Of a stretch of 64,000 nucleotides of DNA, positions 1 through 64,000 are shown piece after piece. The stretch is from Candidatus Bathyarchaeota archaeon. GTDB lineage: Archaea > Thermoproteota > Bathyarchaeia > TCS64. The first letter of the stretch is position 1; the number at the start of each line of letters is the position of its first letter. The translations under genes were made by a program, and so were the position numbers. The notes beneath the pieces were generated by a model. That model was not told where the DNA came from, did no database searches, and saw nothing but the letters and a program-made list of their open reading frames with translations. Location: positions 923-64,922 of the forward strand of contig JBDRQD010000039.1 of NCBI GenBank assembly GCA_043826455.1, in the 5' to 3' direction.

Positions 1-2
1 CG

Positions 3-715
3 ATGGGGGTGACGCTCGTCGAGGCGTACAGGCTCACCATGATGGCGGCGGCGACGCTGTTCGTGTTACAGAACCTCTTCTACTATTATTCGGCGGTGGG
101 CGTCCCGGAGACGCTCTCCACCGACTTCAGTTTCACGCTCAAGTCGAGGCGGGTGGTGCTGAAGATATGCGGGATCGGCCTCCTGGCCAGCGTAGCGGGG
201 GGCTGCTGTTCAGCCTGTTTCCCTTCTACGTCAACAGAAAGTTTGGCGTCGAGTCGGCCGCCCTGGGGACCCTGTTCTTCGCCGCTAACCTAGCCATGGC
301 GCTGTGTAAGGGCGTCGCCTCGGCGGTAGCCAAGCGGGTTGGGGGGCTGAGGAGTATAACCCTGGGATTGGCCTTATCCGCTGTGTTCCTGATGATGATG
401 CCCTTCTCCCCCAGTTTCGCCGTGCTCACGGTCCTCTACATACTACGGAGCGGCACCAGGTTCATGTCTGACCCCCTGCTAACCAGTATGTTCATGAGGA
501 GTATAAGTGAGGACGAGAAGTCCACGGCTAACAGCATTAGGATGATCTCGTTGAACGGCGGCGGTATCGTGGCTCCTGTCTTGGGCGGAGCCATGATGGA
601 GCAGATCGGCCTCGACTCGCCCGTCTTCATAGGCGGAGCACTGACCCTGGTCTCCGCGGCCTTGTACTTGCTGCTGCTGCGAAAGGAGTCACAGCTCCTG
701 GCAAAGAACACCTAG
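3..715 (+). CDS. MFS-type transporter, C-terminal part (5' end lies outside the window); reading frame switches at the G6 run 197-202
   Basis: Track ORFs 3..293 and 167..715 are both TM-like. They join into one continuous sequence (...GIGLLASVAGG|LLFSLFPFYV...) only if one base is added in the G run. Confidence 0.55.
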   Translation, partial: GGDARRGVQAHHDGGGDAVRVTEPLLLLFGGGRPGDALHRLQFHAQVEAGGAEDMRDRPPGQRSGGLLFSLFPFYVNRKFGVESAALGTLFFAANLAMALCKGVASAVAKRVGGLRSITLGLALSAVFLMMMPFSPSFAVLTVLYILRSGTRFMSDPLLTSMFMRSISEDEKSTANSIRMISLNGGGIVAPVLGGAMMEQIGLDSPVFIGGALTLVSAALYLLLLRKESQLLAKNT

Positions 716-1038
716 TGCTCTTTCACGGTCTTCCGTGTGAGCTCCACGGCCTTCTCGTTCCCATGCCTGTTCCTGTAGGCCAGCAAGCCTGCACGGATCA
801 CGGCGTTCACGGGGCCCTCCCTGGGGTCGAACCTCTCCATGAACCCCTCGCAGGGAAACTCCCCGCATCCTCCACAGTGCTCCACGCCGTGTTCCTGGAC
901 GCATGAGTAGGTCAGGCAGCTGCCCCAGAACGGCTTTCCATCAACCTTGCTGCACCCCGGGCACCGGGGCTCCTTGTCGCCCTTGAACCAGTCACAGTCG
1001 TCGCAGACAATCCCGCACGGCGAGTACTCAGACGCCAT
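712..1038 (-). CDS. Cys-rich DUF3795-like protein
   Basis: 108 aa with CGIVCDDCDWF...CPGC...CGGCGEFPC cysteine pattern typical of DUF3795. Confidence 0.65.
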   Translation of the reverse strand: MASEYSPCGIVCDDCDWFKGDKEPRCPGCSKVDGKPFWGSCLTYSCVQEHGVEHCGGCGEFPCEGFMERFDPREGPVNAVIRAGLLAYRNRHGNEKAVELTRKTVKEH

Positions 1039-1125
1039 GGCTCAGAAACAAGGCTACCCATAGTTAAATCCTGTGAACATTTATGGTTGAGAGGCAGCTG
1101 AAAGTGGGCGAAAAAACTTAACCAC

Positions 1126-1731
1126 TTGGAGACACTTATATTTGAGATGGGCTCAGAGAAAGCAGGCTCTAGCAAGACCCTCAGGGAGGCCGTCGTTCTC
1201 ATCCAGGCCTCCAAGTTCACCGAGGCCGCGGAGCTTCTTAAGAAGGCCCTGGGGGAAGACCCCGAGAACGTCGAGTTATGGAGCCTCCACTCACAGGCGC
1301 TGGCCAGCCTGAAGGACTACAAAGGCGCCGTAGAATCCGTGGAGCGATCGCTTTCTCTGGACGGCAGCAGTGCTCTGAACTGGCAGCTAAAGGGAACCTA
1401 CCTGCTCAGGCTGGGGCGCATATACGACGCGATAACGGCCATAGACGAGTCCCTGAGGATCAACCCAACGGCGTTATCCCATGTGCTCCGGGGGCAAGCC
1501 GAGTACAACCAGGGGAAACTGGACGAGGCAGAGCTGTACTTCCAGCTGGCTCTGGCTGATGAGGCTGAGAACCCTCTGGCCAACCAGATGATGGGCCTTA
1601 CTCTCTTCGGTAAGAAGAAGTTCGCAGACGCCGTCCCGTACCTGGACAAGGCTCTAAGCTACGTCAAGTCCGAGCACCTGGAGATGGTGCTGGATGAGAG
1701 CAGACGGAAGGCCGAGGAGATCATGGGCTAG
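1126..1731 (+). CDS. TPR-repeat protein (ATG at 1147 is an alternative start)
   Basis: Repeated ~34-aa helical units (A..Y/L..AL..DP.N...W). Confidence 0.65.
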   Translation: METLIFEMGSEKAGSSKTLREAVVLIQASKFTEAAELLKKALGEDPENVELWSLHSQALASLKDYKGAVESVERSLSLDGSSALNWQLKGTYLLRLGRIYDAITAIDESLRINPTALSHVLRGQAEYNQGKLDEAELYFQLALADEAENPLANQMMGLTLFGKKKFADAVPYLDKALSYVKSEHLEMVLDESRRKAEEIMG

Positions 1732-1787
1732 GGCGGGCCCTCGTTAGTGTTATCTAACCGTGTGGACAGGATCGTTATCTGGTCGAG

Positions 1788-2909
1788 TTGGCGCCAGTAA
1801 TCAACGAGTATTACCCGGGCTTGGAGAAGGTGCCCTGGATTAAGCTCGGGAACTTCCCTTCAAGGGTCGAGAGGCTTGAGGAGATGGGAAGGGCTCACGG
1901 CTTCACAGAGCTTTACATCAAGCGGGATGACTGCTGCCACACAGTCTACGGCGGAAACAAGGTCCGGAAGCTTGAGTACGTCCTGGCGGACGCCAAGTCC
2001 AAGAACAGGAGACTGCTCATCACGGTGGGCGCCACAGGCTCCAACCAGGTGCTCGCCACGGGCATCCACGGCGGCGGACAAGGGTTCAGGGTAATGGGCC
2101 TGATGTTCCACCAGCCCAACGCGGAGTACCTGAGAAGGAACCTGCTGCTAGACTGCCACTACGGCGTCGAGGTCAAGTACACAGGCAGCCTCGTGGGTGA
2201 GATATTTCTGCTGTGCTCCGAGTACCTGAAGGCTCTCATGAGGGGCGACAAACCCTACTACGTGCCCGGTGGCGCCAGCAGCCCAGTCGGGAACCTCGGC
2301 TTCGTGAACGCCGTGTATGAGTTGAACAGGCAGGTCGAGGAGGGCTTGGTGCCTGAGCCGGACTACATTGTCGCGGCCGCCGGCTCGCTGGGTACAACGG
2401 CGGGCCTGGAGCTCGGGTGCAGGCTTCTCAAACTCAAGACCAGGGTTCTGGCGGTGAGGGTGGGCCTGCCCTGGATGGTGAACCCCAGAGGATACGCCAA
2501 CATGGTGAGGAGCATCTGCAGCTACATGAGGAAACATGATCCCGGCGTCCCCGAGATCAGGTGCACAGAGAACGATGTCACCATGCTGACTGACTACCTC
2601 GGAGGAGGCTACGCCCACCTCACGGAGCTCGGGTTCAACACTGTGCTGGACATGGGCGAGCTTGAAGGCATACCCATGGACCCCACATACACAGGTAAGG
2701 CGCTGGGGGGCGGCCTAGACTGGCTGAAGAAGAACGGTGAACAGGATAAAGTAGTCTTGTTCTGGGACACCTACAACTCCGTGGACTTGTCGGGGCTCTG
2801 CGCCGATGTGGACTACAGAGCCTTACCCCGGGGCTTCCACAAGTACTTCACCGAGCCCACCCAGGAGGAGCTTATGGCCGAGGGGTCTCCCCCAGCCTCT
2901 CCAGATTGA
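1788..2909 (+). CDS. PLP-dependent ACC deaminase / D-cysteine desulfhydrase family enzyme
   Basis: YGGNKVRKLEY motif and family-typical length (373 aa). Confidence 0.75.
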   Translation: MAPVINEYYPGLEKVPWIKLGNFPSRVERLEEMGRAHGFTELYIKRDDCCHTVYGGNKVRKLEYVLADAKSKNRRLLITVGATGSNQVLATGIHGGGQGFRVMGLMFHQPNAEYLRRNLLLDCHYGVEVKYTGSLVGEIFLLCSEYLKALMRGDKPYYVPGGASSPVGNLGFVNAVYELNRQVEEGLVPEPDYIVAAAGSLGTTAGLELGCRLLKLKTRVLAVRVGLPWMVNPRGYANMVRSICSYMRKHDPGVPEIRCTENDVTMLTDYLGGGYAHLTELGFNTVLDMGELEGIPMDPTYTGKALGGGLDWLKKNGEQDKVVLFWDTYNSVDLSGLCADVDYRALPRGFHKYFTEPTQEELMAEGSPPASPD

Positions 2910-3051
2910 AGCTGACCCGACTCGTCCCGGAGTACCTTTTACTCCACGTTGTTCAAGTGGTCAAAAATATACTGGAAAGGCAACTGGAGGATATCCATTA
3001 AAATACTTTGAAACCGGATATTATACGGAGCCACAGCCGGGAGGACCACAA

Positions 3052-3498
3052 GTGAACCTGGACTCGCATGATCTCAAGATCCTCAGGGAGCTACAGAGGG
3101 ACGGCAGGGAGAGCTACGCCGAGCTCTCCAAGAAGACGGGGATACCCACCTCAACCCTCCACGACAAGGTGAAGCGCCTCATGGCCAGCGGCGTCATAGA
3201 GAGGTTCACCATCATAGTGGACGACGACAAGGCCGGATACAACAATATAGCCATCATCGGCGTCGAGACGGGGGCCCGGCAGTACAGGGAGGTGGCCGCG
3301 AAGCTGTGCGAGGTGCCTGAGGTGGTGGAGGTGTACGGCACCACGGCCGAGTTTGACCTCATGATCAAGGTCAGGTCCAGGAGCCGGGATGACCTCAGCA
3401 ACATCCTGGGCAGGATCAGGACCATTGAGGGGGTGGATGACATCTACGTGTCCAGTATCCTGGAGGTCTTCAAGGAGGAGCACGGCCTCCCCATATAA
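3052..3498 (+). CDS. Lrp/AsnC family transcriptional regulator
   Basis: LDSHDLKILRELQRDGRESYAELSKKTGIPTSTLHDKVKRL HTH plus C-terminal RAM-like domain. GTG at 3052 is preceded by GGGAGG. The longer track ORF (2806..) adds a low-complexity N-terminus. Confidence 0.85.
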   Translation: MNLDSHDLKILRELQRDGRESYAELSKKTGIPTSTLHDKVKRLMASGVIERFTIIVDDDKAGYNNIAIIGVETGARQYREVAAKLCEVPEVVEVYGTTAEFDLMIKVRSRSRDDLSNILGRIRTIEGVDDIYVSSILEVFKEEHGLPI

Positions 3499-3558
3499 TC
3501 CGCGGCTCCGGGGGAAACCCTTTTCCGCGGCTCACGACTACTTGATGAGACTCAAGGC

Positions 3559-4755
3559 ATGGATGCGGATGACAGGGTTTTCATCTTCCAGGTTCTGAGG
3601 TACGCGGCCGCCCTCTCATTCATGTTCATGGGCTACGGCCTCATTCAGCCGCTGCTGTCCCTTTACACGTCCAGCTTCGTGGGGGCCTCATACCTGCTGG
3701 TGGGGGCCCTGGTCTCCATCATCGGGCTGGTCAAGGCGGGCATGGGACCGGTGAGCGGCTTCATGTCGGACAGGTACGGCAGGAAGAGGATGGCCACCCT
3801 GGGGGCCCTCAGCGTTTCCCTGAGCATCCTCATAGTCACCTTGGCCCAGGCCGCGCCCCACCTGGTGGCCGCCTTCGTCTTGTACGGGCTAGGCCAGGCC
3901 TTCTTCTTCCTAGCCATCATGACAGGCATGGTGGAAGCCGCGGGCCCCGCCAGAAGGGCCCTGGTCCTCGGCCTCTACGAGGGGGTCAACAGCTTCTCCA
4001 TCCTGGCCGGGACCTGGCTCTCGGGGCCTCTGACGGCCAGCCTCGGCGTCCGTCCCGTGTTCGGGGTCGCGGCGGCTTTCAGCCTCGTCTCCTTCGCGGC
4101 GTGCGTGTTTCTGGTTAGGGAGACCGCGATGGTGGGCCAGGGCGCAAGGCTCCTGGAGCTGAGTGGCCTCAGGAGCATCCTGAGCCGGGAGTACGTGACG
4201 GCCATGTACAGCTCCTTCCTATTCATGTACACCCACAGCCTATACATGACGGTGATACCCCTCTACACAACCCTCACGGTCCGGATACCTGACGGGTTCC
4301 TGCCCGTCCTGTTCATGGGGCTCTCCGGGGCCACGGCGCTAGGCTCTCTCATAGCGGGCCCCGTGTCCGACCGCGTGGGTAGAAGAGTCCCCATAGCGGT
4401 GGGGATGGTCGTCGCCGCATCAAGCTTCGTGGCTCTCTTCCTCTCCGCGTCCCAGACGGTGCTGGTGGCCGCGAGCCTGGCCCTGGGGCTCGGCGCCGGG
4501 TTCTTCCACCCTGTGGCCAGCGCCGTGGTCGCGGACATATCAACCGTGGAGAACAGGGGTAAGGCCTTCGGTTTCTACAGGCTCACCCGGGACCTGGGGA
4601 CCTTCGCGGGGCCGGCGGCGGCAGGGGTGGTTACTAGCCTCCTCGGCGTGGGGGCTCTCTTCACCCTCAGCGCGGGCCTCATGGTCTTGGGCGCGTTCCT
4701 TGCCCTGTTCGTTATCAGGGAGACTCATCCGAAGGATTCAGGGGTCTCGGCTTGA
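3559..4755 (+). CDS. MFS transporter
   Basis: 398 aa, about 12 TM segments, DRYGRKR loop motif. Confidence 0.8.
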   Translation: MDADDRVFIFQVLRYAAALSFMFMGYGLIQPLLSLYTSSFVGASYLLVGALVSIIGLVKAGMGPVSGFMSDRYGRKRMATLGALSVSLSILIVTLAQAAPHLVAAFVLYGLGQAFFFLAIMTGMVEAAGPARRALVLGLYEGVNSFSILAGTWLSGPLTASLGVRPVFGVAAAFSLVSFAACVFLVRETAMVGQGARLLELSGLRSILSREYVTAMYSSFLFMYTHSLYMTVIPLYTTLTVRIPDGFLPVLFMGLSGATALGSLIAGPVSDRVGRRVPIAVGMVVAASSFVALFLSASQTVLVAASLALGLGAGFFHPVASAVVADISTVENRGKAFGFYRLTRDLGTFAGPAAAGVVTSLLGVGALFTLSAGLMVLGAFLALFVIRETHPKDSGVSA

Positions 4756-4788
4756 TCTTTTAAATGCCGCGGTTCGCATACAGCTAAC

Positions 4789-5637
4789 ATGAAGTTCTAC
4801 CTCACGGGACTCGGAAACCTATACGAGAACCTGGACGAGATAAAGAGGTCAGTGATAGAGGCCGATAAGCTAGGCTTCGACGGCGCCCTCATGCCCGACC
4901 ACTACATGTGGGGCTCAGAGATCGGTCACACCATGAAGGACCCCTACAGCACCATGGAGACGTGGACGACCCTGACGTACCTGGCCGGCAAGACGGACCG
5001 GATCAGCCTCGGCACCCTTGTGACTCCGCTGCCCTTCAGGCACCCGGGGGTGCTGGCCAAGAGGCTCGCCACCCTGGACATCCTGTCAGGCGGTAGGGTC
5101 GTCCTGGGGGTGGGCGCAGGGTGGAGCAGGGTGGAGTTCGATGGCTACAGTAGGTGGCTGGAGACGGGGCCCAGGGTGGATGCAACGGTGGAGGCCTTGG
5201 AGGTCATGCGGCGTCTCTGGACCGAGCCCGAGGTGTCCTTCAAAGGCGAGTACTATGAGGTGAAGGGCGCCGTGCTGGACCCCAAGCCGCTTCAGAAGCC
5301 TTACCCCAGGCTGCTCTTCGGGAGCCAGGGCAGACGGATGCTACAGCTGACGGGCAGGTACGGGGACATATGCTTCATCCCGCCTTGGGCCGCAGCCAAG
5401 CAGACGGAGATCAAGGACACGGTGCTGGAGGCTGCGGAGGAGGACGGCAGGATAAACAAAGTGGCCTTCATGGGCGGCCTCATGGGGGCAGCGGGGCCGT
5501 ACAGCTCAGGAGAGTACGCTCGGCTGGCGGAGGCCCAGGAGAAGGCCGGGTCCACCTACTGTGCGGTGGCGTTCCCCTGGGGATCAGCTGATGCCATGAG
5601 GAGGTTCGCCGAGGAAGTCATGCCCAGCTACAGGTAG
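4789..5637 (+). CDS. Luciferase-like (LLM class) flavin/F420-dependent oxidoreductase
   Basis: Family-typical N-terminus (FDGALMPDHY...), GRVVLGVGAGW motif. Confidence 0.8.
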   Translation: MKFYLTGLGNLYENLDEIKRSVIEADKLGFDGALMPDHYMWGSEIGHTMKDPYSTMETWTTLTYLAGKTDRISLGTLVTPLPFRHPGVLAKRLATLDILSGGRVVLGVGAGWSRVEFDGYSRWLETGPRVDATVEALEVMRRLWTEPEVSFKGEYYEVKGAVLDPKPLQKPYPRLLFGSQGRRMLQLTGRYGDICFIPPWAAAKQTEIKDTVLEAAEEDGRINKVAFMGGLMGAAGPYSSGEYARLAEAQEKAGSTYCAVAFPWGSADAMRRFAEEVMPSYR

Positions 5638-5642
5638 CGGAG

Positions 5643-6386
5643 TCACGTCTCCCAGTCTCTCTCATCCATCTTCTCTATGAAATCCACCAGCAGGCCGACC
5701 AGCGCGTCGTTCATGAGCCTCCCCTTCTCAGGGGTAGCCTTACTGGGGTCACCCGTGGCTCCGTAGGGGGTGAGTTCGTCGAAGGTCCACTTCACCTCCA
5801 CGTGGCTGGGCAGGTCGGGGACAACCCCCCTGGCTCGGGTCATGTCCACGAGGCCGGGGTCCACCCTGAGCATCATGCTGGTCTCGCCCTCGCCGCCGTG
5901 GCCCAGGCCACCCCAAACCTCAAAGGTGCCCTTGGGGACCAGCTGGCCCGCGGCCACCCACCAGGCCTCCAGGACGGCCACCTTGAACTCGGGGTGGGCT
6001 GTCCTGTACTCGCGGGTGGCGGCGTCTATGGCCGGGATGTTGCCGTCGTGGCCGTTGACTATGAGGAGCCTGTTGAGGCCGTGCTTCCGGAGGCTGTCGA
6101 ACACGTCCCTCAGTACGTGCATAAGCGTCTCCGTGCTCAGGCTTATGGCCAGGGGGAAGCTGCTGTAGTGGGCGCTCATGCCGAGGGGGATGGTGGGCAG
6201 CATGAGGAGACCCTCGGTCCTCTTGACCACCTCCCTTGCGAGGTGCTCAGCCACCAGGGTGTCAGTACCGTAGGGCAGGTGGTCACCGTGGTACTCGGTG
6301 GAGCCCACGGCGAGCACCGCCTTGTTGTATCCGCCAGCCTTGTACTCGTGGCCCAGGAGCCGCAGCAGAGGTTTACCTTCCTTCAT
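5643..6386 (-). CDS. Creatininase-family amidohydrolase
   Basis: GSTEYHGDHLPYGTDT and NGHDGN motifs of the creatininase / ArfB-like family. Confidence 0.8.
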   Translation of the reverse strand: MKEGKPLLRLLGHEYKAGGYNKAVLAVGSTEYHGDHLPYGTDTLVAEHLAREVVKRTEGLLMLPTIPLGMSAHYSSFPLAISLSTETLMHVLRDVFDSLRKHGLNRLLIVNGHDGNIPAIDAATREYRTAHPEFKVAVLEAWWVAAGQLVPKGTFEVWGGLGHGGEGETSMMLRVDPGLVDMTRARGVVPDLPSHVEVKWTFDELTPYGATGDPSKATPEKGRLMNDALVGLLVDFIEKMDERDWET

Positions 6387-6448
6387 GGTACTGTTGTTGT
6401 TGATAGCGGGTTAATACGGTTACGCCCTAGCCCGGTGATACCATAAAC

Positions 6449-7288
6449 TTGTATGCTGGGACGCGGAGAATTGCTGTGATCGACTTGTCTGGACCCGTTG
6501 AAGGCTATATGGAAGTAGGCAAGTACAGGTTCCACCACCTCCGCTGGGGCGAGAAGGGAAACAGCGTGGTGCTGCTCCACAGCATGGGGGTGGACGCCTA
6601 CAGCATGGACCTGCTGGCCGGGTCCTTGGCGGCCACCCACAGGGTGCTGGCCCTCACCATCCTGGGCCACGGAGACTCCACGGTCCCCACGGAGCCGGTG
6701 TCGCTGCCGGACCACGCCGAGCTCCTGTTCACCTGCATGCGGAAGCTGGGGTACACCCCCTGCGTCCTGGTGGGCCACAGCGTCGGGGGCAGGCTCAGCA
6801 TGATCCTGTCATCGGAGCACCCCGCGGACGTCAAGGGTGTGGTTCTGGTAGACATAGCTCCGCCGGACCCGACGCCGAGACCCTATACCATGCAGACCCC
6901 AGCGTCCTTCAAGGACCGGGCGGAGGCCGAGGCCTACCTGAGGCAGAGGTACACCCGGTTCAAGGAGCACTACTTGATGAACAGGCTCAGGCACGGGTTC
7001 GTGGAGAGGCAGGACGGGTCCCTGGTGCCTAAGCCCACGGGTAACGAGTTCATGAGGGACATGTCCACGGACCTGTGGCCCTACGTGGAGAGGATGAGGG
7101 CGCCGACGCTGCTGGTGCTGGGATCGGAGAGCACCCTTGTGACCCCGGAAAAGCACGCCAGGATGAAGAAGAGTATACCCGTTTTCGAGTCCCTGACGGT
7201 GGAGGGGGCCACCCACATGGTGCCCCAGGACAAGCCCGACGAGTTCGAGGCCGCCGTCCGGGGCTTCCTGAACAGGAACAGATGGTAG
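6449..7288 (+). CDS. Alpha/beta-fold hydrolase
   Basis: HSMG...GHSVGG nucleophile elbow, C-terminal GATHMVPQDKP. Confidence 0.8.
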   Translation: MYAGTRRIAVIDLSGPVEGYMEVGKYRFHHLRWGEKGNSVVLLHSMGVDAYSMDLLAGSLAATHRVLALTILGHGDSTVPTEPVSLPDHAELLFTCMRKLGYTPCVLVGHSVGGRLSMILSSEHPADVKGVVLVDIAPPDPTPRPYTMQTPASFKDRAEAEAYLRQRYTRFKEHYLMNRLRHGFVERQDGSLVPKPTGNEFMRDMSTDLWPYVERMRAPTLLVLGSESTLVTPEKHARMKKSIPVFESLTVEGATHMVPQDKPDEFEAAVRGFLNRNRW

Positions 7289-7297
7289 CCCGGCGCC

Positions 7298-8194
7298 CTA
7301 GCTGCCGGCACCGGTCAGGCTCTTCACTTCCTCCAGCGCCTTCACGGCCACCTCTATCATGTCCGGGTCGGGCTCCTTGGTTGTGAGGCGCTGGAACAGG
7401 AGGCCGGGGGCCATCAACGCCTTCACTACAGCTGAGTTCCTGTGCTTATCGCTCAGCTTCAGCAGCTCGTAGCTAACCGACGCTATCACGGGTATCAGCA
7501 TGAGCCTGTAGGCTAGGCGCATCCAGTAGGTGCTCTGGGGGATCAAGGCGAAGAGGGCTATACTGGTGACCACCGTCAGGAAGAGGAAGCTGGTTCCGCA
7601 CCTGGGATTAAGCCTCGGGTACCCGGCCACGGTCTCGGTGTCCAGTGGGGCCCCGGCCTCGTGGGCGTTGATGGCCTTGTGCTCGGCCCCGTGGTACTGG
7701 AGGACCCTGGCCACCTCCCCCCACCTGGAGATGAGGAAGAGGTACAGGATGAACATGGTGAGCCTTAGGGCGGACTCGACGACGTTGAACAGGATGCCTG
7801 TGATGCCCAGGAGGCCTGTGAGGACGTATGGTATGGCTATGAAGGCTCCGTTGAGGGCCACCAGCATCACCACCAGTATCAGGTAGTCGGTGACTGTGAA
7901 GGAATCGTCCTCCTCCTCCAGGGCCAGGTTGGCGCTGTGCATCATGCTCTTGACGCCGAAGTACATGGTCTCGAAGAGGGTGACGATCCCCCGGATGAAG
8001 GGTAGGCCCAGTATGGGGTGCCTGGTCCTGGACTTGACTGTCAGGGTGCTGGTGTTGATGCTGCTGTCGGGCTGCCTGACGCACATCACCATGTGTGACC
8101 CGCTGCGCATCATCACTCCCTCTATGAGTGCCTGGCCGCCGAAGGCCAGGGACTCTTCGCCTGGCTTCATGCCGATACTCAACGCGGAACGCAA
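7298..8194 (-). CDS. DUF1385 membrane protein
   Basis: YHGAEHKAINAHE motif and TM segments. Confidence 0.75.
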   Translation of the reverse strand: MRSALSIGMKPGEESLAFGGQALIEGVMMRSGSHMVMCVRQPDSSINTSTLTVKSRTRHPILGLPFIRGIVTLFETMYFGVKSMMHSANLALEEEDDSFTVTDYLILVVMLVALNGAFIAIPYVLTGLLGITGILFNVVESALRLTMFILYLFLISRWGEVARVLQYHGAEHKAINAHEAGAPLDTETVAGYPRLNPRCGTSFLFLTVVTSIALFALIPQSTYWMRLAYRLMLIPVIASVSYELLKLSDKHRNSAVVKALMAPGLLFQRLTTKEPDPDMIEVAVKALEEVKSLTGAGS

Positions 8195-8218
8195 TAAAAA
8201 CCAATGGATCAGGACAGG

Positions 8219-8920
8219 CTACTCTAAGACGCGGGCCAGCTCCGACAGGTCTTTGATGGTGCGTTCTGGTTTGAGCGGGTGGCTGGGCCTTTCCCTTTCA
8301 TCCCTGTTCACCCAAACGGCTCTGAGGCCGGCGCCCAGAGCTCCCACTATGTCCTTCATGTAGTTGTCTCCGATGTACGTGACCTGGCGAGCCTTGGCCT
8401 TAACCCGGATGAGCAGCTCCTCAAATATCTCTCTACTGGGCTTGGAGTAGCCCACTTCACCCGATATTACCACGTGTTCGAAGCAGCCATCCAGACCAAG
8501 GGCGCGTATCTTCTGCCGCTGGAGGTCGCTGGGGCCGTTGCTCAGGAGGCTGATCCTGTATTTTTCTCTTAGACTCTCCAAGGCTTGGGGCGCCTCAGGG
8601 TAGTAGGCGAAGAGGCGGCTCATGGTCGACCAGTGGGCCGCGCTCAGCTCCGCGGCCAGGCCACGATCCTCTACACCGAGCACCTTGAGGGTGTCCGTTA
8701 TCTGCATGAGCCTTATCTCCTTCTCTCCGAGGCCTCTACTAATCACCAGGTCCACATACCTCTCCTCGTAGGCCTGATACTGCGTGTCGAAGGCCTGGGC
8801 CGCCCTGGAGGGCTCGAAGCCCCAAGAAATTATGCGATTGACGACCTCTCGGCAGGCGGCCTCCTCAGCTGTGGCCGAGTTGCAGAGGGTGCCATCCAGA
8901 TCAAAGCAGAGGATCAGCAA
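8219..8920 (-). CDS. HAD-superfamily hydrolase
   Basis: N-terminal FDLDGTL motif, SNGP, and GDN..KD near the C-terminus. Confidence 0.8.
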   Translation of the reverse strand: MLILCFDLDGTLCNSATAEEAACREVVNRIISWGFEPSRAAQAFDTQYQAYEERYVDLVISRGLGEKEIRLMQITDTLKVLGVEDRGLAAELSAAHWSTMSRLFAYYPEAPQALESLREKYRISLLSNGPSDLQRQKIRALGLDGCFEHVVISGEVGYSKPSREIFEELLIRVKAKARQVTYIGDNYMKDIVGALGAGLRAVWVNRDERERPSHPLKPERTIKDLSELARVLE

Positions 8921-9022
8921 GGTTACCCCAGATTATGTGTCTGCCCTGTTATCGGTTTCGGTGGCAGAGACACTGATAATCCCCGTTTAAGGGTATGAAA
9001 ATGGTGTAGGGTGGGTCCGCCG

Positions 9023-9229
9023 CTAGACGCCTTCGACCATCTTGTCTATGAGCTCTATGGCCTGGGTGATGTTCTCTCGGGCCATCACCAGGAGGGACCG
9101 TATTATCTTGGTCTTGTTCTTCATGGTCTCTATGTCTCGTTTGCAGACCTGTAGCAGGTTGTCCATGTCCTTGAGGTCCTCTATGAGGATCATCTCCTCG
9201 GGTTTCTTCTCATTGTTGCCTACAGCCAT
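9023..9229 (-). CDS. Small hypothetical coiled-coil protein (68 aa)
   Basis: ORF only. Charged helical sequence with no recognisable family. Confidence 0.4.
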   Translation of the reverse strand: MAVGNNEKKPEEMILIEDLKDMDNLLQVCKRDIETMKNKTKIIRSLLVMARENITQAIELIDKMVEGV

Positions 9230-9353
9230 TCTGGGTCACGGTATGTATATTGGTGATGTGAGGATAAGATTATGGATTATACACAGTTCATTGCTTCCAT
9301 TTATCTCTGTTCGCCAAACCGATTGGTGCGAGCGGTAAGCATTTTGAGCTTTA

Positions 9354-9388
9354 GGATAATGAGAGGATAATGAGAGGCTAATGATGAG
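9354..9388. repeat. 11-bp tandem repeat x3 (GGATAATGAGA GGATAATGAGA GGCTAATGATGAG)
   Basis: Read directly, in the intergenic region between two minus-strand genes. Confidence 0.8.
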
Positions 9389-9397
9389 CTATGGCTC

Positions 9398-9877
9398 CTA
9401 GAGTCGCTGCCCCAGCTCCTCCGCCCACCGCCTCACCTTCTCCGGGTCCGTGGTGTCGACGGCGGTCTTGCCCAGGACCCTTATCCTGCCGCCGAAGCCC
9501 TCCACCGCCACCAGGTTCAGGTCGTCGTGCTTCTCCTTGATGGGGTTCATGTACTTCCTCACCGCGTCAGGGTAGCTTTCCTCGGTCCCCGCCTCGTTGG
9601 AGGATAGGAAGACGGCCACCGGCTTGCCCCCGAAGTCGTTCCTCAGATACTCTAGGCCTCTGCGGTAGACACGTTGCGCCCGGACCCCGGACCCCACCAC
9701 GAAGAAATCATACATCTGGGGGTCAGGCTTCTTTCCCTGCCTGATGTCCACTAGTTCCACATTGTGGCCGTACTTCTCCCGCAGGGTCTCCGCTACGATC
9801 TCTGCGTACTCCTTGGTGACTCCGCCGGAAGTCATGTAGGCTATGAGGGTTCTCTTCTCTCCGTCCAATTCAAGCAC
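9398..9877 (-). CDS. Flavodoxin-domain protein
   Basis: 159 aa, flavodoxin-like alpha/beta pattern (LIAYMTSGGVTKEYAE..., FFVVGSGV). Confidence 0.65.
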   Translation of the reverse strand: MLELDGEKRTLIAYMTSGGVTKEYAEIVAETLREKYGHNVELVDIRQGKKPDPQMYDFFVVGSGVRAQRVYRRGLEYLRNDFGGKPVAVFLSSNEAGTEESYPDAVRKYMNPIKEKHDDLNLVAVEGFGGRIRVLGKTAVDTTDPEKVRRWAEELGQRL

Positions 9878-10005
9878 CTGCTAGGTCTACACTGTGCGCC
9901 GGCTACATAAAAGTACATGATTAAGGTCCAGCCCCTAGGTTGACTTGCCAGCTTGCGACCGCGTCCATCCTAGGTTTTAATAATTCATGGACCCCAAAAC
10001 ACTGT

Positions 10006-10998
10006 ATGACCGCCGATAAAAAATTGGGTGAGCCCATGAACGCAGTCGACGCTGCCAGAACCGCCCTCATCGTCACCAAGGGTGCGACGGTGGGCGAGAG
10101 TATGATCGTTTTCTGCGACCCGGAGAAGCGTGAGCTCGGCGAGATGTTCGCCGACGCTGGCATCGGTCTCGGCCTCTGGACCCGGCTCGTCATCCTGGAA
10201 GCCGGGGAGGAGGCCCGGAAGAAGCTGGACGAGCGCACCAAGGAGGTTCTAACCTCCAGCAAGCCCGACCTCATGGTCAACGTGTTCAGGAGCAGGGACG
10301 AGGAGACCACGTACCGCATCCAGTTCATGAGGATCGAGAGGCGCAAGACTGACAGGATCATCCACTGCCCAGGCATCACCATGGACATGTTCACCGAGGG
10401 GGCCGCCGCCCTCACCGAGGAGGGGTACGAGGAGATGTTCGCCTTCGGCAACAGGCTGAAGGACGCTTTGAAGGGCACCCACAAGGTGCACGTCACGTGC
10501 CCACGGGGCTCAGACTTCACCCTGGACCTGGGTGGCAAGGAGTTCCAGGTGGAGCAGGGCACCAACATACCCACGGGGGAGATCAACGTCATGCCCCCCA
10601 TAGGCGACAGCTTCCAGGGCAAACTGGTATCCACATCCGGGGGCACAGGCAAGCTGTACACCGAGACACCCGCAGAGATACACTCCAAAGACGGCCTCGC
10701 CGGAGAGGTCAAGTGCAAGAGCAGGCATGTCCGTGACAGGATTCTGGTGGAGCTGGACAGGGACCCGGGGGCCAGGTACCTGGGGGAGTTCGCCATAGGC
10801 ATCAATTCCAAGGCTAGGATAGTTGACGCCTTCATAGAGGCCGAGAAGGTCGTCGGCACAATACACGTGGCCTTCGGCGGAAGCTACAGGCCCTCCAAGA
10901 CCCACCTGGACCTCCTCATCGAGAACCCTACGGTCACAGCGTACAGGAGCGACGGGTCAGGGTTCACGGTGATGGATCGGGGCCAGATCAAGGTATAG
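10006..10998 (+). CDS. M29-type (AmpS/PepS-like) aminopeptidase
   Basis: GEFAIGIN...EKVVGTIHVAFG C-terminal signature. TTTTAATAATT box lies about 25 nt upstream of ATG 10006. Confidence 0.7.
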   Translation: MTADKKLGEPMNAVDAARTALIVTKGATVGESMIVFCDPEKRELGEMFADAGIGLGLWTRLVILEAGEEARKKLDERTKEVLTSSKPDLMVNVFRSRDEETTYRIQFMRIERRKTDRIIHCPGITMDMFTEGAAALTEEGYEEMFAFGNRLKDALKGTHKVHVTCPRGSDFTLDLGGKEFQVEQGTNIPTGEINVMPPIGDSFQGKLVSTSGGTGKLYTETPAEIHSKDGLAGEVKCKSRHVRDRILVELDRDPGARYLGEFAIGINSKARIVDAFIEAEKVVGTIHVAFGGSYRPSKTHLDLLIENPTVTAYRSDGSGFTVMDRGQIKV

Positions 10999-11040
10999 CG
11001 GCTCGGGGCTGTATTTCACCTCACATTTTTTTATCGTATC

Positions 11041-11092
11041 GAGGGGAAGATTTGAACTACCGACCTTTGGGTCATGAGCCTCACGGGCTACC
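11041..11092 (-). pseudogene. Decayed partial copy of tRNA-iMet (anticodon arm to 3' acceptor only)
   Basis: The reverse complement GGTAGCCCGTGAGGCTCATGACCCAAAGGTCGGTAGTTCAAATCTTCCCCTC aligns to the 3' two-thirds of the intact tRNA at 11920-11997. The stems now have mismatches and the 5' part is absent. Confidence 0.6.
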
Positions 11093-11203
11093 TTACTTTT
11101 TTTAATATATCGATCCTAGAGAGGATGGCCCACTGAACCTCTTTTCATGATGCCTCTCAGCGCCGCGACAACATTATAATGCAAGAAGTCGAGGCTTACA
11201 ACG

Positions 11204-11677
11204 ATGAAGGCTCTAGTGATATACGACACCTTCTTCGGCAACACAGAGCAGGTGGCCCGCGCCATCAGCGACTCCCTGGGGGCGGAGAGCACCGCGATCC
11301 GCGTGGCCGACGCGAACCACGGGCAACTTGACGGCCTGGGCCTCCTGGTGGTGGGCTCACCCACGAGGGCGTTCAGGCCCACGAAGCCCATCAGCCAGTT
11401 CCTGGACAGGATCCCCCGGGACACCCTCAAGGGCATCAGCGTAGCCGCCTTCGACACCAGGATGTCCGAGGCCGAGCTAAACTCACCCTTGCTGGGCATA
11501 ATAGTAAAGCTATTCGGCTACGCGTCCAAGCCCATATCAGACAAACTTGTGAGGAAGGGAGGGGAGCAGGCAGCTCCCCCCGAAGGCTTCATCGTCGAAG
11601 GAACAGAAGGCCCGCTGAGGGACGGCGAACTCGAACGGGCCTGGGCCTGGGCCAAGCAGATCACCGAGACTCGGTGA
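11204..11677 (+). CDS. Flavodoxin
   Basis: MKALVIYDTFFGNTEQVA N-terminus and VVGSPT motif. Confidence 0.8.
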   Translation: MKALVIYDTFFGNTEQVARAISDSLGAESTAIRVADANHGQLDGLGLLVVGSPTRAFRPTKPISQFLDRIPRDTLKGISVAAFDTRMSEAELNSPLLGIIVKLFGYASKPISDKLVRKGGEQAAPPEGFIVEGTEGPLRDGELERAWAWAKQITETR

Positions 11678-11919
11678 CAGATCATAAACCTCTCACCCCC
11701 ATCCCCACCCCCTGCCTAACAGCCGCCTCAACAGCGCAGCCCCGAAAAACCACCCCCCATGATAACAAGACAAACAACGAGTACGGCGGACACCGCCGAC
11801 CACCACCACCGCCAACGAACCCCGAAAAAGCCCCCGATCAACAAAACAAGCCAGAACAATGTGAATCGTGGTGGCGGCGGTGGGACCCCCCCTCCCCCCC
11901 ACATGCACGCACAAACAAT
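11678..11919 (+). repeat. A+C-rich intergenic element, copy A
   Basis: Aligns by eye at roughly 80% over ~135 nt to the reverse complement of 60731-60875, and more loosely to 50190-50330. Confidence 0.7.
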
Positions 11920-11997
11920 TGGTAGCGGGGGGTAGATTTGAACTACCGACCTTGGGGTTATGAGCCCCACGGGCTAACCTGGCTGCCCTACCCCGCT
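11920..11997 (-). tRNA. Initiator tRNA-Met (CAT), CCA encoded
   Basis: Reverse complement AGCGGGGTAGGGCAGCCAGGTTAGCCCGTGGGGCTCATAACCCCAAGGTCGGTAGTTCAAATCTACCCCCCGCTACCA. It has A1:U72 and three G:C pairs closing the anticodon stem. Confidence 0.9.
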
Positions 11998-12059
11998 TCC
12001 TCTCAGATCACAACCCTATAGTCTTATAAACCTTCCAGTACCCCCCACAAACTGAAAAC

Positions 12060-12371
12060 ATGCCCCGCCCCAACACCAGACGCATCGCAGAACAACGCAT
12101 AGAGACCCTCTACCACAAGGCAAAGGAAACATACACCGTCAACCCGAACCTCAGCCGCAGATACACCCAGCTCCTCAGACGCATAGCCCAGCGCACCCGC
12201 ACCAAGCTACCCACACACATCAGACGAGGCATATGCAGAGGCTGCGGCACCGTCCTCATCCAGGGCCTCAACAGCCACACCAGGCTCAGGCAGCGCCGGG
12301 AACCCCACATAGCCACCACCTGCCACCTCTGCGGCCACACCCACAGAATACCCATGAGAGACCCACCGTGA
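12060..12371 (+). CDS. rnp4: RNase P protein component 4 (Rpp21/RNP4)
   Basis: Basic N-terminus plus zinc ribbon CRGCGTVLIQGLNSHTRLR...TCHLCGH. Confidence 0.8.
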   Translation: MPRPNTRRIAEQRIETLYHKAKETYTVNPNLSRRYTQLLRRIAQRTRTKLPTHIRRGICRGCGTVLIQGLNSHTRLRQRREPHIATTCHLCGHTHRIPMRDPP

Positions 12372-13396
12372 CCCTCACCCTCATCAGCGTCGGCCTCAGC
12401 AGCCACCTAGACCTCTCCCTCCGCGCCCTAGAAGCCGCCAAAGACGCCCACCACGTCTACGCCGAGACATACACCATGAAACTGGACACAACGATACAGG
12501 CACTCCAGGAAACCCTAGGCAGACCCGTCACACCCCTGGCCCGGGGAGGCCTGGAGGAAGAGGCACCCAGACTCCTGGAGGCCGCCGAGAACTCCAACGT
12601 CGCCATCCTGGTGGGCGGAGACGCCCTCGCCGCCACCACCCACATGAGCCTGCTAGTGGACGCAGCCAAGCGAAGCATCCCCGTCAGGGTGATCCACGGA
12701 AGCAGCGTCTTCACCGCCATAGCAGAGACAGGCCTAAGCCTATACAAGTTCGGCCGAACCGTCACGGTGCCCCTGCCCGAGAAGGGCCCCGTGGACACCG
12801 TCCTCAGGACCCTCAAGGAGAACGTGGAGCACGGCCTCCACACCCTCCTGCTCCTGGATCTGGACATCCCCGCGGACAGGTACCTCACCGTACCCGAGGC
12901 CATCACACGGCTGGAGGCGACCGGGGAGTTCCCCATGGACACCCTCATGGTGGCCGCAGCCAGGCTGGGCTCCAACACCCAACTCGTCCGGGCCGACACG
13001 GCCATGAAACTCAGAGACACCGACTGTGGGGACCCACCATACGCTCTGGTCGTTCCCGGTCAACTCCATTTCTTAGAGGAGGAGGCCTTGCAGGTGGTAG
13101 CGGGCTGCCCCCCCCGCCTACTGGAGGGCAGAAGGGTGCAGGGGGAGGTGGACCGTCTCGTGGAGAAGTACGCCACGGGGTGCCGGAGGGTGCTGGAAGC
13201 CCTTAAGGTGGCTGAGCTGCCAGCCGAGGTGACGGAAGAAGCGGTCGCCGGCCTCCTAGACCACGTGAGGCGCTACCTGGAGGACGCAGAGTACTACCGC
13301 GCGGACCAGAAGCCTGTGGCTCTCACCAGCGTCGCCTACGCCGAGGGCATCTTGGACGCCTTAAAGCTTTTAGGCATAGCCGACTTCCAGTGGTGA
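12368..13396 (+). CDS. dphB: Diphthine synthase with ~75-85 aa C-terminal extension
   Basis: Tetrapyrrole-methylase fold (LTLISVGL..., VAILVGGDALAATTH, YKFGRTVT). The GTG start overlaps the rnp4 TGA (GTGA). Confidence 0.85.
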   Translation: MTLTLISVGLSSHLDLSLRALEAAKDAHHVYAETYTMKLDTTIQALQETLGRPVTPLARGGLEEEAPRLLEAAENSNVAILVGGDALAATTHMSLLVDAAKRSIPVRVIHGSSVFTAIAETGLSLYKFGRTVTVPLPEKGPVDTVLRTLKENVEHGLHTLLLLDLDIPADRYLTVPEAITRLEATGEFPMDTLMVAAARLGSNTQLVRADTAMKLRDTDCGDPPYALVVPGQLHFLEEEALQVVAGCPPRLLEGRRVQGEVDRLVEKYATGCRRVLEALKVAELPAEVTEEAVAGLLDHVRRYLEDAEYYRADQKPVALTSVAYAEGILDALKLLGIADFQW

Positions 13397-13845
13397 AGAT
13401 GAAGCGGGTTCTAGCGGCGGGGGTATTCGACCTACTCCACTACGGCCACATAAAGTATCTGGAGGAGGCCAAGAAGCTGGGCGGTTCAGGCGCCAAGCTC
13501 ACAGTCATAGTGGCCAGGGACGAGACAGTGCGCCGCATGAAGGGCCAGGACCCCGTCATCCCCGAGGACCAGCGCAGAGCCACGGTAGAAGCACTTAAAG
13601 TCGTGGACGAGGCCCTCCTGGGCTTCGAGGACCTGGACTTGGACCGGGTCATCCAGCAGGTGAAACCCGACATAATAGCTGTGGGCCACGACCAAGACGC
13701 CATCAGAAACCAGGTGGAGAAGATAAAGAAGGCCCGGGAGCTGGGCTTCGAGATCGTCCAGGTGGGCCGATTCGGCGAGAAGGACCTGAACAGCAGCAGC
13801 AAGATCAAGAGACGGATCGTCGAAGGGGCAAGAACGAGAGCCTGA
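13390..13845 (+). CDS. ribL: FAD synthase (FMN adenylyltransferase), archaeal RibL type
   Basis: Cytidylyltransferase-like GVFDLLHYGH motif, about 150 aa. Confidence 0.8.
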   Translation: MVKMKRVLAAGVFDLLHYGHIKYLEEAKKLGGSGAKLTVIVARDETVRRMKGQDPVIPEDQRRATVEALKVVDEALLGFEDLDLDRVIQQVKPDIIAVGHDQDAIRNQVEKIKKARELGFEIVQVGRFGEKDLNSSSKIKRRIVEGARTRA

Positions 13846-14503
13846 CTCTGTCGCCGTCAGCCAGCCCCAGGTGCCGCCTAAGGTACAGCGGGGCTACGAC
13901 CTCCATGATGTTGAAGTCGTGGATGCTGCGCTCGGCCACTATCAGAGCCCCGTCCACCTCGTCGTTGACCGTCAGAGGGTAGCACCGGCAAGCCCCGAAG
14001 CTCCTCTCCCCGTCCTTGAAGCCCTCCAGCCTGATGCTGGGCATCCGCTCCAGGTGCCGCCTCTTCTCATAGTCCTCCTCTCTGATGCGGACGTTCAGGG
14101 TGCCCGGGAAGGGGTCGAAGCCCAGCTTCTCAGCTATCTGCTTCCTGTACCCCTCCTTGCCTATGTAGTAGGCGCCCTCGAAGAGGCCGCTCACCACGGT
14201 GCCCTCCAGCTCCACGGCGTTGGCCTCCTTTCCCTCCAGGTGCCACTTGAGCTCCTGGAGCGCCAGGTCCAGCTCACCCAGCCCCTTGCCGGTGATCCGT
14301 ATGCGGCTGCCCCCGGGCTCTATGCTCCGCTCAATGAAATCTTTCTTCTCCAGCATCTGGAGGTGCCTGGACGCTGACTGCTGGCTGCCCCCCATGATGT
14401 GGCTCAACTCTGTTGTGCTGATGCGCACCGGCGTCTTGGTGGCCCCCAGCCTCATCAACGTGTAGAGGGTGAACCAGAGGTGGGGTTTGAGTCTCTCAGT
14501 CAA
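13805..14503 (-). CDS. ribK: CTP-dependent riboflavin kinase with N-terminal winged-HTH (RbkR-like)
   Basis: PFPGTLNVRI motif in the C-terminal kinase domain. The N-terminal ~80 aa are HTH-like. Confidence 0.75.
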   Translation of the reverse strand: MTERLKPHLWFTLYTLMRLGATKTPVRISTTELSHIMGGSQQSASRHLQMLEKKDFIERSIEPGGSRIRITGKGLGELDLALQELKWHLEGKEANAVELEGTVVSGLFEGAYYIGKEGYRKQIAEKLGFDPFPGTLNVRIREEDYEKRRHLERMPSIRLEGFKDGERSFGACRCYPLTVNDEVDGALIVAERSIHDFNIMEVVAPLYLRRHLGLADGDRVRLSFLPLRRSVS

Positions 14504-14553
14504 CGGTGTCCAGAAAAGGGGTAAGAGGGGGGTATTTAACCTTTTTTTGGTAG

Positions 14554-16002
14554 CTATCCCTTGGCTACGGCCATGGGTACGCTCATCATAACCTTCTTGG
14601 CGAGGCCCACCTTGTGGCTCACATCGGCCACCCTGTGAACGTCCTTGTAGCTGTCGGGGCTCTCCTCTTCCAACACCCTGCTGCTGGCGGCCCTCACCAC
14701 GATGCCCTTCCTGCGCAGGTCGTTGATGATGTCGTTGGCCGTGAACTTGCGCTTAGCACCCGCCCTGGACATGACCCTGCCGGCCCCGTGGGCGGTGCTG
14801 GCGAAGCTCAGACCCTCTCCCTCTTCGGTGCCCCTGAGGAGGTAGCTGGCCGTCCCCATGGTGCCCACCAGGAGCACAGGCTGCCCCGTAGTCTTGTAGT
14901 CCGGGGGCAGGTCGCTGCGACCTGGCCCGAAGGCCCGAGCGGCGCCCTTCCTGTGGACCACGCACTGGACCCGTCTGCCGTCCACGGTGTGCTCCTCCTT
15001 CTTGGCAGTGTTGTGGGTCATCCCATACACCATCTCCATGCCCATGTCCTCGGCGCTCCTCTTGAGGACGTCCTCGAAGGCCTGCCGTACCAGGTGCATG
15101 ATGATGTGGCGGTTGATAAAGGCCCAGTTGATGGCGCAGCTCATGGCCTCATAGTAGTCCTGGGCCTCCCGGCTCTTGAGGGGGGCGCACACCAGCTCCC
15201 GGCTGGGAACCCTGAGGTTGTACTTAGTGGCCGCCCTGTCCATGACCCTTATGTAGTCGGTGGCTATCTGGTGGCCGTAGCCTCTGCTGCCCGTGTGGAC
15301 CCACACCACAACCTGGTCAGGCTCGTTGACTCCGTAGACCTTGGCGGCTTTGTCGTCAAAAACCTCCTTGACGCGGGCTATCTCAAGGAAGTGGTTGCCG
15401 GCGCCAAGAGTCCCCAGCTGGGTGGCGCCCCTCTTCTTGGCTCGGTCGCTCACCTTGTCCGGGTTTGCCTCCTTCATGCATCCGGCCTCCTCGCTGTGGC
15501 TGGCGTCCCTTTCCCAACCATAGCCCTTATCCACCGCCCACTTGATGCCCTCACTCACAGCCTTGTCCAGCTCCCTCTCACTGAGCTTGAGCTTGCTGCC
15601 GACTCCTACACCGCATGGCACCAACTGGAATATGCGGTCTATGATCTCCTGCTTCTTGGCGTCCACCTCCTTGAAGGAGAGGTTTGTGCGCATGAGGCGG
15701 ACCCCGCAGTTGATGTCGTATCCCACCCCCCCGGGGCTGATTACCCCTTCTTCCATGTCGAAGGCGCCCACGCCTCCTATGGGGAACCCGTAGCCCTGGT
15801 GGCCGTCCGGCAGGGTCACACTGTACTTGAGAATGCCCGGGAGCTGGGCGACGTTGACGCTCTGCGCCAGTGTGTCGTCCCCCTTCATGGCCTCCAGTAG
15901 GCTCTTGTCCGCGTATATCCGGGCTGGGACGTTCATGTGCCTGCTGTAGGCTTGGGGTATCTCCCACACGTAGTCGCTTATCTTGTCTATGGGGAATTGC
16001 AT
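14554..16002 (-). CDS. rtcB: RNA-splicing ligase RtcB
   Basis: 482 aa with GYDINCGVR, GSRGYGHQ, GAGNHF and HGAGR motifs. Confidence 0.95.
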   Translation of the reverse strand: MQFPIDKISDYVWEIPQAYSRHMNVPARIYADKSLLEAMKGDDTLAQSVNVAQLPGILKYSVTLPDGHQGYGFPIGGVGAFDMEEGVISPGGVGYDINCGVRLMRTNLSFKEVDAKKQEIIDRIFQLVPCGVGVGSKLKLSERELDKAVSEGIKWAVDKGYGWERDASHSEEAGCMKEANPDKVSDRAKKRGATQLGTLGAGNHFLEIARVKEVFDDKAAKVYGVNEPDQVVVWVHTGSRGYGHQIATDYIRVMDRAATKYNLRVPSRELVCAPLKSREAQDYYEAMSCAINWAFINRHIIMHLVRQAFEDVLKRSAEDMGMEMVYGMTHNTAKKEEHTVDGRRVQCVVHRKGAARAFGPGRSDLPPDYKTTGQPVLLVGTMGTASYLLRGTEEGEGLSFASTAHGAGRVMSRAGAKRKFTANDIINDLRRKGIVVRAASSRVLEEESPDSYKDVHRVADVSHKVGLAKKVMMSVPMAVAKG

Positions 16003-16072
16003 GTGTTATCACCCATCTTCCCGGCGGGTAAACCTAATAAGCGTTTATTGGCTTAGATGCCAATGAGCGTAT

Positions 16073-16537
16073 ATGCGGTGGAATGCTCTCAGAACCCTGC
16101 ACCTGGGGGAGGTCCAGGCCAGGATAAAGGCGTACCGGGAGAAGCACGGCAGCCTCAGCCTCCTCCACGACGAGTTCATCAAGGGCAGGATGCCCCCCGG
16201 CCTGTTCCAGGAGTACGTGGACTGGACCAGCATGGAGCACGCCATACGGGCGTACCAGGAGGGCGAGGACTTTGAGTACCTGGCCGAGGAGGAGCTGGAA
16301 CTGTCCGAGAGCGACTTTAGGAAGCTGACGCCCAAGCGGCTGGAGATCCTGAACCAGCTCACCGAGGGGAGGACGGGCTCCATCAACGAGCTGGCCGAGC
16401 TCATGGGCAGGGACGTGAAGAACGTGTACGGTGACCTGAAGGCGCTTGAGGAGTTGGGCTTCGTAGCCTTGAACCGGGAAGGTAGGAGCATGGTGCCTGA
16501 GCTCCTGGTCTACGAGATCACCCTCATACTGGGCTAG
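16073..16537 (+). CDS. Predicted winged-HTH DNA-binding protein, divergent from rtcB
   Basis: C-terminal LTPKRLEILNQL...SINELAELMGRDVKNVYGDLKALEELGFV. Confidence 0.5.
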   Translation: MRWNALRTLHLGEVQARIKAYREKHGSLSLLHDEFIKGRMPPGLFQEYVDWTSMEHAIRAYQEGEDFEYLAEEELELSESDFRKLTPKRLEILNQLTEGRTGSINELAELMGRDVKNVYGDLKALEELGFVALNREGRSMVPELLVYEITLILG

Positions 16538-16569
16538 TATTATATGAGCCGGCGCCCTGTATCGTAGGT

Positions 16570-18210
16570 ATGAGCCCCCTTAAGGCATGTGAAGCAGACC
16601 TTGTGCTTGTTAACGGCAAGATAATCACTGTGGATGCGGGTTTCTCCGTGGCCCAAGCCGTGGCCGTCAAGGACGGCAGGGTCCAGACGGTGGGCACCAC
16701 CGAGGACATCAAGAAGCTGGTGGGCAAAGGCACTGAGGTCATCGAACTGAAGGGCAGGACGGTGATGCCCGGACTCTACGACAGCCACCTCCACGTGGTG
16801 GGCACAGGCACGGCCCTCCAGATGATCAACTGCCGCACGCCCCCCATGATGAGCATCGAGGACATGAAGAAGACCGTGGCCGAGAAGGCGAAGCAGGCCA
16901 AGCCCGGCGAGTGGATACAGGGCCGCGGCTGGGACCAAGCCAAGCTGAAGGAGCACAGGAACCCCAGCCGCTGGGACCTAGACCAGGTGTCCCCGGACAA
17001 CCCCGTCGTCCTCACACGGACCTGCGGCCACCTGCTGGTGGCTAACAGTCTGGCTCTGGAGATAGCTGGAGTAACCAAGGACACCCCTGACCCTGTGGGC
17101 GGCAAGATTGTGCGGAACGAGATGGGTGAGCCCACTGGGATGCTGGAGGAGGGCCCAGCCATGACCTTCGTCAGGAAGCATATCCCGCCCGTCGGCATCC
17201 CGGAGACCATGGAGGCCATCAGGACTGCGTGCACCGCCTTCAACGAGGTGGGTATCACCAGCGTCATAGACGCCGGCAACACCGAGGACGAGATGGTGGC
17301 CTACCAGTTGCTGAAGGAGCGGGGCGAGCTCACCTGCAGAGTCAACATGATGCTGCGATCTATCCAGGACGGCGAGCCCATAGAGGAGAGCGTAAAGCGG
17401 GTTGAGAACTTCCCCATGGTCACGGGCTTCGGGGACGCGCTCCTAAGGTTCCAGGGACTGAAGATCCTCATAGACGGAGGCATAGGGGGCAGGACGGCCC
17501 TCATACGGGAGCCCTATGAGAACGATCCCGACAACTGCGGGTTGCTGACGGTGCCCGTGGAGGACCTTCAGAGGCTGGTGGACGCCGCCAACAGGCGAGG
17601 TATGCTAACGGGCATCCACTGCGCCGGCGGCAAGGCCACGGACATAGTGCTTGAGGCTTATCGGAAGACGGATAAGGTGAAGCCCATCAAGGGGCGCCGC
17701 TTCTACCTCATCCACGCGTACCAGCCAAGCGACGAGAACTTTAAGGACTGCCAGGAGTTGGGGGTTCTGGTTGCCAGCCAGCCCAGCTTCCTCTATTACC
17801 TGGGGGAGAGCTACTACGAGAACGTGGGCAATGAGCGGAGCGAGTGGCTGAAGCCCCACAGGGCCTGGATAGACCACGGCATCATGGTGGGCGGAGGCAC
17901 CGACAGCCCCGTGACGCCGTACCCGCCGTTCCCCAGCCTCTGGGCAGCCATCGCCCGTCGCACCGAGATAAATGATGTCCAGATGGGCACTGAGCAGTGC
18001 GTCACACGGGAGGAGGCCATAAGGATGTACACCGTCAACGGCGCCTTCCTCAGCTTCGAGGAAGACATCAAGGGCAGCCTGGAGCCGGGTAAGTTGGCGG
18101 ACATGGTCATACTGGACAGAGACATCCTGACGTGCCCGGTGGACGGCATCAAGGATACCAGGGTGCTGAGGACGTTCCTGGGCGGCAAGACTGTGTACAG
18201 GGCCAAGTAG
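16570..18210 (+). CDS. Amidohydrolase-3 (YtcJ-like) metal-dependent hydrolase
   Basis: PGLYDSHLHV metal-binding motif, 546 aa, family-typical C-terminus. Confidence 0.8.
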   Translation: MSPLKACEADLVLVNGKIITVDAGFSVAQAVAVKDGRVQTVGTTEDIKKLVGKGTEVIELKGRTVMPGLYDSHLHVVGTGTALQMINCRTPPMMSIEDMKKTVAEKAKQAKPGEWIQGRGWDQAKLKEHRNPSRWDLDQVSPDNPVVLTRTCGHLLVANSLALEIAGVTKDTPDPVGGKIVRNEMGEPTGMLEEGPAMTFVRKHIPPVGIPETMEAIRTACTAFNEVGITSVIDAGNTEDEMVAYQLLKERGELTCRVNMMLRSIQDGEPIEESVKRVENFPMVTGFGDALLRFQGLKILIDGGIGGRTALIREPYENDPDNCGLLTVPVEDLQRLVDAANRRGMLTGIHCAGGKATDIVLEAYRKTDKVKPIKGRRFYLIHAYQPSDENFKDCQELGVLVASQPSFLYYLGESYYENVGNERSEWLKPHRAWIDHGIMVGGGTDSPVTPYPPFPSLWAAIARRTEINDVQMGTEQCVTREEAIRMYTVNGAFLSFEEDIKGSLEPGKLADMVILDRDILTCPVDGIKDTRVLRTFLGGKTVYRAK

Positions 18211-18333
18211 CCACTATTTTTATCTAATATTAACTACTATGCTTAGGGCCTGTGTCTCGGTCGTTGTCTATCCATCGAAAAGTGACAAATCAGAGTCATT
18301 TCGGTGGGTTGTCGTGTGCCGTAGTTTACCCGT

Positions 18334-18478
18334 TTATTTTCCCCGGTTTAGGTCTGGGCTGGTGATCTGGATTCTGTTGCTGAGTGCAAATTTTTTCATT
18401 GATTTTGGTTGTCTGCAGTTATTTGGATGGAAAATAAGTTAAACAGTTTTCCGGGTATTTATCCCCGGTTTATAATAT
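18334..18478 (+). promoter_or_regulatory. Two copies of a TTAT..CCCCGGTTTA box. The second overlaps a TATA-like TTTATAATAT upstream of the GH99-like gene.
   Basis: CCCCGGTTTA occurs at 18341-18350 and 18463-18472 with similar T-rich left flanks. Confidence 0.45.
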
Positions 18479-18506
18479 CTAAATTTTGGATGACTACTCA
18501 AGGTGT

Positions 18507-20996
18507 ATGCGGAGCCGAGAATATATTCTGCTCGTCACCATACTGCTTGCATTCACGGTGACGCCCCCCAACGTTTCGGGGGCGTCCGAATCCGCCCACA
18601 TCCTCAAGATCACGGTGTCCACGGACTCCGACTGGAGCACCGTGAAGCTTGGGCTCAGCAGCTTGCTCCTCTGGGACCTGACGGTGGACCGAGGACTAGA
18701 GGAGAGTGTCGCTGCCTGGGCCGATGAAGCTCTGCACCTGTCCATATCTAAAGCGCCCTACGATTCATCAGTGGTCCAGGTCACTTTGGAGGCCCTCGTA
18801 CTGAGCGGAGGAGAGGCCGTGGAGGTTGCCGTGGAGAAGGGGTTCATCGGCGAGACCCGGATAAGGGTCTACGGCTGGGCCATGGGTAGGTACCTGCAGC
18901 TGAAGAGGATCAACCATGGAAGCGTGCCGGGCGACCCGGCTCTGAATAGGGGTGTCTACACCGTGTCCGCTGAGGCGCTGCGGTACTCCCGGCTAGGCGT
19001 GGAGAGGCTGGGAGAGGAGCCGCCCAAGATGGTTCACGCCGTCTACTACCCTTGGTACGGTAGCCCTTCGGGGCCCTCGTCCTCGTGGAGCCACTGGAGC
19101 GACGTAACCTCGGACAACTCGGGGAACTCTGCTCATTTTCCAGTTCTGGGCGCCTACGACAGCTTGGACCTAGCCCTAATAGAAGCCCACATTGCTGTGG
19201 CCAAGGACGCCGGATTAGACGGTTTTCTGTGCTCGTGGTGGGGCCCCGGGTCCCGCGAGGACCAGGCTCTCGGGCTGATGCTTGAAACGGCTGAGGGGCT
19301 GGGCTTCAAGGTGGGGGTCTACTACGAGTCCATCCGGGACGGCGTCGGCCCTCTATCAGCGGAGATCATGGTCGAGGAGCTGTGCTACATAGTTGGCAGG
19401 TACTCGGGGGAGACTGGATATCTCAAGGTGGGTGACGCTCCCGTGGTGTTTGTTTTTGGGGCCCAGGCCGGGGACAGGGACGTGTCTCTGTGGAGGCGTG
19501 TGAAGGACGAGGTTGAGGCTAGGGTGGGTGAGGTCCTGCTCGTGGGGGATATGAGGGACCCGGGGCTTCTAGGTGCCTTGGACGGTATGCACGTGTACAA
19601 CGAGTTGGATGCATCGGAGCACGGAGCCGTCACCGAGGTCATAGCTGGTAACAGGTGGGTGCTTGAGGAGTCTGACATTGAAGCGGTCAAGGCCCGCGTC
19701 AAGTCGGATGGGGTTCTAACGCTCAGCAGAAAGCTCGCCGTGGGCACCGTGCTTCCCGGGTACGACGACACAGAAACCAGAAGCCCGGGTGCGGTTCTGC
19801 CCAGAGACGGCTCAGAGACCTACGAAGGCTACTGGGGCCGCGTCGCTGGCTCGGATGTGGACTGGGTCGTGGTCACCAGCTGGAACGAGTGGCACGAGGG
19901 GACGGAGGTGGAGCCCAGCGTCGAGGAGGGGTTCCTAGCCTTACAGACGACCCGCGCCAACGCTCTACTGTTCAAGAGTCAAGTATATGAAGAGGCACAA
20001 CAGCCGGAAATCCGTGTAGAGGCTGAGTCGTGCAGCGAAAACGTGCTGGTGAGGCTGAGCAACCTTGGATCGGGGATAGCCTACGCGTTAACCTGTGAGA
20101 TGTCACGAGCGGGTGACCTGGTTGAAGCAACGACCATACCCCGTATAGGTTCTGGTGAGATCACGGAGTACAGCCTGACGCTTCCAGAGGCGGAGGCGTC
20201 TTACAGTGTCCTGGTAACCTACTACGGCTTCACAGGGGGGCGGCATGAGGAAACCATAAGCTTCACGTCTCCCCCAGGTGAGGCTAAAGAGCCCCTAGCG
20301 CCCCCATTGTATCCGCCGCAGCCCGATGGGGAAGGAGTGTGGCTGAGCCTCCGAGGATTAGAGGTCGAGGCAGGGTACGGGACGCTCCACGTGGAGGCCA
20401 GCGTAGACGTCCTGAGCGACCCGGCCGACGTGGAGTACTGCAGCCTGGACGTCGTGGTGGACGGTGAGGTCGTTCACGGTGAGTGCTGGAGCAGCCTGCC
20501 CGAGGTGACGTGGGGCCACCCGGCACTCACTGCTCCCCAGACAATGGCTTACGCGATGGACGTCCCCCTTGAGCCGGGCGTTCACACGGTCTATCTCCGG
20601 AGCTACGCCAGGAACGCGTGGTTCAGCACCGTTTTCACGGGTGACCCCATCACTGTCACAGTCCCGGGCCAATACGTGGACGTCCAGGTCACCCGCTTCA
20701 CGGCGAGGGAGGTGAGCGGCTACCTCCTGGTGGAGCTGGAGGCTCACGTGGAGTCGGATCCTCCGCTGATGGAGTACTGCAGCCTCACGTTGCTGTATGG
20801 GGGTAGTATCATTGGGGGTGTCTGCTGGACGGATATCCCTGGCCTTGGTGGCTACAGGGCAGTGGCGGCCCCTGTGAACCTGCATTACACGTGCACGGTC
20901 CCCGTGGGTCTGAAGGATTTACTCTACGCGGTGGCCTACGCCAGGAACGTGGCCGGGTCCTTTGCCCAGGCGCGGCTGAACGAGTTCACGCGTTAG
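18507..20996 (+). CDS. Secreted GH99-like glycoside hydrolase with C-terminal tandem repeat domains
   Basis: Signal-like N-terminus. YYPWYG...WSHW and TSWNEWHEGTEVEP motifs resemble GH99 endo-alpha-mannosidase-like enzymes. There are two C-terminal ~120-aa repeats sharing an EYCSL motif. Confidence 0.6.
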   Translation: MRSREYILLVTILLAFTVTPPNVSGASESAHILKITVSTDSDWSTVKLGLSSLLLWDLTVDRGLEESVAAWADEALHLSISKAPYDSSVVQVTLEALVLSGGEAVEVAVEKGFIGETRIRVYGWAMGRYLQLKRINHGSVPGDPALNRGVYTVSAEALRYSRLGVERLGEEPPKMVHAVYYPWYGSPSGPSSSWSHWSDVTSDNSGNSAHFPVLGAYDSLDLALIEAHIAVAKDAGLDGFLCSWWGPGSREDQALGLMLETAEGLGFKVGVYYESIRDGVGPLSAEIMVEELCYIVGRYSGETGYLKVGDAPVVFVFGAQAGDRDVSLWRRVKDEVEARVGEVLLVGDMRDPGLLGALDGMHVYNELDASEHGAVTEVIAGNRWVLEESDIEAVKARVKSDGVLTLSRKLAVGTVLPGYDDTETRSPGAVLPRDGSETYEGYWGRVAGSDVDWVVVTSWNEWHEGTEVEPSVEEGFLALQTTRANALLFKSQVYEEAQQPEIRVEAESCSENVLVRLSNLGSGIAYALTCEMSRAGDLVEATTIPRIGSGEITEYSLTLPEAEASYSVLVTYYGFTGGRHEETISFTSPPGEAKEPLAPPLYPPQPDGEGVWLSLRGLEVEAGYGTLHVEASVDVLSDPADVEYCSLDVVVDGEVVHGECWSSLPEVTWGHPALTAPQTMAYAMDVPLEPGVHTVYLRSYARNAWFSTVFTGDPITVTVPGQYVDVQVTRFTAREVSGYLLVELEAHVESDPPLMEYCSLTLLYGGSIIGGVCWTDIPGLGGYRAVAAPVNLHYTCTVPVGLKDLLYAVAYARNVAGSFAQARLNEFTR

Positions 20997-21063
20997 CTCG
21001 CCGTCTCCAAACAAAAAAGACGAGACCAGAAATATATGGGCTAGGTCTGAGGTGTCCTCGGAC

Positions 21064-21744
21064 TTAAGTGATTATGGGGGCGGCCACGGCTATCGCCCTG
21101 ACGAGGTCGCACGTGTCCTCACACCTATCAGTGATGTTCTCGAAGGACTCCACGAGCTGGGAAATGAGTATGGCTTCACCGATCTCGACTTGCCCCGTTT
21201 TGAAGCCAGCTATCTCCCTCCTCGCCTGCCTGTGCAGGCGGTCCATCTCCTCCTCCAGCCTCTCTACCTCGTCGGCGGCCTTCAGGGCGTCCTGGAACTT
21301 CCTGTCGATGAGCTTATCGATGCAGATGTCGAGGCCCAGGACGCAGCTCTTGACCACCCTCATGACGTCAGGGATCATCTTCTTCAGCTCCTCTGGAGCC
21401 TCGTCGAGGTTGAACTCCACCAGTATGCGCCCTGTCTCGTTGACCCAGTCTATGACGTGGTTGATCTCCCTCGCGAGCCTCATGAGGTCCTCCCTGTCGG
21501 AGGACGGCAGCTCGCCCTTGGTGAGCTCGGCCACGATCTTCTTCTTGAGGAGGTCCGCGGCCTTCTCCTTCTGCTGGAGGCCGTCGAAGCTCTTGTTGAG
21601 CTCATCGTGCTTTCCCTCTAGGGCGTGGTTCACGCAGCGCTCCAGAATCTCTGTGGTCGTCACCATCGACTTCGAGTGGTCCCGGATCATGGTGATTACC
21701 AGGATTTTCCTCCTAGTCTTCAGCCAGCTCTCAAGGTGCGTCAT
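21064..21744 (-). CDS. DUF47 / PhoU-like (Pit-accessory type) protein
   Basis: 226 aa helical protein with a family-like pattern (REINHVIDWVNE..., ENITDRCEDTCD). Confidence 0.7.
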   Translation of the reverse strand: MTHLESWLKTRRKILVITMIRDHSKSMVTTTEILERCVNHALEGKHDELNKSFDGLQQKEKAADLLKKKIVAELTKGELPSSDREDLMRLAREINHVIDWVNETGRILVEFNLDEAPEELKKMIPDVMRVVKSCVLGLDICIDKLIDRKFQDALKAADEVERLEEEMDRLHRQARREIAGFKTGQVEIGEAILISQLVESFENITDRCEDTCDLVRAIAVAAPIIT

Positions 21745-21759
21745 ACCTGTATCATCACC

Positions 21760-22869
21760 TCATTCTAGGCTTAATGCCTTTTCCAATCCCTCCTCGGGGT
21801 ACCTGAACGTGAGAAGCCTCTCCTCGGGTAAAGCGGCGTAAACCTTGTCCCCCGCGGCGAAGCCCGCAGCGTCGCCTCTAACCGCGGCCTTGGATAGGAA
21901 CACCTCGCCGTTGGAGGCCCTCAGCTCGTACCTGAAGTGGTCCCCGACGAAGGAGGCGGACGTGACGGTGCACTCCCAGGTGTTTCCGCCTGCAGGGTCA
22001 TTGACGAGCTCGACGAACTCGGGGCGGATCGCCAGCACGCATCGTTCGCCCTCCTTCAGAGGCGTCTCCTCCCTGACCGCGGCCATGATGGTGGAGCCGT
22101 TAACGGCCACCTCGGCGACGTGGTCAGTATACTTCTTCACAGTACCCGTGAAGAAGTTGGCTTCCCCCAGGAACTTGGCAGTAAACAGCTCACGAGGGTT
22201 GAGGTACATCTCCTGGGGCGGACCCACCTCGACGATCCTGCCGGCCTTCATCACGACTATCCTGTCGGATATGGAAAGCGCCTCCTCCTGGTCGTGTGTG
22301 ACGTGGATGGCGGTGAGGCCCAGGTCCTTGACCAGCTTCCTGAGCTCGTACCTCAGGGACGTACGGACCTTGAGGTCCAGGGCGCCCAAGGGCTCGTCCA
22401 GCAGGAGGAGAGTTGACCCTGAGACCAGGGCCCTCGATATGGCTGTCTTCTGCCTGGCCCCGCCGCTCAGCTCCCGGGGGTACAGCGTCGCGAAGCCGTC
22501 CAGGCCCATCATGTAGAGCATCTCTTCCACGGGGCTCTCCCTCTCCCTGGGAGTAGCCCCCTTCACCATCAAGCCGTATGACACGTTGTCGTAGGAGTTC
22601 ATGTGGGGGAACAGGGCGATTTCCTGGAAGACGTACCCGACGCCCCTCTCCTCTATGGGCAGCGCCTTGGCCGCTTCCCCGTCTATGTAGACTTCCCCTG
22701 CGTCGGGCTTCACGATGCCGGCTATGGTCTTGATGAGGGTGGTCTTGCCGCACCCGCTGGGGCCGACGACGCACAAGTACTCGCCTGCGTTGGCCGTGAG
22801 AGAGACATCCTGAAGAGCTCTGACGGCCCCATAGGCCTTCGCGGCCTCCTCGACGCGTACCTCAGGCAC
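21760..22869 (-). CDS. ABC transporter ATPase (PotA/MalK-like with C-terminal TOBE-like domain)
   Basis: Walker A GPSGCGKTT, signature LSGGARQ, Walker B LLLDEP. GTG start. Confidence 0.9.
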   Translation of the reverse strand: MPEVRVEEAAKAYGAVRALQDVSLTANAGEYLCVVGPSGCGKTTLIKTIAGIVKPDAGEVYIDGEAAKALPIEERGVGYVFQEIALFPHMNSYDNVSYGLMVKGATPRERESPVEEMLYMMGLDGFATLYPRELSGGARQKTAISRALVSGSTLLLLDEPLGALDLKVRTSLRYELRKLVKDLGLTAIHVTHDQEEALSISDRIVVMKAGRIVEVGPPQEMYLNPRELFTAKFLGEANFFTGTVKKYTDHVAEVAVNGSTIMAAVREETPLKEGERCVLAIRPEFVELVNDPAGGNTWECTVTSASFVGDHFRYELRASNGEVFLSKAAVRGDAAGFAAGDKVYAALPEERLLTFRYPEEGLEKALSLE

Positions 22870-23979
22870 CTAGTACACCTCCAGTTCCCTCTGAAGCCCT
22901 ATGGTGGGGGACTCGTAGACGTGGGTGTGCACTGGGTTGAAGCTCACGCTCACCCAGTCTCCCACCGCCACAGCCTTCACCGGCGAGCCTATGGGCACCC
23001 TGGCAGCCACCTGGTCCCCGTTTGCGAGCCTCACCGTGTAGCGCGTCCACTCCCCAAGGAAATGGATAGCCTCGACCTCCCCGGAGAACCTGTTCTCCTT
23101 GCCGTCGCGGGCCCTAGGGCGTATGCTCAGCTTCTCCTCCCTGACGGCCACCACCACTGGCTCCTCAGGCTCAAAGCTCACGTCGGCGACGTTGACCCTG
23201 AGGTTCTCCCTGAGCCTTATCACGCTGCCTATGATTTCCCTGTTCTCCACTATGCCCTCCAGGAAGTTGGAGTTGCCCACGAAGTTGGCCACGAATATGT
23301 TCCCGGGCCTGTTATAGACGTGGAAGGGTGTGCTGTGCTGCTGGAGCTTGCCGTGGCGGAGGACGAGTATCCTGTCCCCTATGGTCATGGCTTCCTCCTG
23401 GTCGTGGGTCACGTGGATGACGGTGAGCCCGGACTCCTTTGCCAACCGTCTGAGCTCGGTCCTCAGCTCCAGCCGGAGCCTGACATCCAGGGCGCCCAGG
23501 GGCTCGTCCAGGAGCAGCGTTTTGGACCCTGAGGCGAGGCCCCTCGCCAGGGCGACGCGCTGCTGCATGCCGCCGCTGAGCTCGTTGGGGTAGGCGTCAG
23601 CCCTCGCGTCCAGCCTCACCATCCTCAGAATACTGAGGGCGGCCTCCTCCGCCTCGGGTTTGGGCACGTCCTTGGAGAGAGGGCCGTAGGCCACGTTCTC
23701 CAGGACGGTGAGGTGAGGGAACAAGGCGTAGGTCTGGGGAACATAGACGGCGTCCCTCTCCTCAGCCGGGATGTCGCTCACATCCACGCCGCCGAAAAGT
23801 ATCTCGCCCTCCGTGGGCTGAATGATTCCGGAGATGAGCCTGAGAAGCGTCGTCTTTCCGCTGCCGGTGGAGCCGAGAACGCACAGGTATTCGCCGTCCC
23901 TGACCTCGAAGGAGACGTCGTCCACGGCCTTCAGGGACCTGAACCGCTTCGTGAGGTTCCTGACGCTGATGGACGGCAC
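22870..23979 (-). CDS. ABC transporter ATPase, second paralogue
   Basis: GSTGSGKTT, LSGGMQQ, LLLDEP. GTG 23979 is preceded by GGAGGGG. Confidence 0.9.
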   Translation of the reverse strand: MPSISVRNLTKRFRSLKAVDDVSFEVRDGEYLCVLGSTGSGKTTLLRLISGIIQPTEGEILFGGVDVSDIPAEERDAVYVPQTYALFPHLTVLENVAYGPLSKDVPKPEAEEAALSILRMVRLDARADAYPNELSGGMQQRVALARGLASGSKTLLLDEPLGALDVRLRLELRTELRRLAKESGLTVIHVTHDQEEAMTIGDRILVLRHGKLQQHSTPFHVYNRPGNIFVANFVGNSNFLEGIVENREIIGSVIRLRENLRVNVADVSFEPEEPVVVAVREEKLSIRPRARDGKENRFSGEVEAIHFLGEWTRYTVRLANGDQVAARVPIGSPVKAVAVGDWVSVSFNPVHTHVYESPTIGLQRELEVY

Positions 23980-23980
23980 C

Positions 23981-25612
23981 TCACTTACCCCTCCTGTAGA
24001 CGACGAGCCTGAGGGCCAGCAGGGATGCAAAGGAGGTGAGCACAAGGAAGGCTATGCCCAGGGCGATGTCCGAGGTGGTGGCCGGGACCACGTGCTTGAC
24101 CCACGAGACCAGTAGCACGGGGGCCGTCTTCAGGCTCTGGGACACGGCCGTGGTGGCGCCTGTCTCGTCGACGCTCCTCGTGAAGGTGAGGATGGCGCCG
24201 GAGAATATGGAGTACTTGGTGAGGGGTACGATGATCCTCCTGAAGACCGTGAGGGGTCTGCTCCCCAGGGTCCTCGCGGTCTCCTCCATCTCCTCGGGGA
24301 TGCCCTCGATGGAGGCCGCCATCGCCTGCACGAAGTAGGTGTACGTGATCGTGGTGTGGGCGAAGACTATTATCCAGAACTCGGGGAGAAACCCGAAGCT
24401 CCTCCAGAAGAAGCTGAGGGAGACGCCGAGGGCGACACTGGGCACGACGATAGGGATGTTCACCGCCGCGTCGAGGACCGCGGTGGCCAGCTTACCGAGC
24501 CTCTTCCTGGCGATGAGTATGGCGACAGGTAGGCCGGTGACGACGTTGATGATGGTCGCCACGGCGCCTATGGTGTAGGATAGGGCCATGGCCTGCCAGT
24601 ACTCAGACCAGATGCCTCTGCCCGACAGGGCGTTCTGGATGGTTCCGTCGGTCAGGGCCCCCAGTGCGGGGAATGTGATGTATATCGAAGGCGCCAGGAC
24701 GAACAGGGCGAATATGGCTAAGGTTGCGCCGTCCCTCATGTTCACTGTGCGCCTGGAGCTAAGCTTGGCCTCTAACCCGGGCAGTACCCTGTTGAGGGGC
24801 AGCTTGAGCCTCGGACCCAGAAGCCTGATGAGGGCGAAAACGGTCACGGAGAATATGATCAGGGTGAAGCTGACGAGGACCATGGGCCCCTCCAGGCCCG
24901 CGTCCTTGGCGTTCTTGATGAACACCGGGCCGTTCTCGAAGACTCCCGCCACCATCACCGTGGCGCCGGTCTCCGACAGGGAGCGGGCGAAGGCGAGGAG
25001 GAAGGCGGCTATTAGGCCCGGCCTCAGTAGGGGTAGCGTCACCGTCCTGGCGATGGTAAAGGCCTTGGCTCCCAGGGTCTTCGCGGCAGTCTCGTAGATA
25101 ACGTTGTAGGCGAGGAGCTCGCCCACCATGACCCTGACGATGACGGGGTACGAGAAGGCGAAGTGGAGGAGCAGGATGAGGGGGAGGCCGGGCTGCACGC
25201 TGAAGCCTAGGAGGGACAACGGCCCGGTGCCGCTCCAGAATAGGAGGGTCGAGAAGCCTAGGGCGACCGTCGGTATTATGAAGGGGATGTCGGCGAGGGC
25301 GTCCATGACGTTCCTCCACTTGGAGCTCCCCCTGGCGATGATCCAGGCCATGGGGAGGGCCAGTACCAGGTCCAGCGTCGCGACGCCGAAGGCGATGGCG
25401 AAGGAGTAGAATATGGCCGACTTGGCCCTATCGAGGAGGGCGGCGTCTTGGAGTACCTGGCCTACGAGGCTTATCTTCAGGCTGATACCGAGGACGGGGG
25501 GGAGGAGGATGAAAAAGACTAGGAAGAATATGGAGCCCATGTAGGTCAGCCTCTTAGACAGCTGGTTCGACGAGAGCTCGTCGAGCCTCCTCAAGACAGC
25601 TTCAGACAACAA
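23981..25612 (-). CDS. ABC transporter permease, fused two-domain (FbpB/ThiP-like)
   Basis: 543 aa, about 12 TM segments, two EAA-like loops (SLSETGAT / SVDETGAT). Confidence 0.85.
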   Translation of the reverse strand: MLSEAVLRRLDELSSNQLSKRLTYMGSIFFLVFFILLPPVLGISLKISLVGQVLQDAALLDRAKSAIFYSFAIAFGVATLDLVLALPMAWIIARGSSKWRNVMDALADIPFIIPTVALGFSTLLFWSGTGPLSLLGFSVQPGLPLILLLHFAFSYPVIVRVMVGELLAYNVIYETAAKTLGAKAFTIARTVTLPLLRPGLIAAFLLAFARSLSETGATVMVAGVFENGPVFIKNAKDAGLEGPMVLVSFTLIIFSVTVFALIRLLGPRLKLPLNRVLPGLEAKLSSRRTVNMRDGATLAIFALFVLAPSIYITFPALGALTDGTIQNALSGRGIWSEYWQAMALSYTIGAVATIINVVTGLPVAILIARKRLGKLATAVLDAAVNIPIVVPSVALGVSLSFFWRSFGFLPEFWIIVFAHTTITYTYFVQAMAASIEGIPEEMEETARTLGSRPLTVFRRIIVPLTKYSIFSGAILTFTRSVDETGATTAVSQSLKTAPVLLVSWVKHVVPATTSDIALGIAFLVLTSFASLLALRLVVYRRGK

Positions 25613-25771
25613 TTTCCTATTAATTCGCCACCCTATTTATTCTGTTTCTCTGGGGGGAACGTATTCTCATAGTCTTATTATTATTCCATGTAGAAAATAT
25701 ATTTGGCAATAAACTATATCGTCTATATAGGTTGTTTGGCGCGTAGTGGCTGCGTCGGGTCTATTCAGCCT

Positions 25772-26236
25772 CTAGCGGTGGTCGTGGGGGCTGTCGTGGG
25801 TCTTGACGGGGATGACCCTTAGGCTTCTGTCCTCAACCGCGTAGCCTCTGAGGCCATCGTACTCGATCCCGTTGCCCTCCAGTATCTTCAGGGCCTTCTC
25901 CTCCAGGCCGTGGGGCACGTATATGAACAGCTTCTTGTATTTTCTGCCCACACTGGCGGTGTCCGACAGGAGCCTCCACAGTTTTGCTCTGCCCTCGTGG
26001 ACATCCTCGGCGCGTTCCACCATGCCCAGCTCCTGGACGCCGCCGTCGCCCCTGAGGATGACTATGCTGGGGTAGACAACACCATCTGAGCCCTCGATGC
26101 CGAACCGCTTCTGCTCGTCGTTGACTATGGTCTGGTAGTGGCTGGGCCAGCCCTCCACCTGGTCCACGAAGGGAAACCTAGTGGCAGCTATGATCCTGAT
26201 GATCCGGTTCCGCTGTACTTCTGGGTCCAGCATCAT
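25772..26236 (-). CDS. Hypothetical protein (~154 aa) translationally coupled to the HD gene
   Basis: ATG overlaps the upstream stop (ATGA). No recognisable family. Confidence 0.5.
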   Translation of the reverse strand: MMLDPEVQRNRIIRIIAATRFPFVDQVEGWPSHYQTIVNDEQKRFGIEGSDGVVYPSIVILRGDGGVQELGMVERAEDVHEGRAKLWRLLSDTASVGRKYKKLFIYVPHGLEEKALKILEGNGIEYDGLRGYAVEDRSLRVIPVKTHDSPHDHR

Positions 26237-26826
26237 ACGCTCAACCCTATCTCGGCTGCTACCCGCTGCATGGATGAAACTGCTATCTGGGCGAACTCGC
26301 TGAACTGGAGCCCTATCTCCTCGCACCTCATGATGTTCTCGCGGCTTACCTGGCGGGCGAAGCTCTTGTCCTTCATCCTGTCCTTGATGCTCTTGGCCTT
26401 CATGCCGACGAGCTTGGTGGGCCGCACCAGGGCGTTAGCCACGATCATCCCCGATATGGAGTCCGCAGCCAGCAGCGCCACATCCATCCTTTTCTCCGCC
26501 TTGAAGCCGGTGAGCTCGTTGTGGGACCTGATGGCGTCCACGGCCTCCTCGGGCAGCAAATCCCTGACCATCTCAGCCGACCTGAGGCCGTGCTTGCTGA
26601 AATCGTCACCGAAGGTCTCGTAGTCCACGTCGTGGAGGATGCCCACGGCCTCCCAGAGAGCCGGATCCTCGCCGAAGCGTTCCCCCAGGCCCCTCATAAT
26701 GGCGCCTACGCCTATCATGTGGTTGACCAGGTTCTCGTTCTTCACGTGCTCCTTAACGAGGGCTACGCATTCTTCGCGGGTGATCATGGAGTATGAACCG
26801 AGGCGGCATAGTTTAAGGCTATTCAT
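26233..26826 (-). CDS. HD-domain phosphohydrolase
   Basis: NHMIGVG...GILHDVDYE HD motif. Confidence 0.75.
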   Translation of the reverse strand: MNSLKLCRLGSYSMITREECVALVKEHVKNENLVNHMIGVGAIMRGLGERFGEDPALWEAVGILHDVDYETFGDDFSKHGLRSAEMVRDLLPEEAVDAIRSHNELTGFKAEKRMDVALLAADSISGMIVANALVRPTKLVGMKAKSIKDRMKDKSFARQVSRENIMRCEEIGLQFSEFAQIAVSSMQRVAAEIGLSV

Positions 26827-26849
26827 ATCAGTGTGACTTATATAGTGGC

Positions 26850-28079
26850 GTGGGTGACTTCGGGTATCAACCCGGGATGATGTATTTGGGTGAGGCGAGG
26901 ACCGGCGGATATCGTGGGCTTCTGAGCTACGGGCTCATCGTCATGACTCTCACGCACACGTTGACCCACGCGTTCCAGCAGATGCACTCGGCCCTGTACC
27001 CTGTGCTCAAGGTGGAGTTCGCTTTGACCAACCAGCAGGTGGGCCTCATCAGCAGCATCCCCAGCTTGGCAGCCGCCATACTGAGCATACCAGCGGGGAT
27101 GGCCACCGACAAGCTGGGAACCAAGAAGATGATCCTGTTCAGCAGCGTCGTGGCAGCTGCGGGGGCCTTGACGGCGAGTTTCGCTCAGAACCAGTGGATG
27201 TTCATACTGGCCGTCAGCTTCCTCTTCGTAAGCACCACCTTTTACCATCCAGCCAGCTACAGCTTCACCAGCTTCCTCTTCGAGCCCAGGGACCGGAGCA
27301 AGGCTCTGGGCATCCAAGGGGCGGGCGGCACCCTGGGCATGGCCCTGGGGCCCATAAGCATCAGCATCCTGGTGGGGCTCCTGGCCTTCGGGTGGAGGCA
27401 GGTGTACCTGGCCTGGGTGGTGCCCCTGGTCATCAGCGTCTTCATGGTCTATTACATCAAGTACATCCCAACACAGGACGTGGAGGTGAAGTCAGGCGAC
27501 GGAAAACCCACTAGGCAGGCAGAGAAGCTGCTGTCCGCCAGCCTCTTACTGTTCCTAGTTTTTGGGGGCCTGCGCACGGTGGCCGCCAGCATGACCACTA
27601 CCTTCCTGAGCCTGTGGCTGGTGAACACCAGGGGCCTGGACCTGGCCCTGGCAAGCCTCGTCTTCGGGGCCAGTAGCCTCATGGGCATCGTGGCCGCACC
27701 CATAGGCGGCGTCTTCGCCTCCAGGTACGGGGAGAAGAGGTGGATCGTGTATACTTTGGTGGTGGCCTACGTCTGCTTCGCCCTGGCTTTCCTAATCCCG
27801 TCCATATGGGCCTTCGCCGTCTTCTACCTTGGGTACGGTTTCTTTAACCTCCTGGGCATGGCGGCTAACTCGACCATCACGGCCAAGCTGAGCCCCAGCA
27901 GGCAGAGGGGCCTGGGCTTCGCCCTCTACTTCCTGCCTGGGAGCATCATGGGAGCCTTCGCCCCGATGATAGCCGCCTTCATAGCGGACTCCTTCGGAAT
28001 CTTCAACGTGTTCATGGCCAGCGTGGGGGTCTTCGCCCTGGCCTGGGCCCTGTTCCGGTTCGGGGTCAAGGTGGATTAA
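26850..28079 (+). CDS. MFS transporter
   Basis: 409 aa multi-TM protein. Confidence 0.8.
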   Translation: MGDFGYQPGMMYLGEARTGGYRGLLSYGLIVMTLTHTLTHAFQQMHSALYPVLKVEFALTNQQVGLISSIPSLAAAILSIPAGMATDKLGTKKMILFSSVVAAAGALTASFAQNQWMFILAVSFLFVSTTFYHPASYSFTSFLFEPRDRSKALGIQGAGGTLGMALGPISISILVGLLAFGWRQVYLAWVVPLVISVFMVYYIKYIPTQDVEVKSGDGKPTRQAEKLLSASLLLFLVFGGLRTVAASMTTTFLSLWLVNTRGLDLALASLVFGASSLMGIVAAPIGGVFASRYGEKRWIVYTLVVAYVCFALAFLIPSIWAFAVFYLGYGFFNLLGMAANSTITAKLSPSRQRGLGFALYFLPGSIMGAFAPMIAAFIADSFGIFNVFMASVGVFALAWALFRFGVKVD

Positions 28080-28134
28080 GCCCCGTAGATTCAGGTGGGG
28101 TATTCCTCATTTTCTCTGGTTTATATCAAATTTA

Positions 28135-28174
28135 GGAGGTTTTTCTTCCCGTATTTGATCCCCACTACTTTTTT
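28135..28174 (+). terminator. T6-terminated conserved box (GGAGGTTTTTCTTCCCGTATTTGATCCCCACTACTTTTTT) downstream of the MFS gene
   Basis: An oligo-T tract follows the gene end. The box recurs at 42942-42984, 43046-43077 and (minus strand) 34405-34430. Confidence 0.45.
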
Positions 28175-28253
28175 CCATGCCGGGGCTCAAAGGAAGAAGC
28201 GTATACATATGATGAATGCCATGTAATATCGAAAAGGGACCGTTGAAAATGAA

Positions 28254-29645
28254 CTAGATCAGTAGTGGCCACAGGAAGTAGGCCATGATGACTGTCAGGA
28301 GCCCTCCTGCCACGTCCAGCAGGAAACCTGCCTTGATCATCTCCCTCATGGTCACCTTGCCCGTGCTGTAGGCGATGGCGTTAGGCGGAGTCCCAACGGG
28401 CAGCATGAAGTCCAGGCTGGTGCTGATGCCCACGGCCACGGCCAGGATGACGGGGCTGACCCCGGTCTGCTGGCCCAGGCTTATGGCTATGGGTAGGAAG
28501 ATGCCGGCGCTGGCCGTGTTGCTTGCGATGACGCTGAGGCCCAAGCCCGCGAAGGTGACTATGGCAATGGTCAGTATGGGGTTGCCGCCGCCGGTGAACA
28601 TGTTGAGGGTGTTGCTGATGACGTCCACCAGGCCCGAGACTTCCAGGGCCGCCCCCAGGCTCAGACCGCCGCCTATGAGGAGCAAGGTGGACCATTTGCC
28701 GTCCCTTATGTCGGACTCGCCCAGAAGGTCCGTGAAGTAGAGCACCACGATGATGACCCCCGCAACCACGGCGCTGCTGTACCCGTGGCCTCCCCAGCCT
28801 ATGAGGTTCGCTATGGGCTCGGGCAGCTTCTCTGTGATCCAGGCCAGTACGGCGAAGGCGAAGACGATTAGGGTGTTCCTCTGGTTCACCGTGAGTTCTG
28901 TGGAGTCCCTCTCGATCTTGGGTATCTCCGTCACGTTGGTGGGGAATATGGCGAAGAGGACCACCCAGGTTATCAGTATCTGAATGGCGGCGATGGGCAG
29001 CCCGTAGAACATCCAGCCCAGGAAGCTTATCTGGTAGCCTATGCTGGTCTTGAGGCTGGCCGCGGCCATAGCGCAGGTGGTGGTGCCCACCAGGGTGCCC
29101 AGGCCGCCGGCTGTGGCCGAGTAGGCGATGGCCAGGACCATGATCTTGCTGAAGTTACCCTTAGAGTCGTGGATGCCCTCTGTGATCTTCATCGCCATGG
29201 CTATGAGGAGGGCTGTGGCTGCGCTGTTGCTGATCCACAGGCTGAGGAACCCGGTGGCTATCATGATGGCCAGGGTGACGCCCTTGGGCCCGGCCTTGAC
29301 CTTGGACAGGATCATGTAGGCGAAGTACTCGTCCAGGTCGTACTTCTCCACGGCCACTGCCAGCAGGAAGCCTCCGAGCAGGAGCATGACGGTGGTGTCG
29401 AAGAAGGGTACCAGGGCCTTGCTGAAGCTCTGGACCCCCAGGAACTGCTGCATAAGGGGTATCATGATGCTGGTGGCGGCCAGGGGCACGGCCTCCGTCA
29501 TCCACAGGCCAGCCGCGACTATGAGGATGACTAGGGCGGACCTCTGTGCGGGGGTGAGGACGCCGGCGGTCTGGGTATGGGCGAAGACTGCTAGAAGTGT
29601 AACAACTGCGACGACGATTACTCTCTTCTGGTTCAAGGTGGTCAC
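28254..29645 (-). CDS. DASS/SLC13-type anion permease
   Basis: 463 aa with two SN(S/T)A hairpin motifs (ISNSAATALL, ASNTASAG). Confidence 0.8.
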   Translation of the reverse strand: MTTLNQKRVIVVAVVTLLAVFAHTQTAGVLTPAQRSALVILIVAAGLWMTEAVPLAATSIMIPLMQQFLGVQSFSKALVPFFDTTVMLLLGGFLLAVAVEKYDLDEYFAYMILSKVKAGPKGVTLAIMIATGFLSLWISNSAATALLIAMAMKITEGIHDSKGNFSKIMVLAIAYSATAGGLGTLVGTTTCAMAAASLKTSIGYQISFLGWMFYGLPIAAIQILITWVVLFAIFPTNVTEIPKIERDSTELTVNQRNTLIVFAFAVLAWITEKLPEPIANLIGWGGHGYSSAVVAGVIIVVLYFTDLLGESDIRDGKWSTLLLIGGGLSLGAALEVSGLVDVISNTLNMFTGGGNPILTIAIVTFAGLGLSVIASNTASAGIFLPIAISLGQQTGVSPVILAVAVGISTSLDFMLPVGTPPNAIAYSTGKVTMREMIKAGFLLDVAGGLLTVIMAYFLWPLLI

Positions 29646-29646
29646 T

Positions 29647-29919
29647 CTACAGCTGCTTGTAGGATATGATCTCCAGTTTCTCCTCCTGGGCCAGCTCGTC
29701 CAGGAGCCTCTTCACGTCGAATATGTTCTCCAGGTCCACCATCAGGTACATGACGGCGAGGCTGGGGTAGTTCTTCTCGGCGGCTACCATGAATGGGGGC
29801 ACCGCCACGCTGGTGGTGAAGTCGACTGTGAACTTCTGGTTCTTGAGCTTGTTTGCGAACTTGCGGAGAATAATGTTGTCGATTATATCTCCGCGGACCA
29901 CTATCTCCACTGTTACCAT
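29647..29919 (-). CDS. Small hypothetical protein (90 aa) abutting the DASS permease start
   Basis: Internal ATG of track ORF 29647..30072. There is a 1-nt gap to the downstream gene. Confidence 0.45.
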   Translation of the reverse strand: MVTVEIVVRGDIIDNIILRKFANKLKNQKFTVDFTTSVAVPPFMVAAEKNYPSLAVMYLMVDLENIFDVKRLLDELAQEEKLEIISYKQL

Positions 29920-30080
29920 CTTAGCCAAGGCGCTCACCTGTCTCCGAAATCCGTTTAAGGAAACACGGCTAGAATAAAAAACTATTTGAAACAATAAAAA
30001 AGAAGGCTTACAGCGATACCTTGGCACGCCCCTGTGGGCGTGAAGATATAAGGGTAGGCGTCTCTGGATCAAGGAGATCC

Positions 30081-30551
30081 ATGAGCATCGTTAAGCTGCC
30101 CTGGATGAGCGGCGAGGAGGTGGACGCCCTCATAGGCACCCAGATCATGTGCAGGATCGCCTTCAAGGGGGACGAGTACCCGTACCTAGCCCCCTTCAGG
30201 TACGTGTCCATGGGCGGGGTCCTGTACTTCCACTTCACCGAATACGGCAAGAAGATGAGGCTCCTCAAGCAGGATGGCAGGTGCTGTGTCCAGATTGAGC
30301 GCTATACGCCCGACCTGAGCAGCTACAGCTTCGTTTCCCTCAGGGGGAGGCTGGAAGAGGTGACCGACCCGAAGGAGAGGAAGAAGGCCGTGGGGCTCTT
30401 CAGGGAGTCGGGGAAGACCCTGTCCACCAGGTTCCTGGCGGCCCACGGCTTGGACTCGGGGGACGGGTGGGACGCCTTCACCGCGGATAAGGACCTGGTA
30501 ATCGTCAAGCTGGTGGATGTCGTGGAGAAGGTGGGGTTGAAGAACCCGTAG
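30081..30551 (+). CDS. Pyridoxamine 5'-phosphate oxidase-like flavin-binding protein
   Basis: Split-barrel family pattern (CRIAFKGDEYPYLAPFRYV...). Confidence 0.7.
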   Translation: MSIVKLPWMSGEEVDALIGTQIMCRIAFKGDEYPYLAPFRYVSMGGVLYFHFTEYGKKMRLLKQDGRCCVQIERYTPDLSSYSFVSLRGRLEEVTDPKERKKAVGLFRESGKTLSTRFLAAHGLDSGDGWDAFTADKDLVIVKLVDVVEKVGLKNP

Positions 30552-30625
30552 GCCAAGCCGACCACACTCCAATGTGTTAAAAGCACGTCTAACCCATTTT
30601 CCTCACGTTCTGGTGGAGATAGACG

Positions 30626-31756
30626 TTGAAGATCACCAAGGTAGAGATTATCCCCGTCGACGTGCCTCGCAGCAAGGCCCTGGTCATATCCCGGTACGGG
30701 TCCCTGGGGGAGGGTAAGCCCTTCCAGTTCGTCCTAGCCCGGGTGCACACCGACGAGGGGGTCACAGGGGTGGGGGAGGTTCCGCCCTTACCGCCCCTGT
30801 CCCCGGAGAGCCAGCCCGTCATAGTGGAGGTGCTCAGGAACTGGGTGGTCCCCAGCGTCCTGGGGATGGACCCCTTCGAGACGGAGGCCGTCTGGGAGAA
30901 GATGGACTACATTGCGCCCACGTACCCCATGGCCAAGGCGGTCATAGACCTGGCCCTATGGGATATCATAGGTAAGAGCCTGGGCCTACCAGTGTACAGG
31001 CTGCTGGGAGGCTCCAAGCCTGAGCCCATACCCAACGTGGGGCTCATAGGGATCGACGCCCCAGAGAAGGTGGCGGCTATCGCGTCGAGCATGGTCTCGG
31101 AGGGGTACACGGGTATTAGGCTCAAGATAGGGCCTAGCCGCGACGTGGAATGCGTCGAGGCGGTTCGGGATGCTATCGGCGAGGAGGTCACCCTGCGGGT
31201 GGACTGCAACCAGGGGTACAGGGTGGCGGATGCCGTGAAGATGATAAGGGCCATAGAGCCCTATGGCGTGGAGTTCGTGGAGCAGCCTACCGTCTGGTGG
31301 GACTTCAGGGGCTTGGCTGAGGTGGCTGCGGCCGTGGACACACCCATCATGCCCCACGAGTCCATGTACCTGCTCTCGGACGTGAAGAGCCTCATCGACA
31401 TGGGGGCCGTGGGGGTCCTGGGCCTGAAGACTTACAGGCCGTGGGGCGGCCTCACCGGGGCGCGGAGGCTACTGGAGATGGCCCGGGTGATGAACATACC
31501 CTGCATGTTCCACGACGACGTGGAGCTGGGCGTCAGCCTCTCAGCGGCCACCCACATTATATCCGCGTACAAGCGGGTCATAACCCACAAGTGCGAGCTC
31601 TCTGGGTGCCCCGAGTGGGTCAAGGACGATCTAGTGAAGAAGCCTGTGAGGTTCGAGAAGGGACATGTATATGTCCCCGAGGGCCCTGGGCTGGGCGTGG
31701 AACTGGACGAGTCCAAGCTAAAAAAGTACTCCAAGGGCGTCATAGCCCTGGAGTAA
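30626..31756 (+). CDS. Enolase-superfamily enzyme (mandelate racemase/muconate lactonizing; dipeptide-epimerase-like)
   Basis: N-terminal capping domain plus a TIM barrel with LRVDCNQGY and FVEQP motifs. Confidence 0.85.
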   Translation: MKITKVEIIPVDVPRSKALVISRYGSLGEGKPFQFVLARVHTDEGVTGVGEVPPLPPLSPESQPVIVEVLRNWVVPSVLGMDPFETEAVWEKMDYIAPTYPMAKAVIDLALWDIIGKSLGLPVYRLLGGSKPEPIPNVGLIGIDAPEKVAAIASSMVSEGYTGIRLKIGPSRDVECVEAVRDAIGEEVTLRVDCNQGYRVADAVKMIRAIEPYGVEFVEQPTVWWDFRGLAEVAAAVDTPIMPHESMYLLSDVKSLIDMGAVGVLGLKTYRPWGGLTGARRLLEMARVMNIPCMFHDDVELGVSLSAATHIISAYKRVITHKCELSGCPEWVKDDLVKKPVRFEKGHVYVPEGPGLGVELDESKLKKYSKGVIALE

Positions 31757-31780
31757 ACCCCTTTTCTTAGAGGTGAAGGG

Positions 31781-33370
31781 TTACTGGTCCCTGTGGTATA
31801 GTATCTTGCCGTTGACGAGGGTCATGTAGCACTTGGCGTCCCTGATGGTCTCGGGCGCGATCTCGGTGAGGTCCCTGTCGAATACTGCTATGTCGGCAAG
31901 CTTGCCCGCCTCTACGCTGCCCACGTGGTTCTCGTGGAACCCTGCGTAGGCTGAGTTCAGGGTGTAGCACTTCACGGCCTCTACGAGGCTGATCCTGCTC
32001 TCCCTGATGGGGTGGTTGACGGCACTCCAGATGCCGTAAATCGGGTTGAAGGGCATGCCGTCGCTGCCGAAGGCCACCGTTATGCCCTCGTCCAGCAGCA
32101 CCCTGTACGGGTTGCTGGCCCTGTCCCGCCTCTCCCCTAGGCGCTGCCTGTACATGCTTCCGGGGCCGCTCCACTCGCCTATGAAGTTGGGCTGCATGGC
32201 CGGGATGATGCCCAGCTCTCTGATGCGCTCTATCTGCTGTGCGCTCAGTATCTCGCAGTGCTCTATCCTGTGCCTGTGGTTCTTCCTGGGCTCGCGCCTT
32301 AGGGTCTCTTGGATGCTGTCAATGACGTGCTCTATGGCCAGGTCGCCTATGGCGTGGATGGCCACCTGGAACCCGTGGCCGTGGGCGGCGCTAGCCTTCT
32401 CTGTGATGACCGCCGGGTCCTCCAGCAGTAACCCGGTAGTTGAGGGGTCGTCCTCGTAGGGCTCGAAGAGGGCCGCTGTGTGGGCGCCCAGGCTACCGTC
32501 GATGAGCAGCTTCACCGGGCCAACGCGGAGGAATCTGTCGCCGAAACCGGTCTTGATGCCCAGCTTCATGGCTGCCTCCGGCGTCTCCGTCCGGAGCATG
32601 ACATTGGCCCGTACCTTCAGGTAGCCGTTGTCGTGGGCTGTCTGGTAGGCCGTGATCTCCTGGGGGCCCAGGCCGGCGTCATGGATGCCGGTACAGCCGA
32701 GGCTTAGGGCGTGGTCGCTGGCTACTTTAAGGCCCTCCACCATGGTCTCGGTGCTGGTGGGAGGGATCACCCTCCAGACCAGGTCCCTGCAGTCCCTGAG
32801 GATGCCCACGGGTTCACCTTTCTCATCCTTGTCGATGGTGCCTCCGTCAGGGTCTGGGGTTTCCGAGGTGATGCCTGCCAGCTTCATGGCCTTGTTGTTG
32901 ATGCTCACCAGGTGGCCGCAGATGCGGACCAGGGCTACCGGCTTGTCGGGGACAACGGCGTCGATGTCCTCAGCCGTGATGTACCTGTTCTCCGGCCACT
33001 TGGCCTCGTCGTAGCCGCGGCCTATGATCCACTCGCCGGGCTTGGCCTTCTCGGCCCGCTTCCTGATGAGCTCCAGGGCGTCCTTCATGGTAGCCGTGTA
33101 CCTTATGGCCACGCTGGTGAGCATGCTGACGCCCATCCAGGCGAAGTGGCAGTGGCTGTCTATGAGTCCGGGCGTCACGGTCATCCCCGTGACGTCGTAG
33201 ACCTCGGAGCCCGGAGGTATCTCCACCTCTCCTCTCTTCCCTGCGGCTACGATGTACTCGTCCCGCAGGACGACAACGGAGTCTTTGATTGGGTCTGCAC
33301 CCGTCCCGTCTATGAGGGTGCCTCCCACAAGTACGCGTGGGCACGAAACTAGTGACATTTTGGATACCAT
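31781..33370 (-). CDS. Amidohydrolase-3 (YtcJ-like) hydrolase
   Basis: PGLIDSHCHF motif. Paralogous in layout to 16570..18210. Confidence 0.8.
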   Translation of the reverse strand: MVSKMSLVSCPRVLVGGTLIDGTGADPIKDSVVVLRDEYIVAAGKRGEVEIPPGSEVYDVTGMTVTPGLIDSHCHFAWMGVSMLTSVAIRYTATMKDALELIRKRAEKAKPGEWIIGRGYDEAKWPENRYITAEDIDAVVPDKPVALVRICGHLVSINNKAMKLAGITSETPDPDGGTIDKDEKGEPVGILRDCRDLVWRVIPPTSTETMVEGLKVASDHALSLGCTGIHDAGLGPQEITAYQTAHDNGYLKVRANVMLRTETPEAAMKLGIKTGFGDRFLRVGPVKLLIDGSLGAHTAALFEPYEDDPSTTGLLLEDPAVITEKASAAHGHGFQVAIHAIGDLAIEHVIDSIQETLRREPRKNHRHRIEHCEILSAQQIERIRELGIIPAMQPNFIGEWSGPGSMYRQRLGERRDRASNPYRVLLDEGITVAFGSDGMPFNPIYGIWSAVNHPIRESRISLVEAVKCYTLNSAYAGFHENHVGSVEAGKLADIAVFDRDLTEIAPETIRDAKCYMTLVNGKILYHRDQ

Positions 33371-33594
33371 TCGCAGAGGCCACCACCATATAAATCTTTA
33401 CATTTTCCGCAGCTAGACTGCGATCACTGGTTTAAATGGCGGTTGATATGAGGGGGAACCGCAGCAATATTTACGAATTCAGCATTGTGGGCCTCTCGGT
33501 GTGCCATAAACATAGTTTAGGGGTGCTTAGACTGTGTTTTCCGTAGCGTGGAGGGTTCAGTAGAGCTTATCTATGAGAAGTCTTATTGTTTGCT

Positions 33595-33672
33595 GGGCTC
33601 GTAGTCTAGCCAGGATAGGATTCTGGCCTGCGGAGCCGGAGGTCGTGGGTTCGAATCCCACCGAGCCCGCCA
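33595..33672 (+). tRNA. tRNA-Arg (GCG), CCA encoded
   Basis: GGGCTCGTAGTCTAGCCAGGATAGGATTCTGGCCTGCGGAGCCGGAGGTCGTGGGTTCGAATCCCACCGAGCCCGCCA folds as a cloverleaf with anticodon loop CTGCGGA. Confidence 0.9.
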
Positions 33673-34089
33673 CGGCACCAGCAACACTTGCAATAGACCG
33701 GCTAAAGCGTGACCCAAGACGTGCAACGCATGCTCGGCTTACATGCAGAACCTTTTAATTCTACAGCGCTTCCATGGTGTGTCACGAGGTTTTAAGAGTG
33801 CCACAGAGCAAACAAGAGAAGAAAGACGGCCTAAAGAAACACAAGCAGCAGCAGAGAGAAAAGAAACAACAGACCAAGATGAGGAAAAATGTTTCTCTTC
33901 CCGCCGGATACAAAAAGAAGAAATGAGCTTACACAGCTTTCATCAACCCTGAGCTGATTGTACACTTTTAAGAGCCTGAGCGTGGAATGGGCCAGCCCTA
34001 AACATAAAAAAGGCTCAGGGGTCGTCCGCATCAAGGAGTGGCTTCAACCCCACGAGTCGCTCATCGAAAAACTCGAGAGGTTTTTGGTT

Positions 34090-34425
34090 AACCGTGTTTT
34101 CTGGGCTCCAGAGTCAAAGAGGAAGCACCTCAACGAGTAAAAGCATGAGGCAAAAGATGGAATTTTTTTCCGCCTTATCCCGGCTGGCACGGGATAAGCC
34201 ACCTAACTAACGATATGCCCCTCGCACCAGCACCACAGCCCCAGAGAGGGGGGAGGGGGTAGAGCAAAATGAACCTGAAACAGGTGCCCCAGGCCAAAAG
34301 GAGGCTGGGAAACACGCCTTTGCCGTCCTATTCTATGCAGAAACGCCGTCCATTCCATACAGAGACACGGTCATTTCAGCGCATCAGGCACGGTACTGAT
34401 GTGCAAAAAAAGTAGGGGGTATCGT
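34090..34425 (+). repeat. Inverted-repeat partner L (~340 bp)
   Basis: Aligns by eye at roughly 70-75%, with indels, to the reverse complement of 43055-43410. Confidence 0.65.
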
Positions 34426-34430
34426 ATATT
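34405..34430 (-). terminator. T7-terminated conserved box on the minus strand (CGATACCCCCTACTTTTTTT)
   Basis: Downstream of the minus-strand LLM gene and small-ORF unit. Same box family as 28135-28174. Confidence 0.4.
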
Positions 34431-34596
34431 AGAGAATATTTTCATCAATAAAAGAATATGTTGAGCCTCAGGGAAACGTACTCGTTCATGTTCCAGAGGT
34501 ATCCGGGCGGGTCGCGCCGTCAAGATGTTCAAGACATTGCTCCAGTTCGCAGGGTGGATGTGAGACCCGGCATAGGACCGGTTTATGGCTCCAAAT

Positions 34597-34728
34597 CTAC
34601 CTATGTTTATCGAGGTTCTTTTGGCGCCACTTGTCCAGTGTGCGCTGCTTCTCGTCGAGGCTGGCATAGAACTCCCTCAGACAGTCCTGCTCCGTGATGA
34701 TCCTCTTCTTGCTGTCCGAGACGCTCAT
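34597..34728 (-). CDS. Candidate small protein (43 aa, MSVSDSKKRIITEQDCLREFYASLDEKQRTLDKWRQKNLDKHR)
   Basis: Host-like codon usage. A TTTATAG box ends 23 nt upstream of the ATG, a spacing compatible with a leaderless transcript. Too short for the ORF track. Confidence 0.35.
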   Translation of the reverse strand: MSVSDSKKRIITEQDCLREFYASLDEKQRTLDKWRQKNLDKHR

Positions 34729-34870
34729 AGCGGCTGGTACATACTCTGAGTCTATAAATGGAAAATGGAGCCCTGTTTAGGAACACGCTTCAATGCAATT
34801 GGGTGCCGCTGTTGAACCCTTGTAAGAGCTTAGAGGCGGCTCACCCAGATATACAGGGATAAAAAGGAGT

Positions 34871-35875
34871 CTAGGCCTGTTCCTTGAAGTGGGGCAGAAC
34901 CTCCTTACCGAACAAGTTGATGGCGTTCTTCTTGTCGGGCCCCAGGGGCGACCCCGTCACGAAGTGGCTGACACCCTTCCCCAGAATGGTGTCAATCTTC
35001 TCTACGCACATGTCCGGTGAGCCGCAGACGGAGAAGGCGTCTATCATGTCCGAGTCCACGGCGCCGAAGGCCTCACCCCAGTTCCGCTCAGCCAGGTTCC
35101 CCCGGATACCATCGGCCACCTCCACGCTGATGCCGAAGTTCTCCAGGACCGAGGCCGGGCTGCCCGCCACTATGTAGGCCACCACGGGCACCACCGCCTT
35201 CTTGGCCTTCTTCTCAGTCTCAGCTACACTGAAGGAGGTGTACGCGGCCACGTCCACGTCCTCAAACTTTCTGCCGGCGTCCTCGGCCCCCTTCCGTATC
35301 TGCTTCACCGCCCGGTCAATGTCCTCCGGGTGAGACGCGTTGATGAGGGCCCCGTCCCCTATGGCCCCGGCGAGCTGGAGCATCTTGGGTCCCTGGGCCC
35401 CCACGTATATGGGTATGTGGTTCTCCACCTTGAAGTTGAACTTGGCTCCCGGCTTTATCTTGTAGACGGAGCCCTCGTAGCCCTCTTTCTCCCTGGCCAG
35501 CTGCCTCCTGATGATCTCCACGGTCTCCCTCACCGTCCTCACGGGGTTGGTCATCTCGGCGCCCACTATGTCCAGGGAGGTCCTGTCCCCTGCGCCTATG
35601 CCGCACAGCACCCGCCCGGGGGCCACCTCGTCGAGGGACGCCACGGACTGGGCCGTCATCACCGGGTGGACCAGGTAGGGGTTGGTGACCCCGGGGCCCA
35701 TCCTGATCTTGTCAGTGTAGTTGGCTATGAAGCTCAGGCTGACGTAGACGTTCCTATTGTTGAAGTGGTCCGTGATCCAGACGCTGTCGTAGCCCAGCTT
35801 CTCAGCCTGTACAGAGTAGTAGGTGGTCTTCCAGAACAGCTCCATGGGCACGAACTCGATGCCGAAGCTTACCAT
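34871..35875 (-). CDS. LLM-class F420-dependent oxidoreductase (Mer-like)
   Basis: 334 aa. VWITDHF, GIGAGD and family-typical layout. Confidence 0.8.
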   Translation of the reverse strand: MVSFGIEFVPMELFWKTTYYSVQAEKLGYDSVWITDHFNNRNVYVSLSFIANYTDKIRMGPGVTNPYLVHPVMTAQSVASLDEVAPGRVLCGIGAGDRTSLDIVGAEMTNPVRTVRETVEIIRRQLAREKEGYEGSVYKIKPGAKFNFKVENHIPIYVGAQGPKMLQLAGAIGDGALINASHPEDIDRAVKQIRKGAEDAGRKFEDVDVAAYTSFSVAETEKKAKKAVVPVVAYIVAGSPASVLENFGISVEVADGIRGNLAERNWGEAFGAVDSDMIDAFSVCGSPDMCVEKIDTILGKGVSHFVTGSPLGPDKKNAINLFGKEVLPHFKEQA

Positions 35876-35899
35876 CTCTCCTCACCATCGATAAAAAAA

Positions 35900-36190
35900 T
35901 TAGAATTGTTTATCCCAGATGGGGCTGAACGCCTTCGCCAGGTTTTGCAGCTTGAACTCGTCCAGCACCTGGGCCAGCTTCTCAGGTTCAGCCCCAGCCA
36001 TGGCCTCCAGCAGGTGGGTGAGCCCCACCTGGCTGCCTAGCTGGTCCCTCTGCCAGTAGTGAAGGATGATCTTCGCAAGGTGGGGGGGAACAGCGCCTCT
36101 CCCCGACTCCAAGAGTATGTCTGTGAGCCTCTCGGCGAAGGGCTCTCTCGCCGTCTTCGGGATCAATTTGGCTAGCTCTCTATACTCCAT
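35900..36190 (-). CDS. Hypothetical protein (96 aa)
   Basis: ORF upstream of and co-oriented with the LLM gene. No recognisable family. Confidence 0.45.
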   Translation of the reverse strand: MEYRELAKLIPKTAREPFAERLTDILLESGRGAVPPHLAKIILHYWQRDQLGSQVGLTHLLEAMAGAEPEKLAQVLDEFKLQNLAKAFSPIWDKQF

Positions 36191-36230
36191 TTTTCACTCA
36201 ACATATACTATGATTCAGTTTCATTTGTGT

Positions 36231-36320
36231 TATTCGAAAACCCTAATCCTTGTTTTTCGAACCCTGTGCCATGTACATCGAACCTTTAGGACCCAAAACG
36301 TGTTGATTAAACTCGAAAAA
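36231..36320. promoter_or_regulatory. Array of TTCGAA-core boxes in the divergent promoter region next to the Lrp/AsnC gene
   Basis: TTCGAA at 36233 and 36256, ATCGAA at 36277 and CTCGAA at 36312. The first three are spaced 21-23 nt apart and followed by (A)ACCCT / ACCTT. Confidence 0.45.
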
Positions 36321-36441
36321 GAAAAACATAATTACTATAATTACAATATTTACTTATAAAAGGGGTGAGAAAAAAAATTGTATTTTAAAGATAAATTAGT
36401 GACCTATGGACACCAAAAATTAACAAAAACAGGTGACCTAA

Positions 36442-36888
36442 ATGTCGGTTGACAGGCTCGATCTACAGATAATCAGATCCCTCAACAAGAACGCGAGAAA
36501 ACCCTACAAGGACATCGCCAAGGAGCTGGACGTGAGCGACACCACCGTCCGGAAACGGATACAAAAGATGCTGGACGAAGGCATAATCAAGCAGTTCAAC
36601 GTCCTGCTGGATTACCACAAGATCGGGAGGATCATCAAGGCCTTCATAGGCATAAGGCTGAACCCTCCTCGACTGAAGGACGTGGTCAGCCACCTGGAAG
36701 ATAACCCCGACGTGCAGGTGCTCTACAGGACCACGGGGAACGTGGACCTGTTCGTGGAGGTCATCTTTAGGGACATGGAGGAGCTCAACGCCTTCCTGGA
36801 GAACGAGCTGAACGTGGAGGGAATCACAGGGACAGAGGTAACCATAGTCATCGGCCCTTACAAGAGGTGCCCGTGCACAGGGCTCTAG
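36442..36888 (+). CDS. Lrp/AsnC family transcriptional regulator
   Basis: LDLQIIRSLNKNARKPYKDIAKELDVSDTTVRKRIQKM HTH plus RAM domain. Confidence 0.85.
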   Translation: MSVDRLDLQIIRSLNKNARKPYKDIAKELDVSDTTVRKRIQKMLDEGIIKQFNVLLDYHKIGRIIKAFIGIRLNPPRLKDVVSHLEDNPDVQVLYRTTGNVDLFVEVIFRDMEELNAFLENELNVEGITGTEVTIVIGPYKRCPCTGL

Positions 36889-36897
36889 CCGGTCACC

Positions 36898-37470
36898 CTA
36901 TTTTTTTCTTGGCTTAACAGTCAGCGTTATCAGGCCTTCTTCGTCCGTGCTGGCGTCGAGCTTGACGCTGAACAGGGTGTCAAGGTATCCTCTCATGAAG
37001 GTCACTGGGACGGCCAGGTGCTCAACCTTGATCTCGTCGCCTTTCAGGGTGAACTTGCCCCAGCCGTAGTTCTCCAGTTCGTTGAGGATGACGTTCCAGT
37101 TGTCCTGGGTGCTGAGGTCCAGCTCGTGGTCGAAGACGTCCAGGGCCTTCCGGTTCCTGGCTATCATGCTTGAGACGCTGTACAGCTTGGAGTCGCTCAT
37201 GGTGCTCAGCACGTCGTCCATGATGCCCTGGGCCACTATCATGACCCTCTCCTGCCCCATCCTGTAGACGTAGGGGAACCAGTCCTGCATGTTTAGCTTC
37301 TTGAATATCCTGAGGGCGGCTAGGACGGCCTCCTCCTTGCTGTCGATCCTCCTGCTGTTTTCCAGGAAGCCCAGGTAGGTGTACAGACTCTTGTCGAGGC
37401 GGACTGTCAACTCGTACTCCTTTTTCTTGGTGTCACCCACACGTGTCTTTGACTGTCTCCCAGAGTCCAA
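36898..37470 (-). CDS. Hypothetical protein, possibly an N-terminal ribbon-helix-helix plus a C-terminal ligand-binding-like domain
   Basis: The EYELTVRLDKSLYTYL...AVLAALRIF pattern is RHH-like. The C-terminus (GWGKF...) is weakly V4R-like. This is inference only. Confidence 0.4.
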   Translation of the reverse strand: MDSGRQSKTRVGDTKKKEYELTVRLDKSLYTYLGFLENSRRIDSKEEAVLAALRIFKKLNMQDWFPYVYRMGQERVMIVAQGIMDDVLSTMSDSKLYSVSSMIARNRKALDVFDHELDLSTQDNWNVILNELENYGWGKFTLKGDEIKVEHLAVPVTFMRGYLDTLFSVKLDASTDEEGLITLTVKPRKK

Positions 37471-37570
37471 GGCAAGAGTAACTTGTTTTCAGAGTTTATT
37501 AAATCTGGGGGCTGGTTCCTAAAGCTTTAACCAGACCAGAATGGGTGCCGTGAGGATACAGGTTCCTCAT

Positions 37571-38005
37571 TTATGCCTTGACTCTCACGATCTCCGTGGT
37601 CCCGGGTTCCCTGAACCCGTAGCCGCTGTGCTTGATCTCTAGGAGCATATAGTCCGGGTGGTCCACCGTGGGGAAGTAGTCCTTGGCCCACTCCACCTCC
37701 CGGTGAAGCCGTTCCCGGGCCACCGGGTCATCCACGACGATGGCGGTGCCCTCGCCCCTGATGAACCCGTTGGAGCCGTTCCTCTGAAGCGGCAGGTAGT
37801 ACTCTACCTTGGGGTTGGCCTTTATCTGCTTCAGCTTCTCCGCGTTGACACCGCCCCGGGCCCCCGTGATCACGTAGAACCGTCTGTTCAGCGTGATCAG
37901 GGACACGGGCCTGACCCTAGGCTGATCCCCCTCAGCGGTGGCAAGGTACACTACTTGCTGGGACCTGAACCAGCTCTCCACATCCTTGACGGACACCATA
38001 CACAC
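37571..38005 (-). CDS. Pyridoxamine 5'-phosphate oxidase / F420-binding split-barrel family protein
   Basis: VVYLATAEGDQPRVRPVS...FYVITGARG pattern. Confidence 0.7.
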   Translation of the reverse strand: MCMVSVKDVESWFRSQQVVYLATAEGDQPRVRPVSLITLNRRFYVITGARGGVNAEKLKQIKANPKVEYYLPLQRNGSNGFIRGEGTAIVVDDPVARERLHREVEWAKDYFPTVDHPDYMLLEIKHSGYGFREPGTTEIVRVKA

Positions 38006-38116
38006 TATGCCCCCGCCGGACCCTACTAAAGGGTTTCAAAGCAACCTTCATGAAAAAACAGGAGCTATCAATGAAAACCAGAAAAAATAAGGGAGACGTA
38101 GGTGTCAGTGGAATGG

Positions 38117-38275
38117 ATGAAGAGACTGGCGGAGGCCCTCTGCGGCAAGAAGATCATGGTAGAAGCGGACGGGGATACCACTCCTGAGGCTGTCTGCCGG
38201 GCCTGTGGAGTGGACCCCTGCCCGGTGTACGCCCACTACCTGTACGCGGCCACCCACTACAACAACCCCAGGTAA
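38117..38275 (+). CDS. Candidate small Cys-containing protein (52 aa)
   Basis: Open frame MKRLAEALCGKKIMVEADGDTTPEAVCRACGVDPCPVYAHYLYAATHYNNPR with host-like codon usage, just upstream of prf1. Too short for the ORF track. Confidence 0.35.
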   Translation: MKRLAEALCGKKIMVEADGDTTPEAVCRACGVDPCPVYAHYLYAATHYNNPR

Positions 38276-38331
38276 CCCAGTAACCTTCAAATACCGTCCA
38301 CCTGTATGGAGAGTCTGCCAAGTGATCGGCG

Positions 38332-39588
38332 ATGAGTTCGGGAAACGTTACCCTAGACCGCTTCAGGTTCCAGCGGATGCTGGAGCAGCTCCAGAGGCTG
38401 GAAGGCCGAGGCACCGAGCTCGTCACCGTCTACATACCGCCCAGCAAGCGCATCCACGAGGTCATGACGGACCTCAAGAACGAGTACGGCACAGCGGTGA
38501 ACATCAAGAGCAAGACCACCAGGAAGAACGTCCAGGACGCCCTGACCAAGGTCATGGAGCGCCTCAAGCTCTTCAAGGATATACCTGAGACCGGGCTCGC
38601 CGTATTCGCGGGCACCATAGCCAGCAACCAGCTGGGCGTCGGAGACATGCAGACCTTCACGGTCATCCCCCCTGAGCCCATCAGCATCTACTACTACAGG
38701 TGCGAGCACAGGTTCCAGCTGCAGCCCCTCTTCGATATTCTGGAGCACGAGGACACCTACGGGATACTGGTGATGGACTCCAAGGACGCCACCTTCGCCA
38801 TACTGAAGGGGCAGCGCGCCGACATAGTGAAGGACATTTCCAGCGGCGTCGCCGGTAAGACCCGGGCAGGAGGCCAGAGCAGCAGGCGCTACGAGAGGCT
38901 CAGGGAGATGTACCTCAACGAGTACTTTCAGAGGGTGGGGCAGTATATGACTGACATATTCCTCAACGTCCCCAACCTCAGGGGCATCATTATCGGCGGC
39001 CCCGGCCCCACCAAGGAGGACTGGTTCAAGGGCGGCTACCTGCACCATGAGCTCCAGAACAAGATACTCACCACCGTAGACACCGGGTACACGGGCCACG
39101 AGGGGGTCAAGGAGGTGGTCAACAGGAGCCGCAGCTTCCTTGAGCAAGTAAGGTACATGCAGGAGCGCAAGGTGGTCCAGGAGTTCCTCAAGCACCTGGG
39201 AGAGGACGACGGCCTGGCCACCTACGGCGAACAGGAGGTCATCCAAGCCTTCAAGAGCATGAACGTCTACACGGTGCTGGTCTCGGACGAGATTAAGCGC
39301 TGGTATGTTACCCTCACATGCCGGAGCTGCGGATACAAGGAGAACAGGATCGTGGACATGGACCAGTGGGCCCAGTTTGAGCAGGAGCTGGGCGCCCTGA
39401 AGTGCCTCAAGTGCGGCGATGGTGTCTATGAGGTCGTCGAGAAGGAGGACCTGATAGAGGTGATGGTGAAGATGGCACAGGCAGCCGAGGCCAAGTTGGA
39501 GGTGGTCTCCACCCAGACAGAGGAGGGGGAGATGCTCTACAGGAGCTTCGGAGGCATAGCAGCCATCACCAAATACAGGACCTACTAG
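38332..39588 (+). CDS. prf1: Peptide chain release factor aRF1
   Basis: NIKS motif (VNIKSK) and GGQ motif (RAGGQSSRR), 418 aa. Confidence 0.95.
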   Translation: MSSGNVTLDRFRFQRMLEQLQRLEGRGTELVTVYIPPSKRIHEVMTDLKNEYGTAVNIKSKTTRKNVQDALTKVMERLKLFKDIPETGLAVFAGTIASNQLGVGDMQTFTVIPPEPISIYYYRCEHRFQLQPLFDILEHEDTYGILVMDSKDATFAILKGQRADIVKDISSGVAGKTRAGGQSSRRYERLREMYLNEYFQRVGQYMTDIFLNVPNLRGIIIGGPGPTKEDWFKGGYLHHELQNKILTTVDTGYTGHEGVKEVVNRSRSFLEQVRYMQERKVVQEFLKHLGEDDGLATYGEQEVIQAFKSMNVYTVLVSDEIKRWYVTLTCRSCGYKENRIVDMDQWAQFEQELGALKCLKCGDGVYEVVEKEDLIEVMVKMAQAAEAKLEVVSTQTEEGEMLYRSFGGIAAITKYRTY

Positions 39589-40094
39589 CCGAGACGCTCC
39601 TCCAGATAGTCGTCGATGAGCTTGTCCACGTGGCCCCAGTCCCTGTTTTCGCGGAAGTCTTCTCGCTCCTTCTTGGTGGTGGGCCGTGTCTCAAATTGGC
39701 ACTCGTCGTGACCCAGGATCATGCACCGGGTGTGGACAAGCTTGCTGGACGGGTCCGCGGCCATGGTCTTAGCGGGGTCGATGAAGCAGTACATGCTGCC
39801 CAGCTCGGGCTCGCCAAGCTCCAGCATCATCTTTCCCAGCTCGCATAGGCTGGGCTTGCCCTCCCGGCGCTCCCAGAAGCCGTACCTGGGGAGCCCCTGG
39901 TGGCCCTGCTTGGTGCGCTCGGCTACCATCTCCCCGTACCGCTTGATGCTGTCCAGTATCAGTTGCTTGCCCCGGTCCCAGCCGTACTCCTCCACCATGG
40001 TCTTGGCGTAGGCCAGGTGCAGCAGGGCCAGGCGCTGGGTGACGACCTTAACCTCGCTCTCAGCCTCAGTTAGAGGCACCATCTCTTCGGTCAT
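39585..40094 (-). CDS. Hypothetical protein, possibly ATC-hydrolase-like family
   Basis: 169 aa with a C-terminal Cys pair (CMILGHDECQF). The family assignment is from memory and uncertain. Confidence 0.4.
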   Translation of the reverse strand: MTEEMVPLTEAESEVKVVTQRLALLHLAYAKTMVEEYGWDRGKQLILDSIKRYGEMVAERTKQGHQGLPRYGFWERREGKPSLCELGKMMLELGEPELGSMYCFIDPAKTMAADPSSKLVHTRCMILGHDECQFETRPTTKKEREDFRENRDWGHVDKLIDDYLEERLG

Positions 40095-40134
40095 AGAATC
40101 AAATGAAAGGGGGATCGGTGGAAAAAAGGGTTTC

Positions 40135-42555
40135 CTAGACGGTCACGGTGAACCCGACCTCAGTGCAGCCCTCCACCTTGAGGCCGCCGCCCTGGCCCTC
40201 CACGAGGACCAGCTCCTCGATCTTCAACGTGTCCAGGATGTCCTGCCGGCCCAGCTTTATGTGGCCCATCTGCTCAGCGGCTGCATATACCTCCACCCGC
40301 CTGAGGGGCGCGTTGAGGCTTATGCCGGCCCTGTTCTTCTCACGCCTCATCTCGCTGATGACGGCTATCACCGTGTCGCCGGTCCTCTCGGCCTCCTCGT
40401 CCACCTGGGACTCGTCGTACTCGGGCCAAGGCGACACGTTGATGCTAGTGTCGGGGTCGTACATGGTGCGCCATATCTCCTCGGTGAGGTGGGGTGTGAT
40501 GGGGGCCATGAGCTTCAGCATAGGCGCCACAGTGTGGTAAAGGGTGTGCTGGGCGGCTATCTTGCCGTCGCCGTCTCCGTAGAGCCGGGTCTTGGCGGCC
40601 TCCAGATAGTCATCGCAGAAGGTGTGCCATATGAAGTTCCTGACCGCCTCCGTGGCGTTCATGAAGTCGCACGCCTCCATAGTCTCCGTCGCCCGCTTGA
40701 TGGTTCTCTGGAGCTTGCTGGTGATCCACCTGTCCAGCAGCCGGGGCTCAGCCTCCATAGCCGGTTCGTAGTCCTCCAGGCGCATGCTGGCGAACCTGCA
40801 AGCGTTCCACAGCTTCCTCATGAAGCGCCACCCGTACTCCACGTCCTCCCACCTGAACGGGATGTCGGTGCCCGTGCTGCCTCCGGCCGCCGCCCACTGC
40901 CTGGGGGCGTCGCACCCGTGCTTGCTGAATACCTCGGGTGAGCTAACGAAGTTGCCCAGGCTCTTGCTCATCTTGCGGCCGTCGGCGCCCAGCACCATGC
41001 CGTTGATGAGCACCGAGTCGTAGGGGGTCTCGTCGAAGAGGGCCAGGTGCCTCACCATGAGGTAGTAGGCCCATGTTCGTATGATGTCTTGGCCGCTGGG
41101 GTGGACCGAGGCGGGGAACTGGCGCCTCCAGTTGGGTTTGTCCGGCCACCCGGCGTGTATGGCGCAGGTGAGGCTGCTGTCGAACCAGGTGTCCATGACG
41201 TCGGTGTCGGGCACGTACTCGGTGGAGCCGCAGCTGCAGACGTCGTTGATCTTGGTGACCTTTGGGTCTACAGGGAGCTCCTCTGGCTTAGCTAGCCTGA
41301 TCTTGCCGCATTTCTTGCAGTACCATGCGGGGACGGGCGTGGCGAAGACGCGCTGCCTGCTGAGCACCCAGTCCCAGTCCAGGCCCGTGGCCCAGTCTAT
41401 GAGCCGCTGCCTCATCCAGTCAGGGTACCAGGTGATGCGCTTAGCCGTCTCCACCACCTTGTCGGTTAGGCTGATGGTGCGCATGAACCACTGTTTGGCG
41501 TTCACCACCTCTATGGGGGTGTCGCACCGCCAGCATAGTCCCACCTCCTGGTCTATGTCCTTCTCCTCCTTGATGAGGCCGGCCTCGCGCATGTCCTTGA
41601 CTATTGCCTTCTGGCCGTCTTGGATGCGCATCCCAGCGTACTTGCCGGCCACAGGCAGGAGGACGCCCTTGCCGTCTATGAGGTTCACCACGAGCAGGTT
41701 GAACCGGGCCACGGCCACCACGTCGGCCTTGTCGCCGTAGGTGCAGATCATCATGGCTCCGGTGCCGAACTCTGGGTCCACATCGTCGTTGGCTATGATG
41801 GGCACCTCCTGGCCGGAGACAGGCACCTTGGCCTTCTTGCCGATGAGCCCTTTGTAGCGTTTGTCGCCTGGGTGGACGCCTAGGGCTACGCAGGCGGGCA
41901 GGTAGACGGGGCGGGTGGTGGCTATGAGCACCTCGCCGCCGGACACCTTGAAGGGTATGGTGTATATCTTGCCCTGCTTGTGGTCGTGCTCCACCTCGGC
42001 GTCGGCGATGGCGGTCTCGCAGCGGGGGCACCAGTTGATGGGGTGCTCACCCTTGTAGATCATGTCTTTCCCGTAGAGCAGGAGGAAGCTGAGCTGCACC
42101 TTGCGGAGGTACTCGGGCTCCATGGTGCGGTACTCGGTGGTCCAGTCGATGCTGCAGCCCAGGCGCTGGACGGCGGTCTTCATCTTGGCTATGTACTGCT
42201 CTATCCACTCCTCGCACATGCGGCGGAACACGTCCGGCGGCACGTCGCTCTTCCTGATCTTCTTGGCCTTCTCCACCGCGACCTCAGTGGGCAGCCCGTG
42301 GCAGTCCCATCCCTGGGGGAAGAGCACGTTGTAGCCCCTCATGCGCTTGTACCTGGCCCGTATGTCGAAGTAGGTCCAGTTCAGGACGTTGCCCATGTGG
42401 AAGTCGCCGCTGGGGTAGGGGGGCGGCGTGTCCACGCTGTAGACGAGGCGCGTGGTGTCGTCCCAGTCGTACCTGTGGATGGCCTCCTCTTCCCACCGCT
42501 TCTGCCACTTCTCCTCGACCTGGAGGAAGTCTATCTTCTTGGGTAGTACTTTCAA
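40135..42555 (-). CDS. valS: Valyl-tRNA synthetase
   Basis: Class Ia HMGN (HIGH-like) and KMSKS motifs, and an ATTRP...HPGDKRY editing-domain signature typical of ValRS. 806 aa. Confidence 0.85.
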   Translation of the reverse strand: MKVLPKKIDFLQVEEKWQKRWEEEAIHRYDWDDTTRLVYSVDTPPPYPSGDFHMGNVLNWTYFDIRARYKRMRGYNVLFPQGWDCHGLPTEVAVEKAKKIRKSDVPPDVFRRMCEEWIEQYIAKMKTAVQRLGCSIDWTTEYRTMEPEYLRKVQLSFLLLYGKDMIYKGEHPINWCPRCETAIADAEVEHDHKQGKIYTIPFKVSGGEVLIATTRPVYLPACVALGVHPGDKRYKGLIGKKAKVPVSGQEVPIIANDDVDPEFGTGAMMICTYGDKADVVAVARFNLLVVNLIDGKGVLLPVAGKYAGMRIQDGQKAIVKDMREAGLIKEEKDIDQEVGLCWRCDTPIEVVNAKQWFMRTISLTDKVVETAKRITWYPDWMRQRLIDWATGLDWDWVLSRQRVFATPVPAWYCKKCGKIRLAKPEELPVDPKVTKINDVCSCGSTEYVPDTDVMDTWFDSSLTCAIHAGWPDKPNWRRQFPASVHPSGQDIIRTWAYYLMVRHLALFDETPYDSVLINGMVLGADGRKMSKSLGNFVSSPEVFSKHGCDAPRQWAAAGGSTGTDIPFRWEDVEYGWRFMRKLWNACRFASMRLEDYEPAMEAEPRLLDRWITSKLQRTIKRATETMEACDFMNATEAVRNFIWHTFCDDYLEAAKTRLYGDGDGKIAAQHTLYHTVAPMLKLMAPITPHLTEEIWRTMYDPDTSINVSPWPEYDESQVDEEAERTGDTVIAVISEMRREKNRAGISLNAPLRRVEVYAAAEQMGHIKLGRQDILDTLKIEELVLVEGQGGGLKVEGCTEVGFTVTV

Positions 42556-43054
42556 TGTTGTGTTTCTCCTTTGTGTCGGCGCCTGCGGGAACCCGTTTTG
42601 ATGCTGGAATGCTTGCCAGGGTTTCTTAAAAGGTTGTCCGCGGCGTGTCCGCTGGGCTTGTCCGGGTTTTTCCTAGATCCCCGCGGGGGGATCGACAAAA
42701 CAATTCCCCATGTTCCTCAACTCAGACACCTTATTGGGTGAGGAGCCATAATATATGTTTTCAGGTTCAGAGGCAGGTTAACTGGGCCGCCGTGGGTGGC
42801 TGAGAAGGGTTTCGTACGTAATTATGTGCGTTATTTTGTTTTCGCTCTTTCCTCAGCTATTTCGTTGGAGATCACTCACGAGGGTTTTGATTATTTTGGT
42901 GCCGTGGTAGTCTGTCTCTCGGTGCTTGAGCCCTGATTTTAGGAGGTTTTCTCCGCCTAAAATCGATACTCCCCTACCTTTTTTGCATATATGCTTCGGG
43001 TCATGGCTTCGCGGGATTGGTTTACTCGTTTTATGACTGAAAAAACCGCCATAA

Positions 43055-43410
43055 AATGATACCCCCCTACGTTTTTTCACATCAGGCTCTCCATCACGCC
43101 TTGCTTTATGTGTTGAATGGGCCGCGTTTTTGTATGGAATGGATAGCGTTTTTGCGTAGATTGGGATCGAAAAGGCGGGTTTCCTGGCCTCCTTTTGGCG
43201 TGGGGCGGCCGTTTCCGGTTTTTCTTGCTCTACCCCCCTCCCCCCTCTCTGGGGCTGTGGTGCTGGCGTGGTGAGTGTAACGTTTTCCGGGAGTGGCTTA
43301 TCCCATGCCGGACGGGATAAGGCGGAAAAAAAATCCATCTTATATTACATGTTTTTGCTTCGGTGAGGCTCCTCCTCATCCTCGGCTCAGGAGCTCAGGA
43401 AAACACTGTT
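43055..43410 (-). repeat. Inverted-repeat partner R (~355 bp)
   Basis: The reverse complement aligns to 34090-34425, including the CCGCCTTATCCCG...GGGATAAGCC hairpin and CAGCACCACAGCCCCAGAGAGGGGGGAGGGGG. Confidence 0.65.
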
Positions 43411-43447
43411 TATCGAAACCTGGTGCTTTATTTTATCCTTCGCAGCT

Positions 43448-43473
43448 ATTTCGTTCGTAATTACGATCGAAAT
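43448..43473. other. 26-nt near-perfect palindrome ATTTCGTTCGTAATTACGATCGAAAT abutting the MFS stop codon
   Basis: Read directly. There is one central-arm mismatch. Confidence 0.6.
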
Positions 43474-44621
43474 CACCGGGGTTCCGGGGGCTCCTCCAGC
43501 CTCCAGCTCAACGGGATGGTGGTGAGGGCCACCAGGGCCAGGAGCGTGTAGACTGTGCCCGCGGCCCACGCCTCCGAGATGAGTCCGGCTGCGACGGGGC
43601 TGATGGCTGAGCCGACTCCGAACACGGTCTCATAGACCCCCATGGCCAGGCCCCTGCTCTCTGCCGGGGCCCTGTGGGCTATGTAGTTAAGGATAACGGG
43701 CTCTATGAGGCCATTGCCCAAGCCGTACACGGCTAGAGCCAGGCCGATGATCACCAAGTCCGCAGTGGCGGCGAAGACCAGCAGAGGCGCCGCCAGTATG
43801 ACGCTGATCAACGCCAGAGACCTCCTTGTGCCCCACCGGACCAGGCGCTCCACGCCCAGGAACCCGGCGCCCTTGGCCGCGTTGCTCAGGGTCAGCAGCA
43901 GCCCTATGGTGGTGGCCGTGAAGCCGATCTTACCCAAGTGGCCGGGCACGATGTTGAAGTAGACTCCGCAGCAGAGGGCGTAGGGGAACAGGCACACGTA
44001 GCCCCAGGCCACGGGCCGCAGGGGCGACCTGTCTGTCTTCCTGGCGCTCAGACTGTTCCTAAGTCTCACTCTGCCCAGGGGGCTCAGGGCTGTGAGGGCT
44101 GCGCCCGCAGCCACCAGGAGGGTCATGGCGGTGAAGAGGGCCGTGAAGCCCAGGGTGTCGCCTACGAGTCCGCCTAGGAGGGGGCCAGCCACCATGCCGC
44201 TCATCCAGCTGAGGTTGTAGACGGCTATGCTGTGGGTGAGCGCCTCGGGCGGGGACAGGTCGGCCACTATGGCGCTGCTGGCCACCCAGAAGGTGCCCGT
44301 GGTCAGCCCTATCAGGAGCCGTAGGGCTATGAGGTCACCCACGTCGCGGGCCAGGACCAGGGTGAGCATGCTGGCCGCGATGGCCGCGTTGAAGGCGGTG
44401 TAGAGGCGGACCTTCTCGTACCTGTCCAGGAGGACCCCTGTGATGAGGGTGGTGACCGTGTAGCCCACCGCGGTCGCGGCGCCCATGAGGCCCAGGGTGA
44501 GGTAGTCGGCGCCCATCCTCTCGGCGTAAACTGGGACCATGGTCATGGCCGTGCTGACGGCCAGGGATATGGTGAAGATGACGGCGTAGAGGGCGCGCTG
44601 AGCCGCCGCGTTGTCCTGCAT
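43473..44621 (-). CDS. MFS transporter
   Basis: 382 aa multi-TM protein, last gene of a three-gene minus-strand unit. Confidence 0.8.
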   Translation of the reverse strand: MQDNAAAQRALYAVIFTISLAVSTAMTMVPVYAERMGADYLTLGLMGAATAVGYTVTTLITGVLLDRYEKVRLYTAFNAAIAASMLTLVLARDVGDLIALRLLIGLTTGTFWVASSAIVADLSPPEALTHSIAVYNLSWMSGMVAGPLLGGLVGDTLGFTALFTAMTLLVAAGAALTALSPLGRVRLRNSLSARKTDRSPLRPVAWGYVCLFPYALCCGVYFNIVPGHLGKIGFTATTIGLLLTLSNAAKGAGFLGVERLVRWGTRRSLALISVILAAPLLVFAATADLVIIGLALAVYGLGNGLIEPVILNYIAHRAPAESRGLAMGVYETVFGVGSAISPVAAGLISEAWAAGTVYTLLALVALTTIPLSWRLEEPPEPR

Positions 44622-44624
44622 GCC

Positions 44625-45458
44625 CTATGCTTCCACTGCCCTGGGCTTATCACTCTTCCGGGGACCCTGGAACACTATGCGCTCATCGAGGGTCGCTTTA
44701 AGCCCGTCCAAGGCCGCCACCACGGGCACCCCTGTGGCCTCCTCCAGGTAGGCGGCCTCCTTCTCGGGGCCGGCGTTGAGCATCCGCATCCCGAAGTGGG
44801 TGATGACGGCGCAGCCCGGCCTGGCGTCCAGCAGAATCCTCTCGGCCTCGTCTGTTGAGAGGTGCTTCTCCAGGTGTTGGGCCCTGGGCCACATGACGCA
44901 GAGGACGAGGAGCCGCGCGCCGCTGTAGATTGTGCCCAGCTCAGGGAAGTAGCCTGTGTCGCCAGTGTAGCCGATGGCTCCTGTCCCAGGCGTCTCCATG
45001 AGCAGGCCGACGGATGCGGGGTCGCTGTGCCTGGCCTCGGTGGCCCTGAAGCTGAGGTCGTTGACGGTGAACCCTGTGCCGGGCTCCAGCTCCACGACCT
45101 CGCCCACCAGCCCCCTGTGGTAGGCTGATACGCTGGGCCCTATTCCGTCTGAGCCCCACAGGACGCTGCGGGTGGTTGCCAGTGTGCCTCGTTTCTTGGT
45201 GGTTCCGTGGGTCATGGCCTCTATGAATACCTCGGCGTCCCCGTAGTGGTCGGGGTGGCAGTGGGTGACTATAAGCCCGTCCAGGCTCTGGGGGCCCAGG
45301 CCGGCCCAGTTGCTGAAGACGAGGGCGCCGGGGCCGGGGTCCACGTGGACCTGGGTGCCACCGTGGACGATCCTGATGCCTGCTGTTCTGCGCCTCTGGG
45401 TGGTCATGGCGAAGCGGCCTCCGCCGGTGCCTAGGAAGTGGATGTCCAGGCCGGTCAC
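44625..45458 (-). CDS. MBL-fold metallo-hydrolase
   Basis: THCHPDHYGD motif. Confidence 0.8.
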   Translation of the reverse strand: MTGLDIHFLGTGGGRFAMTTQRRRTAGIRIVHGGTQVHVDPGPGALVFSNWAGLGPQSLDGLIVTHCHPDHYGDAEVFIEAMTHGTTKKRGTLATTRSVLWGSDGIGPSVSAYHRGLVGEVVELEPGTGFTVNDLSFRATEARHSDPASVGLLMETPGTGAIGYTGDTGYFPELGTIYSGARLLVLCVMWPRAQHLEKHLSTDEAERILLDARPGCAVITHFGMRMLNAGPEKEAAYLEEATGVPVVAALDGLKATLDERIVFQGPRKSDKPRAVEA

Positions 45459-47041
45459 CTTTTCCGTAGGACCTTGCCGGCTAGCTCGCCGGTGTGCTCT
45501 CCCCCGTAGATGGCCAGCCGCCCGTTGACCACCACGTAGGGGATGCCCTCGGGGTACCTGTGGGGGTCGCTGAAGGTGGCCGTGTCCCTGATCTCTTCAG
45601 GGTTGAAAATGGTCAGGTCCGCGGCCATGCCTTCTTTAATGACGCCGCGGTTCTGGAGCCCAAGGCGGCTTGCGGGCATGGACGTCATCCGCCTCACGGC
45701 CTCCTCAGGAGTGAACAGCGGCTTCTCAACCGTGTAGATGCGAAGGTACCGGGGGAAGGCGCCGTAGCAGCGGGGGTGGGGCCGGCCCTGGCTGAGAAGC
45801 CCGTAGGGGGCGTGACTCCAGCCGTCGCTGCAGGGCATGACCGCCGGGTGCTTTACCAGTTCGTCTACGTCCTCCTGTTCGCCCCAGAAGGTGACGTTCA
45901 TGGCCTCGGCGTTCTCCTCCAGTAGGAGGTCGCAGAGGGCGTCCACGACGGTCGCTCCTCTCGCCTGGGCGATCTCGGCGACGCTCATGCCCTCATACCG
46001 TTTGTTCTGGGCCGACTTGACGTAGGTGACCATGACCTTGGTGAAGTCGCGGCTCTTCCTGCCCTCCTCCGCGGCGTACTCCTTCCTCAGCCTCGCCCTG
46101 ATTTCCGGGTCTCTCAGCCGGCCCAGCATCTTCTGCACTCCGCCCTCGTGGGCCCAGTCGGGTATGACCTGGGTGAGGAGGCTGGAGCCGGCGGTGTAGG
46201 GGTAGATGTCGGCCGTGATGTCCAGCCCATTGAGTCGTGCCTCGTCGATGGCCTTGAGGGTTGTCTCCTGGTGTCTTCCGTGGAGCTCCTTGTGGCCCGC
46301 ACAGCTGCTGCCCAGGTGGCTGACCTGGATGGGCATCCCGGTTTTGAACCCGAGCCTGATGGTGTCCTCTAGGTTCTCCAGGTTGCCTCGCATGTGGGTT
46401 GTGTACAGGCCCCCGTACTCGTTGAGGACGTGGCCCAGCTGGACAAGTTCCTCATCCTTGGTGAAAGTGCCGGGCGGGTAGCCGAGGCCCGTGGACAAGC
46501 CGTGGGCGCCCTGCTCCATGCCCTCCCGTAGCAGCCCCTTCATCTCCTGGAGCTCAGCCTCCGTTGAGTCCCTGTCGTCGAAGCCTATGACGTTGATCCT
46601 GATGCTGCCGTGGCCGATTAGGGGAACCAGGTTGATGCCGGGGCCCTTGGCCTCGACGCGTTTGATGAAGTCGTCCATAGTTTTCCAGTCCCAGTTGAGG
46701 CTGAGGCCCGACGTGAAGGGCTTGAGGTAGGCTATTAGCTCGTCCTTGTGCCCGTGGAGGGGGTACATGCTGAGGCCGCAGTTACCCATGGTGGCGGTGG
46801 TGACTCCCTGGTGGACGTAGCTCTCCAGGCGGGTGTTGCCGAGGACTGTGTGGTCGGCGTGCATGTGGACGTCGATCCAGCCCGGGGTGACCACGAGGCC
46901 GGAGGCGTCGATGACTTTGTCGGCGTCCAGGTTCCTGGCCACCTTAGCGATTAATCCGTCCTCTATACCTATGTCCGCCCAGAACCAGGGGCTACCCGTG
47001 CCGTCGATTACCTTTCCGTTCCTTACGACCAGTTCAAACAA
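45455..47041 (-). CDS. N-acyl-D-amino-acid deacylase (D-aminoacylase) family amidohydrolase
   Basis: N-terminal VIDGTG...PGWIDVHMHADH pattern, 528 aa. There is a 4-nt overlap with the downstream gene. Confidence 0.8.
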   Translation of the reverse strand: MFELVVRNGKVIDGTGSPWFWADIGIEDGLIAKVARNLDADKVIDASGLVVTPGWIDVHMHADHTVLGNTRLESYVHQGVTTATMGNCGLSMYPLHGHKDELIAYLKPFTSGLSLNWDWKTMDDFIKRVEAKGPGINLVPLIGHGSIRINVIGFDDRDSTEAELQEMKGLLREGMEQGAHGLSTGLGYPPGTFTKDEELVQLGHVLNEYGGLYTTHMRGNLENLEDTIRLGFKTGMPIQVSHLGSSCAGHKELHGRHQETTLKAIDEARLNGLDITADIYPYTAGSSLLTQVIPDWAHEGGVQKMLGRLRDPEIRARLRKEYAAEEGRKSRDFTKVMVTYVKSAQNKRYEGMSVAEIAQARGATVVDALCDLLLEENAEAMNVTFWGEQEDVDELVKHPAVMPCSDGWSHAPYGLLSQGRPHPRCYGAFPRYLRIYTVEKPLFTPEEAVRRMTSMPASRLGLQNRGVIKEGMAADLTIFNPEEIRDTATFSDPHRYPEGIPYVVVNGRLAIYGGEHTGELAGKVLRKR

Positions 47042-47376
47042 TGCTCAGACCTAACCAGATAAGGAAGCTGTAGAATATATGACGTTTCAGAGGTGCTTGT
47101 TTTCCGAATGAGAAAGTATGGTTAACTTTTTTTCATAAGGGCTTTCTTGAGAGAGTGAGGATCAGTAAAATCAACGTCATCTGAAATATCTATGGAATCA
47201 AAGAGGCTTGAAGGCGATAGAGGCTCAATGATGGATATCTTTTCCTTAGAAGACGCCTTTTTTATCATGTTCTCTTAATTTATAGTCATCGTTCAACTAA
47301 ACAGATATGTTTCCTGGGATATTGAGAAGCTGAATTAAACCTTTATATTTTTTAATAAATACTGCGTGTAGCGGTT

Positions 47377-48555
47377 CTATACTTTAGACTTGCTTTTTAG
47401 AAGGGATATAATCGGTATACCCAGAGCTATCGATAGAGCTGCGAACAGGAAGGGTGAGGTCTGTGAAACACTGCCATACAGGTAGCCCCCTATCAGGGGG
47501 CCCACGGTGAACCCGAGTCTTAGCCCTGTGGCGTTTATCCCGAAGCCGGCCCCCTGAAGCTCCTTAGGCACCATGGTGGACAGTGTCGTCAGGTTGCTGG
47601 GCCAGGTGACGCTCCACATGGCCGTCCCTAAAGCGTACAGGACCAGGAGCAGAACCCAGTTGTCGGTGAAGCTCCACAGCGCGAAGAAGACAGGCATCAC
47701 CGCTGTGCACACCAGCAGAATCCTCTTGGGGTCGTACCGGTCGGCAAGTCTACCGGCCGGCACCTGCGTCAGTAGGGTGACCAGGTTGGACGCCGTGAAG
47801 AACAGGCCGATGCTGAGAGGCGTCAGCCCGTAGACCTCGGCCAGGTACAGGGGCACCACCAGGTTCACGGCCCCTAAGGCCGTGGTCATGAGGAACGGGG
47901 CCACACACATGACGAACAGCACCCTCAGGGTGTCTCGCTCCAGCAGCCTCCTCAGGTCGGGCGCCTTCCTGGCTGCGCCGGGCTCACGCTCCTTCTCCTT
48001 GATCATCAGCGCGGGCACCAGGCTCACTGCGCTCACAGCCGCCGAGACTAGGAACACGTTTCTCCAGCCCGAGGTTTCCACTATGAGGCCACTCACCACA
48101 GGGCTTATGATCCCCGTTATGGGCCAGGCCATGTTCATCAAACCGAAGAGGAGTGCCCGGTTCTGCACCGTGGCGTTCTCGGAGACCATGGCCATCCTGG
48201 CCGGCACAAACAAGGCGCCCACGAGGCTGTACGCCACGTAGAAGGGCAGCACCGTGCTCCAGCTCTCTGATGAGGAGATCAGGTAGACGGCCGTGGCCCC
48301 CACCGCCGCGTTCAGCGCCAGGAACAGCCGCTTGCCGAACCTATCCACCACCACCCCTGAGGGGAACATGAGCAGGGTGGCCGCCAGGTTGCCGGCGGAG
48401 ATTACGTAGCTGATCTCAGCCTTCCCGGCCCCCACGGTCCCCAGGAACAGGGGGAACAGGGGGTTGATCATCTGCATGGACAGCCCAAACGCGATGTTCA
48501 CCAGGAAGAGGAGAGCCAGGTTCCTGCTGATGCTCCTAAGCATAACAGGCACCAT
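47377..48555 (-). CDS. MFS transporter
   Basis: 392 aa multi-TM protein. Confidence 0.8.
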   Translation of the reverse strand: MVPVMLRSISRNLALLFLVNIAFGLSMQMINPLFPLFLGTVGAGKAEISYVISAGNLAATLLMFPSGVVVDRFGKRLFLALNAAVGATAVYLISSSESWSTVLPFYVAYSLVGALFVPARMAMVSENATVQNRALLFGLMNMAWPITGIISPVVSGLIVETSGWRNVFLVSAAVSAVSLVPALMIKEKEREPGAARKAPDLRRLLERDTLRVLFVMCVAPFLMTTALGAVNLVVPLYLAEVYGLTPLSIGLFFTASNLVTLLTQVPAGRLADRYDPKRILLVCTAVMPVFFALWSFTDNWVLLLVLYALGTAMWSVTWPSNLTTLSTMVPKELQGAGFGINATGLRLGFTVGPLIGGYLYGSVSQTSPFLFAALSIALGIPIISLLKSKSKV

Positions 48556-48649
48556 GAAATGAGCCCTCCGTGATAAATCTACCCCCGCCAGATGTGCAAA
48601 ACCATATGTGGGTAACCCGACATTGAATATTCAGAGCAGGCTGACCACC

Positions 48650-49390
48650 ATGTCCGAGGAGACCCTCTACGAGAGATTGACCCCAGCCGCCCTCGAGGCC
48701 AGGATAAAGTCCGCGCCAATAGCCTACCTGCCCCTGGGCACCCTGGAGTGGCACGGCCCCCACCTGCCCCTGGGCAGCGACCACCTCCAGAGCCAAGGCT
48801 TCTTCACCCAGCTGGCCAGGCGCGCCGGAGGCGTGGTCCTGCCGCCATTGTTCCTGGGCCCGGACTCGGTGAAGATGGTGGACGGCGCCGAGTACTACGG
48901 CATGGACATCCACCAGAATGCCTACCCTTACCCCGTCCGCCTCAAGGGCAGCGCCTACTGGGTCCCCGATAAGCTGTTCACGGAGATCGTGGACGCCGTC
49001 CTCAAGCAGCTCCGAAGAGCAGGCTTCAGGATCGTGGTGGCCCACGGACACGGCCCAAGCACAAACCTGGTCATCAAGAACCGTGAAAGCCTAGAAAAGA
49101 GGCACGGCCTCAGGGTACTTACGCTGTGGGATGGTGAGGGCAGGGACCGGGACACCGGGTTCCAAGTCGACCACGCGGCCGCCAACGAGACCAGCATCAT
49201 GATGGCCCTCCACCCAGCCCTGGTGCACATGGAGCACCTACCGAGGGACCCAGCCGAGCAGCCCCTCGCCACCATAGGCAAGGACCCCAGGACCCACGCC
49301 TCGTACGCCCACGGCCAGAGGATCGTCGCCACAAACCTTGACTGCATGGAGTCCCTGCTGAGGAAAGAGTTGACGCAGATCACTAGATGA
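48650..49390 (+). CDS. Creatininase-family amidohydrolase
   Basis: LPLGTLEWHGPHLPLGSD and AHGHGPS motifs. ATG 48650 is preferred over the track start 48608. Confidence 0.8.
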   Translation: MSEETLYERLTPAALEARIKSAPIAYLPLGTLEWHGPHLPLGSDHLQSQGFFTQLARRAGGVVLPPLFLGPDSVKMVDGAEYYGMDIHQNAYPYPVRLKGSAYWVPDKLFTEIVDAVLKQLRRAGFRIVVAHGHGPSTNLVIKNRESLEKRHGLRVLTLWDGEGRDRDTGFQVDHAAANETSIMMALHPALVHMEHLPRDPAEQPLATIGKDPRTHASYAHGQRIVATNLDCMESLLRKELTQITR

Positions 49391-49441
49391 AGTGAGGATA
49401 AAATTATTGATTGGGTGAGAGTATACGTGATGTGATAAAGT

Positions 49442-50005
49442 ATGGTCGCTCAGCCTAATCTTGAGACTGAAAGACTGATCCTGAGACCATTCAAGCCAAG
49501 CGACGCAGAACAAGTACAGAGACTAGCCGGATCAGAAGAGGTAGCCGAGACCACGAACCTACCCCACCCCTACACCGTGGAGATGGCAGAGGAATGGATC
49601 AAGACCCACGAACCGGCGTACAGGATGGGCTGAGGAGCCGCCTATGCCATCACGCTGAAGAACACCGGCGAACTCATCGGAGCGATCAGCCTCATGGACA
49701 TCACCCAGCCCAGCAACCACGCCCGCATCGGGTTCTGGGTGGGCGTACCCTACTGGAACAAGGGGTACTGCACGGAGGCCGGGAAAGCCGTCCTGGAGTA
49801 CGGCTTCCAAGTGAGACACCTCAACCGCATCCACACAGGCTACATGATCAGCAACCACGCCTCAGGCCGCGTACTGGAGAAGCTCGGCATGGTGTACGAG
49901 GGAACCCAGAGACAGCACATCACCCGACTAGGAAAACACGAAGACCTGATCCTCGTGGGACTACTGAGATCAGAGTGGATCAAAAACCAGGACAAGGCAC
50001 CGTGA
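49442..50005 (+). pseudogene. GNAT (RimJ/RimL-like) N-acetyltransferase interrupted by an in-frame TGA at 49631-49633
   Basis: Track ORFs 49442..49633 and 49694..50005 are in the same frame. The read-through sequence is ...HEPAYRMG*GAAYAITLKNTGELIGAISL... Confidence 0.7.
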
Positions 50006-50332
50006 CGCGGGCCCCCCACATTCTGCCGAGAACCGGCAACACCCACTGACCCATCAAAAAAGGCTCAATGCATCCACTGCCCACCCCTCCGCCACCATAC
50101 ACCAACCCCGAACAAACATTAACCAAATCCACGAACAACCAAACAAGAAAAAACCCAAAACAAAACAGAAAAACAAACCCACACCCCAACCCACGACAGA
50201 CACCACCACAAACCGCCACCATAAAACAACCCCAAAAAACACCCGAACACCAAAACAAACCAAAAAACAGCAAACCATGACAACGACGACAATCCCCCCG
50301 GGGGGGTATGCACACACACAACAAAACAAAGG
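50006..50332 (+). repeat. A+C-rich intergenic element, copy C (most extreme)
   Basis: 50101-50280 contain only 10 G and 5 T in 180 nt by hand count. The 3' end aligns to copy A (…ATGCACRCACAACAA followed by a tRNA 3' end). Confidence 0.6.
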
Positions 50333-50415
50333 TGCGGGGGGAGGGATTCGAACCCTCGAAAGCCTAAGCTATAGGATCTTGAGTCCCACCCCTTTGGCCA
50401 CTTGGGAACCCCCGC
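50333..50415 (-). tRNA. tRNA-Leu (CAA) with long variable arm
   Basis: Reverse complement GCGGGGGTTCCCAAGTGGCCAAAGGGGTGGGACTCAAGATCCTATAGCTTAGGCTTTCGAGGGTTCGAATCCCTCCCCCCGCA. Confidence 0.9.
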
Positions 50416-50493
50416 CCAGAACAAAACAAACACCACCAACATAAAACCGTTCCCCACAAACCCAAATACCACAACAACCAAACCCATACCAAG

Positions 50494-51195
50494 ATGAGGA
50501 CCACCATAAGCCTCGGCGGCAGCCTACTCACCGGCGACAAAAACGACCCCACACTCACCCTAACCCCCAAACCCTACCGAGCCTACGCCACAGTCCTAAG
50601 GCAGCTCCACGACCTCGGCCACCAGATCATGGTTGTATGCGGAGGAGGAAAACCCGCACGCCACTACATCCAGGTAGCCAAAAACCTGGGCGCGTCACGA
50701 TCCATCCAGGACATGCTGGGCGTCAAGGCCACCCACATAAACGCCCTCCTCCTCACAGCCGCCCTAGGCGACACAGCCGACCAGACCAGAATATACACCC
50801 GGGCAACGGAGCTAAGATACCGCCAACCCGACAAGATATGGGTGGGCGGAGGCTATAAGCCCAAAAGCAGCACCGACTACCGGGCCATCCTCCTCGCCCG
50901 CGCCCTCGGCTCAGACGCCGTCATCAACGCCACCGACGTCCCAGGCGTCTACGACTCCAACCCCCACACCAACCCCAAAGCCAGAAAGCTCGACACGGCA
51001 ACCCACGCCCAGCTAGAGAGAATCATCAAAGAAAGCACCAGGCAGGCCCCAGGCGAGTACGGCCTCTTCGACCTCAAAGCAGTCAAACTAGCCGCCAGGA
51101 TCAACATGCCCCTCATCTTCATAGACGGCAGAGACCCCGAGGAGCTGAGACGAGCCGTCGAAGGCGGCCACAGCGGCACAGTAGTGAAGACTTAG
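50494..51195 (+). CDS. pyrH: UMP kinase (archaeal type)
   Basis: ISLGGSLL...VVCGGGKPARHY...GGYKPKSSTD pattern, 233 aa. Confidence 0.9.
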   Translation: MRTTISLGGSLLTGDKNDPTLTLTPKPYRAYATVLRQLHDLGHQIMVVCGGGKPARHYIQVAKNLGASRSIQDMLGVKATHINALLLTAALGDTADQTRIYTRATELRYRQPDKIWVGGGYKPKSSTDYRAILLARALGSDAVINATDVPGVYDSNPHTNPKARKLDTATHAQLERIIKESTRQAPGEYGLFDLKAVKLAARINMPLIFIDGRDPEELRRAVEGGHSGTVVKT

Positions 51196-51234
51196 CCCTC
51201 TCATGTTTTAATCCCTGAAAACCAACAATAACCC

Positions 51235-52692
51235 ATGACAGGTCACAGAGTAGTCATCGGCTCGATAGCCCACGAGACCAACACCTTCAGCACCGTAAAG
51301 CTCAGACTACCCGACTTCAACCCCCTCTACGGAGACGACATCACCAAAGTCCTCAAAGGCACCAGAAGCGGCATAGGCGGCTTCATAGACGTCCTCGAAA
51401 AAGAGGGCGTAGAAATGGTCTTCACCATATCAGCCCACGCCACCCCCGCTGGCCCAGTCAACCACACAGACTACAGGCGCATGGTGGACACCATCTTAGA
51501 AGGCGTCAAAGATGAGAAGGTGGACGGGGTCCTCCTAGCCCTCCACGGAGCCATGGTCGCCGAGAACGTACCGGAGGCCGAGGGCGTCCTCCTAGAAGAA
51601 GTACGCAAACAAGTAGGCAAGAAGCCCATCATCATCACCCTGGACCTCCACGGACTAATCTCCACCAAGATCATAGACAACTGCGACGCCGTCTACGGCT
51701 ACGACACCAACCCCCACATAGACATGTACGAGCGAGGCGTCGAAGCCGCCGAGACCATGGTAAAAACCCTCAGAGGCGAACTCAAACCCGTCGTCGCCCA
51801 CAAGAAGCTACGAATGCTGCCCCCGACGATCAACCAGAGAACCACCGAGGGCCCCATGGTGGAGCTCCTTAAAGAAGCACGGAAGATGGAGAAGAAGCCG
51901 GGCGTCCTCAACGTATGCATCTTCCCCGCCTTCCCTTACGCCGACGTGCAGCGCGCAGGCTCAGCAGTGGTGGCGGTCACCGACGGCGACAAGAAGCTGG
52001 CTCAGAGCCTCTGCGACCAGCTGGGCGAGAAGATGTACGCCATGCGCCAGCAGTTCCTGAAGCAACTCACACCCATAAAGGAAGCAGTGAAACGAGCCGT
52101 CGATGCACCGGAGAGACCTATAGTGTTGGCTGACGTGGCGGACAACCCAGGCGGAGGAGCCCCAGGGGACGGCACAGAGATACTCCGGGAGCTCATGAGG
52201 GTGAAGGCTAAGAGCGTGAGCGTCGCCATCATCAAGGATCCCGAGGCGGTAGCCGAGGCCATAAAAGTCGGCGTCAAGGGCACCCTCCGAATGCCCATCG
52301 GGGCTAAGACGGACACCTTCCACGGCAAACCCGTTAAGGTGGAGGGCACGGTGCGCACCATCACGGACGGCAGGTTCATCCACAAGGCCATGGCCGTGGG
52401 CGTTCCCGCCGACGTGGGCCGGACAGCCGTCATCGACGTGGACGGCATAGAGATCATCCTCACCGAGAAGAGCCACGCCCCCAACGACCCAGAGATATAC
52501 AGGCGCAACGGCATCGAGCCCACCGACAAGAAGATACTGGTGCTGAAGAGCCGCGGCCACTTCAGGGCAGCCTACGAGCCCTTCAGTAAGGAGATCATAG
52601 AGGTGGACGCCCCAGGCCTCACTTCCCCCAACCTGAGCTGGTTCAAGTATACCAACATACCGCGCCCCATCTGGCCCTTCGACCCAGTCTAG
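51235..52692 (+). CDS. MlrC-like (M81) metallopeptidase
   Basis: N-terminal IGSIAHETNTFS and family-typical length (485 aa). Confidence 0.8.
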   Translation: MTGHRVVIGSIAHETNTFSTVKLRLPDFNPLYGDDITKVLKGTRSGIGGFIDVLEKEGVEMVFTISAHATPAGPVNHTDYRRMVDTILEGVKDEKVDGVLLALHGAMVAENVPEAEGVLLEEVRKQVGKKPIIITLDLHGLISTKIIDNCDAVYGYDTNPHIDMYERGVEAAETMVKTLRGELKPVVAHKKLRMLPPTINQRTTEGPMVELLKEARKMEKKPGVLNVCIFPAFPYADVQRAGSAVVAVTDGDKKLAQSLCDQLGEKMYAMRQQFLKQLTPIKEAVKRAVDAPERPIVLADVADNPGGGAPGDGTEILRELMRVKAKSVSVAIIKDPEAVAEAIKVGVKGTLRMPIGAKTDTFHGKPVKVEGTVRTITDGRFIHKAMAVGVPADVGRTAVIDVDGIEIILTEKSHAPNDPEIYRRNGIEPTDKKILVLKSRGHFRAAYEPFSKEIIEVDAPGLTSPNLSWFKYTNIPRPIWPFDPV

Positions 52693-52841
52693 CCGAGGCT
52701 ACAGTAAAAGGGGGTGGCGTCCACCACATTCACGGGCTGGCTCATAGAGAACCAGGACACCGGAGTAATACTCCTCCTGTCCCTGAGATTGCTTGTTCCC
52801 ACGTGCCTAATAGCGGTCGCCCTGTGAAGACGGGCTGCTAG

Positions 52842-54128
52842 CTAAATCATGCCCCTGGCTAGGTCATCCAAGCTCTCCCTACTTCTCACCAGCCGGGCCT
52901 CGCCACCCAGCACCATGACCTCGGGGGCTCTGGGCCTGGAGTTGTACTGGCTGCTCATGGAGAAACCGTAGGCCCCCGTGTTCATTATGGCTAGAAGGTC
53001 CCCCTCCTTAGGGTGAGGCATGGGCCTGTCCCTGGCGAAGACATCCCCTGACTCGCACAGAGGCCCATAAACGTCGTAGATGCCCTCCTCGCCTTTGAGG
53101 TTCGAGGCGTTCAGAATCTCGTGGTATGACCCGTACATGGCCGGCCTCACCAGGGTGTTGAAGCCCGCGTCCACCCCCACGTAGCGCCTGAAAGGGTTAT
53201 CCTTGAGGGTGGTGACCCTGGTAAGCAGCGCCCCCGCGTCCGCCACGATGAACCTGCCCGGCTCAAGCCAAAGCTCGGGGTTGCCCAACCCGTAGGCCTC
53301 AACCTTCTCTTTGATGAAGCCAGCCAGCTCCTCCAGGAAGCCGTCCAGGTCCACCTCCTCCTCACCAGGCTTGTAGGGCACCCCTATTCCTCCGCCCAGG
53401 TCAATGAACTCGAACTCGACGCCTAGCCTCTCATGCACCTTGGCTGCTATCTCCAGCATCCTGCCAGCCGCCCTGACGTAGTGGTGGGCGTCACTGATCC
53501 CTGACCCTATGTGCATTTGCACGCCGAACCTCTTCACTCCGGACTCCGCGGCCTCGGAGTAGGCCTTGACTGCGTCCTCATCCCACACCCCGAACTTGGC
53601 GTGGGCCCCCGCGGTGATGACGTGCTCGTGGTGGCCGGCCCCCAGCTCCGGGTTCACCCTGAAGCTCAGAGTGTCGGGTATGTGATATGTGAGCAAACGC
53701 TTCAGCTGAGACCTGGAGTCAAGGTTTAGCCTGACTCCTCTCTCAACGAGCCACCTCATCTCCTCGTCTGAGACGCTGGTGCCCGTGAACAGGATCTGGT
53801 CAGGATGGAACCCAACCTTCAGGGCCAGGTGCACCTCGCCTGGGCTCACAGCATCGATCTCTGAGCCCAGCCTCCTCAGCAGCCTGAGGATAGCTAGGTT
53901 GGTGTTAGCCTTGGCCGCGTAAAGTATCCTGGACCTGGGGTACGCACTTCCTAGGGCGTCCCTCAGTCTCGTGTAGTTGTCCGCTATCCTCTTCTCGCTA
54001 TAAACGTAGAGGGGTGTCCCGTGGGCTCTGGCTATCTGCTCCGCCGACGCTTCGTCGATGTGGAGCTTTCCGTCGACTTCTGTGAAGGGCGGCCTCATGA
54101 CAAGCTCTCTGGTACCTGATCCGCGCAC
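52842..54128 (-). CDS. lysA: Diaminopimelate decarboxylase (fold-III PLP decarboxylase); ATG 54098 is an alternative start
   Basis: YAAKANTN, HIGSG and CESGD motifs. Confidence 0.8.
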   Translation of the reverse strand: MRGSGTRELVMRPPFTEVDGKLHIDEASAEQIARAHGTPLYVYSEKRIADNYTRLRDALGSAYPRSRILYAAKANTNLAILRLLRRLGSEIDAVSPGEVHLALKVGFHPDQILFTGTSVSDEEMRWLVERGVRLNLDSRSQLKRLLTYHIPDTLSFRVNPELGAGHHEHVITAGAHAKFGVWDEDAVKAYSEAAESGVKRFGVQMHIGSGISDAHHYVRAAGRMLEIAAKVHERLGVEFEFIDLGGGIGVPYKPGEEEVDLDGFLEELAGFIKEKVEAYGLGNPELWLEPGRFIVADAGALLTRVTTLKDNPFRRYVGVDAGFNTLVRPAMYGSYHEILNASNLKGEEGIYDVYGPLCESGDVFARDRPMPHPKEGDLLAIMNTGAYGFSMSSQYNSRPRAPEVMVLGGEARLVRSRESLDDLARGMI

Positions 54129-54237
54129 GGGCTATAAAATATATGACCCACTCCAGGAGCAACACTAATGTAATACATAGTTTACATTTAGTAAAGTTTA
54201 TATTACGCATTGTAAAGTATACTTTACATGATGAGGT

Positions 54238-54624
54238 ATGAACGCTGAACAGTATAACCGGGTTAAGGCGGCGGTGGCCGTCGCCGTAGGAATAGTGGCG
54301 GCTGTAAGCGCCGTAAACAACAGCTTCACTCTGCTGCTTGCCGCAGTCACACTCGGCATGGTGGTGCTCTACGCCGGCAAGCAGAGGGTGACCGAGATAC
54401 GTGCAGATGAGAGGACCAGCCTCGTAAGGCAGAAGGCCGCGGCCACCACCATGGGGGTGACCACCGTCCTAATGGCCGCTGTGGGAATCCTACTTGTTTT
54501 CGCTTCGAGGCAGGGCCTAGCCGACTTTGAGCAACTGGGCTACGCCCTGGCTTTCCAGGCCAACATAATAATGGGTGTGAACGCCTTCCTGAACTGGCAC
54601 TACAGGAACCAGATGGGGGGCTGA
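54238..54624 (+). CDS. DUF2178-like membrane protein
   Basis: 4-TM small protein immediately upstream of a small XRE regulator, which is a typical pairing. Confidence 0.55.
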   Translation: MNAEQYNRVKAAVAVAVGIVAAVSAVNNSFTLLLAAVTLGMVVLYAGKQRVTEIRADERTSLVRQKAAATTMGVTTVLMAAVGILLVFASRQGLADFEQLGYALAFQANIIMGVNAFLNWHYRNQMGG

Positions 54625-54628
54625 GCGG

Positions 54629-54832
54629 GTGGAGAACAACCTGAGAGTCCTCAGAGCCACCAGGAACATCACCCAGGAGGACCTGGCCAAGAAGCTGGGG
54701 GTCACCAGACAGACCATCCACGCCATCGAGACCGGCAAGTACAACCCCAGCCTAGACTTGGCCTTCAAGCTAGCCAAATACTTCGAGACAAGGATCGAGG
54801 ACGTCTTCACCTACAAGGAGGAGCTTCCCTGA
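54629..54832 (+). CDS. XRE-family HTH transcriptional regulator
   Basis: LRVLRATRNITQEDLAKKLGVTRQTIHAIETGKYNPSLDLAFKLAKYF. Confidence 0.85.
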   Translation: MENNLRVLRATRNITQEDLAKKLGVTRQTIHAIETGKYNPSLDLAFKLAKYFETRIEDVFTYKEELP

Positions 54833-54836
54833 AAAC

Positions 54837-55751
54837 ATGGAATTCCCAGTGGCTGGATCGTGGGCCCCGCGGATAATGTTTAAACTCCTCCGTTCCCACT
54901 CATCTTCTGATTTTATGGCAATAATAGATACGCTCCTCAGCAACATATGGGTCATCTTCCTGTTCTTCACTCTCATATACCCCCGCCTACAGCAGGGGCT
55001 CATCCAGAACGCGAGGTCAAGCGACCTCAGTAGACTAGGAAAAAAACGGGGAACCAGCGTCATAACACTCATCCACAGACAGGAGACCCTCAGCCTCTTC
55101 GGGTTACCCATCAGCAGGTACATAGACATAGACGACAGCGAGGACCTACTCCGAGCCATTAGGCTGACACCCGACGACCAGCCCATAGACCTCATAATCC
55201 ACACGCCGGGCGGCTTAGCCCTGGCCGCCACCCAGATAGCCTTCGCACTAAAAGCCCACAAGGGCAAGACCACCGTCATGGTCCCCCACTACTCCATGAG
55301 CGGCGGCACCCTAATCGCCCTCGCAGCCGACGAGATACTCATGGACGCCCACGCCGTCCTAGGCCCCGTGGACCCCCAGATAGGGACAAGCACCGGCTCC
55401 TTCGCAGCCTCAAGCATACTAAAGGTTGTGGAGAAAAAGGAGCCCAAGGACACGGACGATGAAACCATGTACCTGGCCGAGGAAGCCCGCAAGGCCATCG
55501 GGCAGATGAAGGACACCGTGAGGCAGCTCATAGGCGACAAGTATCCCCCCGACAGAATTGAGGCCATAATAAGCGACCTCGTAACCGGAAAATACACCCA
55601 CGACTTCCCTATAACGTCTGAGACAGTATGTAGTCTGCTCGGCCAATGCGCCTACCCTGAACTGCCTCTGGAGGTGTACACCCTGATGAACCTCTACAAG
55701 ATGGGTCAGCAGCGCAGACCCGGTGTCGAGTATGTCCCCATGGCCACCTGA
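54837..55751 (+). CDS. ClpP-fold serine protease of the SDH (serine dehydrogenase proteinase) family
   Basis: DLIIHTPGGLALAATQIA...MSGGTLIALAADEILM pattern plus an N-terminal TM segment. Confidence 0.6.
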   Translation: MEFPVAGSWAPRIMFKLLRSHSSSDFMAIIDTLLSNIWVIFLFFTLIYPRLQQGLIQNARSSDLSRLGKKRGTSVITLIHRQETLSLFGLPISRYIDIDDSEDLLRAIRLTPDDQPIDLIIHTPGGLALAATQIAFALKAHKGKTTVMVPHYSMSGGTLIALAADEILMDAHAVLGPVDPQIGTSTGSFAASSILKVVEKKEPKDTDDETMYLAEEARKAIGQMKDTVRQLIGDKYPPDRIEAIISDLVTGKYTHDFPITSETVCSLLGQCAYPELPLEVYTLMNLYKMGQQRRPGVEYVPMAT

Positions 55752-55802
55752 AGCAACAATTTTCTATACCTCCACGCACCATTGCTCTGAAAGGGTACCA
55801 GT

Positions 55803-56312
55803 ATGCTCAACGACCAGGAGATCAGGAGACTCATAGAGGAACACCAGCTAGTCACAGGGTACATTGACCTCGACACCCAGCTTCAGCCCAGCGGCTTCGA
55901 CATCAGCTTGGAGAGCGTGGAAGTCTTCAGAGGAGGTGGAGCCGTGGACTACAGCAACAAGGAGAGAGTGCTGGCCGAGACCGAGCCTCTCCTGCCTGAC
56001 AACGCGGACTGGTTCAATCTGGCTCAGGGATGCTACAAGGTAGTATACAACGAGACGGTGAGGATGCCCATCAACGTCGCGGCCTTAGCCAGAACCAGAT
56101 CCACACTGCTCCGCAACGGGGTAACCCTGGGCACCGCCGTATGGGACCCCGGGTACCAGGGACGCAGCAGCAGCCTCCTGATGGTTCACAACCCCCACGG
56201 CATCAGGCTCAAGAGAGACGCCAGGATAGCCCAGCTGATATTCTTCTACACGGGCAGGGTGGAGAAGGGGTACAGTGGCGCTTACCAGAACGAGCGCATA
56301 TCCAAGCCCTAG
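55803..56312 (+). CDS. dcd: dCTP deaminase / dUTPase-family protein
   Basis: 169 aa with a family-like N-terminus (LNDQEIRRLIE...) and a GYQG motif. Confidence 0.7.
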   Translation: MLNDQEIRRLIEEHQLVTGYIDLDTQLQPSGFDISLESVEVFRGGGAVDYSNKERVLAETEPLLPDNADWFNLAQGCYKVVYNETVRMPINVAALARTRSTLLRNGVTLGTAVWDPGYQGRSSSLLMVHNPHGIRLKRDARIAQLIFFYTGRVEKGYSGAYQNERISKP

Positions 56313-56401
56313 ATGGGGCACCAGGGGCACCATTACGGTCCGCCCGATTCAAAACGTATTTAAACGCTTCACCATTTGAAACTAGGCAACAGTGAGACAA
56401 A

Positions 56402-57886
56402 TTGTCAAGCCTATTCAGAACAAGATTAGCCAAGGAGTTTGACGACAGAACCGCCAGATTCCACACAAGCGTCTTCGAGGACCTCCGCATGTTCCAGGAG
56501 GACGTCGACGGCACCATGGCCCATGACATAATGCTGCATGAGCAGGGTATCATGGAGAAGGAGGACCTGAAGAAGATACTCTTAGCTCTCCAAGAGGTGA
56601 AGGAAGCCTGGGCCCAGGGCAAGGTGGAGGTTGGGGCGGAGTACGAGGACGTCCACGAGTACATCGAAGCCCAGGTCATAGAGAAGGTGGGCATCGAGGC
56701 GGGCGGCATGATGCACGCTGGCAGGAGCCGCAACGACCAGGTGGTCCTGGACATCAAGATGGTGACCCGGAAGGAGCTCATAGAGATCGCTGAAGACATC
56801 CTCAAGATGGTGGACGCCCTGCTGGAGCAGGCCAACGAGCACCTGGAGACACCCATGGTGCTCTACACCCACGGCCAGCACGCCATGATAGGCACCTTCG
56901 CCCACTACATGCTGGCCTACGCTGACCAGTTCCTCCGCGACTACCTCAGGATAAAGCAGTGCTACGAGCGCGTTAACATGAATCCTCTTGGAGCCACCGC
57001 CGTAGGCGGCACCACGCTGAGGATCAGCAGGCTCAGGACCAGCGAGCTCCTGGGCTTCGACGCCATCCAGGAGAACAGCATCGACGCCACAAGCAGCAGG
57101 GACTGGGCCGTGGAGACCGCCTCCGTGCTCAGCATCCTCATGGCTAACATGAGCAGGGCTGCAGCAGATATCGTCATGTGGAGCGGCAGGGAGTACGGCT
57201 ACGTGGAGCTCAGCGACCAGTACAGCAGTAGCAGCAGCATAATGCCCCAGAAGAAGAACCCCAGCACCATGGAGTTGGTGAGGGGCAAGTCCGCGGAGGT
57301 TTACGGCTGCCTCCAGGAACTCATGACCATGGTGAAGGGCCTGCCCACAGGCTACTACCAAGACCTCCAGCAGACTAAGATACCCCTCTGGAGGGCCTTC
57401 GACACAACCAGAACCAGCGTCGAGGCCTTCACAGGCATCATCAAGACCCTGAAGGTGAACAAGGAGGCAATGCTAGCCCAGACCAAGGGCAGCTACATAT
57501 ACAGCGTCCAGCTGGCCGAGGTGCTCCTAGAGAGCCTCAGCTTCCGAGAGGCCTACAAGGTCACAGCCACCGTGGTGAACAATCTCATCAAGGAGGGCAG
57601 GACCCTGGAGCAGCTGAAGGCCGAGGACGTTAAGAAGGTGGCCAAGGAGCTCTACGGTAAGGACATCAAGGTGAGCGGCAGCATCGCCGAGAAGATCAGC
57701 AACCCCTTGAAGGCCTTGGACAACCTGAGGAGCCCAGGTGGGCCCCAGCCCGCCGAGACCGCCATGCTGGTGGAGAACCGCAGCGAGCTGAGGCACCGGT
57801 ACCAGCAGGAGCTGGAGTTCCTCAAGATCAAGCTGGTGATAGCGGCCGACACCCTGAAGAACGCTGTCCAGACCTACACCTCCTAG
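56402..57886 (+). CDS. argH: Argininosuccinate lyase
   Basis: GRSRNDQV and SSIMPQKKNP signature motifs. Confidence 0.9.
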   Translation: MSSLFRTRLAKEFDDRTARFHTSVFEDLRMFQEDVDGTMAHDIMLHEQGIMEKEDLKKILLALQEVKEAWAQGKVEVGAEYEDVHEYIEAQVIEKVGIEAGGMMHAGRSRNDQVVLDIKMVTRKELIEIAEDILKMVDALLEQANEHLETPMVLYTHGQHAMIGTFAHYMLAYADQFLRDYLRIKQCYERVNMNPLGATAVGGTTLRISRLRTSELLGFDAIQENSIDATSSRDWAVETASVLSILMANMSRAAADIVMWSGREYGYVELSDQYSSSSSIMPQKKNPSTMELVRGKSAEVYGCLQELMTMVKGLPTGYYQDLQQTKIPLWRAFDTTRTSVEAFTGIIKTLKVNKEAMLAQTKGSYIYSVQLAEVLLESLSFREAYKVTATVVNNLIKEGRTLEQLKAEDVKKVAKELYGKDIKVSGSIAEKISNPLKALDNLRSPGGPQPAETAMLVENRSELRHRYQQELEFLKIKLVIAADTLKNAVQTYTS

Positions 57887-57928
57887 AGGTGGGGTTTAAA
57901 CCCTACCGGCTCCTAATCTCTTCGAACT

Positions 57929-58672
57929 GTGTTGAAGAACAGGTGGGTTCTGGTAGGCCTCGCCTTAATCCTCGGGGGGGTCGTCTTCATCGACTACATT
58001 GCACAGCTCCTCTACCCGTCCGTGGATCTGGGGGCCCTCAGCGTCCCTGACACACTCAGCGGAACACACACCTACAACTTCTATAAGGATACCGCCTTCG
58101 TCGGCACCCACACCTACAGCGTCGCCAAGGTCCCCGGAGCCCAGGGCACAATCTTCGCCATGAGCTCCGGGACCTTCATCACGTTTGAGGGTAAGTCCCT
58201 CGCCCTTGAGGGCTTGTACCGGTTCAACTCAGGTTTCCGGCCCGTAAGTTACGGGCTCAACGTCACTGAGGGTGGCGAGGTCACTTACTTTGTGTGCGAC
58301 TTCAAGCCTGGGGAGGTTACCACCACAGTCAGGTTCCAGGGGGAGACAGCTGACGTGGTAACCGATATCGAGGAAGGCACGCTGCTGGTTGAGAACTCCA
58401 TGCCTGGCTACTGGGAAATTCTGCTCCAGTCCGCGTCCTTGGAGAGGGGGAGACGGCACACCCTCGGCCTGTTCATTCCTCAGGCCGCCAGGGTGTTCCA
58501 GGTGACGCTTTTCGTGGAGAATGACCTTGAGCAAGTCCGGGTGGAGGATAAGACACTGGAATGCATGGTTGTGAAGGCTTCTGAGCTGGGTCTAGCTTTC
58601 TACGTTCACCAAGGCGAGTTGGTCCAGTACAGGGACGAGGCTCAGGGCGTCGCCATGAATAAGGTGTCTTGA
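57929..58672 (+). CDS. Hypothetical membrane-anchored protein (247 aa)
   Basis: N-terminal TM helix followed by a beta-rich sequence. No recognisable family. Confidence 0.5.
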   Translation: MLKNRWVLVGLALILGGVVFIDYIAQLLYPSVDLGALSVPDTLSGTHTYNFYKDTAFVGTHTYSVAKVPGAQGTIFAMSSGTFITFEGKSLALEGLYRFNSGFRPVSYGLNVTEGGEVTYFVCDFKPGEVTTTVRFQGETADVVTDIEEGTLLVENSMPGYWEILLQSASLERGRRHTLGLFIPQAARVFQVTLFVENDLEQVRVEDKTLECMVVKASELGLAFYVHQGELVQYRDEAQGVAMNKVS

Positions 58673-58699
58673 AGCCTGAGGCGCAGCTTTAAGTATGGT

Positions 58700-59632
58700 T
58701 TAGGAAGCGCCCATGGCTAGGGCCATGGCGCCGTATAGAACCACGTCCTCTCCCAGGGGGGTTATCATGATCCTGGGCAGCCTGTTGATGGCGTGCTTAG
58801 CCATGTAGTGCTCTATGGGCATCAGTATCAGGTCAGGGTTGTTGAGGGCTATGCTTCCGCCTACGGTTATCAGCCCGGGGTCATAGGCGTTCACTATGTC
58901 TGCGAAGCCGATGGCGTTGACCTTGCCTATCTCTTCCACCACCATGAGGGCGTGGTCGTCTCCCTGCTTGGCTGCGTCGAAGATCATCTTGACCGTGATG
59001 TTCTTGGGGTTTCCTCCGCAGAGGTCGCTGAGGAGGCTGCTCCTCCACTTCGTGCCCCTGAGAATGGTTCTGGCGTAGTAGGGGATGTTTTTTCCTCCGC
59101 TGAAGGCCTCCCAGTGGCCCGGGCCGCCGCAGCCGCACAGTATTCTGCTGTTGGGGTGTATGGTGAGGTGGCCTATCTCCACGGCGTTGCCGTCCTTACC
59201 CATGAGGAGATGGCCGTCCACTATAGCTCCGCCGCCCAGCCCTGTGCTCATGGTGACGTAGAAGAGGTTCTCGGTGTCCTGGCCTGCGCCGAACACGTGT
59301 TCCCCCAGGACGCCGGCGCTGCAGTCGTTGACTATCTTGATGGGGACGTCGTACATTGTTTTCAGGGGCTCTGTGATAGGTATCTCCTTGTAGGGGTAGT
59401 TGGGGGTGTTGGTGATCATTCCCCTTGTGTAGTCGATGGGCCCTATGGAGCCGATGCCGATGGCCACGGGGTTCTCCTCCAGTTCGCTTATCAACCTTAT
59501 GATCTGGAGTGGTATGCCTTCGGGGCCGCCGGCTTTGTCGGTTTCCTCTGAGGCCTTTCTTTTTAACCCGGATTCGTCGCCGCACGCGATGCGGATATAC
59601 GTGGCTCCGATATCCACGGCTACGTAGGACAA
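58700..59632 (-). CDS. ROK-family sugar kinase
   Basis: VAVDIGATYIR N-terminus and CGCGGPGHWE zinc motif. Confidence 0.8.
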   Translation of the reverse strand: MSYVAVDIGATYIRIACGDESGLKRKASEETDKAGGPEGIPLQIIRLISELEENPVAIGIGSIGPIDYTRGMITNTPNYPYKEIPITEPLKTMYDVPIKIVNDCSAGVLGEHVFGAGQDTENLFYVTMSTGLGGGAIVDGHLLMGKDGNAVEIGHLTIHPNSRILCGCGGPGHWEAFSGGKNIPYYARTILRGTKWRSSLLSDLCGGNPKNITVKMIFDAAKQGDDHALMVVEEIGKVNAIGFADIVNAYDPGLITVGGSIALNNPDLILMPIEHYMAKHAINRLPRIMITPLGEDVVLYGAMALAMGAS

Positions 59633-59668
59633 GGCAGTTCAAAGAAAATGGTTGAGGTAGATAAATGG

Positions 59669-60691
59669 TTACCGCTTGGCCGCGATACTGGTCTTGAGGC
59701 TGCCTATCTTCTCTATCCAGGCTTCGAGCTTGTCGCCGGGCTTCAGGAACAGCTTGGGGTCTGTCTTGCCGTCCACCATGGGGGTCTGGTCCATGGCTGT
59801 GCCGCTGCAGGTTCCTCCGCAGATTATGTCTCCGGGGTAGAAGACCATGTCTCTGGTGAGGTGGCTGAGCCACCAGTCGTAGCCTCTGATGATGCTCTCC
59901 ATTGTGCCGTCCTGGCGTAGCTCTCCGTTGACCCACTGCTTAATCCGCAGCTTGTAGGGGTCACCGATCTCGTCGGCCGTCACGATGCAGGGGCCCATGG
60001 GGGCGCATCCGTCGAAGTTCTTGGCGTAGAACAGGCCGTCCGGTCCGGGTCTCCTGCCTCCGTCTCTGATGCTGAGGTCGTTGACGATGGTGTACCCGTA
60101 GATGATGCTCACGGCGTCTTTCTCGGCCACGTCCTTGCACTGTTTGCCGATGACGGCTGCTAGCTCCACCTCGTAGTCGAGGCGCTGGGTCCTGCTTGGG
60201 TAGGGGGTCTCCCCGCCTGGGCCTATGACGCATCCGGCGTGTTTCCAGAAGCCCCAGGCCGGGTACTCACCCTTCTCTACCTGTTTCTTGAGGTCCTCGA
60301 TGGTGGTCGTGGTGTCGCCGCGTAGGGTCTTGGCTGCGTCCAGGCTGTGGTCGTAGAAGTTGGCTCCGGCCATGGCTATCTTGGTGGCTTTGCTGGGCAG
60401 GGGGGCGTGGAGTTTGACCTCCTCACCTGAGTAGTGGAGCTTCTCGCCTCTGGGCCCTTGCTTGTTGCCTGCCTTGACGTGGGCCACGGCTTTCTTTGCT
60501 TCGTCCAGCCCCTTCTTGCCTTCCTGGATGAAGGCCAGGAGGTCTGCGGGTACTGTGGCGTCCGCCTTGGCTTGTGGCCGGGGTTCTCCTCGGCTCTTGA
60601 GGTAGGCTGCGTAGGCGTGGTTGAGGTCTGTGACTGTTCCGTCTTCCTGGAGGGCTCCGAGCCTCCCGGTGTTGTATGTGACTAGTTTCAT
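59669..60691 (-). CDS. Fumarylacetoacetate hydrolase family protein
   Basis: C-terminal FAH domain (YEVELAAVIG, GDIICGGTCSG). Confidence 0.85.
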   Translation of the reverse strand: MKLVTYNTGRLGALQEDGTVTDLNHAYAAYLKSRGEPRPQAKADATVPADLLAFIQEGKKGLDEAKKAVAHVKAGNKQGPRGEKLHYSGEEVKLHAPLPSKATKIAMAGANFYDHSLDAAKTLRGDTTTTIEDLKKQVEKGEYPAWGFWKHAGCVIGPGGETPYPSRTQRLDYEVELAAVIGKQCKDVAEKDAVSIIYGYTIVNDLSIRDGGRRPGPDGLFYAKNFDGCAPMGPCIVTADEIGDPYKLRIKQWVNGELRQDGTMESIIRGYDWWLSHLTRDMVFYPGDIICGGTCSGTAMDQTPMVDGKTDPKLFLKPGDKLEAWIEKIGSLKTSIAAKR

Positions 60692-60963
60692 GGATTGATG
60701 ATGGTGGGTTTTGTGTTTAAAGACATTGGGGTGGTTTGTGTGTGTGCACGTGGGGGGGGGGGAGGGGGGGTCCCATCACCGCCACCGCGGTTCCCGGTTT
60801 TCAGGCTTGTTTACTTGATCGGAGGCTTTTTCAGGGTTTCTAGGCGGTGGTGGTGGTGGGTGATGTCCGCCGCGGGGCGTCAGTTGTTCAACAATGGCTT
60901 GACTGCTGTGTGGAAGCGTGTGATTTGAGGCGGGGCTGTTTTTCTGGAAGCTGTCAAGGCTGA
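60692..60963 (-). repeat. A+C-rich intergenic element, copy B (inverted; G+T-rich as read on the + strand)
   Basis: The reverse complement of 60731-60875 aligns to 11781-11915. Weaker similarity extends across the whole intergenic region. Confidence 0.65.
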
Positions 60964-62199
60964 TCATTTGCCTGGCGGGTTAGGCGTGGTGACGGTCATC
61001 TCTGCCTCAAGATTCTCGGGGACCCTGGAGAGTATCAGGAGGCCGGCGAGCACCAGGAGCGAGGAGAGGGCCGCGCTGGTCAGTAGGCTGGCGGCGTCAC
61101 CCAGGTAGCCTCCCAGGAGGGGCCCGAAGGCCCAGGACAGCCCGTTGATGAACGAGAAGTAGCCGGCGTAGACGCCTCTTCTCCCGGGGATGAGGTTCAT
61201 CTGCCACGCGAACCACGCCGAGTTGATGAAGGCCCAGTAGGCTCCGCTGAGGAGGTACACCGGCACTAGGTAGGTTACTTCGGGGGCCAACGTGAAGACC
61301 AGGGGGTGCATGGCCGCCAGGAGGAAGCCTATCAGCATCACTCTTTTAGGCCCATCCCTGTCCACGATCACTCCGAGGGGCGGAGTCCCAAGGAGTCTGA
61401 TCAGGAAGGCCACGCTGTTCAGGGCCCCTATCTGGGGCTTTGAAGCGTTCAGCACGTTGACTAGGTACAGGGTGAGTATGGGGCCGAACATGGCGATGCC
61501 GAAGCCTCTGACGCTGATGCCGACGCACCACCTGGTGTAGGGGCCGCCTTCTCTGCTAACCTTGGGCAGCTCCCTCAACCCGGTCTTCAGCTCTTGGAAG
61601 GCCATCTTGATGAGGTCTACGTAGCCGATGTCCTTTTCCTGGGGGGTCGAGAGCCCGAGCCTTATCAACCCGGCTATGATAAGGTTGAGGACGGTGTAGC
61701 TCAGGAAGATGTACTTGTAGCCTATAGATGGGATGAAAATCCCTGCGAGGAAGCTTCCGACGATGTTTCCCGCGAACCCCATGGGGTTGTAGATGCCCAT
61801 GAATCGGGCTCTTCTCGAAGGCTCCAGGACCTCCGCGAATCTCACAGTGATGATGACCTCGGATATGGAGCCTAGTAAGGCCTGGGCTGAGGTGGCTAGG
61901 ATCACCTGCCAAGGATTTGTTGATAGTATCACAGGGACGCTGAATATCGCTGTGAACAGGAACCCGGTGGACACCATCTTCCAGGTGGTGCCGATCCTGT
62001 CCCCTAACCGGCCCCACGCGAGCTGCATGAAGGTGGAGGCTAGACCGGGGACGAAGGCAAGGAGACCCACATGGAAGGCTGTTCCTCCCAGGTCTAGTAG
62101 GAACACTGAGAGGAAGGCCCAAACCCCGTTTACTATCCCATGGATGAAGCTGTAGCTCAGAAGAATCGATGAGTATGTGCCGTTTCTTTCCTTGAACAA
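60964..62199 (-). CDS. MFS transporter
   Basis: 411 aa multi-TM protein. Confidence 0.8.
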   Translation of the reverse strand: MFKERNGTYSSILLSYSFIHGIVNGVWAFLSVFLLDLGGTAFHVGLLAFVPGLASTFMQLAWGRLGDRIGTTWKMVSTGFLFTAIFSVPVILSTNPWQVILATSAQALLGSISEVIITVRFAEVLEPSRRARFMGIYNPMGFAGNIVGSFLAGIFIPSIGYKYIFLSYTVLNLIIAGLIRLGLSTPQEKDIGYVDLIKMAFQELKTGLRELPKVSREGGPYTRWCVGISVRGFGIAMFGPILTLYLVNVLNASKPQIGALNSVAFLIRLLGTPPLGVIVDRDGPKRVMLIGFLLAAMHPLVFTLAPEVTYLVPVYLLSGAYWAFINSAWFAWQMNLIPGRRGVYAGYFSFINGLSWAFGPLLGGYLGDAASLLTSAALSSLLVLAGLLILSRVPENLEAEMTVTTPNPPGK

Positions 62200-62424
62200 G
62201 CCTGGTTATACGCCTTCAAATATATTTATTGGCTTTGATGAGCGAAGACAGTTTATTAAGCATTATTGACCAGTAATTTAACAATACAAATACAATTCGC
62301 AGCTTTTTGAAGCGCATATATTAACATCATTATTTCATGGGTATGTACTCTACTTAGAAAGGATAGAAGGAATTAAATCCTCTAATTGATCTGCTTCTCC
62401 CATTCCTGAAAGGAGACAAGAGTC

Positions 62425-63225
62425 TTGGAGGTACGATTTCACGGCAGAGGCGGGCAGGGCGCCGTCACAGGCGTCAGGATACTCGCCACTGCGCTGTACT
62501 ATGAGGGCAAGTTCACCCAGGGCATCCCCATGTACGGGACCGAGAGGCGCGGCGCCCCAGTGGTGAGCTTCCTCCGCGTCGGCGACAGCAGGATCAACGA
62601 GAGGGACCTGGTCCACGAGCCCGATATGGTGGTGGTCCTTGACCCCCTTCTGGGCAGGACAGTCCCGGTCACGGATGGCCTGAAGAAAGGCGGCCTGGTC
62701 CTCATCAACCACCCTAAGAGCGGCACTGAGACGGGCCTTGGAGGAAAATTCAGGGTAGCCACGGTAGACGCCACTAAGGTCGCCATGGAGGAGATCGGGC
62801 GCCCCATCACCAACACAGCCATCCTGGGCGCCTTCGCCAAGGTCACGGGCATCGTCAGCCTGGATTCCATAGAGAAGGCCATAAAAGAGCAGTGGAGCGG
62901 CCGAATAGCCGACATGAACATCAGGGCCGTGCGGAAGGCCTACGACCAAGCCTCTGAGCCAGTGGACGTCTCCGGCGTCAAACCCATGGAGGTCGTCAAG
63001 CCTACGCCCGGGGACAGGGACGTCTCCAGTTGGAGGCTGTTCAGGCCAGCGCTGGACAAAGACAAGTGCATCGGCTGCTGCCGCTGCTACATCCTGTGCC
63101 CCGAAGTGGCCATCAGTATGGTGGACAAGAAAGCCGACATCAACTATAGACACTGCAAAGGCTGCGGCATCTGTGTGGAGGAGTGCCCCGTGAAGGCAAT
63201 AGAGTTCGTTCAGGAGACCATCTAG
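62425..63225 (+). CDS. porG: 2-oxoacid (pyruvate):ferredoxin oxidoreductase gamma-delta fusion subunit
   Basis: Gamma-type N-terminus RFHGRGGQGAVT and a C-terminal 2x[4Fe-4S] region (CIGCCRC...CP, CKGCGICVEECP). TTG start. Confidence 0.85.
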   Translation: MEVRFHGRGGQGAVTGVRILATALYYEGKFTQGIPMYGTERRGAPVVSFLRVGDSRINERDLVHEPDMVVVLDPLLGRTVPVTDGLKKGGLVLINHPKSGTETGLGGKFRVATVDATKVAMEEIGRPITNTAILGAFAKVTGIVSLDSIEKAIKEQWSGRIADMNIRAVRKAYDQASEPVDVSGVKPMEVVKPTPGDRDVSSWRLFRPALDKDKCIGCCRCYILCPEVAISMVDKKADINYRHCKGCGICVEECPVKAIEFVQETI

Positions 63226-63237
63226 GAGGAGAAATGA

Positions 63238-64000
63238 ATGGCAAAGTTTGAGGTAATGGTCGGAAACAAGGCTGTGGCCTACGCTGCCAAGTTGGCCCGC
63301 GTCAAGTACATCAGCTCCTTCCCCATCACTCCCCAGACAACCATCGTCCAGTATCTGGCTGACATGATAGCCAACGGTGAGCTGGACGCAGACTACGTCA
63401 CTATGGAGGGGGAGCTCAGCTGCCAGAGCAGCGCCATGACCGCGGCCACAACGGTCCGCAGCTTCACTGCCACCAGCGGCCCCGGGCTCCTCTACATGCA
63501 CCACCCCATGCACATGACTACATGGGCCAGGTTGCCTCTGGTCATGGCCGTGGTTCACAGGAGCACCAAGGGAATGCAGCCCGACCAGATGGACACCATG
63601 AGTCAGAGGGACACGGGCTGGCTCATGTTCGAGTGCCAGAACAGCCAGGAGCTCCTGGACACCGGCATCATGGCCTTCAAGATCGCCGAGGACGAGAGGG
63701 TCCGGCTCCCTACCATCTTCATGGGGGACGGGTATATCCTCAGCTACACCTCCGAGCCTGTGGAGATACCCGCCCAGGAGGAGGTGGACGCGTTCCTTCC
63801 ACCCTACAAGAGGCCCTACCCCATGTTCCCTGAGGAGGCGAAGGAGGCCATGGCCCTAATGTCTCAGATGTGGAACCCCTTTGTGGACCCCCAGAACGTG
63901 TGGAAGCTGCAGCAGGAGGCAGCCATGAACGCCAAGACGGTCATCAGGGAGGTGAACGCCGATTTCGAGAAGTGGTTCGGCAGAAGCTACGGCAACGGCC
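63238..64000 (+). CDS. porA: 2-oxoacid:ferredoxin oxidoreductase alpha subunit (3' end outside the window)
   Basis: My own translation is open from ATG 63238 to the window end (MAKFEVMVGNKAVAYAAKLARV...FPITPQT...). GGAGG lies 8 nt upstream. Confidence 0.85.
   Translation, partial: MAKFEVMVGNKAVAYAAKLARVKYISSFPITPQTTIVQYLADMIANGELDADYVTMEGELSCQSSAMTAATTVRSFTATSGPGLLYMHHPMHMTTWARLPLVMAVVHRSTKGMQPDQMDTMSQRDTGWLMFECQNSQELLDTGIMAFKIAEDERVRLPTIFMGDGYILSYTSEPVEIPAQEEVDAFLPPYKRPYPMFPEEAKEAMALMSQMWNPFVDPQNVWKLQQEAAMNAKTVIREVNADFEKWFGRSYGNG

Follow-up and report, generated by a model that had tools for sequence, protein, structure and literature searches.

A G-depleted hairpin-element copy beside tRNA-Leu(CAA) and a one-sided A+C-rich zone in Bathyarchaeia

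The locus and its features

The window analyzed here is a 64-kb stretch of Bathyarchaeia DNA with a G+C content of about 60%, whose proteins match 'Candidatus Bathyarchaeota' entries. A gap of 327 nt separates a GNAT acetyltransferase gene from tRNA-Leu(CAA), and A and C make up 83% of this region (50006-50332; Table 1). An earlier sequence-only reading designated it copy C, a version of two other repeat copies in the window (A and B) from which G and T had been removed by directional G-to-A and T-to-C transitions. The composition on which that reading relied, 98 A, 67 C, 10 G and 5 T in the 180 nt of 50101-50280, is exact, as are its coordinates, including those of the compared block of copy B (60771-60789, minus strand).

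The GNAT (Acetyltransf_3) gene is divided into two ORFs by a TGA codon at 49631-49633, where close homologues are uninterrupted. The codon is also present in a second assembly from the Logan collection, and the gene is probably a pseudogene. The TGA is not a TGG-to-TGA mark of G>A mutation, an idea that was rejected because the homologues have R, K, S or H at this position.

Table 1. Features of the window that bear on copy C and its relatives
Feature	Position	Strand	Basis or remark
Partial copy of tRNA-Met, 3' 55 nt	11036..11090	+	89% identical to 11922-11976; brackets flavodoxin gene and copy A
Copy A, intact predicted hairpin	11784..11919	+	Adjoins tRNA-Met 3' end; fold z -3.4 on + strand; E=1.9e-31
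tRNA-Met(CAT)	11920..11997	-	ARAGORN, Rfam
Rpr2 gene and TP_methylase-domain gene (possibly diphthine synthase)	12060..13396	+	Downstream of copy A, in skew zone
GNAT acetyltransferase gene with one in-frame TGA	49442..50005	+	Adjoins copy C
Upstream A+C-rich tract (~85% A+C), same intergenic region as copy C	50006..50192	+	Composition
Copy C core, G-depleted, apparent structure-dead family member	50193..50332	+	Adjoins tRNA-Leu(CAA) 3' end
CCCCCC GGGGGGG palindrome	50294..50306	+	Read directly; CCCCCCGGGGGGG in copy C, CCCCCCTCCCCCCC in other copies
tRNA-Leu(CAA)	50331..50415	-	ARAGORN; Rfam RF00005, 51.4 bits; 3' end meets copy C
tRNA-Leu-pyrH spacer, 78 nt, 90% A+C	50416..50493	+	Conserved in L034, L038, L040, L041
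pyrH and MlrC-like (M81) gene, within skew zone	50494..52692	+	Pfam; third codon positions 83% and 70% A+C
FAA-hydrolase and ROK-kinase genes	58700..60691	-	Downstream of copy B; third positions 72% A+C on coding strand
Copy B, intact predicted hairpin, between MFS and FAA-hydrolase genes	60735..60872	-	No tRNA nearby; E=7.6e-33; fold z -2.8

A conserved hairpin element of Bathyarchaeia

Copies A and B are 81% identical across 134 nt. A single degenerate pattern covering A, B and C led to two Bathyarchaeia MAGs and to a contig filed under a bacterial MAG, and a slightly looser pattern recovered about 17 true copies in metagenome contigs, plus chance matches. The extra copies, about 20 from Bathyarchaeia contigs, have nhmmer E-values of 1e-21 to 1e-38. 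The contig filed under a bacterial MAG ('Candidatus Desulfaltia'; L003, DATKWY010000339.1) carries a full-length element at 7197-7329 (E=6e-33) and is probably a mis-binned archaeal contig. Aligned with one another, the copies define what appears to be a conserved, multi-copy hairpin element of Bathyarchaeia of about 150 nt.

The element consists of a GC-rich arm, a loop of about 55 nt, a complementary arm that closes a long-range stem, a C-tract and then CACGTGCAC. The loop is nearly invariant and reads GAAAAAGCCYCCGATCAAnnAAACAAGCC on the A+C-rich strand. A third GC-rich segment lies upstream and repeats the 3' arm, so that an alternative pairing with the middle arm is possible. Across 17 copies the family stem is 93.7% paired, a value reached by 1 of 500 shuffles. 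Covariation is 0.294 against 0.249 in shuffled alignments (also 1 of 500), with double changes at 4 of 15 pairs; controls slid by ±3 are themselves fairly high, the arms being triplet repeats.

Several features bear on which strand would form the structure. The consensus fold has a predicted energy of -15.4 kcal/mol on the G+U-rich strand and -1.95 kcal/mol on the A+C-rich strand, and the stem mismatches on the latter (17 A.C and 2 G.T) are wobble pairs on the other strand. Energies and mismatches favor an RNA transcribed from the G+U-rich strand, but the same mutation bias that is discussed below would also yield them. In all five tRNA-linked copies the G+U-rich strand is that of the tRNA.

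At the gathering threshold, Rfam 15 recognizes only three tRNAs in the window, and the intact copies L002 and L004 have no Rfam match at E≤1 with permissive filters. A scan of IMG/VR with the conserved core pattern gave 0 matches, which leaves a viral origin of the element without evidence. Readings of the element by eye as a C/D-box RNA, an H/ACA RNA or an integron attC-like site were dropped, as the box motifs are not conserved. A G-quadruplex in the C-tract was also discarded, because L002 and L004 lack the 7+7 G-tract that three quadruplex layers would require. A literature search, which is weak evidence, turned up no description of the element or of an archaeal gradient of the kind reported below; the hairpin repeat is apparently undescribed.

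tRNA flanks and genomic islands

The element is often found directly after a tRNA 3' end and at island margins. Five copies have a tRNA gene ahead of them (Met, Leu twice, Glu and Gly), and about two thirds of copies lie away from any tRNA. At the window's tRNA-Met, a partial repeat of the tRNA 3' end (Table 1) sits 886 nt from the intact gene in AT-rich, T-run-flanked sequence, and it resembles a distal att site that would close off a small island remnant with the flavodoxin gene and copy A. The related contig L034, which is syntenic with the window through mlrC, pyrH, tRNA-Leu(CAA) and the element, has a 250-nt direct repeat (5173-5428 and 12061-12308, 96-97% identical) made up of 18 nt of the tRNA-Leu 3' end, the spacer and half of the element. 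Between its two units lies a 6.9-kb island with reduced G+C, whose genes specify HTH proteins as well as large proteins of the secreted or membrane type. Direct repeats of a tRNA 3' end around foreign DNA, the arrangement of an att-proximal module, are thus found at the window's tRNA-Met and at tRNA-Leu in L034. No integrase was found among the L034 island ORFs or the window ORFs scanned.

In three other relatives, unrelated AT-rich DNA adjoins the same tRNA-Leu. The L037, L038 and L039 contigs break at or just past tRNA-Leu(CAA), as would fit a repeat or a strain-variable island. Because the adjoining DNA varies, L034 carries an island and contigs break here, the tRNA-Leu flank is taken as a site of repeated insertion.

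Elsewhere in the window, the stretch 33000-37500 has a G+C content of 0.49-0.53, against about 0.60 overall, begins right after tRNA-Arg(GCG) at 33595-33672, and may likewise be an island beside a tRNA gene. The window also contains two copies, at 34136-34393 (+) and 43099-43359 (-), of a different and unrelated repeat of about 260 nt (77-84% identity). This repeat combines a CTTATCCCG...CGGGATAAG hairpin with a GGGGGGAGGGGG tract and gives no Rfam match at the gathering threshold; one of its copies lies about 540 nt downstream of tRNA-Arg(GCG).

Copy C as a degraded member of the family

Compared as plain nucleotides with the family profile, copy C scores only 13.7 bits (nhmmer, E=0.005). Chance matches chosen by the search pattern score about as well (L036, 18.2 bits), and the pattern had been built so as to include copy C. 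On this comparison, copy C might be taken for a chance likeness within an A+C-rich, low-complexity tract. The picture is different when G and A, and T and C, are collapsed. Copy C and copy A then align over about 109 nt with one gap and a score of 61, a score reached by 0 of 1000 dinucleotide shuffles (19.3±3.0; z about 13.7). The sequence-only reading had made its claim dependent on statistical support for the alignment, and in collapsed letters that support is strong. Against the family consensus, copy C has a collapsed score of 57, whereas among 3016 real 400-nt windows (300 kb) the non-family maximum is about 38 and the median 21. The purine/pyrimidine pattern has been kept while the bases themselves changed, and homology therefore holds for 50193-50300, the only part of copy C that can be aligned.

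Features that do not depend on the collapsed alphabet point the same way. Copy C occupies the same position and orientation relative to a tRNA 3' end as four other copies, among them copy A, L006 and L034a. It has a CGACGAC arm variant in common with L034a, L005 and L033, and it also shares the tail ATGCACACAC / ATGCACAC. Over 50193-50300, by alignment and placement, copy C is a real but degraded homologue of A and B. The Logan assembly of SRR26275510 is identical to window positions 47494-53831 at 6338 of 6338 bases, although it possibly derives from the same reads; the concern that the tract is an assembly artefact was met by this comparison, and an artefact at copy C is unlikely. Copies A and B fold better than shuffled sequences, and copy C has no significant fold on either strand; the long hairpin of A, B and the other copies has been lost in C.

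The argument for conversion had been extended to the whole 180 nt, and here it fails. About half of that stretch lies in 50006-50192, and this tract does not significantly resemble the upstream portions of 14 other copies, whether compared in ACGT or with purines and pyrimidines collapsed. The proposal that this tract is a converted upstream part of the family was rejected on these grounds, and with it a by-eye likeness between GGCTCAATGCATCC and AGCTAAATGCAACC. A conserved oligo-T terminator on the G+T-rich strand is likewise unsupported, T-runs being expected at such a composition.

Near the end of the alignable part, a perfect palindrome (50294-50306) keeps 7 of copy C's few remaining G residues. 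These form a run of seven G at 50300-50306 that persists in an otherwise G-stripped copy, and the palindrome could have come from a template-switch event.

Direction and spectrum of change in copy C

The agreement of A with B had been taken, by parsimony, to make C the derived copy. Three sequences form an unrooted tree from which a direction is not obtainable, so the argument does not hold, but its conclusion is borne out by the ~20 extra copies and L034a. The G-rich arm that is missing in copy C is present in all of the extra copies except L012/L030, and no other G-poor copy was found among the ~20. L034a, the positional counterpart of C, has an intact G-rich right arm and loop; its left arm has been replaced at the island junction. 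By these comparisons copy C is the derived state; what it has lost is specifically G, and mostly through transitions.

Where the consensus reaches at least 70%, copy C keeps A at 27 of 31 sites, C at 36 of 48, G at 5 of 18 and T at 1 of 4. The G sites have changed to A 11 times and to C twice, and the T sites to A three times and to C not once. At 50% consensus, G>A is found at 16 of 25 G sites and C>T at 4 of 48 C sites (Fisher p=1e-6). The directional excess was confirmed by comparison with 17 other family members, in which G>A numbers 0-4 each and A>G occurs in similar numbers. The fraction of C has stayed steady (0.41 in copy C, about 0.40 typically), while A has risen by 0.14 and G has fallen by 0.10.

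The 19-nt block from which the original argument was made fares less well. A recount of C against A gives 12 differences rather than 13, namely 8 G>A (not 9), 2 T>C, 1 G>T and 1 A>C. Copy A, as a member of a divergent subfamily, is a misleading reference; from the family consensus, GTGGCGGCGGCGACTAC, copy C differs at 8 positions, of which 5 are G>A. The T>C component is not supported. At both of its positions the family consensus has C, and it is the A/B subfamily that is derived there. T>C on the A+C strand, the expected partner change (equivalent to A>G on the exposed strand), was not seen in copy C at the 4 T sites with at least 70% consensus; overall there are 0-2 such events at 4-6 T sites.

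A multiple alignment with dinucleotide context, suggested originally as a means of revealing a deaminase-like target motif, upholds the prevalence of G>A and is ambiguous as to context. G followed by C was lost at 9 of 9 sites and other G at 7 of 16 (p=0.008); the sites number only 25, and as most of them fall within the GGC-repeat arm, context is inseparable from the arm.

A one-sided A+C zone beside the element

Among the intergenic regions of the window, strong A+C skew is found only around the three copies. The zone begins at the element and fades in a single direction. The same is seen when loci are anchored at the element (14-20 loci). Mean A+C is 0.50-0.53 upstream, rises to 0.71 in the first 200 nt (0-200), and then declines through 0.63 (200-400) and 0.59 (400-800), to return to about 0.5 by +1.8 to 2.6 kb. 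Downstream and upstream means are 0.592 and 0.519 (14 loci, Wilcoxon p=0.005), with the proviso that the loci are not fully independent: L004 and L035 are orthologous, as are C and L034a in their downstream parts. Downstream of copy A, A+C falls from 0.73 to about 0.5 by position 13000.

Genes within the zone are affected according to their orientation. Third-position A+C in co-oriented genes is 0.83 in pyrH, 0.85 in Rpr2 and 0.72 in the FAA hydrolase, compared with about 0.56 typically. Convergent genes (two Pfam-confirmed and one ORF) turn G+T-rich at third positions toward the element, with runs in that direction of 0.42, 0.50 and 0.64 in the MFS gene of L026, 0.55, 0.65 and 0.72 in the aminotransferase gene of L003, and 0.66, 0.69 and 0.90 in the L002 ORF, which has no Pfam match. 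The polar skew follows the DNA strand relative to the element and not the sense of the gene. As the bias crosses genes in either orientation, it argues against codon or mRNA selection. The skew shares with that of mitochondrial DNA that it follows a strand and is graded with distance from a fixed point. Downstream of L005/L034b lies a low-GC island with A+C of 0.46 and no skew; a skew-free young island fits a slow process.

Two more general sources of skew were considered. Genome-wide transcription-coupled skew was rejected, since co-oriented intergenic regions of the window have an A+C of only about 0.53 on the sense strand. If the element were a fork barrier, the way A, B and C are oriented would agree with a replication origin at 52.5-58.7 kb; neither an Orc1/Cdc6 gene nor a skew inversion lends this support.

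Substitutions in the neighboring pyrH-mlrC genes of related contigs offer an additional view of the process. Between the window and L034, 50001-52400 has 113 G>A and 31 A>G differences; farther off, at 54201-55600, the numbers are 30 and 34. The claim that the bias did not arise from selection on coding sequence is sustained by this excess, by the non-coding nature of copy C and by the bias at third positions of genes on either strand. The pyrH-mlrC sequences split into two clades, which without an outgroup gives no direction, and only singleton changes were therefore used to count by lineage. Ratios of G>A to A>G are 11:2 in the window, 9:3 in L037, 30:1 in L038 and 4:23 in L040. The coding changes on the window's terminal branch (11 G>A, 8 C>T, 14 C>A and 1 G>T) amount to a general GC-to-AT change in which G>A and C>T are weakly asymmetric and the strong asymmetry is between C>A and G>T; part of this may reflect selection against codons that end in T. 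Few T>C changes appear among the coding differences.

The pyrH protein of the window (50494-51195) differs from that of L034 (4326-5027) largely by Ala>Thr, Val>Ile, Asp>Asn, Glu>Lys and Ser>Asn, which are the replacements expected from G>A at first and second codon positions.

Explanations for the loss of G

The explanation we consider probable, with appreciable room for doubt, is that copy C is an unconstrained copy of the hairpin element that has been eroded by a local, polar, strand-asymmetric mutation pressure. On average, copies of the element stand at the upstream edge of a one-sided, A+C-enriched zone of about 1-2 kb. In working copies, selection would keep the G of the stem and loop in place; copy C would have lost this constraint, and its G would have been replaced, mainly by A, until the local mutational equilibrium was approached. 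The adjacent tRNA has its sense on the G+T-rich complement, where G>A is C>T, and we infer that cytosine deamination of this strand, repeatedly single-stranded, would be the source. Candidate causes of such exposure are nick resection, fork stalling, R-loop formation and transcription that sets out from the element.

The mechanism supposes that the element causes the zone rather than marks it. Two observations bear on this point. In L038, unrelated AT-rich DNA lies at tRNA-Leu (at least 72 nt, to the contig end), yet this lineage has the strongest specific G>A drift, so that the element may mark the zone rather than cause it. The window, for its part, keeps a G>A excess (11 versus 2) though copy C is already dead. 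A causal version, in which the hairpin element would act in cis to expose one strand, time after time, to one side of itself (through nicking and resection, as a polar barrier to replication forks, or by starting very active transcription or an R-loop), is put forward only tentatively, and we regard it as rather doubtful. If it were true, dozens of places on Bathyarchaeia chromosomes would carry a heritable, polar mutation gradient of about 1-2 kb, nearby housekeeping genes would be pushed toward A+C-rich codons and toward replacements by Thr, Ile, Asn and Lys, and copy C would have been worn away by the zone that it created.

A different view is that selection holds the region A+C-rich, because RNA or DNA composed of A and C alone cannot base-pair. 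Such sequence might serve as a leader or spacer free of structure, as the promoter-proximal part of leaderless mRNAs, or as a platform for protein binding, and copy C would then be a functional variant without the hairpin. The 78-nt tRNA-pyrH spacer, 90% A+C and conserved in five relatives, speaks for this view, and in at least 10 of about 15 loci the gene downstream has the same orientation, with A+C of 0.67-0.68 in the first 150 nt. But the bias also extends through convergent genes, where its sense is wrong for the mRNAs they encode and where it rises toward the element, and it affects synonymous third positions over 1-2 kb, far beyond the reach of a leader effect. No other copy among the ~20 is G-poor, moreover, and copy C's tract shows no sequence conservation with the other copies. 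We consider selection of this kind improbable.

It is also unlikely that copy C was struck on its G+T-rich strand, in one or a few events, by a single-strand-specific cytosine deaminase of the APOBEC/AID-like or toxin type, in a manner comparable to the editing of retroelements or foreign DNA. Such an episode would account for the dense, strand-coordinated conversion on the A+C strand (16 of 25 G, as against 4 of 48 C), a clustered pattern of the sort left by single-strand cytosine-deaminase hypermutation, and for the preferential loss of G in GpC. Only one of about 20 copies is affected, and copy C lies at an island-prone tRNA flank. On the other side, Pfam identifies no DNA deaminase domain in the 23 window ORFs near the three copies, and the inference of a deaminase enzyme is not supported; the only related protein is dCTP deaminase-like, an enzyme that acts on nucleotides. 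The GpC sites lie mostly in the (GGC)n arm, where context cannot be separated from lost constraint, and the run of seven G escaped conversion. A weaker bias in the same direction, around the other copies examined and in several lineages, suggests a standing pressure rather than an episode.

That copy C is no homologue at all, being either a chance likeness or a product of sequencing or assembly, is most improbable given a collapsed score far beyond both shuffled and real sequence, its placement at a tRNA 3' end, the arm variant and tail found in other members, and the identical second assembly.

Comparison with known systems

Local, polar pressure on one strand, the explanation preferred here, has precedents. 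Localized polar mutation gradients are familiar from mitochondrial replication and from antibody genes. In vertebrate mtDNA a deamination gradient reportedly arises because the H strand is single-stranded during strand-displacement replication (Reyes et al. 1998; Faith and Pollock 2003). The zone described above is similar in that G+T accumulates on one strand and A+C on the other, third codon positions show the effect most, genes encoded in the reverse sense (ND6 in mtDNA) carry the opposite skew, and the strength is graded by position. Unlike mtDNA, the zone here is chromosomal, extends for about 1-2 kb and issues from a dispersed repeat at many loci, and its single-strandedness is presumed.

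Transcription-associated mutagenesis and AID-type somatic hypermutation also produce a gradient that is strongest near a promoter and decays over 1-2 kb. Polar, kilobase-scale decay from a fixed start and a spectrum of mainly C>T/G>A are common to that system and this one. However, if transcription here ran in the A+C direction, the sense strand would gain C and lose G, the opposite of what deamination of the non-template strand yields.

As in APOBEC G-to-A hypermutation and fungal RIP, one copy has undergone dense, strand-coordinated G>A change that destroyed its function. No reverse-transcribed intermediate is involved here, in contrast to the hypermutation of retroelements by APOBEC enzymes. 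RIP acts on both strands and on all copies of a duplication, prefers CpA and requires repeats of hundreds of bp, whereas here one of three copies is altered on one strand in what may be a GpC context, the repeat is about 150 nt long, and A and B are intact.

To our knowledge, no polar gradient tied to a dispersed chromosomal element has been recognized in archaea.

Archaeal elements that integrate at tRNA genes use, for example, SSV-type and pNOB8-type integrases (for the SSV family, PMC7253208). The copies found here resemble the flanks of archaeal att sites in that they adjoin tRNA 3' ends, in that direct repeats with tRNA 3' parts (55 nt at the window's tRNA-Met; 250 nt, 18 of them from tRNA-Leu, in L034) bracket islands, and in that relatives carry differing DNA at the same tRNA. 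They are unlike a simple att core in having a conserved hairpin and loop, in that about two thirds of copies are not adjacent to a tRNA, and in the lack of an integrase among the scanned ORFs.

Significance

On a practical level, the element breaks assemblies, and the contigs of several relatives end at the adjoining tRNA. The element family, together with its one-sided skew zone, is a more interesting result than copy C itself. If the reading given here holds, the window provides a rooted, within-genome record of strand-specific mutation on neutral DNA, and a mutation process would be tied to a defined, conserved element in an uncultured class of archaea. It would also explain the unusual codon and amino-acid usage of neighboring genes. 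For Bathyarchaeia, which are not growable, the element could become a handle on replication, repair or transcription.

Follow-up and report, generated by a model that had tools for sequence, protein, structure and literature searches.

Around copies of a conserved element in Bathyarchaeia, the DNA strand that carries the C-run of the element is enriched in A+C and the opposite strand, carrying the G-run, in G+T. The window (the whole stretch of 64,000 nt that was analysed) contains three zones with such a skew. The third of them, which is G+T-rich on the plus strand (zone 3), is the longer flank of a peak of strand asymmetry centred on element copy B. The skew is a local mutational footprint and does not result from selection on genes or RNAs. 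The best overall explanation, to which we assign a probability of about one half, is a footprint anchored on the element that arises by exposure of the G-run strand, with a quadruplex/hairpin fold as the likely trigger. Local composition skews in prokaryotes are usually taken as signals of replication or transcription; here, in an uncultured archaeal class, the polarity of the skew is set by a small conserved DNA element and not by gene or replichore. The features of the window that are relevant for the following are:

11787..11918, plus strand: element copy A (covariance model R1: 124 bits), in zone 1 (~11250-12900, A+C-rich on the plus strand)
11920-11997, minus strand: tRNA-Met, abuts copy A
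50197..50319, plus strand: element copy C, degenerate (R1: 18 bits), in zone 2 (~49750-52700)
50331-50415, minus strand: tRNA-Leu, abuts copy C
58250..60963: zone 3, G+T-rich on the plus and A+C-rich on the minus strand, with a sharp edge at the element and decay toward 58250-58700
58700..59632, minus strand: ROK family gene (Pfam PF00480), A+C at third codon positions (AC3).72, distal part of zone 3
59669..60691, minus strand: fumarylacetoacetate hydrolase family gene (FAH; Pfam PF01557), within zone 3
60692..60963: intergenic region between MFS transporter gene and FAH, holds copy B; 272 nt, versus 105 nt in the element-free ortholog locus L002
60717..60722, minus strand: TTTAAA box, ~30 nt before the FAH start codon and outside the element, with the same sequence in L002, L004 and L006; the probable FAH promoter
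60734..60869, minus strand (C-rich strand): element copy B (R1: 121 bits, E 8.5e-31, model positions 1-132 of 132)
60752..60770, plus strand: G11AG7 run, fits the G-quadruplex motif GGG-N-GGG-N-GGG-N-GGG; C-run/i-motif on the minus strand
60772..60788: G-run-proximal hairpin arm, forms a 17-bp stem with 60844-60860 in the DNA fold
60789..60843, minus strand: conserved loop, from alignments
60844..60860: hairpin arm distal to the G-run, from DNA fold and covariation
60964..62199, minus strand: MFS transporter gene (Pfam PF07690), upstream side of copy B, weak shift only (AC3.65)

G+T makes up 60.1% of the plus strand at 58700-60963 (A.134, C.265, G.326, T.275). Windows of the same size over the 64 kb have a mean G+T of.501 (sd.047); only 0.24% of them reach.601 and all of these overlap 58700-60963, which is thus the most extreme such stretch of the window. 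A hand count of 43 G+T in the 60 nt at 60301-60360, given in a preliminary description of the region, proved exact, and only 0.7% of all 60-nt windows have values as high as this. The gradient described there, with the strongest bias at 60300-60963 and a weaker one toward 58700, was recovered as well: G+T amounts to.675 (z = 3.1) in the former stretch and falls from.710 in the intergenic region to.597 in the FAH gene and.576 in the ROK gene. Zone 3 stops sharply at ~60990 and fades gradually near 58250-58700. It had been called a mirror image next to an inverted element and, indeed, copy B lies on the minus strand, and zones 1 and 2 are A+C-rich on the plus strand with peaks of.70 near 12000 and.78 near 50000. 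The skew is located mostly at third codon positions, with a coding-strand AC3 of.72-.73 in FAH and ROK versus ~.51-.57 in ordinary genes of the window, but the non-coding flanks are skewed as well as the genes. Since the skewed sequences of zone 2 and zone 3 were recovered in independent assemblies (L001 and L006, respectively), they are not an assembly artefact. An exact sequence look-up with the FAH protein gave no match.

The element is non-coding, has a length of ~130 nt and comprises a covarying hairpin of 13-17 bp, a conserved 60-nt loop, a C7TC7 run and ACGTGCACGCAC; the G7AG7 opposite the C7TC7 run is a minimal G-quadruplex motif. In the window, a search with R1 revealed exactly three copies, and each skew zone has its summit at one of them; among other contigs of Bathyarchaeia, 32 non-redundant copies were detected. 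The hairpin has 13 aligned pairs, which are 81% paired over 17 copies, with double compensatory changes in 7 pairs and a covariation score that beats 499 of 500 shuffles; an alignment slid by +/-3 still pairs (74-75%), the arms being triplet repeats. As to which strand folds, 23 cells have wobble pairs on the C-strand only and 23 on the G-strand only. The C5-8TC7 run is kept in all intact copies. Such a run, followed by ACGYGCACRCAC at the 3' end of the C-rich strand, was used as a defining trait of the family; copy B shares this trait and reads C7TC11 ACGTGCACACAC on the minus strand. Its G-run has the form (G3+ N1-7)x4 that defines the quadruplex motif, contains a match to CCCCCTCCCCC at 60758-60768 and is predicted to form a three-layer quadruplex (ViennaRNA, gquad option). 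The loop consensus on the C-strand is AAGGACCCTGAAAAAGCCTCCGATCAAYAAAACAAGCCTGAAAACGTGGAA (alignment of 31 copies), and T4-T5 tracts are found in the loop on the G-rich strand. The arms of copies A and B (11784-11917 and 60739-60872) are 81% complementary, and the arm of copy C differs from the consensus by G>A and T>C changes. The site of copy B is also occupied in L006, a 94%-identical relative, and in the relative L151 an intact element is found where the degenerate copy C sits. Elements have been retained at orthologous loci since speciation (window/L006, L016/L028, window/L151), and copies inside one MAG diverge by 20-30%, with compensatory changes. A tRNA gene adjoins only ~1/4 of the copies and none is present in zone 3; tRNA genes are therefore not required, in agreement with the preliminary description.

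Full-text searches of the literature revealed no account of the element or of an element-anchored skew in archaea. Rfam 15 detected only tRNAs at gathering score in the window and nothing meaningful at E<=10 over 60600-61000. A conserved promoter for a transcription unit on the C-rich strand was not found upstream of the element; AT-rich boxes occur at inconsistent positions and several copies are directly preceded by coding sequence. Archaeal origin recognition boxes (ORB) consist of a dyad (TTCCA-N-TGGAA) plus a G-string and are clustered round an AT-rich unwinding element beside orc1/cdc6. The element was rejected as an ORB since it contains only the half-site-like GTGGAAAC, its copies are single and dispersed, and neither an AT-rich region nor orc1/cdc6 is located near them. 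Like bacterial REP/BIME sequences, it is multi-copy, structured, non-coding and intergenic, often between convergent genes. However, REPs are imperfect palindromes of 20-40 nt with near-identical copies that are mobilised by RAYT transposases, whereas the element has at least ~130 nt, the 60-nt conserved loop, a G/C-run and old copies at orthologous loci, and diverges by 20-30% within one MAG; it was therefore not assigned to the REP/BIME-RAYT family, for which we know of no skew footprint. The boundary of a tRNA-targeted integrative element was rejected, too: a partial tRNA-Met repeat (11036-11090 versus 11922-11976) brackets an 886-bp segment with copy A, but copy B is accompanied by neither tRNA nor repeat. 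The FAH-ROK block is syntenic in relatives.

The preliminary description had proposed to search for further copies and to test statistically whether the polarity of the skew follows the orientation of the element; this was done with 25 independent loci from other Bathyarchaeia MAGs and metagenomes. Third-position A+C was raised on the C-rich strand in 24 of these 25 loci (<=800 nt downstream; mean +0.12; sign test p=1.5e-6), and for copy B the shift was +.179. At distances of more than 2-3 kb, no shift was observed (13/27 positive, mean -.008). Polarity thus follows the orientation of the element. Copies without skew or with the opposite polarity, which the description had named as evidence against the rule, were sought among the same 25 loci; four had little or no shift, one being slightly negative and three near zero. 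Raw A+C at +100..+1100 exceeded.5 in 19/22 loci, and upstream in 12/21. The peak has the same sign on either side of the element; the enrichment has its maximum in the first 300 nt and declines over a distance of ~0.5-1 kb upstream and of 1-2.5 kb downstream.

The bias of the adjacent FAH and ROK genes is real, but its connection to their coding strand, also part of the preliminary description, is a coincidence of this window. Pfam-verified genes that lie next to an element on the opposite strand (PTH2, aaRS, aminotransferase, Lrp) have G+T-rich coding strands with an AC3 of.22-.40. Pooled third positions amounted to.69 for same-strand and.65 for opposite-strand genes at 0-300 nt from the element, and to.56 and.465, respectively, at 3-5 kb. 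Since opposite-strand genes are shifted likewise, the skew cannot be ascribed to codon usage, selection on mRNA or sense transcription. The AC3 of FAH is.72 in the window and.70 in L006, both with element, versus.55 in the syntenic loci L002 and L003, in which MFS and FAH are separated by a spacer of 105 nt without element. L151, which shares one metagenome with L003 and is assumed to stem from the same organism, has the skew at the zone-2 site alongside its intact element. Further, the skew gradient is present inside single genes and affects synonymous sites of conserved syntenic housekeeping genes. The skew is thus found at synonymous and non-coding sites and in both gene orientations and is absent from an ortholog locus without the element, demonstrating a local mutational footprint anchored on the element. 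A G/C run alone was rejected as the cause of such zones, since no comparable gene-spanning skew accompanies the G6AG5/C6TC6 runs of the inverted repeats at 34136-34393 and 43099-43359. The segment of 33.7-43.4 kb was also considered as a mobile island and rejected on gene content.

On the branch leading to the window and L006, FAH experienced 18 G>A and 16 G>C versus 2 A>G and 8 C>G changes. Differences between the window and L006 in the first 1.1 kb comprise 33 A/G versus 11 C/T and 16 A/C versus 1 G/T; at 1.1-2.6 kb the imbalance is much weaker (A/G 53 versus C/T 43; A/C 23 versus G/T 9). Five near-identical contig pairs had few differences, which are unpolarised. The substitutions on the C-rich strand are G>A, G>C and C>A, a pattern that fits what repeated single-stranded exposure of the G-run strand would leave behind. 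We infer that, around the element, the G-run strand would repeatedly be left single-stranded, or the C-run strand be removed and resynthesised. In the exposed G-run strand, cytosines could deaminate (C>T; C>G after uracil removal), adenines deaminate (A>G) and guanines become oxidised (G>T), and copying of the damaged strand would fix G>A, G>C, T>C and C>A on the C-run strand. Since G>C and G>A changes are equally frequent, simple deamination does not account for the whole pattern. The most likely trigger, and the least certain step, would be folding of the G7AG7 quadruplex and the adjacent hairpin on the G-run strand. The fold may halt synthesis or pairing of the complementary strand and give rise to a gap of variable length 5' of the quadruplex, a geometry that matches the longer flank; trimming of the stalled 3' end could produce the shorter upstream flank.

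Several observations speak against this explanation. First, one-way forks, as suggested by the baseline skew, would put the G-run on the leading-strand template at copies A and C and on the lagging-strand template at copy B, but all three zones are kilobase-sized despite the differing template, which is not as a pure leading-strand block predicts. Second, the peak is two-sided and not strictly 5' of the G-run. Third, a comparison by eye of G-run length (C5 to C8) with skew amplitude among the copies revealed no relation. The skewed zones of L004 and L150, for which no element was recognised, the G6AG5 repeat of the window and the four loci with little or no shift also count against it. G-quadruplex replication barriers in dog-1/FANCJ- or Pif1-deficient cells are similar in that a G-run in the template blocks polarly and leaves a persistent gap 5' on the G-rich strand. 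However, they yield small deletions in helicase mutants, whereas the element is surrounded by an evolutionary composition footprint in wild-type genomes, and the dependence on replication direction expected of such barriers is not evident. The hairpin OL of vertebrate mitochondrial DNA is another parallel, with an A+C versus G+T skew, a gradient with distance and a sharp step at the hairpin. The mitochondrial gradient is attributed to deamination during single-stranded time; it is genome-wide and bound to one replication mode, whereas the peaks at the element are numerous, local and two-sided, have a size of 1-3 kb, occur in either orientation and belong to a cellular chromosome.

If the G-run strand is indeed exposed, wild genomes would provide evolutionary evidence, in the form of the footprint, that archaeal DNA metabolism is perturbed in vivo by a quadruplex/hairpin motif, and the footprint would offer a means to find such sites and gauge their strength from sequence only. 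The process would also be a source of locally faster, directional protein evolution; an example may be UMP kinase, whose identity is 80-91% inside the skewed lineage and drops to <=65% outside. More tentatively, the element could be a dedicated, oriented, cis-acting site that programs recurrent exposure of one strand, either as the archaeal equivalent of Chi or as an intrinsic G-quadruplex site of pausing or gap formation. We regard this as possible but not as probable. In that case, its activity would suffice to rewrite 1-3 kb of neighbouring sequence over evolution, including the amino-acid make-up of housekeeping proteins, of which UMP kinase is one, and each copy would be a readable record of past exposure of the G-run strand in living cells.

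The exposed strand could also result from a co-transcriptional R-loop (G-loop), an explanation that we consider unlikely overall. Transcripts in the sense of the G-run would pause or terminate at the element, where a G4 in the non-template strand is followed by T-tracts, the RNA would stay on the C-run strand and the displaced G-run strand would be damaged. T4-T5 tracts are an archaeal termination signal, and the loop carries them on the G-rich strand; most loci have, on the G-run strand, a gene or tRNA whose end lies within ~10-140 nt of the G-run. Zones end approximately at the end of the next convergent G-strand gene, at +1.9 to +2.8 kb (window and loci with co-oriented downstream genes), so read-through antisense transcription could span the zone. 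The polarity agrees with the classical transcription-associated deamination of the non-template strand, and independence of replication direction would suit copies of both orientations. However, ordinary genes do not have G+T-rich coding strands (baseline coding-strand AC3 ~.535-.56) and transcription alone is therefore insufficient. Moreover, the skew climbs toward the element, the reverse of a read-through decay, and reaches farther in loci with downstream genes on the C-run strand than in loci with downstream genes on the G-run strand, and in both L016 and L028 a T5-T6 tract of PTH2 itself precedes the element. The GC-skewed, G4-prone R-loop regions of eukaryotes (CpG-island promoters, terminators, immunoglobulin switch regions) resemble the zones in their kilobase-sized asymmetry of G versus C near G-clusters, in the G-rich strand thought to be displaced and deaminated, and in their dependence on orientation. 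Unlike the element, they are set by transcription start or end; the element has no conserved promoter and its footprint ignores the orientation of neighbouring genes. It is also a discrete, conserved archaeal hairpin element of 130 nt, and A versus T is skewed, too.

Somewhat less probable still is strand-specific nicking or polar end-processing in the manner of Chi, by which a hypothetical nuclease or helicase-nuclease would read the oriented hairpin and G-rich motif, and kilobases of the C-run strand would be lost by excision or resection and then be replaced, with the exposed G-run strand as template. If excision proceeded both ways from a nick, the peak would be two-sided and have a single sign, independently of transcription or replication direction, and the conserved loop and covarying stems would suit recognition of a folded strand by a protein. 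The shape of the footprint is compatible with a Chi-like effect, for which composition is a proxy: an oriented G-rich motif has an effect on its 5' side that decays over kilobases, and a weaker one on the other side; Chi, too, leads to a polar, kilobase-sized single-stranded tail 5' on the motif strand. The resemblance to bacterial Chi motifs is short and could be chance. Further, Chi has 5-8 nt, is unstructured and acts via RecBCD/AddAB, whereas the element is structured and has ~130 nt. To our knowledge, neither RecBCD/AddAB nor Chi occurs in archaea, which counts against such processing, and we are not aware of a compositional footprint at Chi sites. A simple two-ended break followed by resection was rejected since the sign should then differ between the two sides, and the peak has one sign.

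It is improbable that the element is a passenger, which inserts or survives in DNA that is already asymmetric, or belongs to a longer mobile unit with skewed flanks. Some skewed zones were seen where no element could be detected: one lies upstream of FAH in L004, and L150 has a PyrH gene with an AC3 of.91 but lacks the element in the 71 nt that were available. In the distant L152, PyrH is mildly A+C-rich and the element is absent, and the bracketed segment around copy A would also suit a mobile unit. On the other hand, the skew spans conserved syntenic housekeeping genes at synonymous sites and is graded inside single genes, orthologous copies persist since speciation, recent substitutions beside copy B are still strand-biased, and the divergence of copies within one MAG argues against recent mobility.

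Gene-level causes (codon usage or expression, selection for unstructured A+C-rich mRNA, asymmetry from sense transcription) are very improbable: every gene of the three zones in the window is encoded on the A+C-rich strand, but the non-coding flanks are skewed, opposite-strand genes are biased oppositely on their own coding strand, the element-free FAH ortholog is unskewed, and the polarity is the reverse of classical sense-transcription deamination. Least probable of all is a chromosome-scale replication skew, or an origin or terminus in the window; a keto/amino skew is the classical replication signature, but there are three local peaks of two polarities within 50 kb around which the sign of the baseline is unchanged, and no origin features were seen. 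Outside the zones, the plus strand has a slight excess of G+T to the left as well as to the right of copies C and B; since two polarities occur 10 kb apart on an unchanged baseline, the zones are not a leading/lagging skew, in agreement with the preliminary description, and a peak of the same sign on both sides of the element is unlike an origin or terminus. The baseline skew suggests that forks cross the window in one direction. Convergence of forks between copies C and B, which might have reconciled the zones with a leading-strand block, was rejected since the baseline third-position skew has the same sign on both sides (three genes right of B). Skew zones of this kind distort predictions of codon usage, horizontal transfer and skew-based origins, and the element also flags mis-binned contigs.

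Inverted copies of the ~130-nt non-coding element at 11784-11917 and 60739-60872 (81% complementary) were detected by a repeat finder, and exact-pattern scans, one of a genome collection and one of a metagenome collection, recovered the same element in many Bathyarchaeia MAGs and metagenome contigs; homologs of FAH and the UMP kinase (PyrH) also place the window in Bathyarchaeia. An alignment and a covariance model were built from 17 copies, and the model found exactly three in the window:

11787-11918, + strand, copy A (124 bits)
50197-50319, + strand, copy C (18 bits), itself degraded through G>A and T>C substitutions
60734-60869, - strand, copy B (121 bits)

The preliminary description had proposed a search for more copies with such a model, and this search returned 32 non-redundant copies beyond the window. 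On the C-rich strand the element comprises a GC-rich arm, a well conserved loop of ~60 nt (AAGGACCCTGAAAAAGCCTCCGATCAAYAAAACAAGCCTGAAAACGTGGAA), the complementary arm, a C5-8TC7 run and ACGYGCACRCAC. The stem covaries (13 pairs, 81% of cells paired, 7 pairs with double changes, above 499/500 shuffles), indicating from the alignment that it is preserved through compensatory changes. The arms are triplet repeats and therefore also pair after a 3-nt slide, and wobble pairs favour neither strand (23 on each). G7AG7 on the opposite strand conforms to the minimal G-quadruplex motif, and folding with quadruplexes allowed predicts one there. Rfam gave no match to the element, no conserved promoter was found upstream of its copies, and membership tests for a described RNA family, REP/BIME, ORB or a tRNA-integration boundary were negative.

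Copies inside one MAG diverge by 20-30%, and copies at orthologous loci are retained across species (the window and locus L006; L016 and L028, with flanking genes 83% identical; the window and L151). These observations mark the family as an old, maintained one without recent mobility. The element sits in intergenic DNA, frequently between convergent genes. Only about a quarter of the copies come after the 3' terminus of a tRNA gene on the opposite strand, so that tRNA genes, as had been claimed, are not required. The archaeal element was also found in bins labelled bacterial (L008, L016, L020 and L024 in DATKWY01, 'Ca. Desulfaltia'; L011 in DATKWN01, Krumholzibacteriaceae); L016 also carries archaeal-type genes with orthologs in a Bathyarchaeia MAG. 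These contigs are probably mis-binned.

In zone 3, the stretch next to copy B, the + strand contains 60.1% G+T over 58700-60963, a value that ranks first among equally long intervals of the window (top 0.24%). The earlier count of 43/60 at 60301-60360 was exact, and the reported rise of the bias toward copy B was borne out, since G+T increased from.576 in ROK over.597 in FAH to.710 in the 272-nt spacer (60692-60963). The mirror zones around copies A and C have + strand A+C peaks at ~12.0 kb (.70) and ~50.0 kb (.78), compared to a window mean of.499 (sd.058). The bias lies mostly at third codon positions, with non-coding flanks biased likewise; the A+C fraction at third positions of the coding strand (AC3) is.72-.73 in FAH and ROK and.82 in the UMP kinase, and ~.51-.57 in other genes. 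Since the same skewed sequences were found again in independent public assemblies (L001, L006) and the genes are intact with normal Pfam matches, the skew is biological and not an artefact.

Three further features of the window were noticed. A GNAT acetyltransferase gene on the upstream border of zone 2 (49500-50005) appears as 63-aa and 103-aa pieces in public gene calls (identical Logan contig) and is probably a pseudogene within the most heavily skewed DNA. The UMP kinase (50494-51195) shares 80-91% identity with its homologs in one group of relatives, with an abrupt fall to <=65% in all others, which fits a skew-driven replacement toward Thr, Pro, His, Asn, Gln and Lys in the lineage of the window. 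A sharp AT-rich dip (GC.33-.40) at 62100-62400, between the divergent MFS and pyruvate:ferredoxin oxidoreductase gamma/delta genes, is probably their common promoter region.

For 30 loci outside the window, oriented by the C-rich strand, A+C was determined at third codon positions only.

A+C on the element strand by distance from the element
-400 to 0 nt: same-strand genes.65, opposite-strand genes.58
0-300 nt: same-strand.69, opposite-strand.65
300-600 nt: same-strand.67, opposite-strand.56
600-1000 nt: same-strand.64, opposite-strand.52
1000-1500 nt: same-strand.62, opposite-strand.48
3000-5000 nt: same-strand.56, opposite-strand.465
>2 kb upstream: same-strand.52, opposite-strand.41

Within <=800 nt downstream the predicted shift was found in 24/25 loci (mean +.12, p=1.5e-6), and distant sequence had none (13/27 loci positive, mean -.008); the window copies gave +.115 (A), +.179 (B) and +.283 (C). 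The skew is confirmed, and its interpretation in the preliminary description, that polarity follows the orientation of the element, is supported and extends beyond the window. The described link of the bias to the coding strand did not hold: the bias goes with the strand of the element and, read on their own coding strands, is reversed in opposite-strand genes. The latter are real genes (peptidyl-tRNA hydrolase PTH2, class II aaRS, aminotransferase, Lrp regulator) with G+T-rich coding strands (AC3.22-.40). Because the bias does not track the coding strand, codon usage, mRNA-level selection and sense-transcription asymmetry are ruled out. The footprint forms a peak with the same sign to either side of the element; it is steeper upstream, where it fades by ~1 kb, and reaches 1-2.5 kb downstream. 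A flip of sign across the site would be expected of an origin, of a terminus and of a two-ended break with resection, and these are ruled out as well. The earlier argument against a replication-strand effect also stood, since the + strand baseline is weakly G+T-rich on either side of copies C and B and hence no replichore switch lies between the two polarities. What the data demonstrate is a mutational footprint that is specific to one strand and anchored on the element.

Relatives share the MFS-FAH-ROK block in synteny. L006 (FAH 94% identical) has the end of the element at the same position, the same skew and a FAH AC3 of.70. In L002/L003 (80% identical) the spacer has 105 nt, element and skew are both absent, and FAH has an A+C of.51 and an AC3 of.55; its four-fold sites contain G.33 and T.12 there versus G.17 and T.02 in the window. 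L151, from the same metagenome as L003, carries an intact element at the tRNA-Leu/PyrH site, and the skew is found there. The link is not absolute. L004 has an A+C-rich zone (1500-4000, GC skew ~-0.2) over a beta-lactamase-family gene and the start of FAH in which the covariance model detected no copy; perhaps an element was present and has disappeared, or the skew arises otherwise. No stronger bias was seen than that of the L150 UMP kinase (1-927; AC3.91, G3.09), and the 71 nt between tRNA-Leu and the contig end are ordinary sequence without the element. Considering these loci and the eroded copy C, zones may outlive their element, or the element is possibly a passenger of skewed DNA.

On the branch leading to the window and L006, FAH acquired 18 G>A and 16 G>C changes versus 2 A>G and 8 C>G, and ROK behaved alike. 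In the 1.1 kb nearest the element, the window differs from L006 by A/G 33 vs C/T 11 and A/C 16 vs G/T 1; at 1.1-2.6 kb transitions are nearer balance (A/G 53 vs C/T 43) but transversions are still uneven (A/C 23 vs G/T 9). This unevenness, greatest near the element, indicates that the process was recently active and is strongest beside it. Read on the G-run strand, the changes are C>T, C>G, A>G and G>T. This set corresponds to the damage expected in exposed single-stranded DNA: deamination of cytosine and adenine, excision of uracil with subsequent bypass, and guanine oxidation.

A G-run strand that is recurrently single-stranded around the element, or a C-run strand that is recurrently resynthesised, would account for the footprint. 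Ranked first as a possible trigger is a quadruplex or hairpin that would stop synthesis on the G-run template and leave a gap to its 5' side; geometry and the sharp-then-graded profile agree, but such a block implies a dependence on fork direction of which the window shows none. A co-transcriptional G-loop, ranked second, is favoured by T-tracts on the G-rich strand, by genes and tRNAs terminating at the G-run and by zones stopping near the next convergent gene, but ordinary genes lack such bias and the gradient climbs toward the element, not away from it. The third candidate, nicking of one strand or polar processing of the Chi type, would agree with the two-sided peak of one sign and with independence from replication and transcription. 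Where downstream genes are co-oriented with the element (zones 1-3, L026, L027, L029), the skew fades near the end of the next convergent gene, at +1.9 to +2.8 kb, a hint that convergent transcription may bound the zones.

By geometry and inferred chemistry, the likest systems are eukaryotic G4/R-loop GC-skew regions, the mitochondrial gradient anchored at the OL hairpin, Chi sites and G4 replication barriers. Strand asymmetry through single-strand damage is known; not known before is a conserved, oriented, multi-copy archaeal element with its own kilobase-scale footprint. Literature searches brought up neither the element nor an element-anchored skew in archaea; a survey of archaeal G-quadruplexes mentions Bathyarchaeota for motif density only (PMC7565180).

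Other repeats were also observed. The 3' 55 nt of tRNA-Met are directly repeated (11036-11090 / 11922-11976, 89% identical) around an 886-bp segment with a flavodoxin gene (11204-11677) and copy A; they look like att repeats of an integration remnant. Inverted repeats of ~260 nt (34136-34393 / 43099-43359, 77-84% complementary), with their own C6TC5-type run and small hairpin, enclose 8.7 kb by tRNA-Arg (33595-33672). A mobile island was rejected because the 8.7 kb hold housekeeping genes (luciferase-like oxidoreductase, Lrp, eRF1, class I aaRS); the segment may be an inversion substrate. Finally, an unrelated repeat, ...GATATTTCTCCCCCTCCCCCCC...(CA)n, has two copies (L010 5308-5337, L017 5097-5120) on CBDBZY010000018.1 (813 kb, GC ~.46). 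Directly downstream of each copy the sequence is very G+T-rich, with A+C in the first kilobase at.33 and.30 (L010) and in the first 500 nt at.32 (L017, where the following 500 nt have an ordinary.54); possibly this is an independent instance of local skew, in a bacterium.
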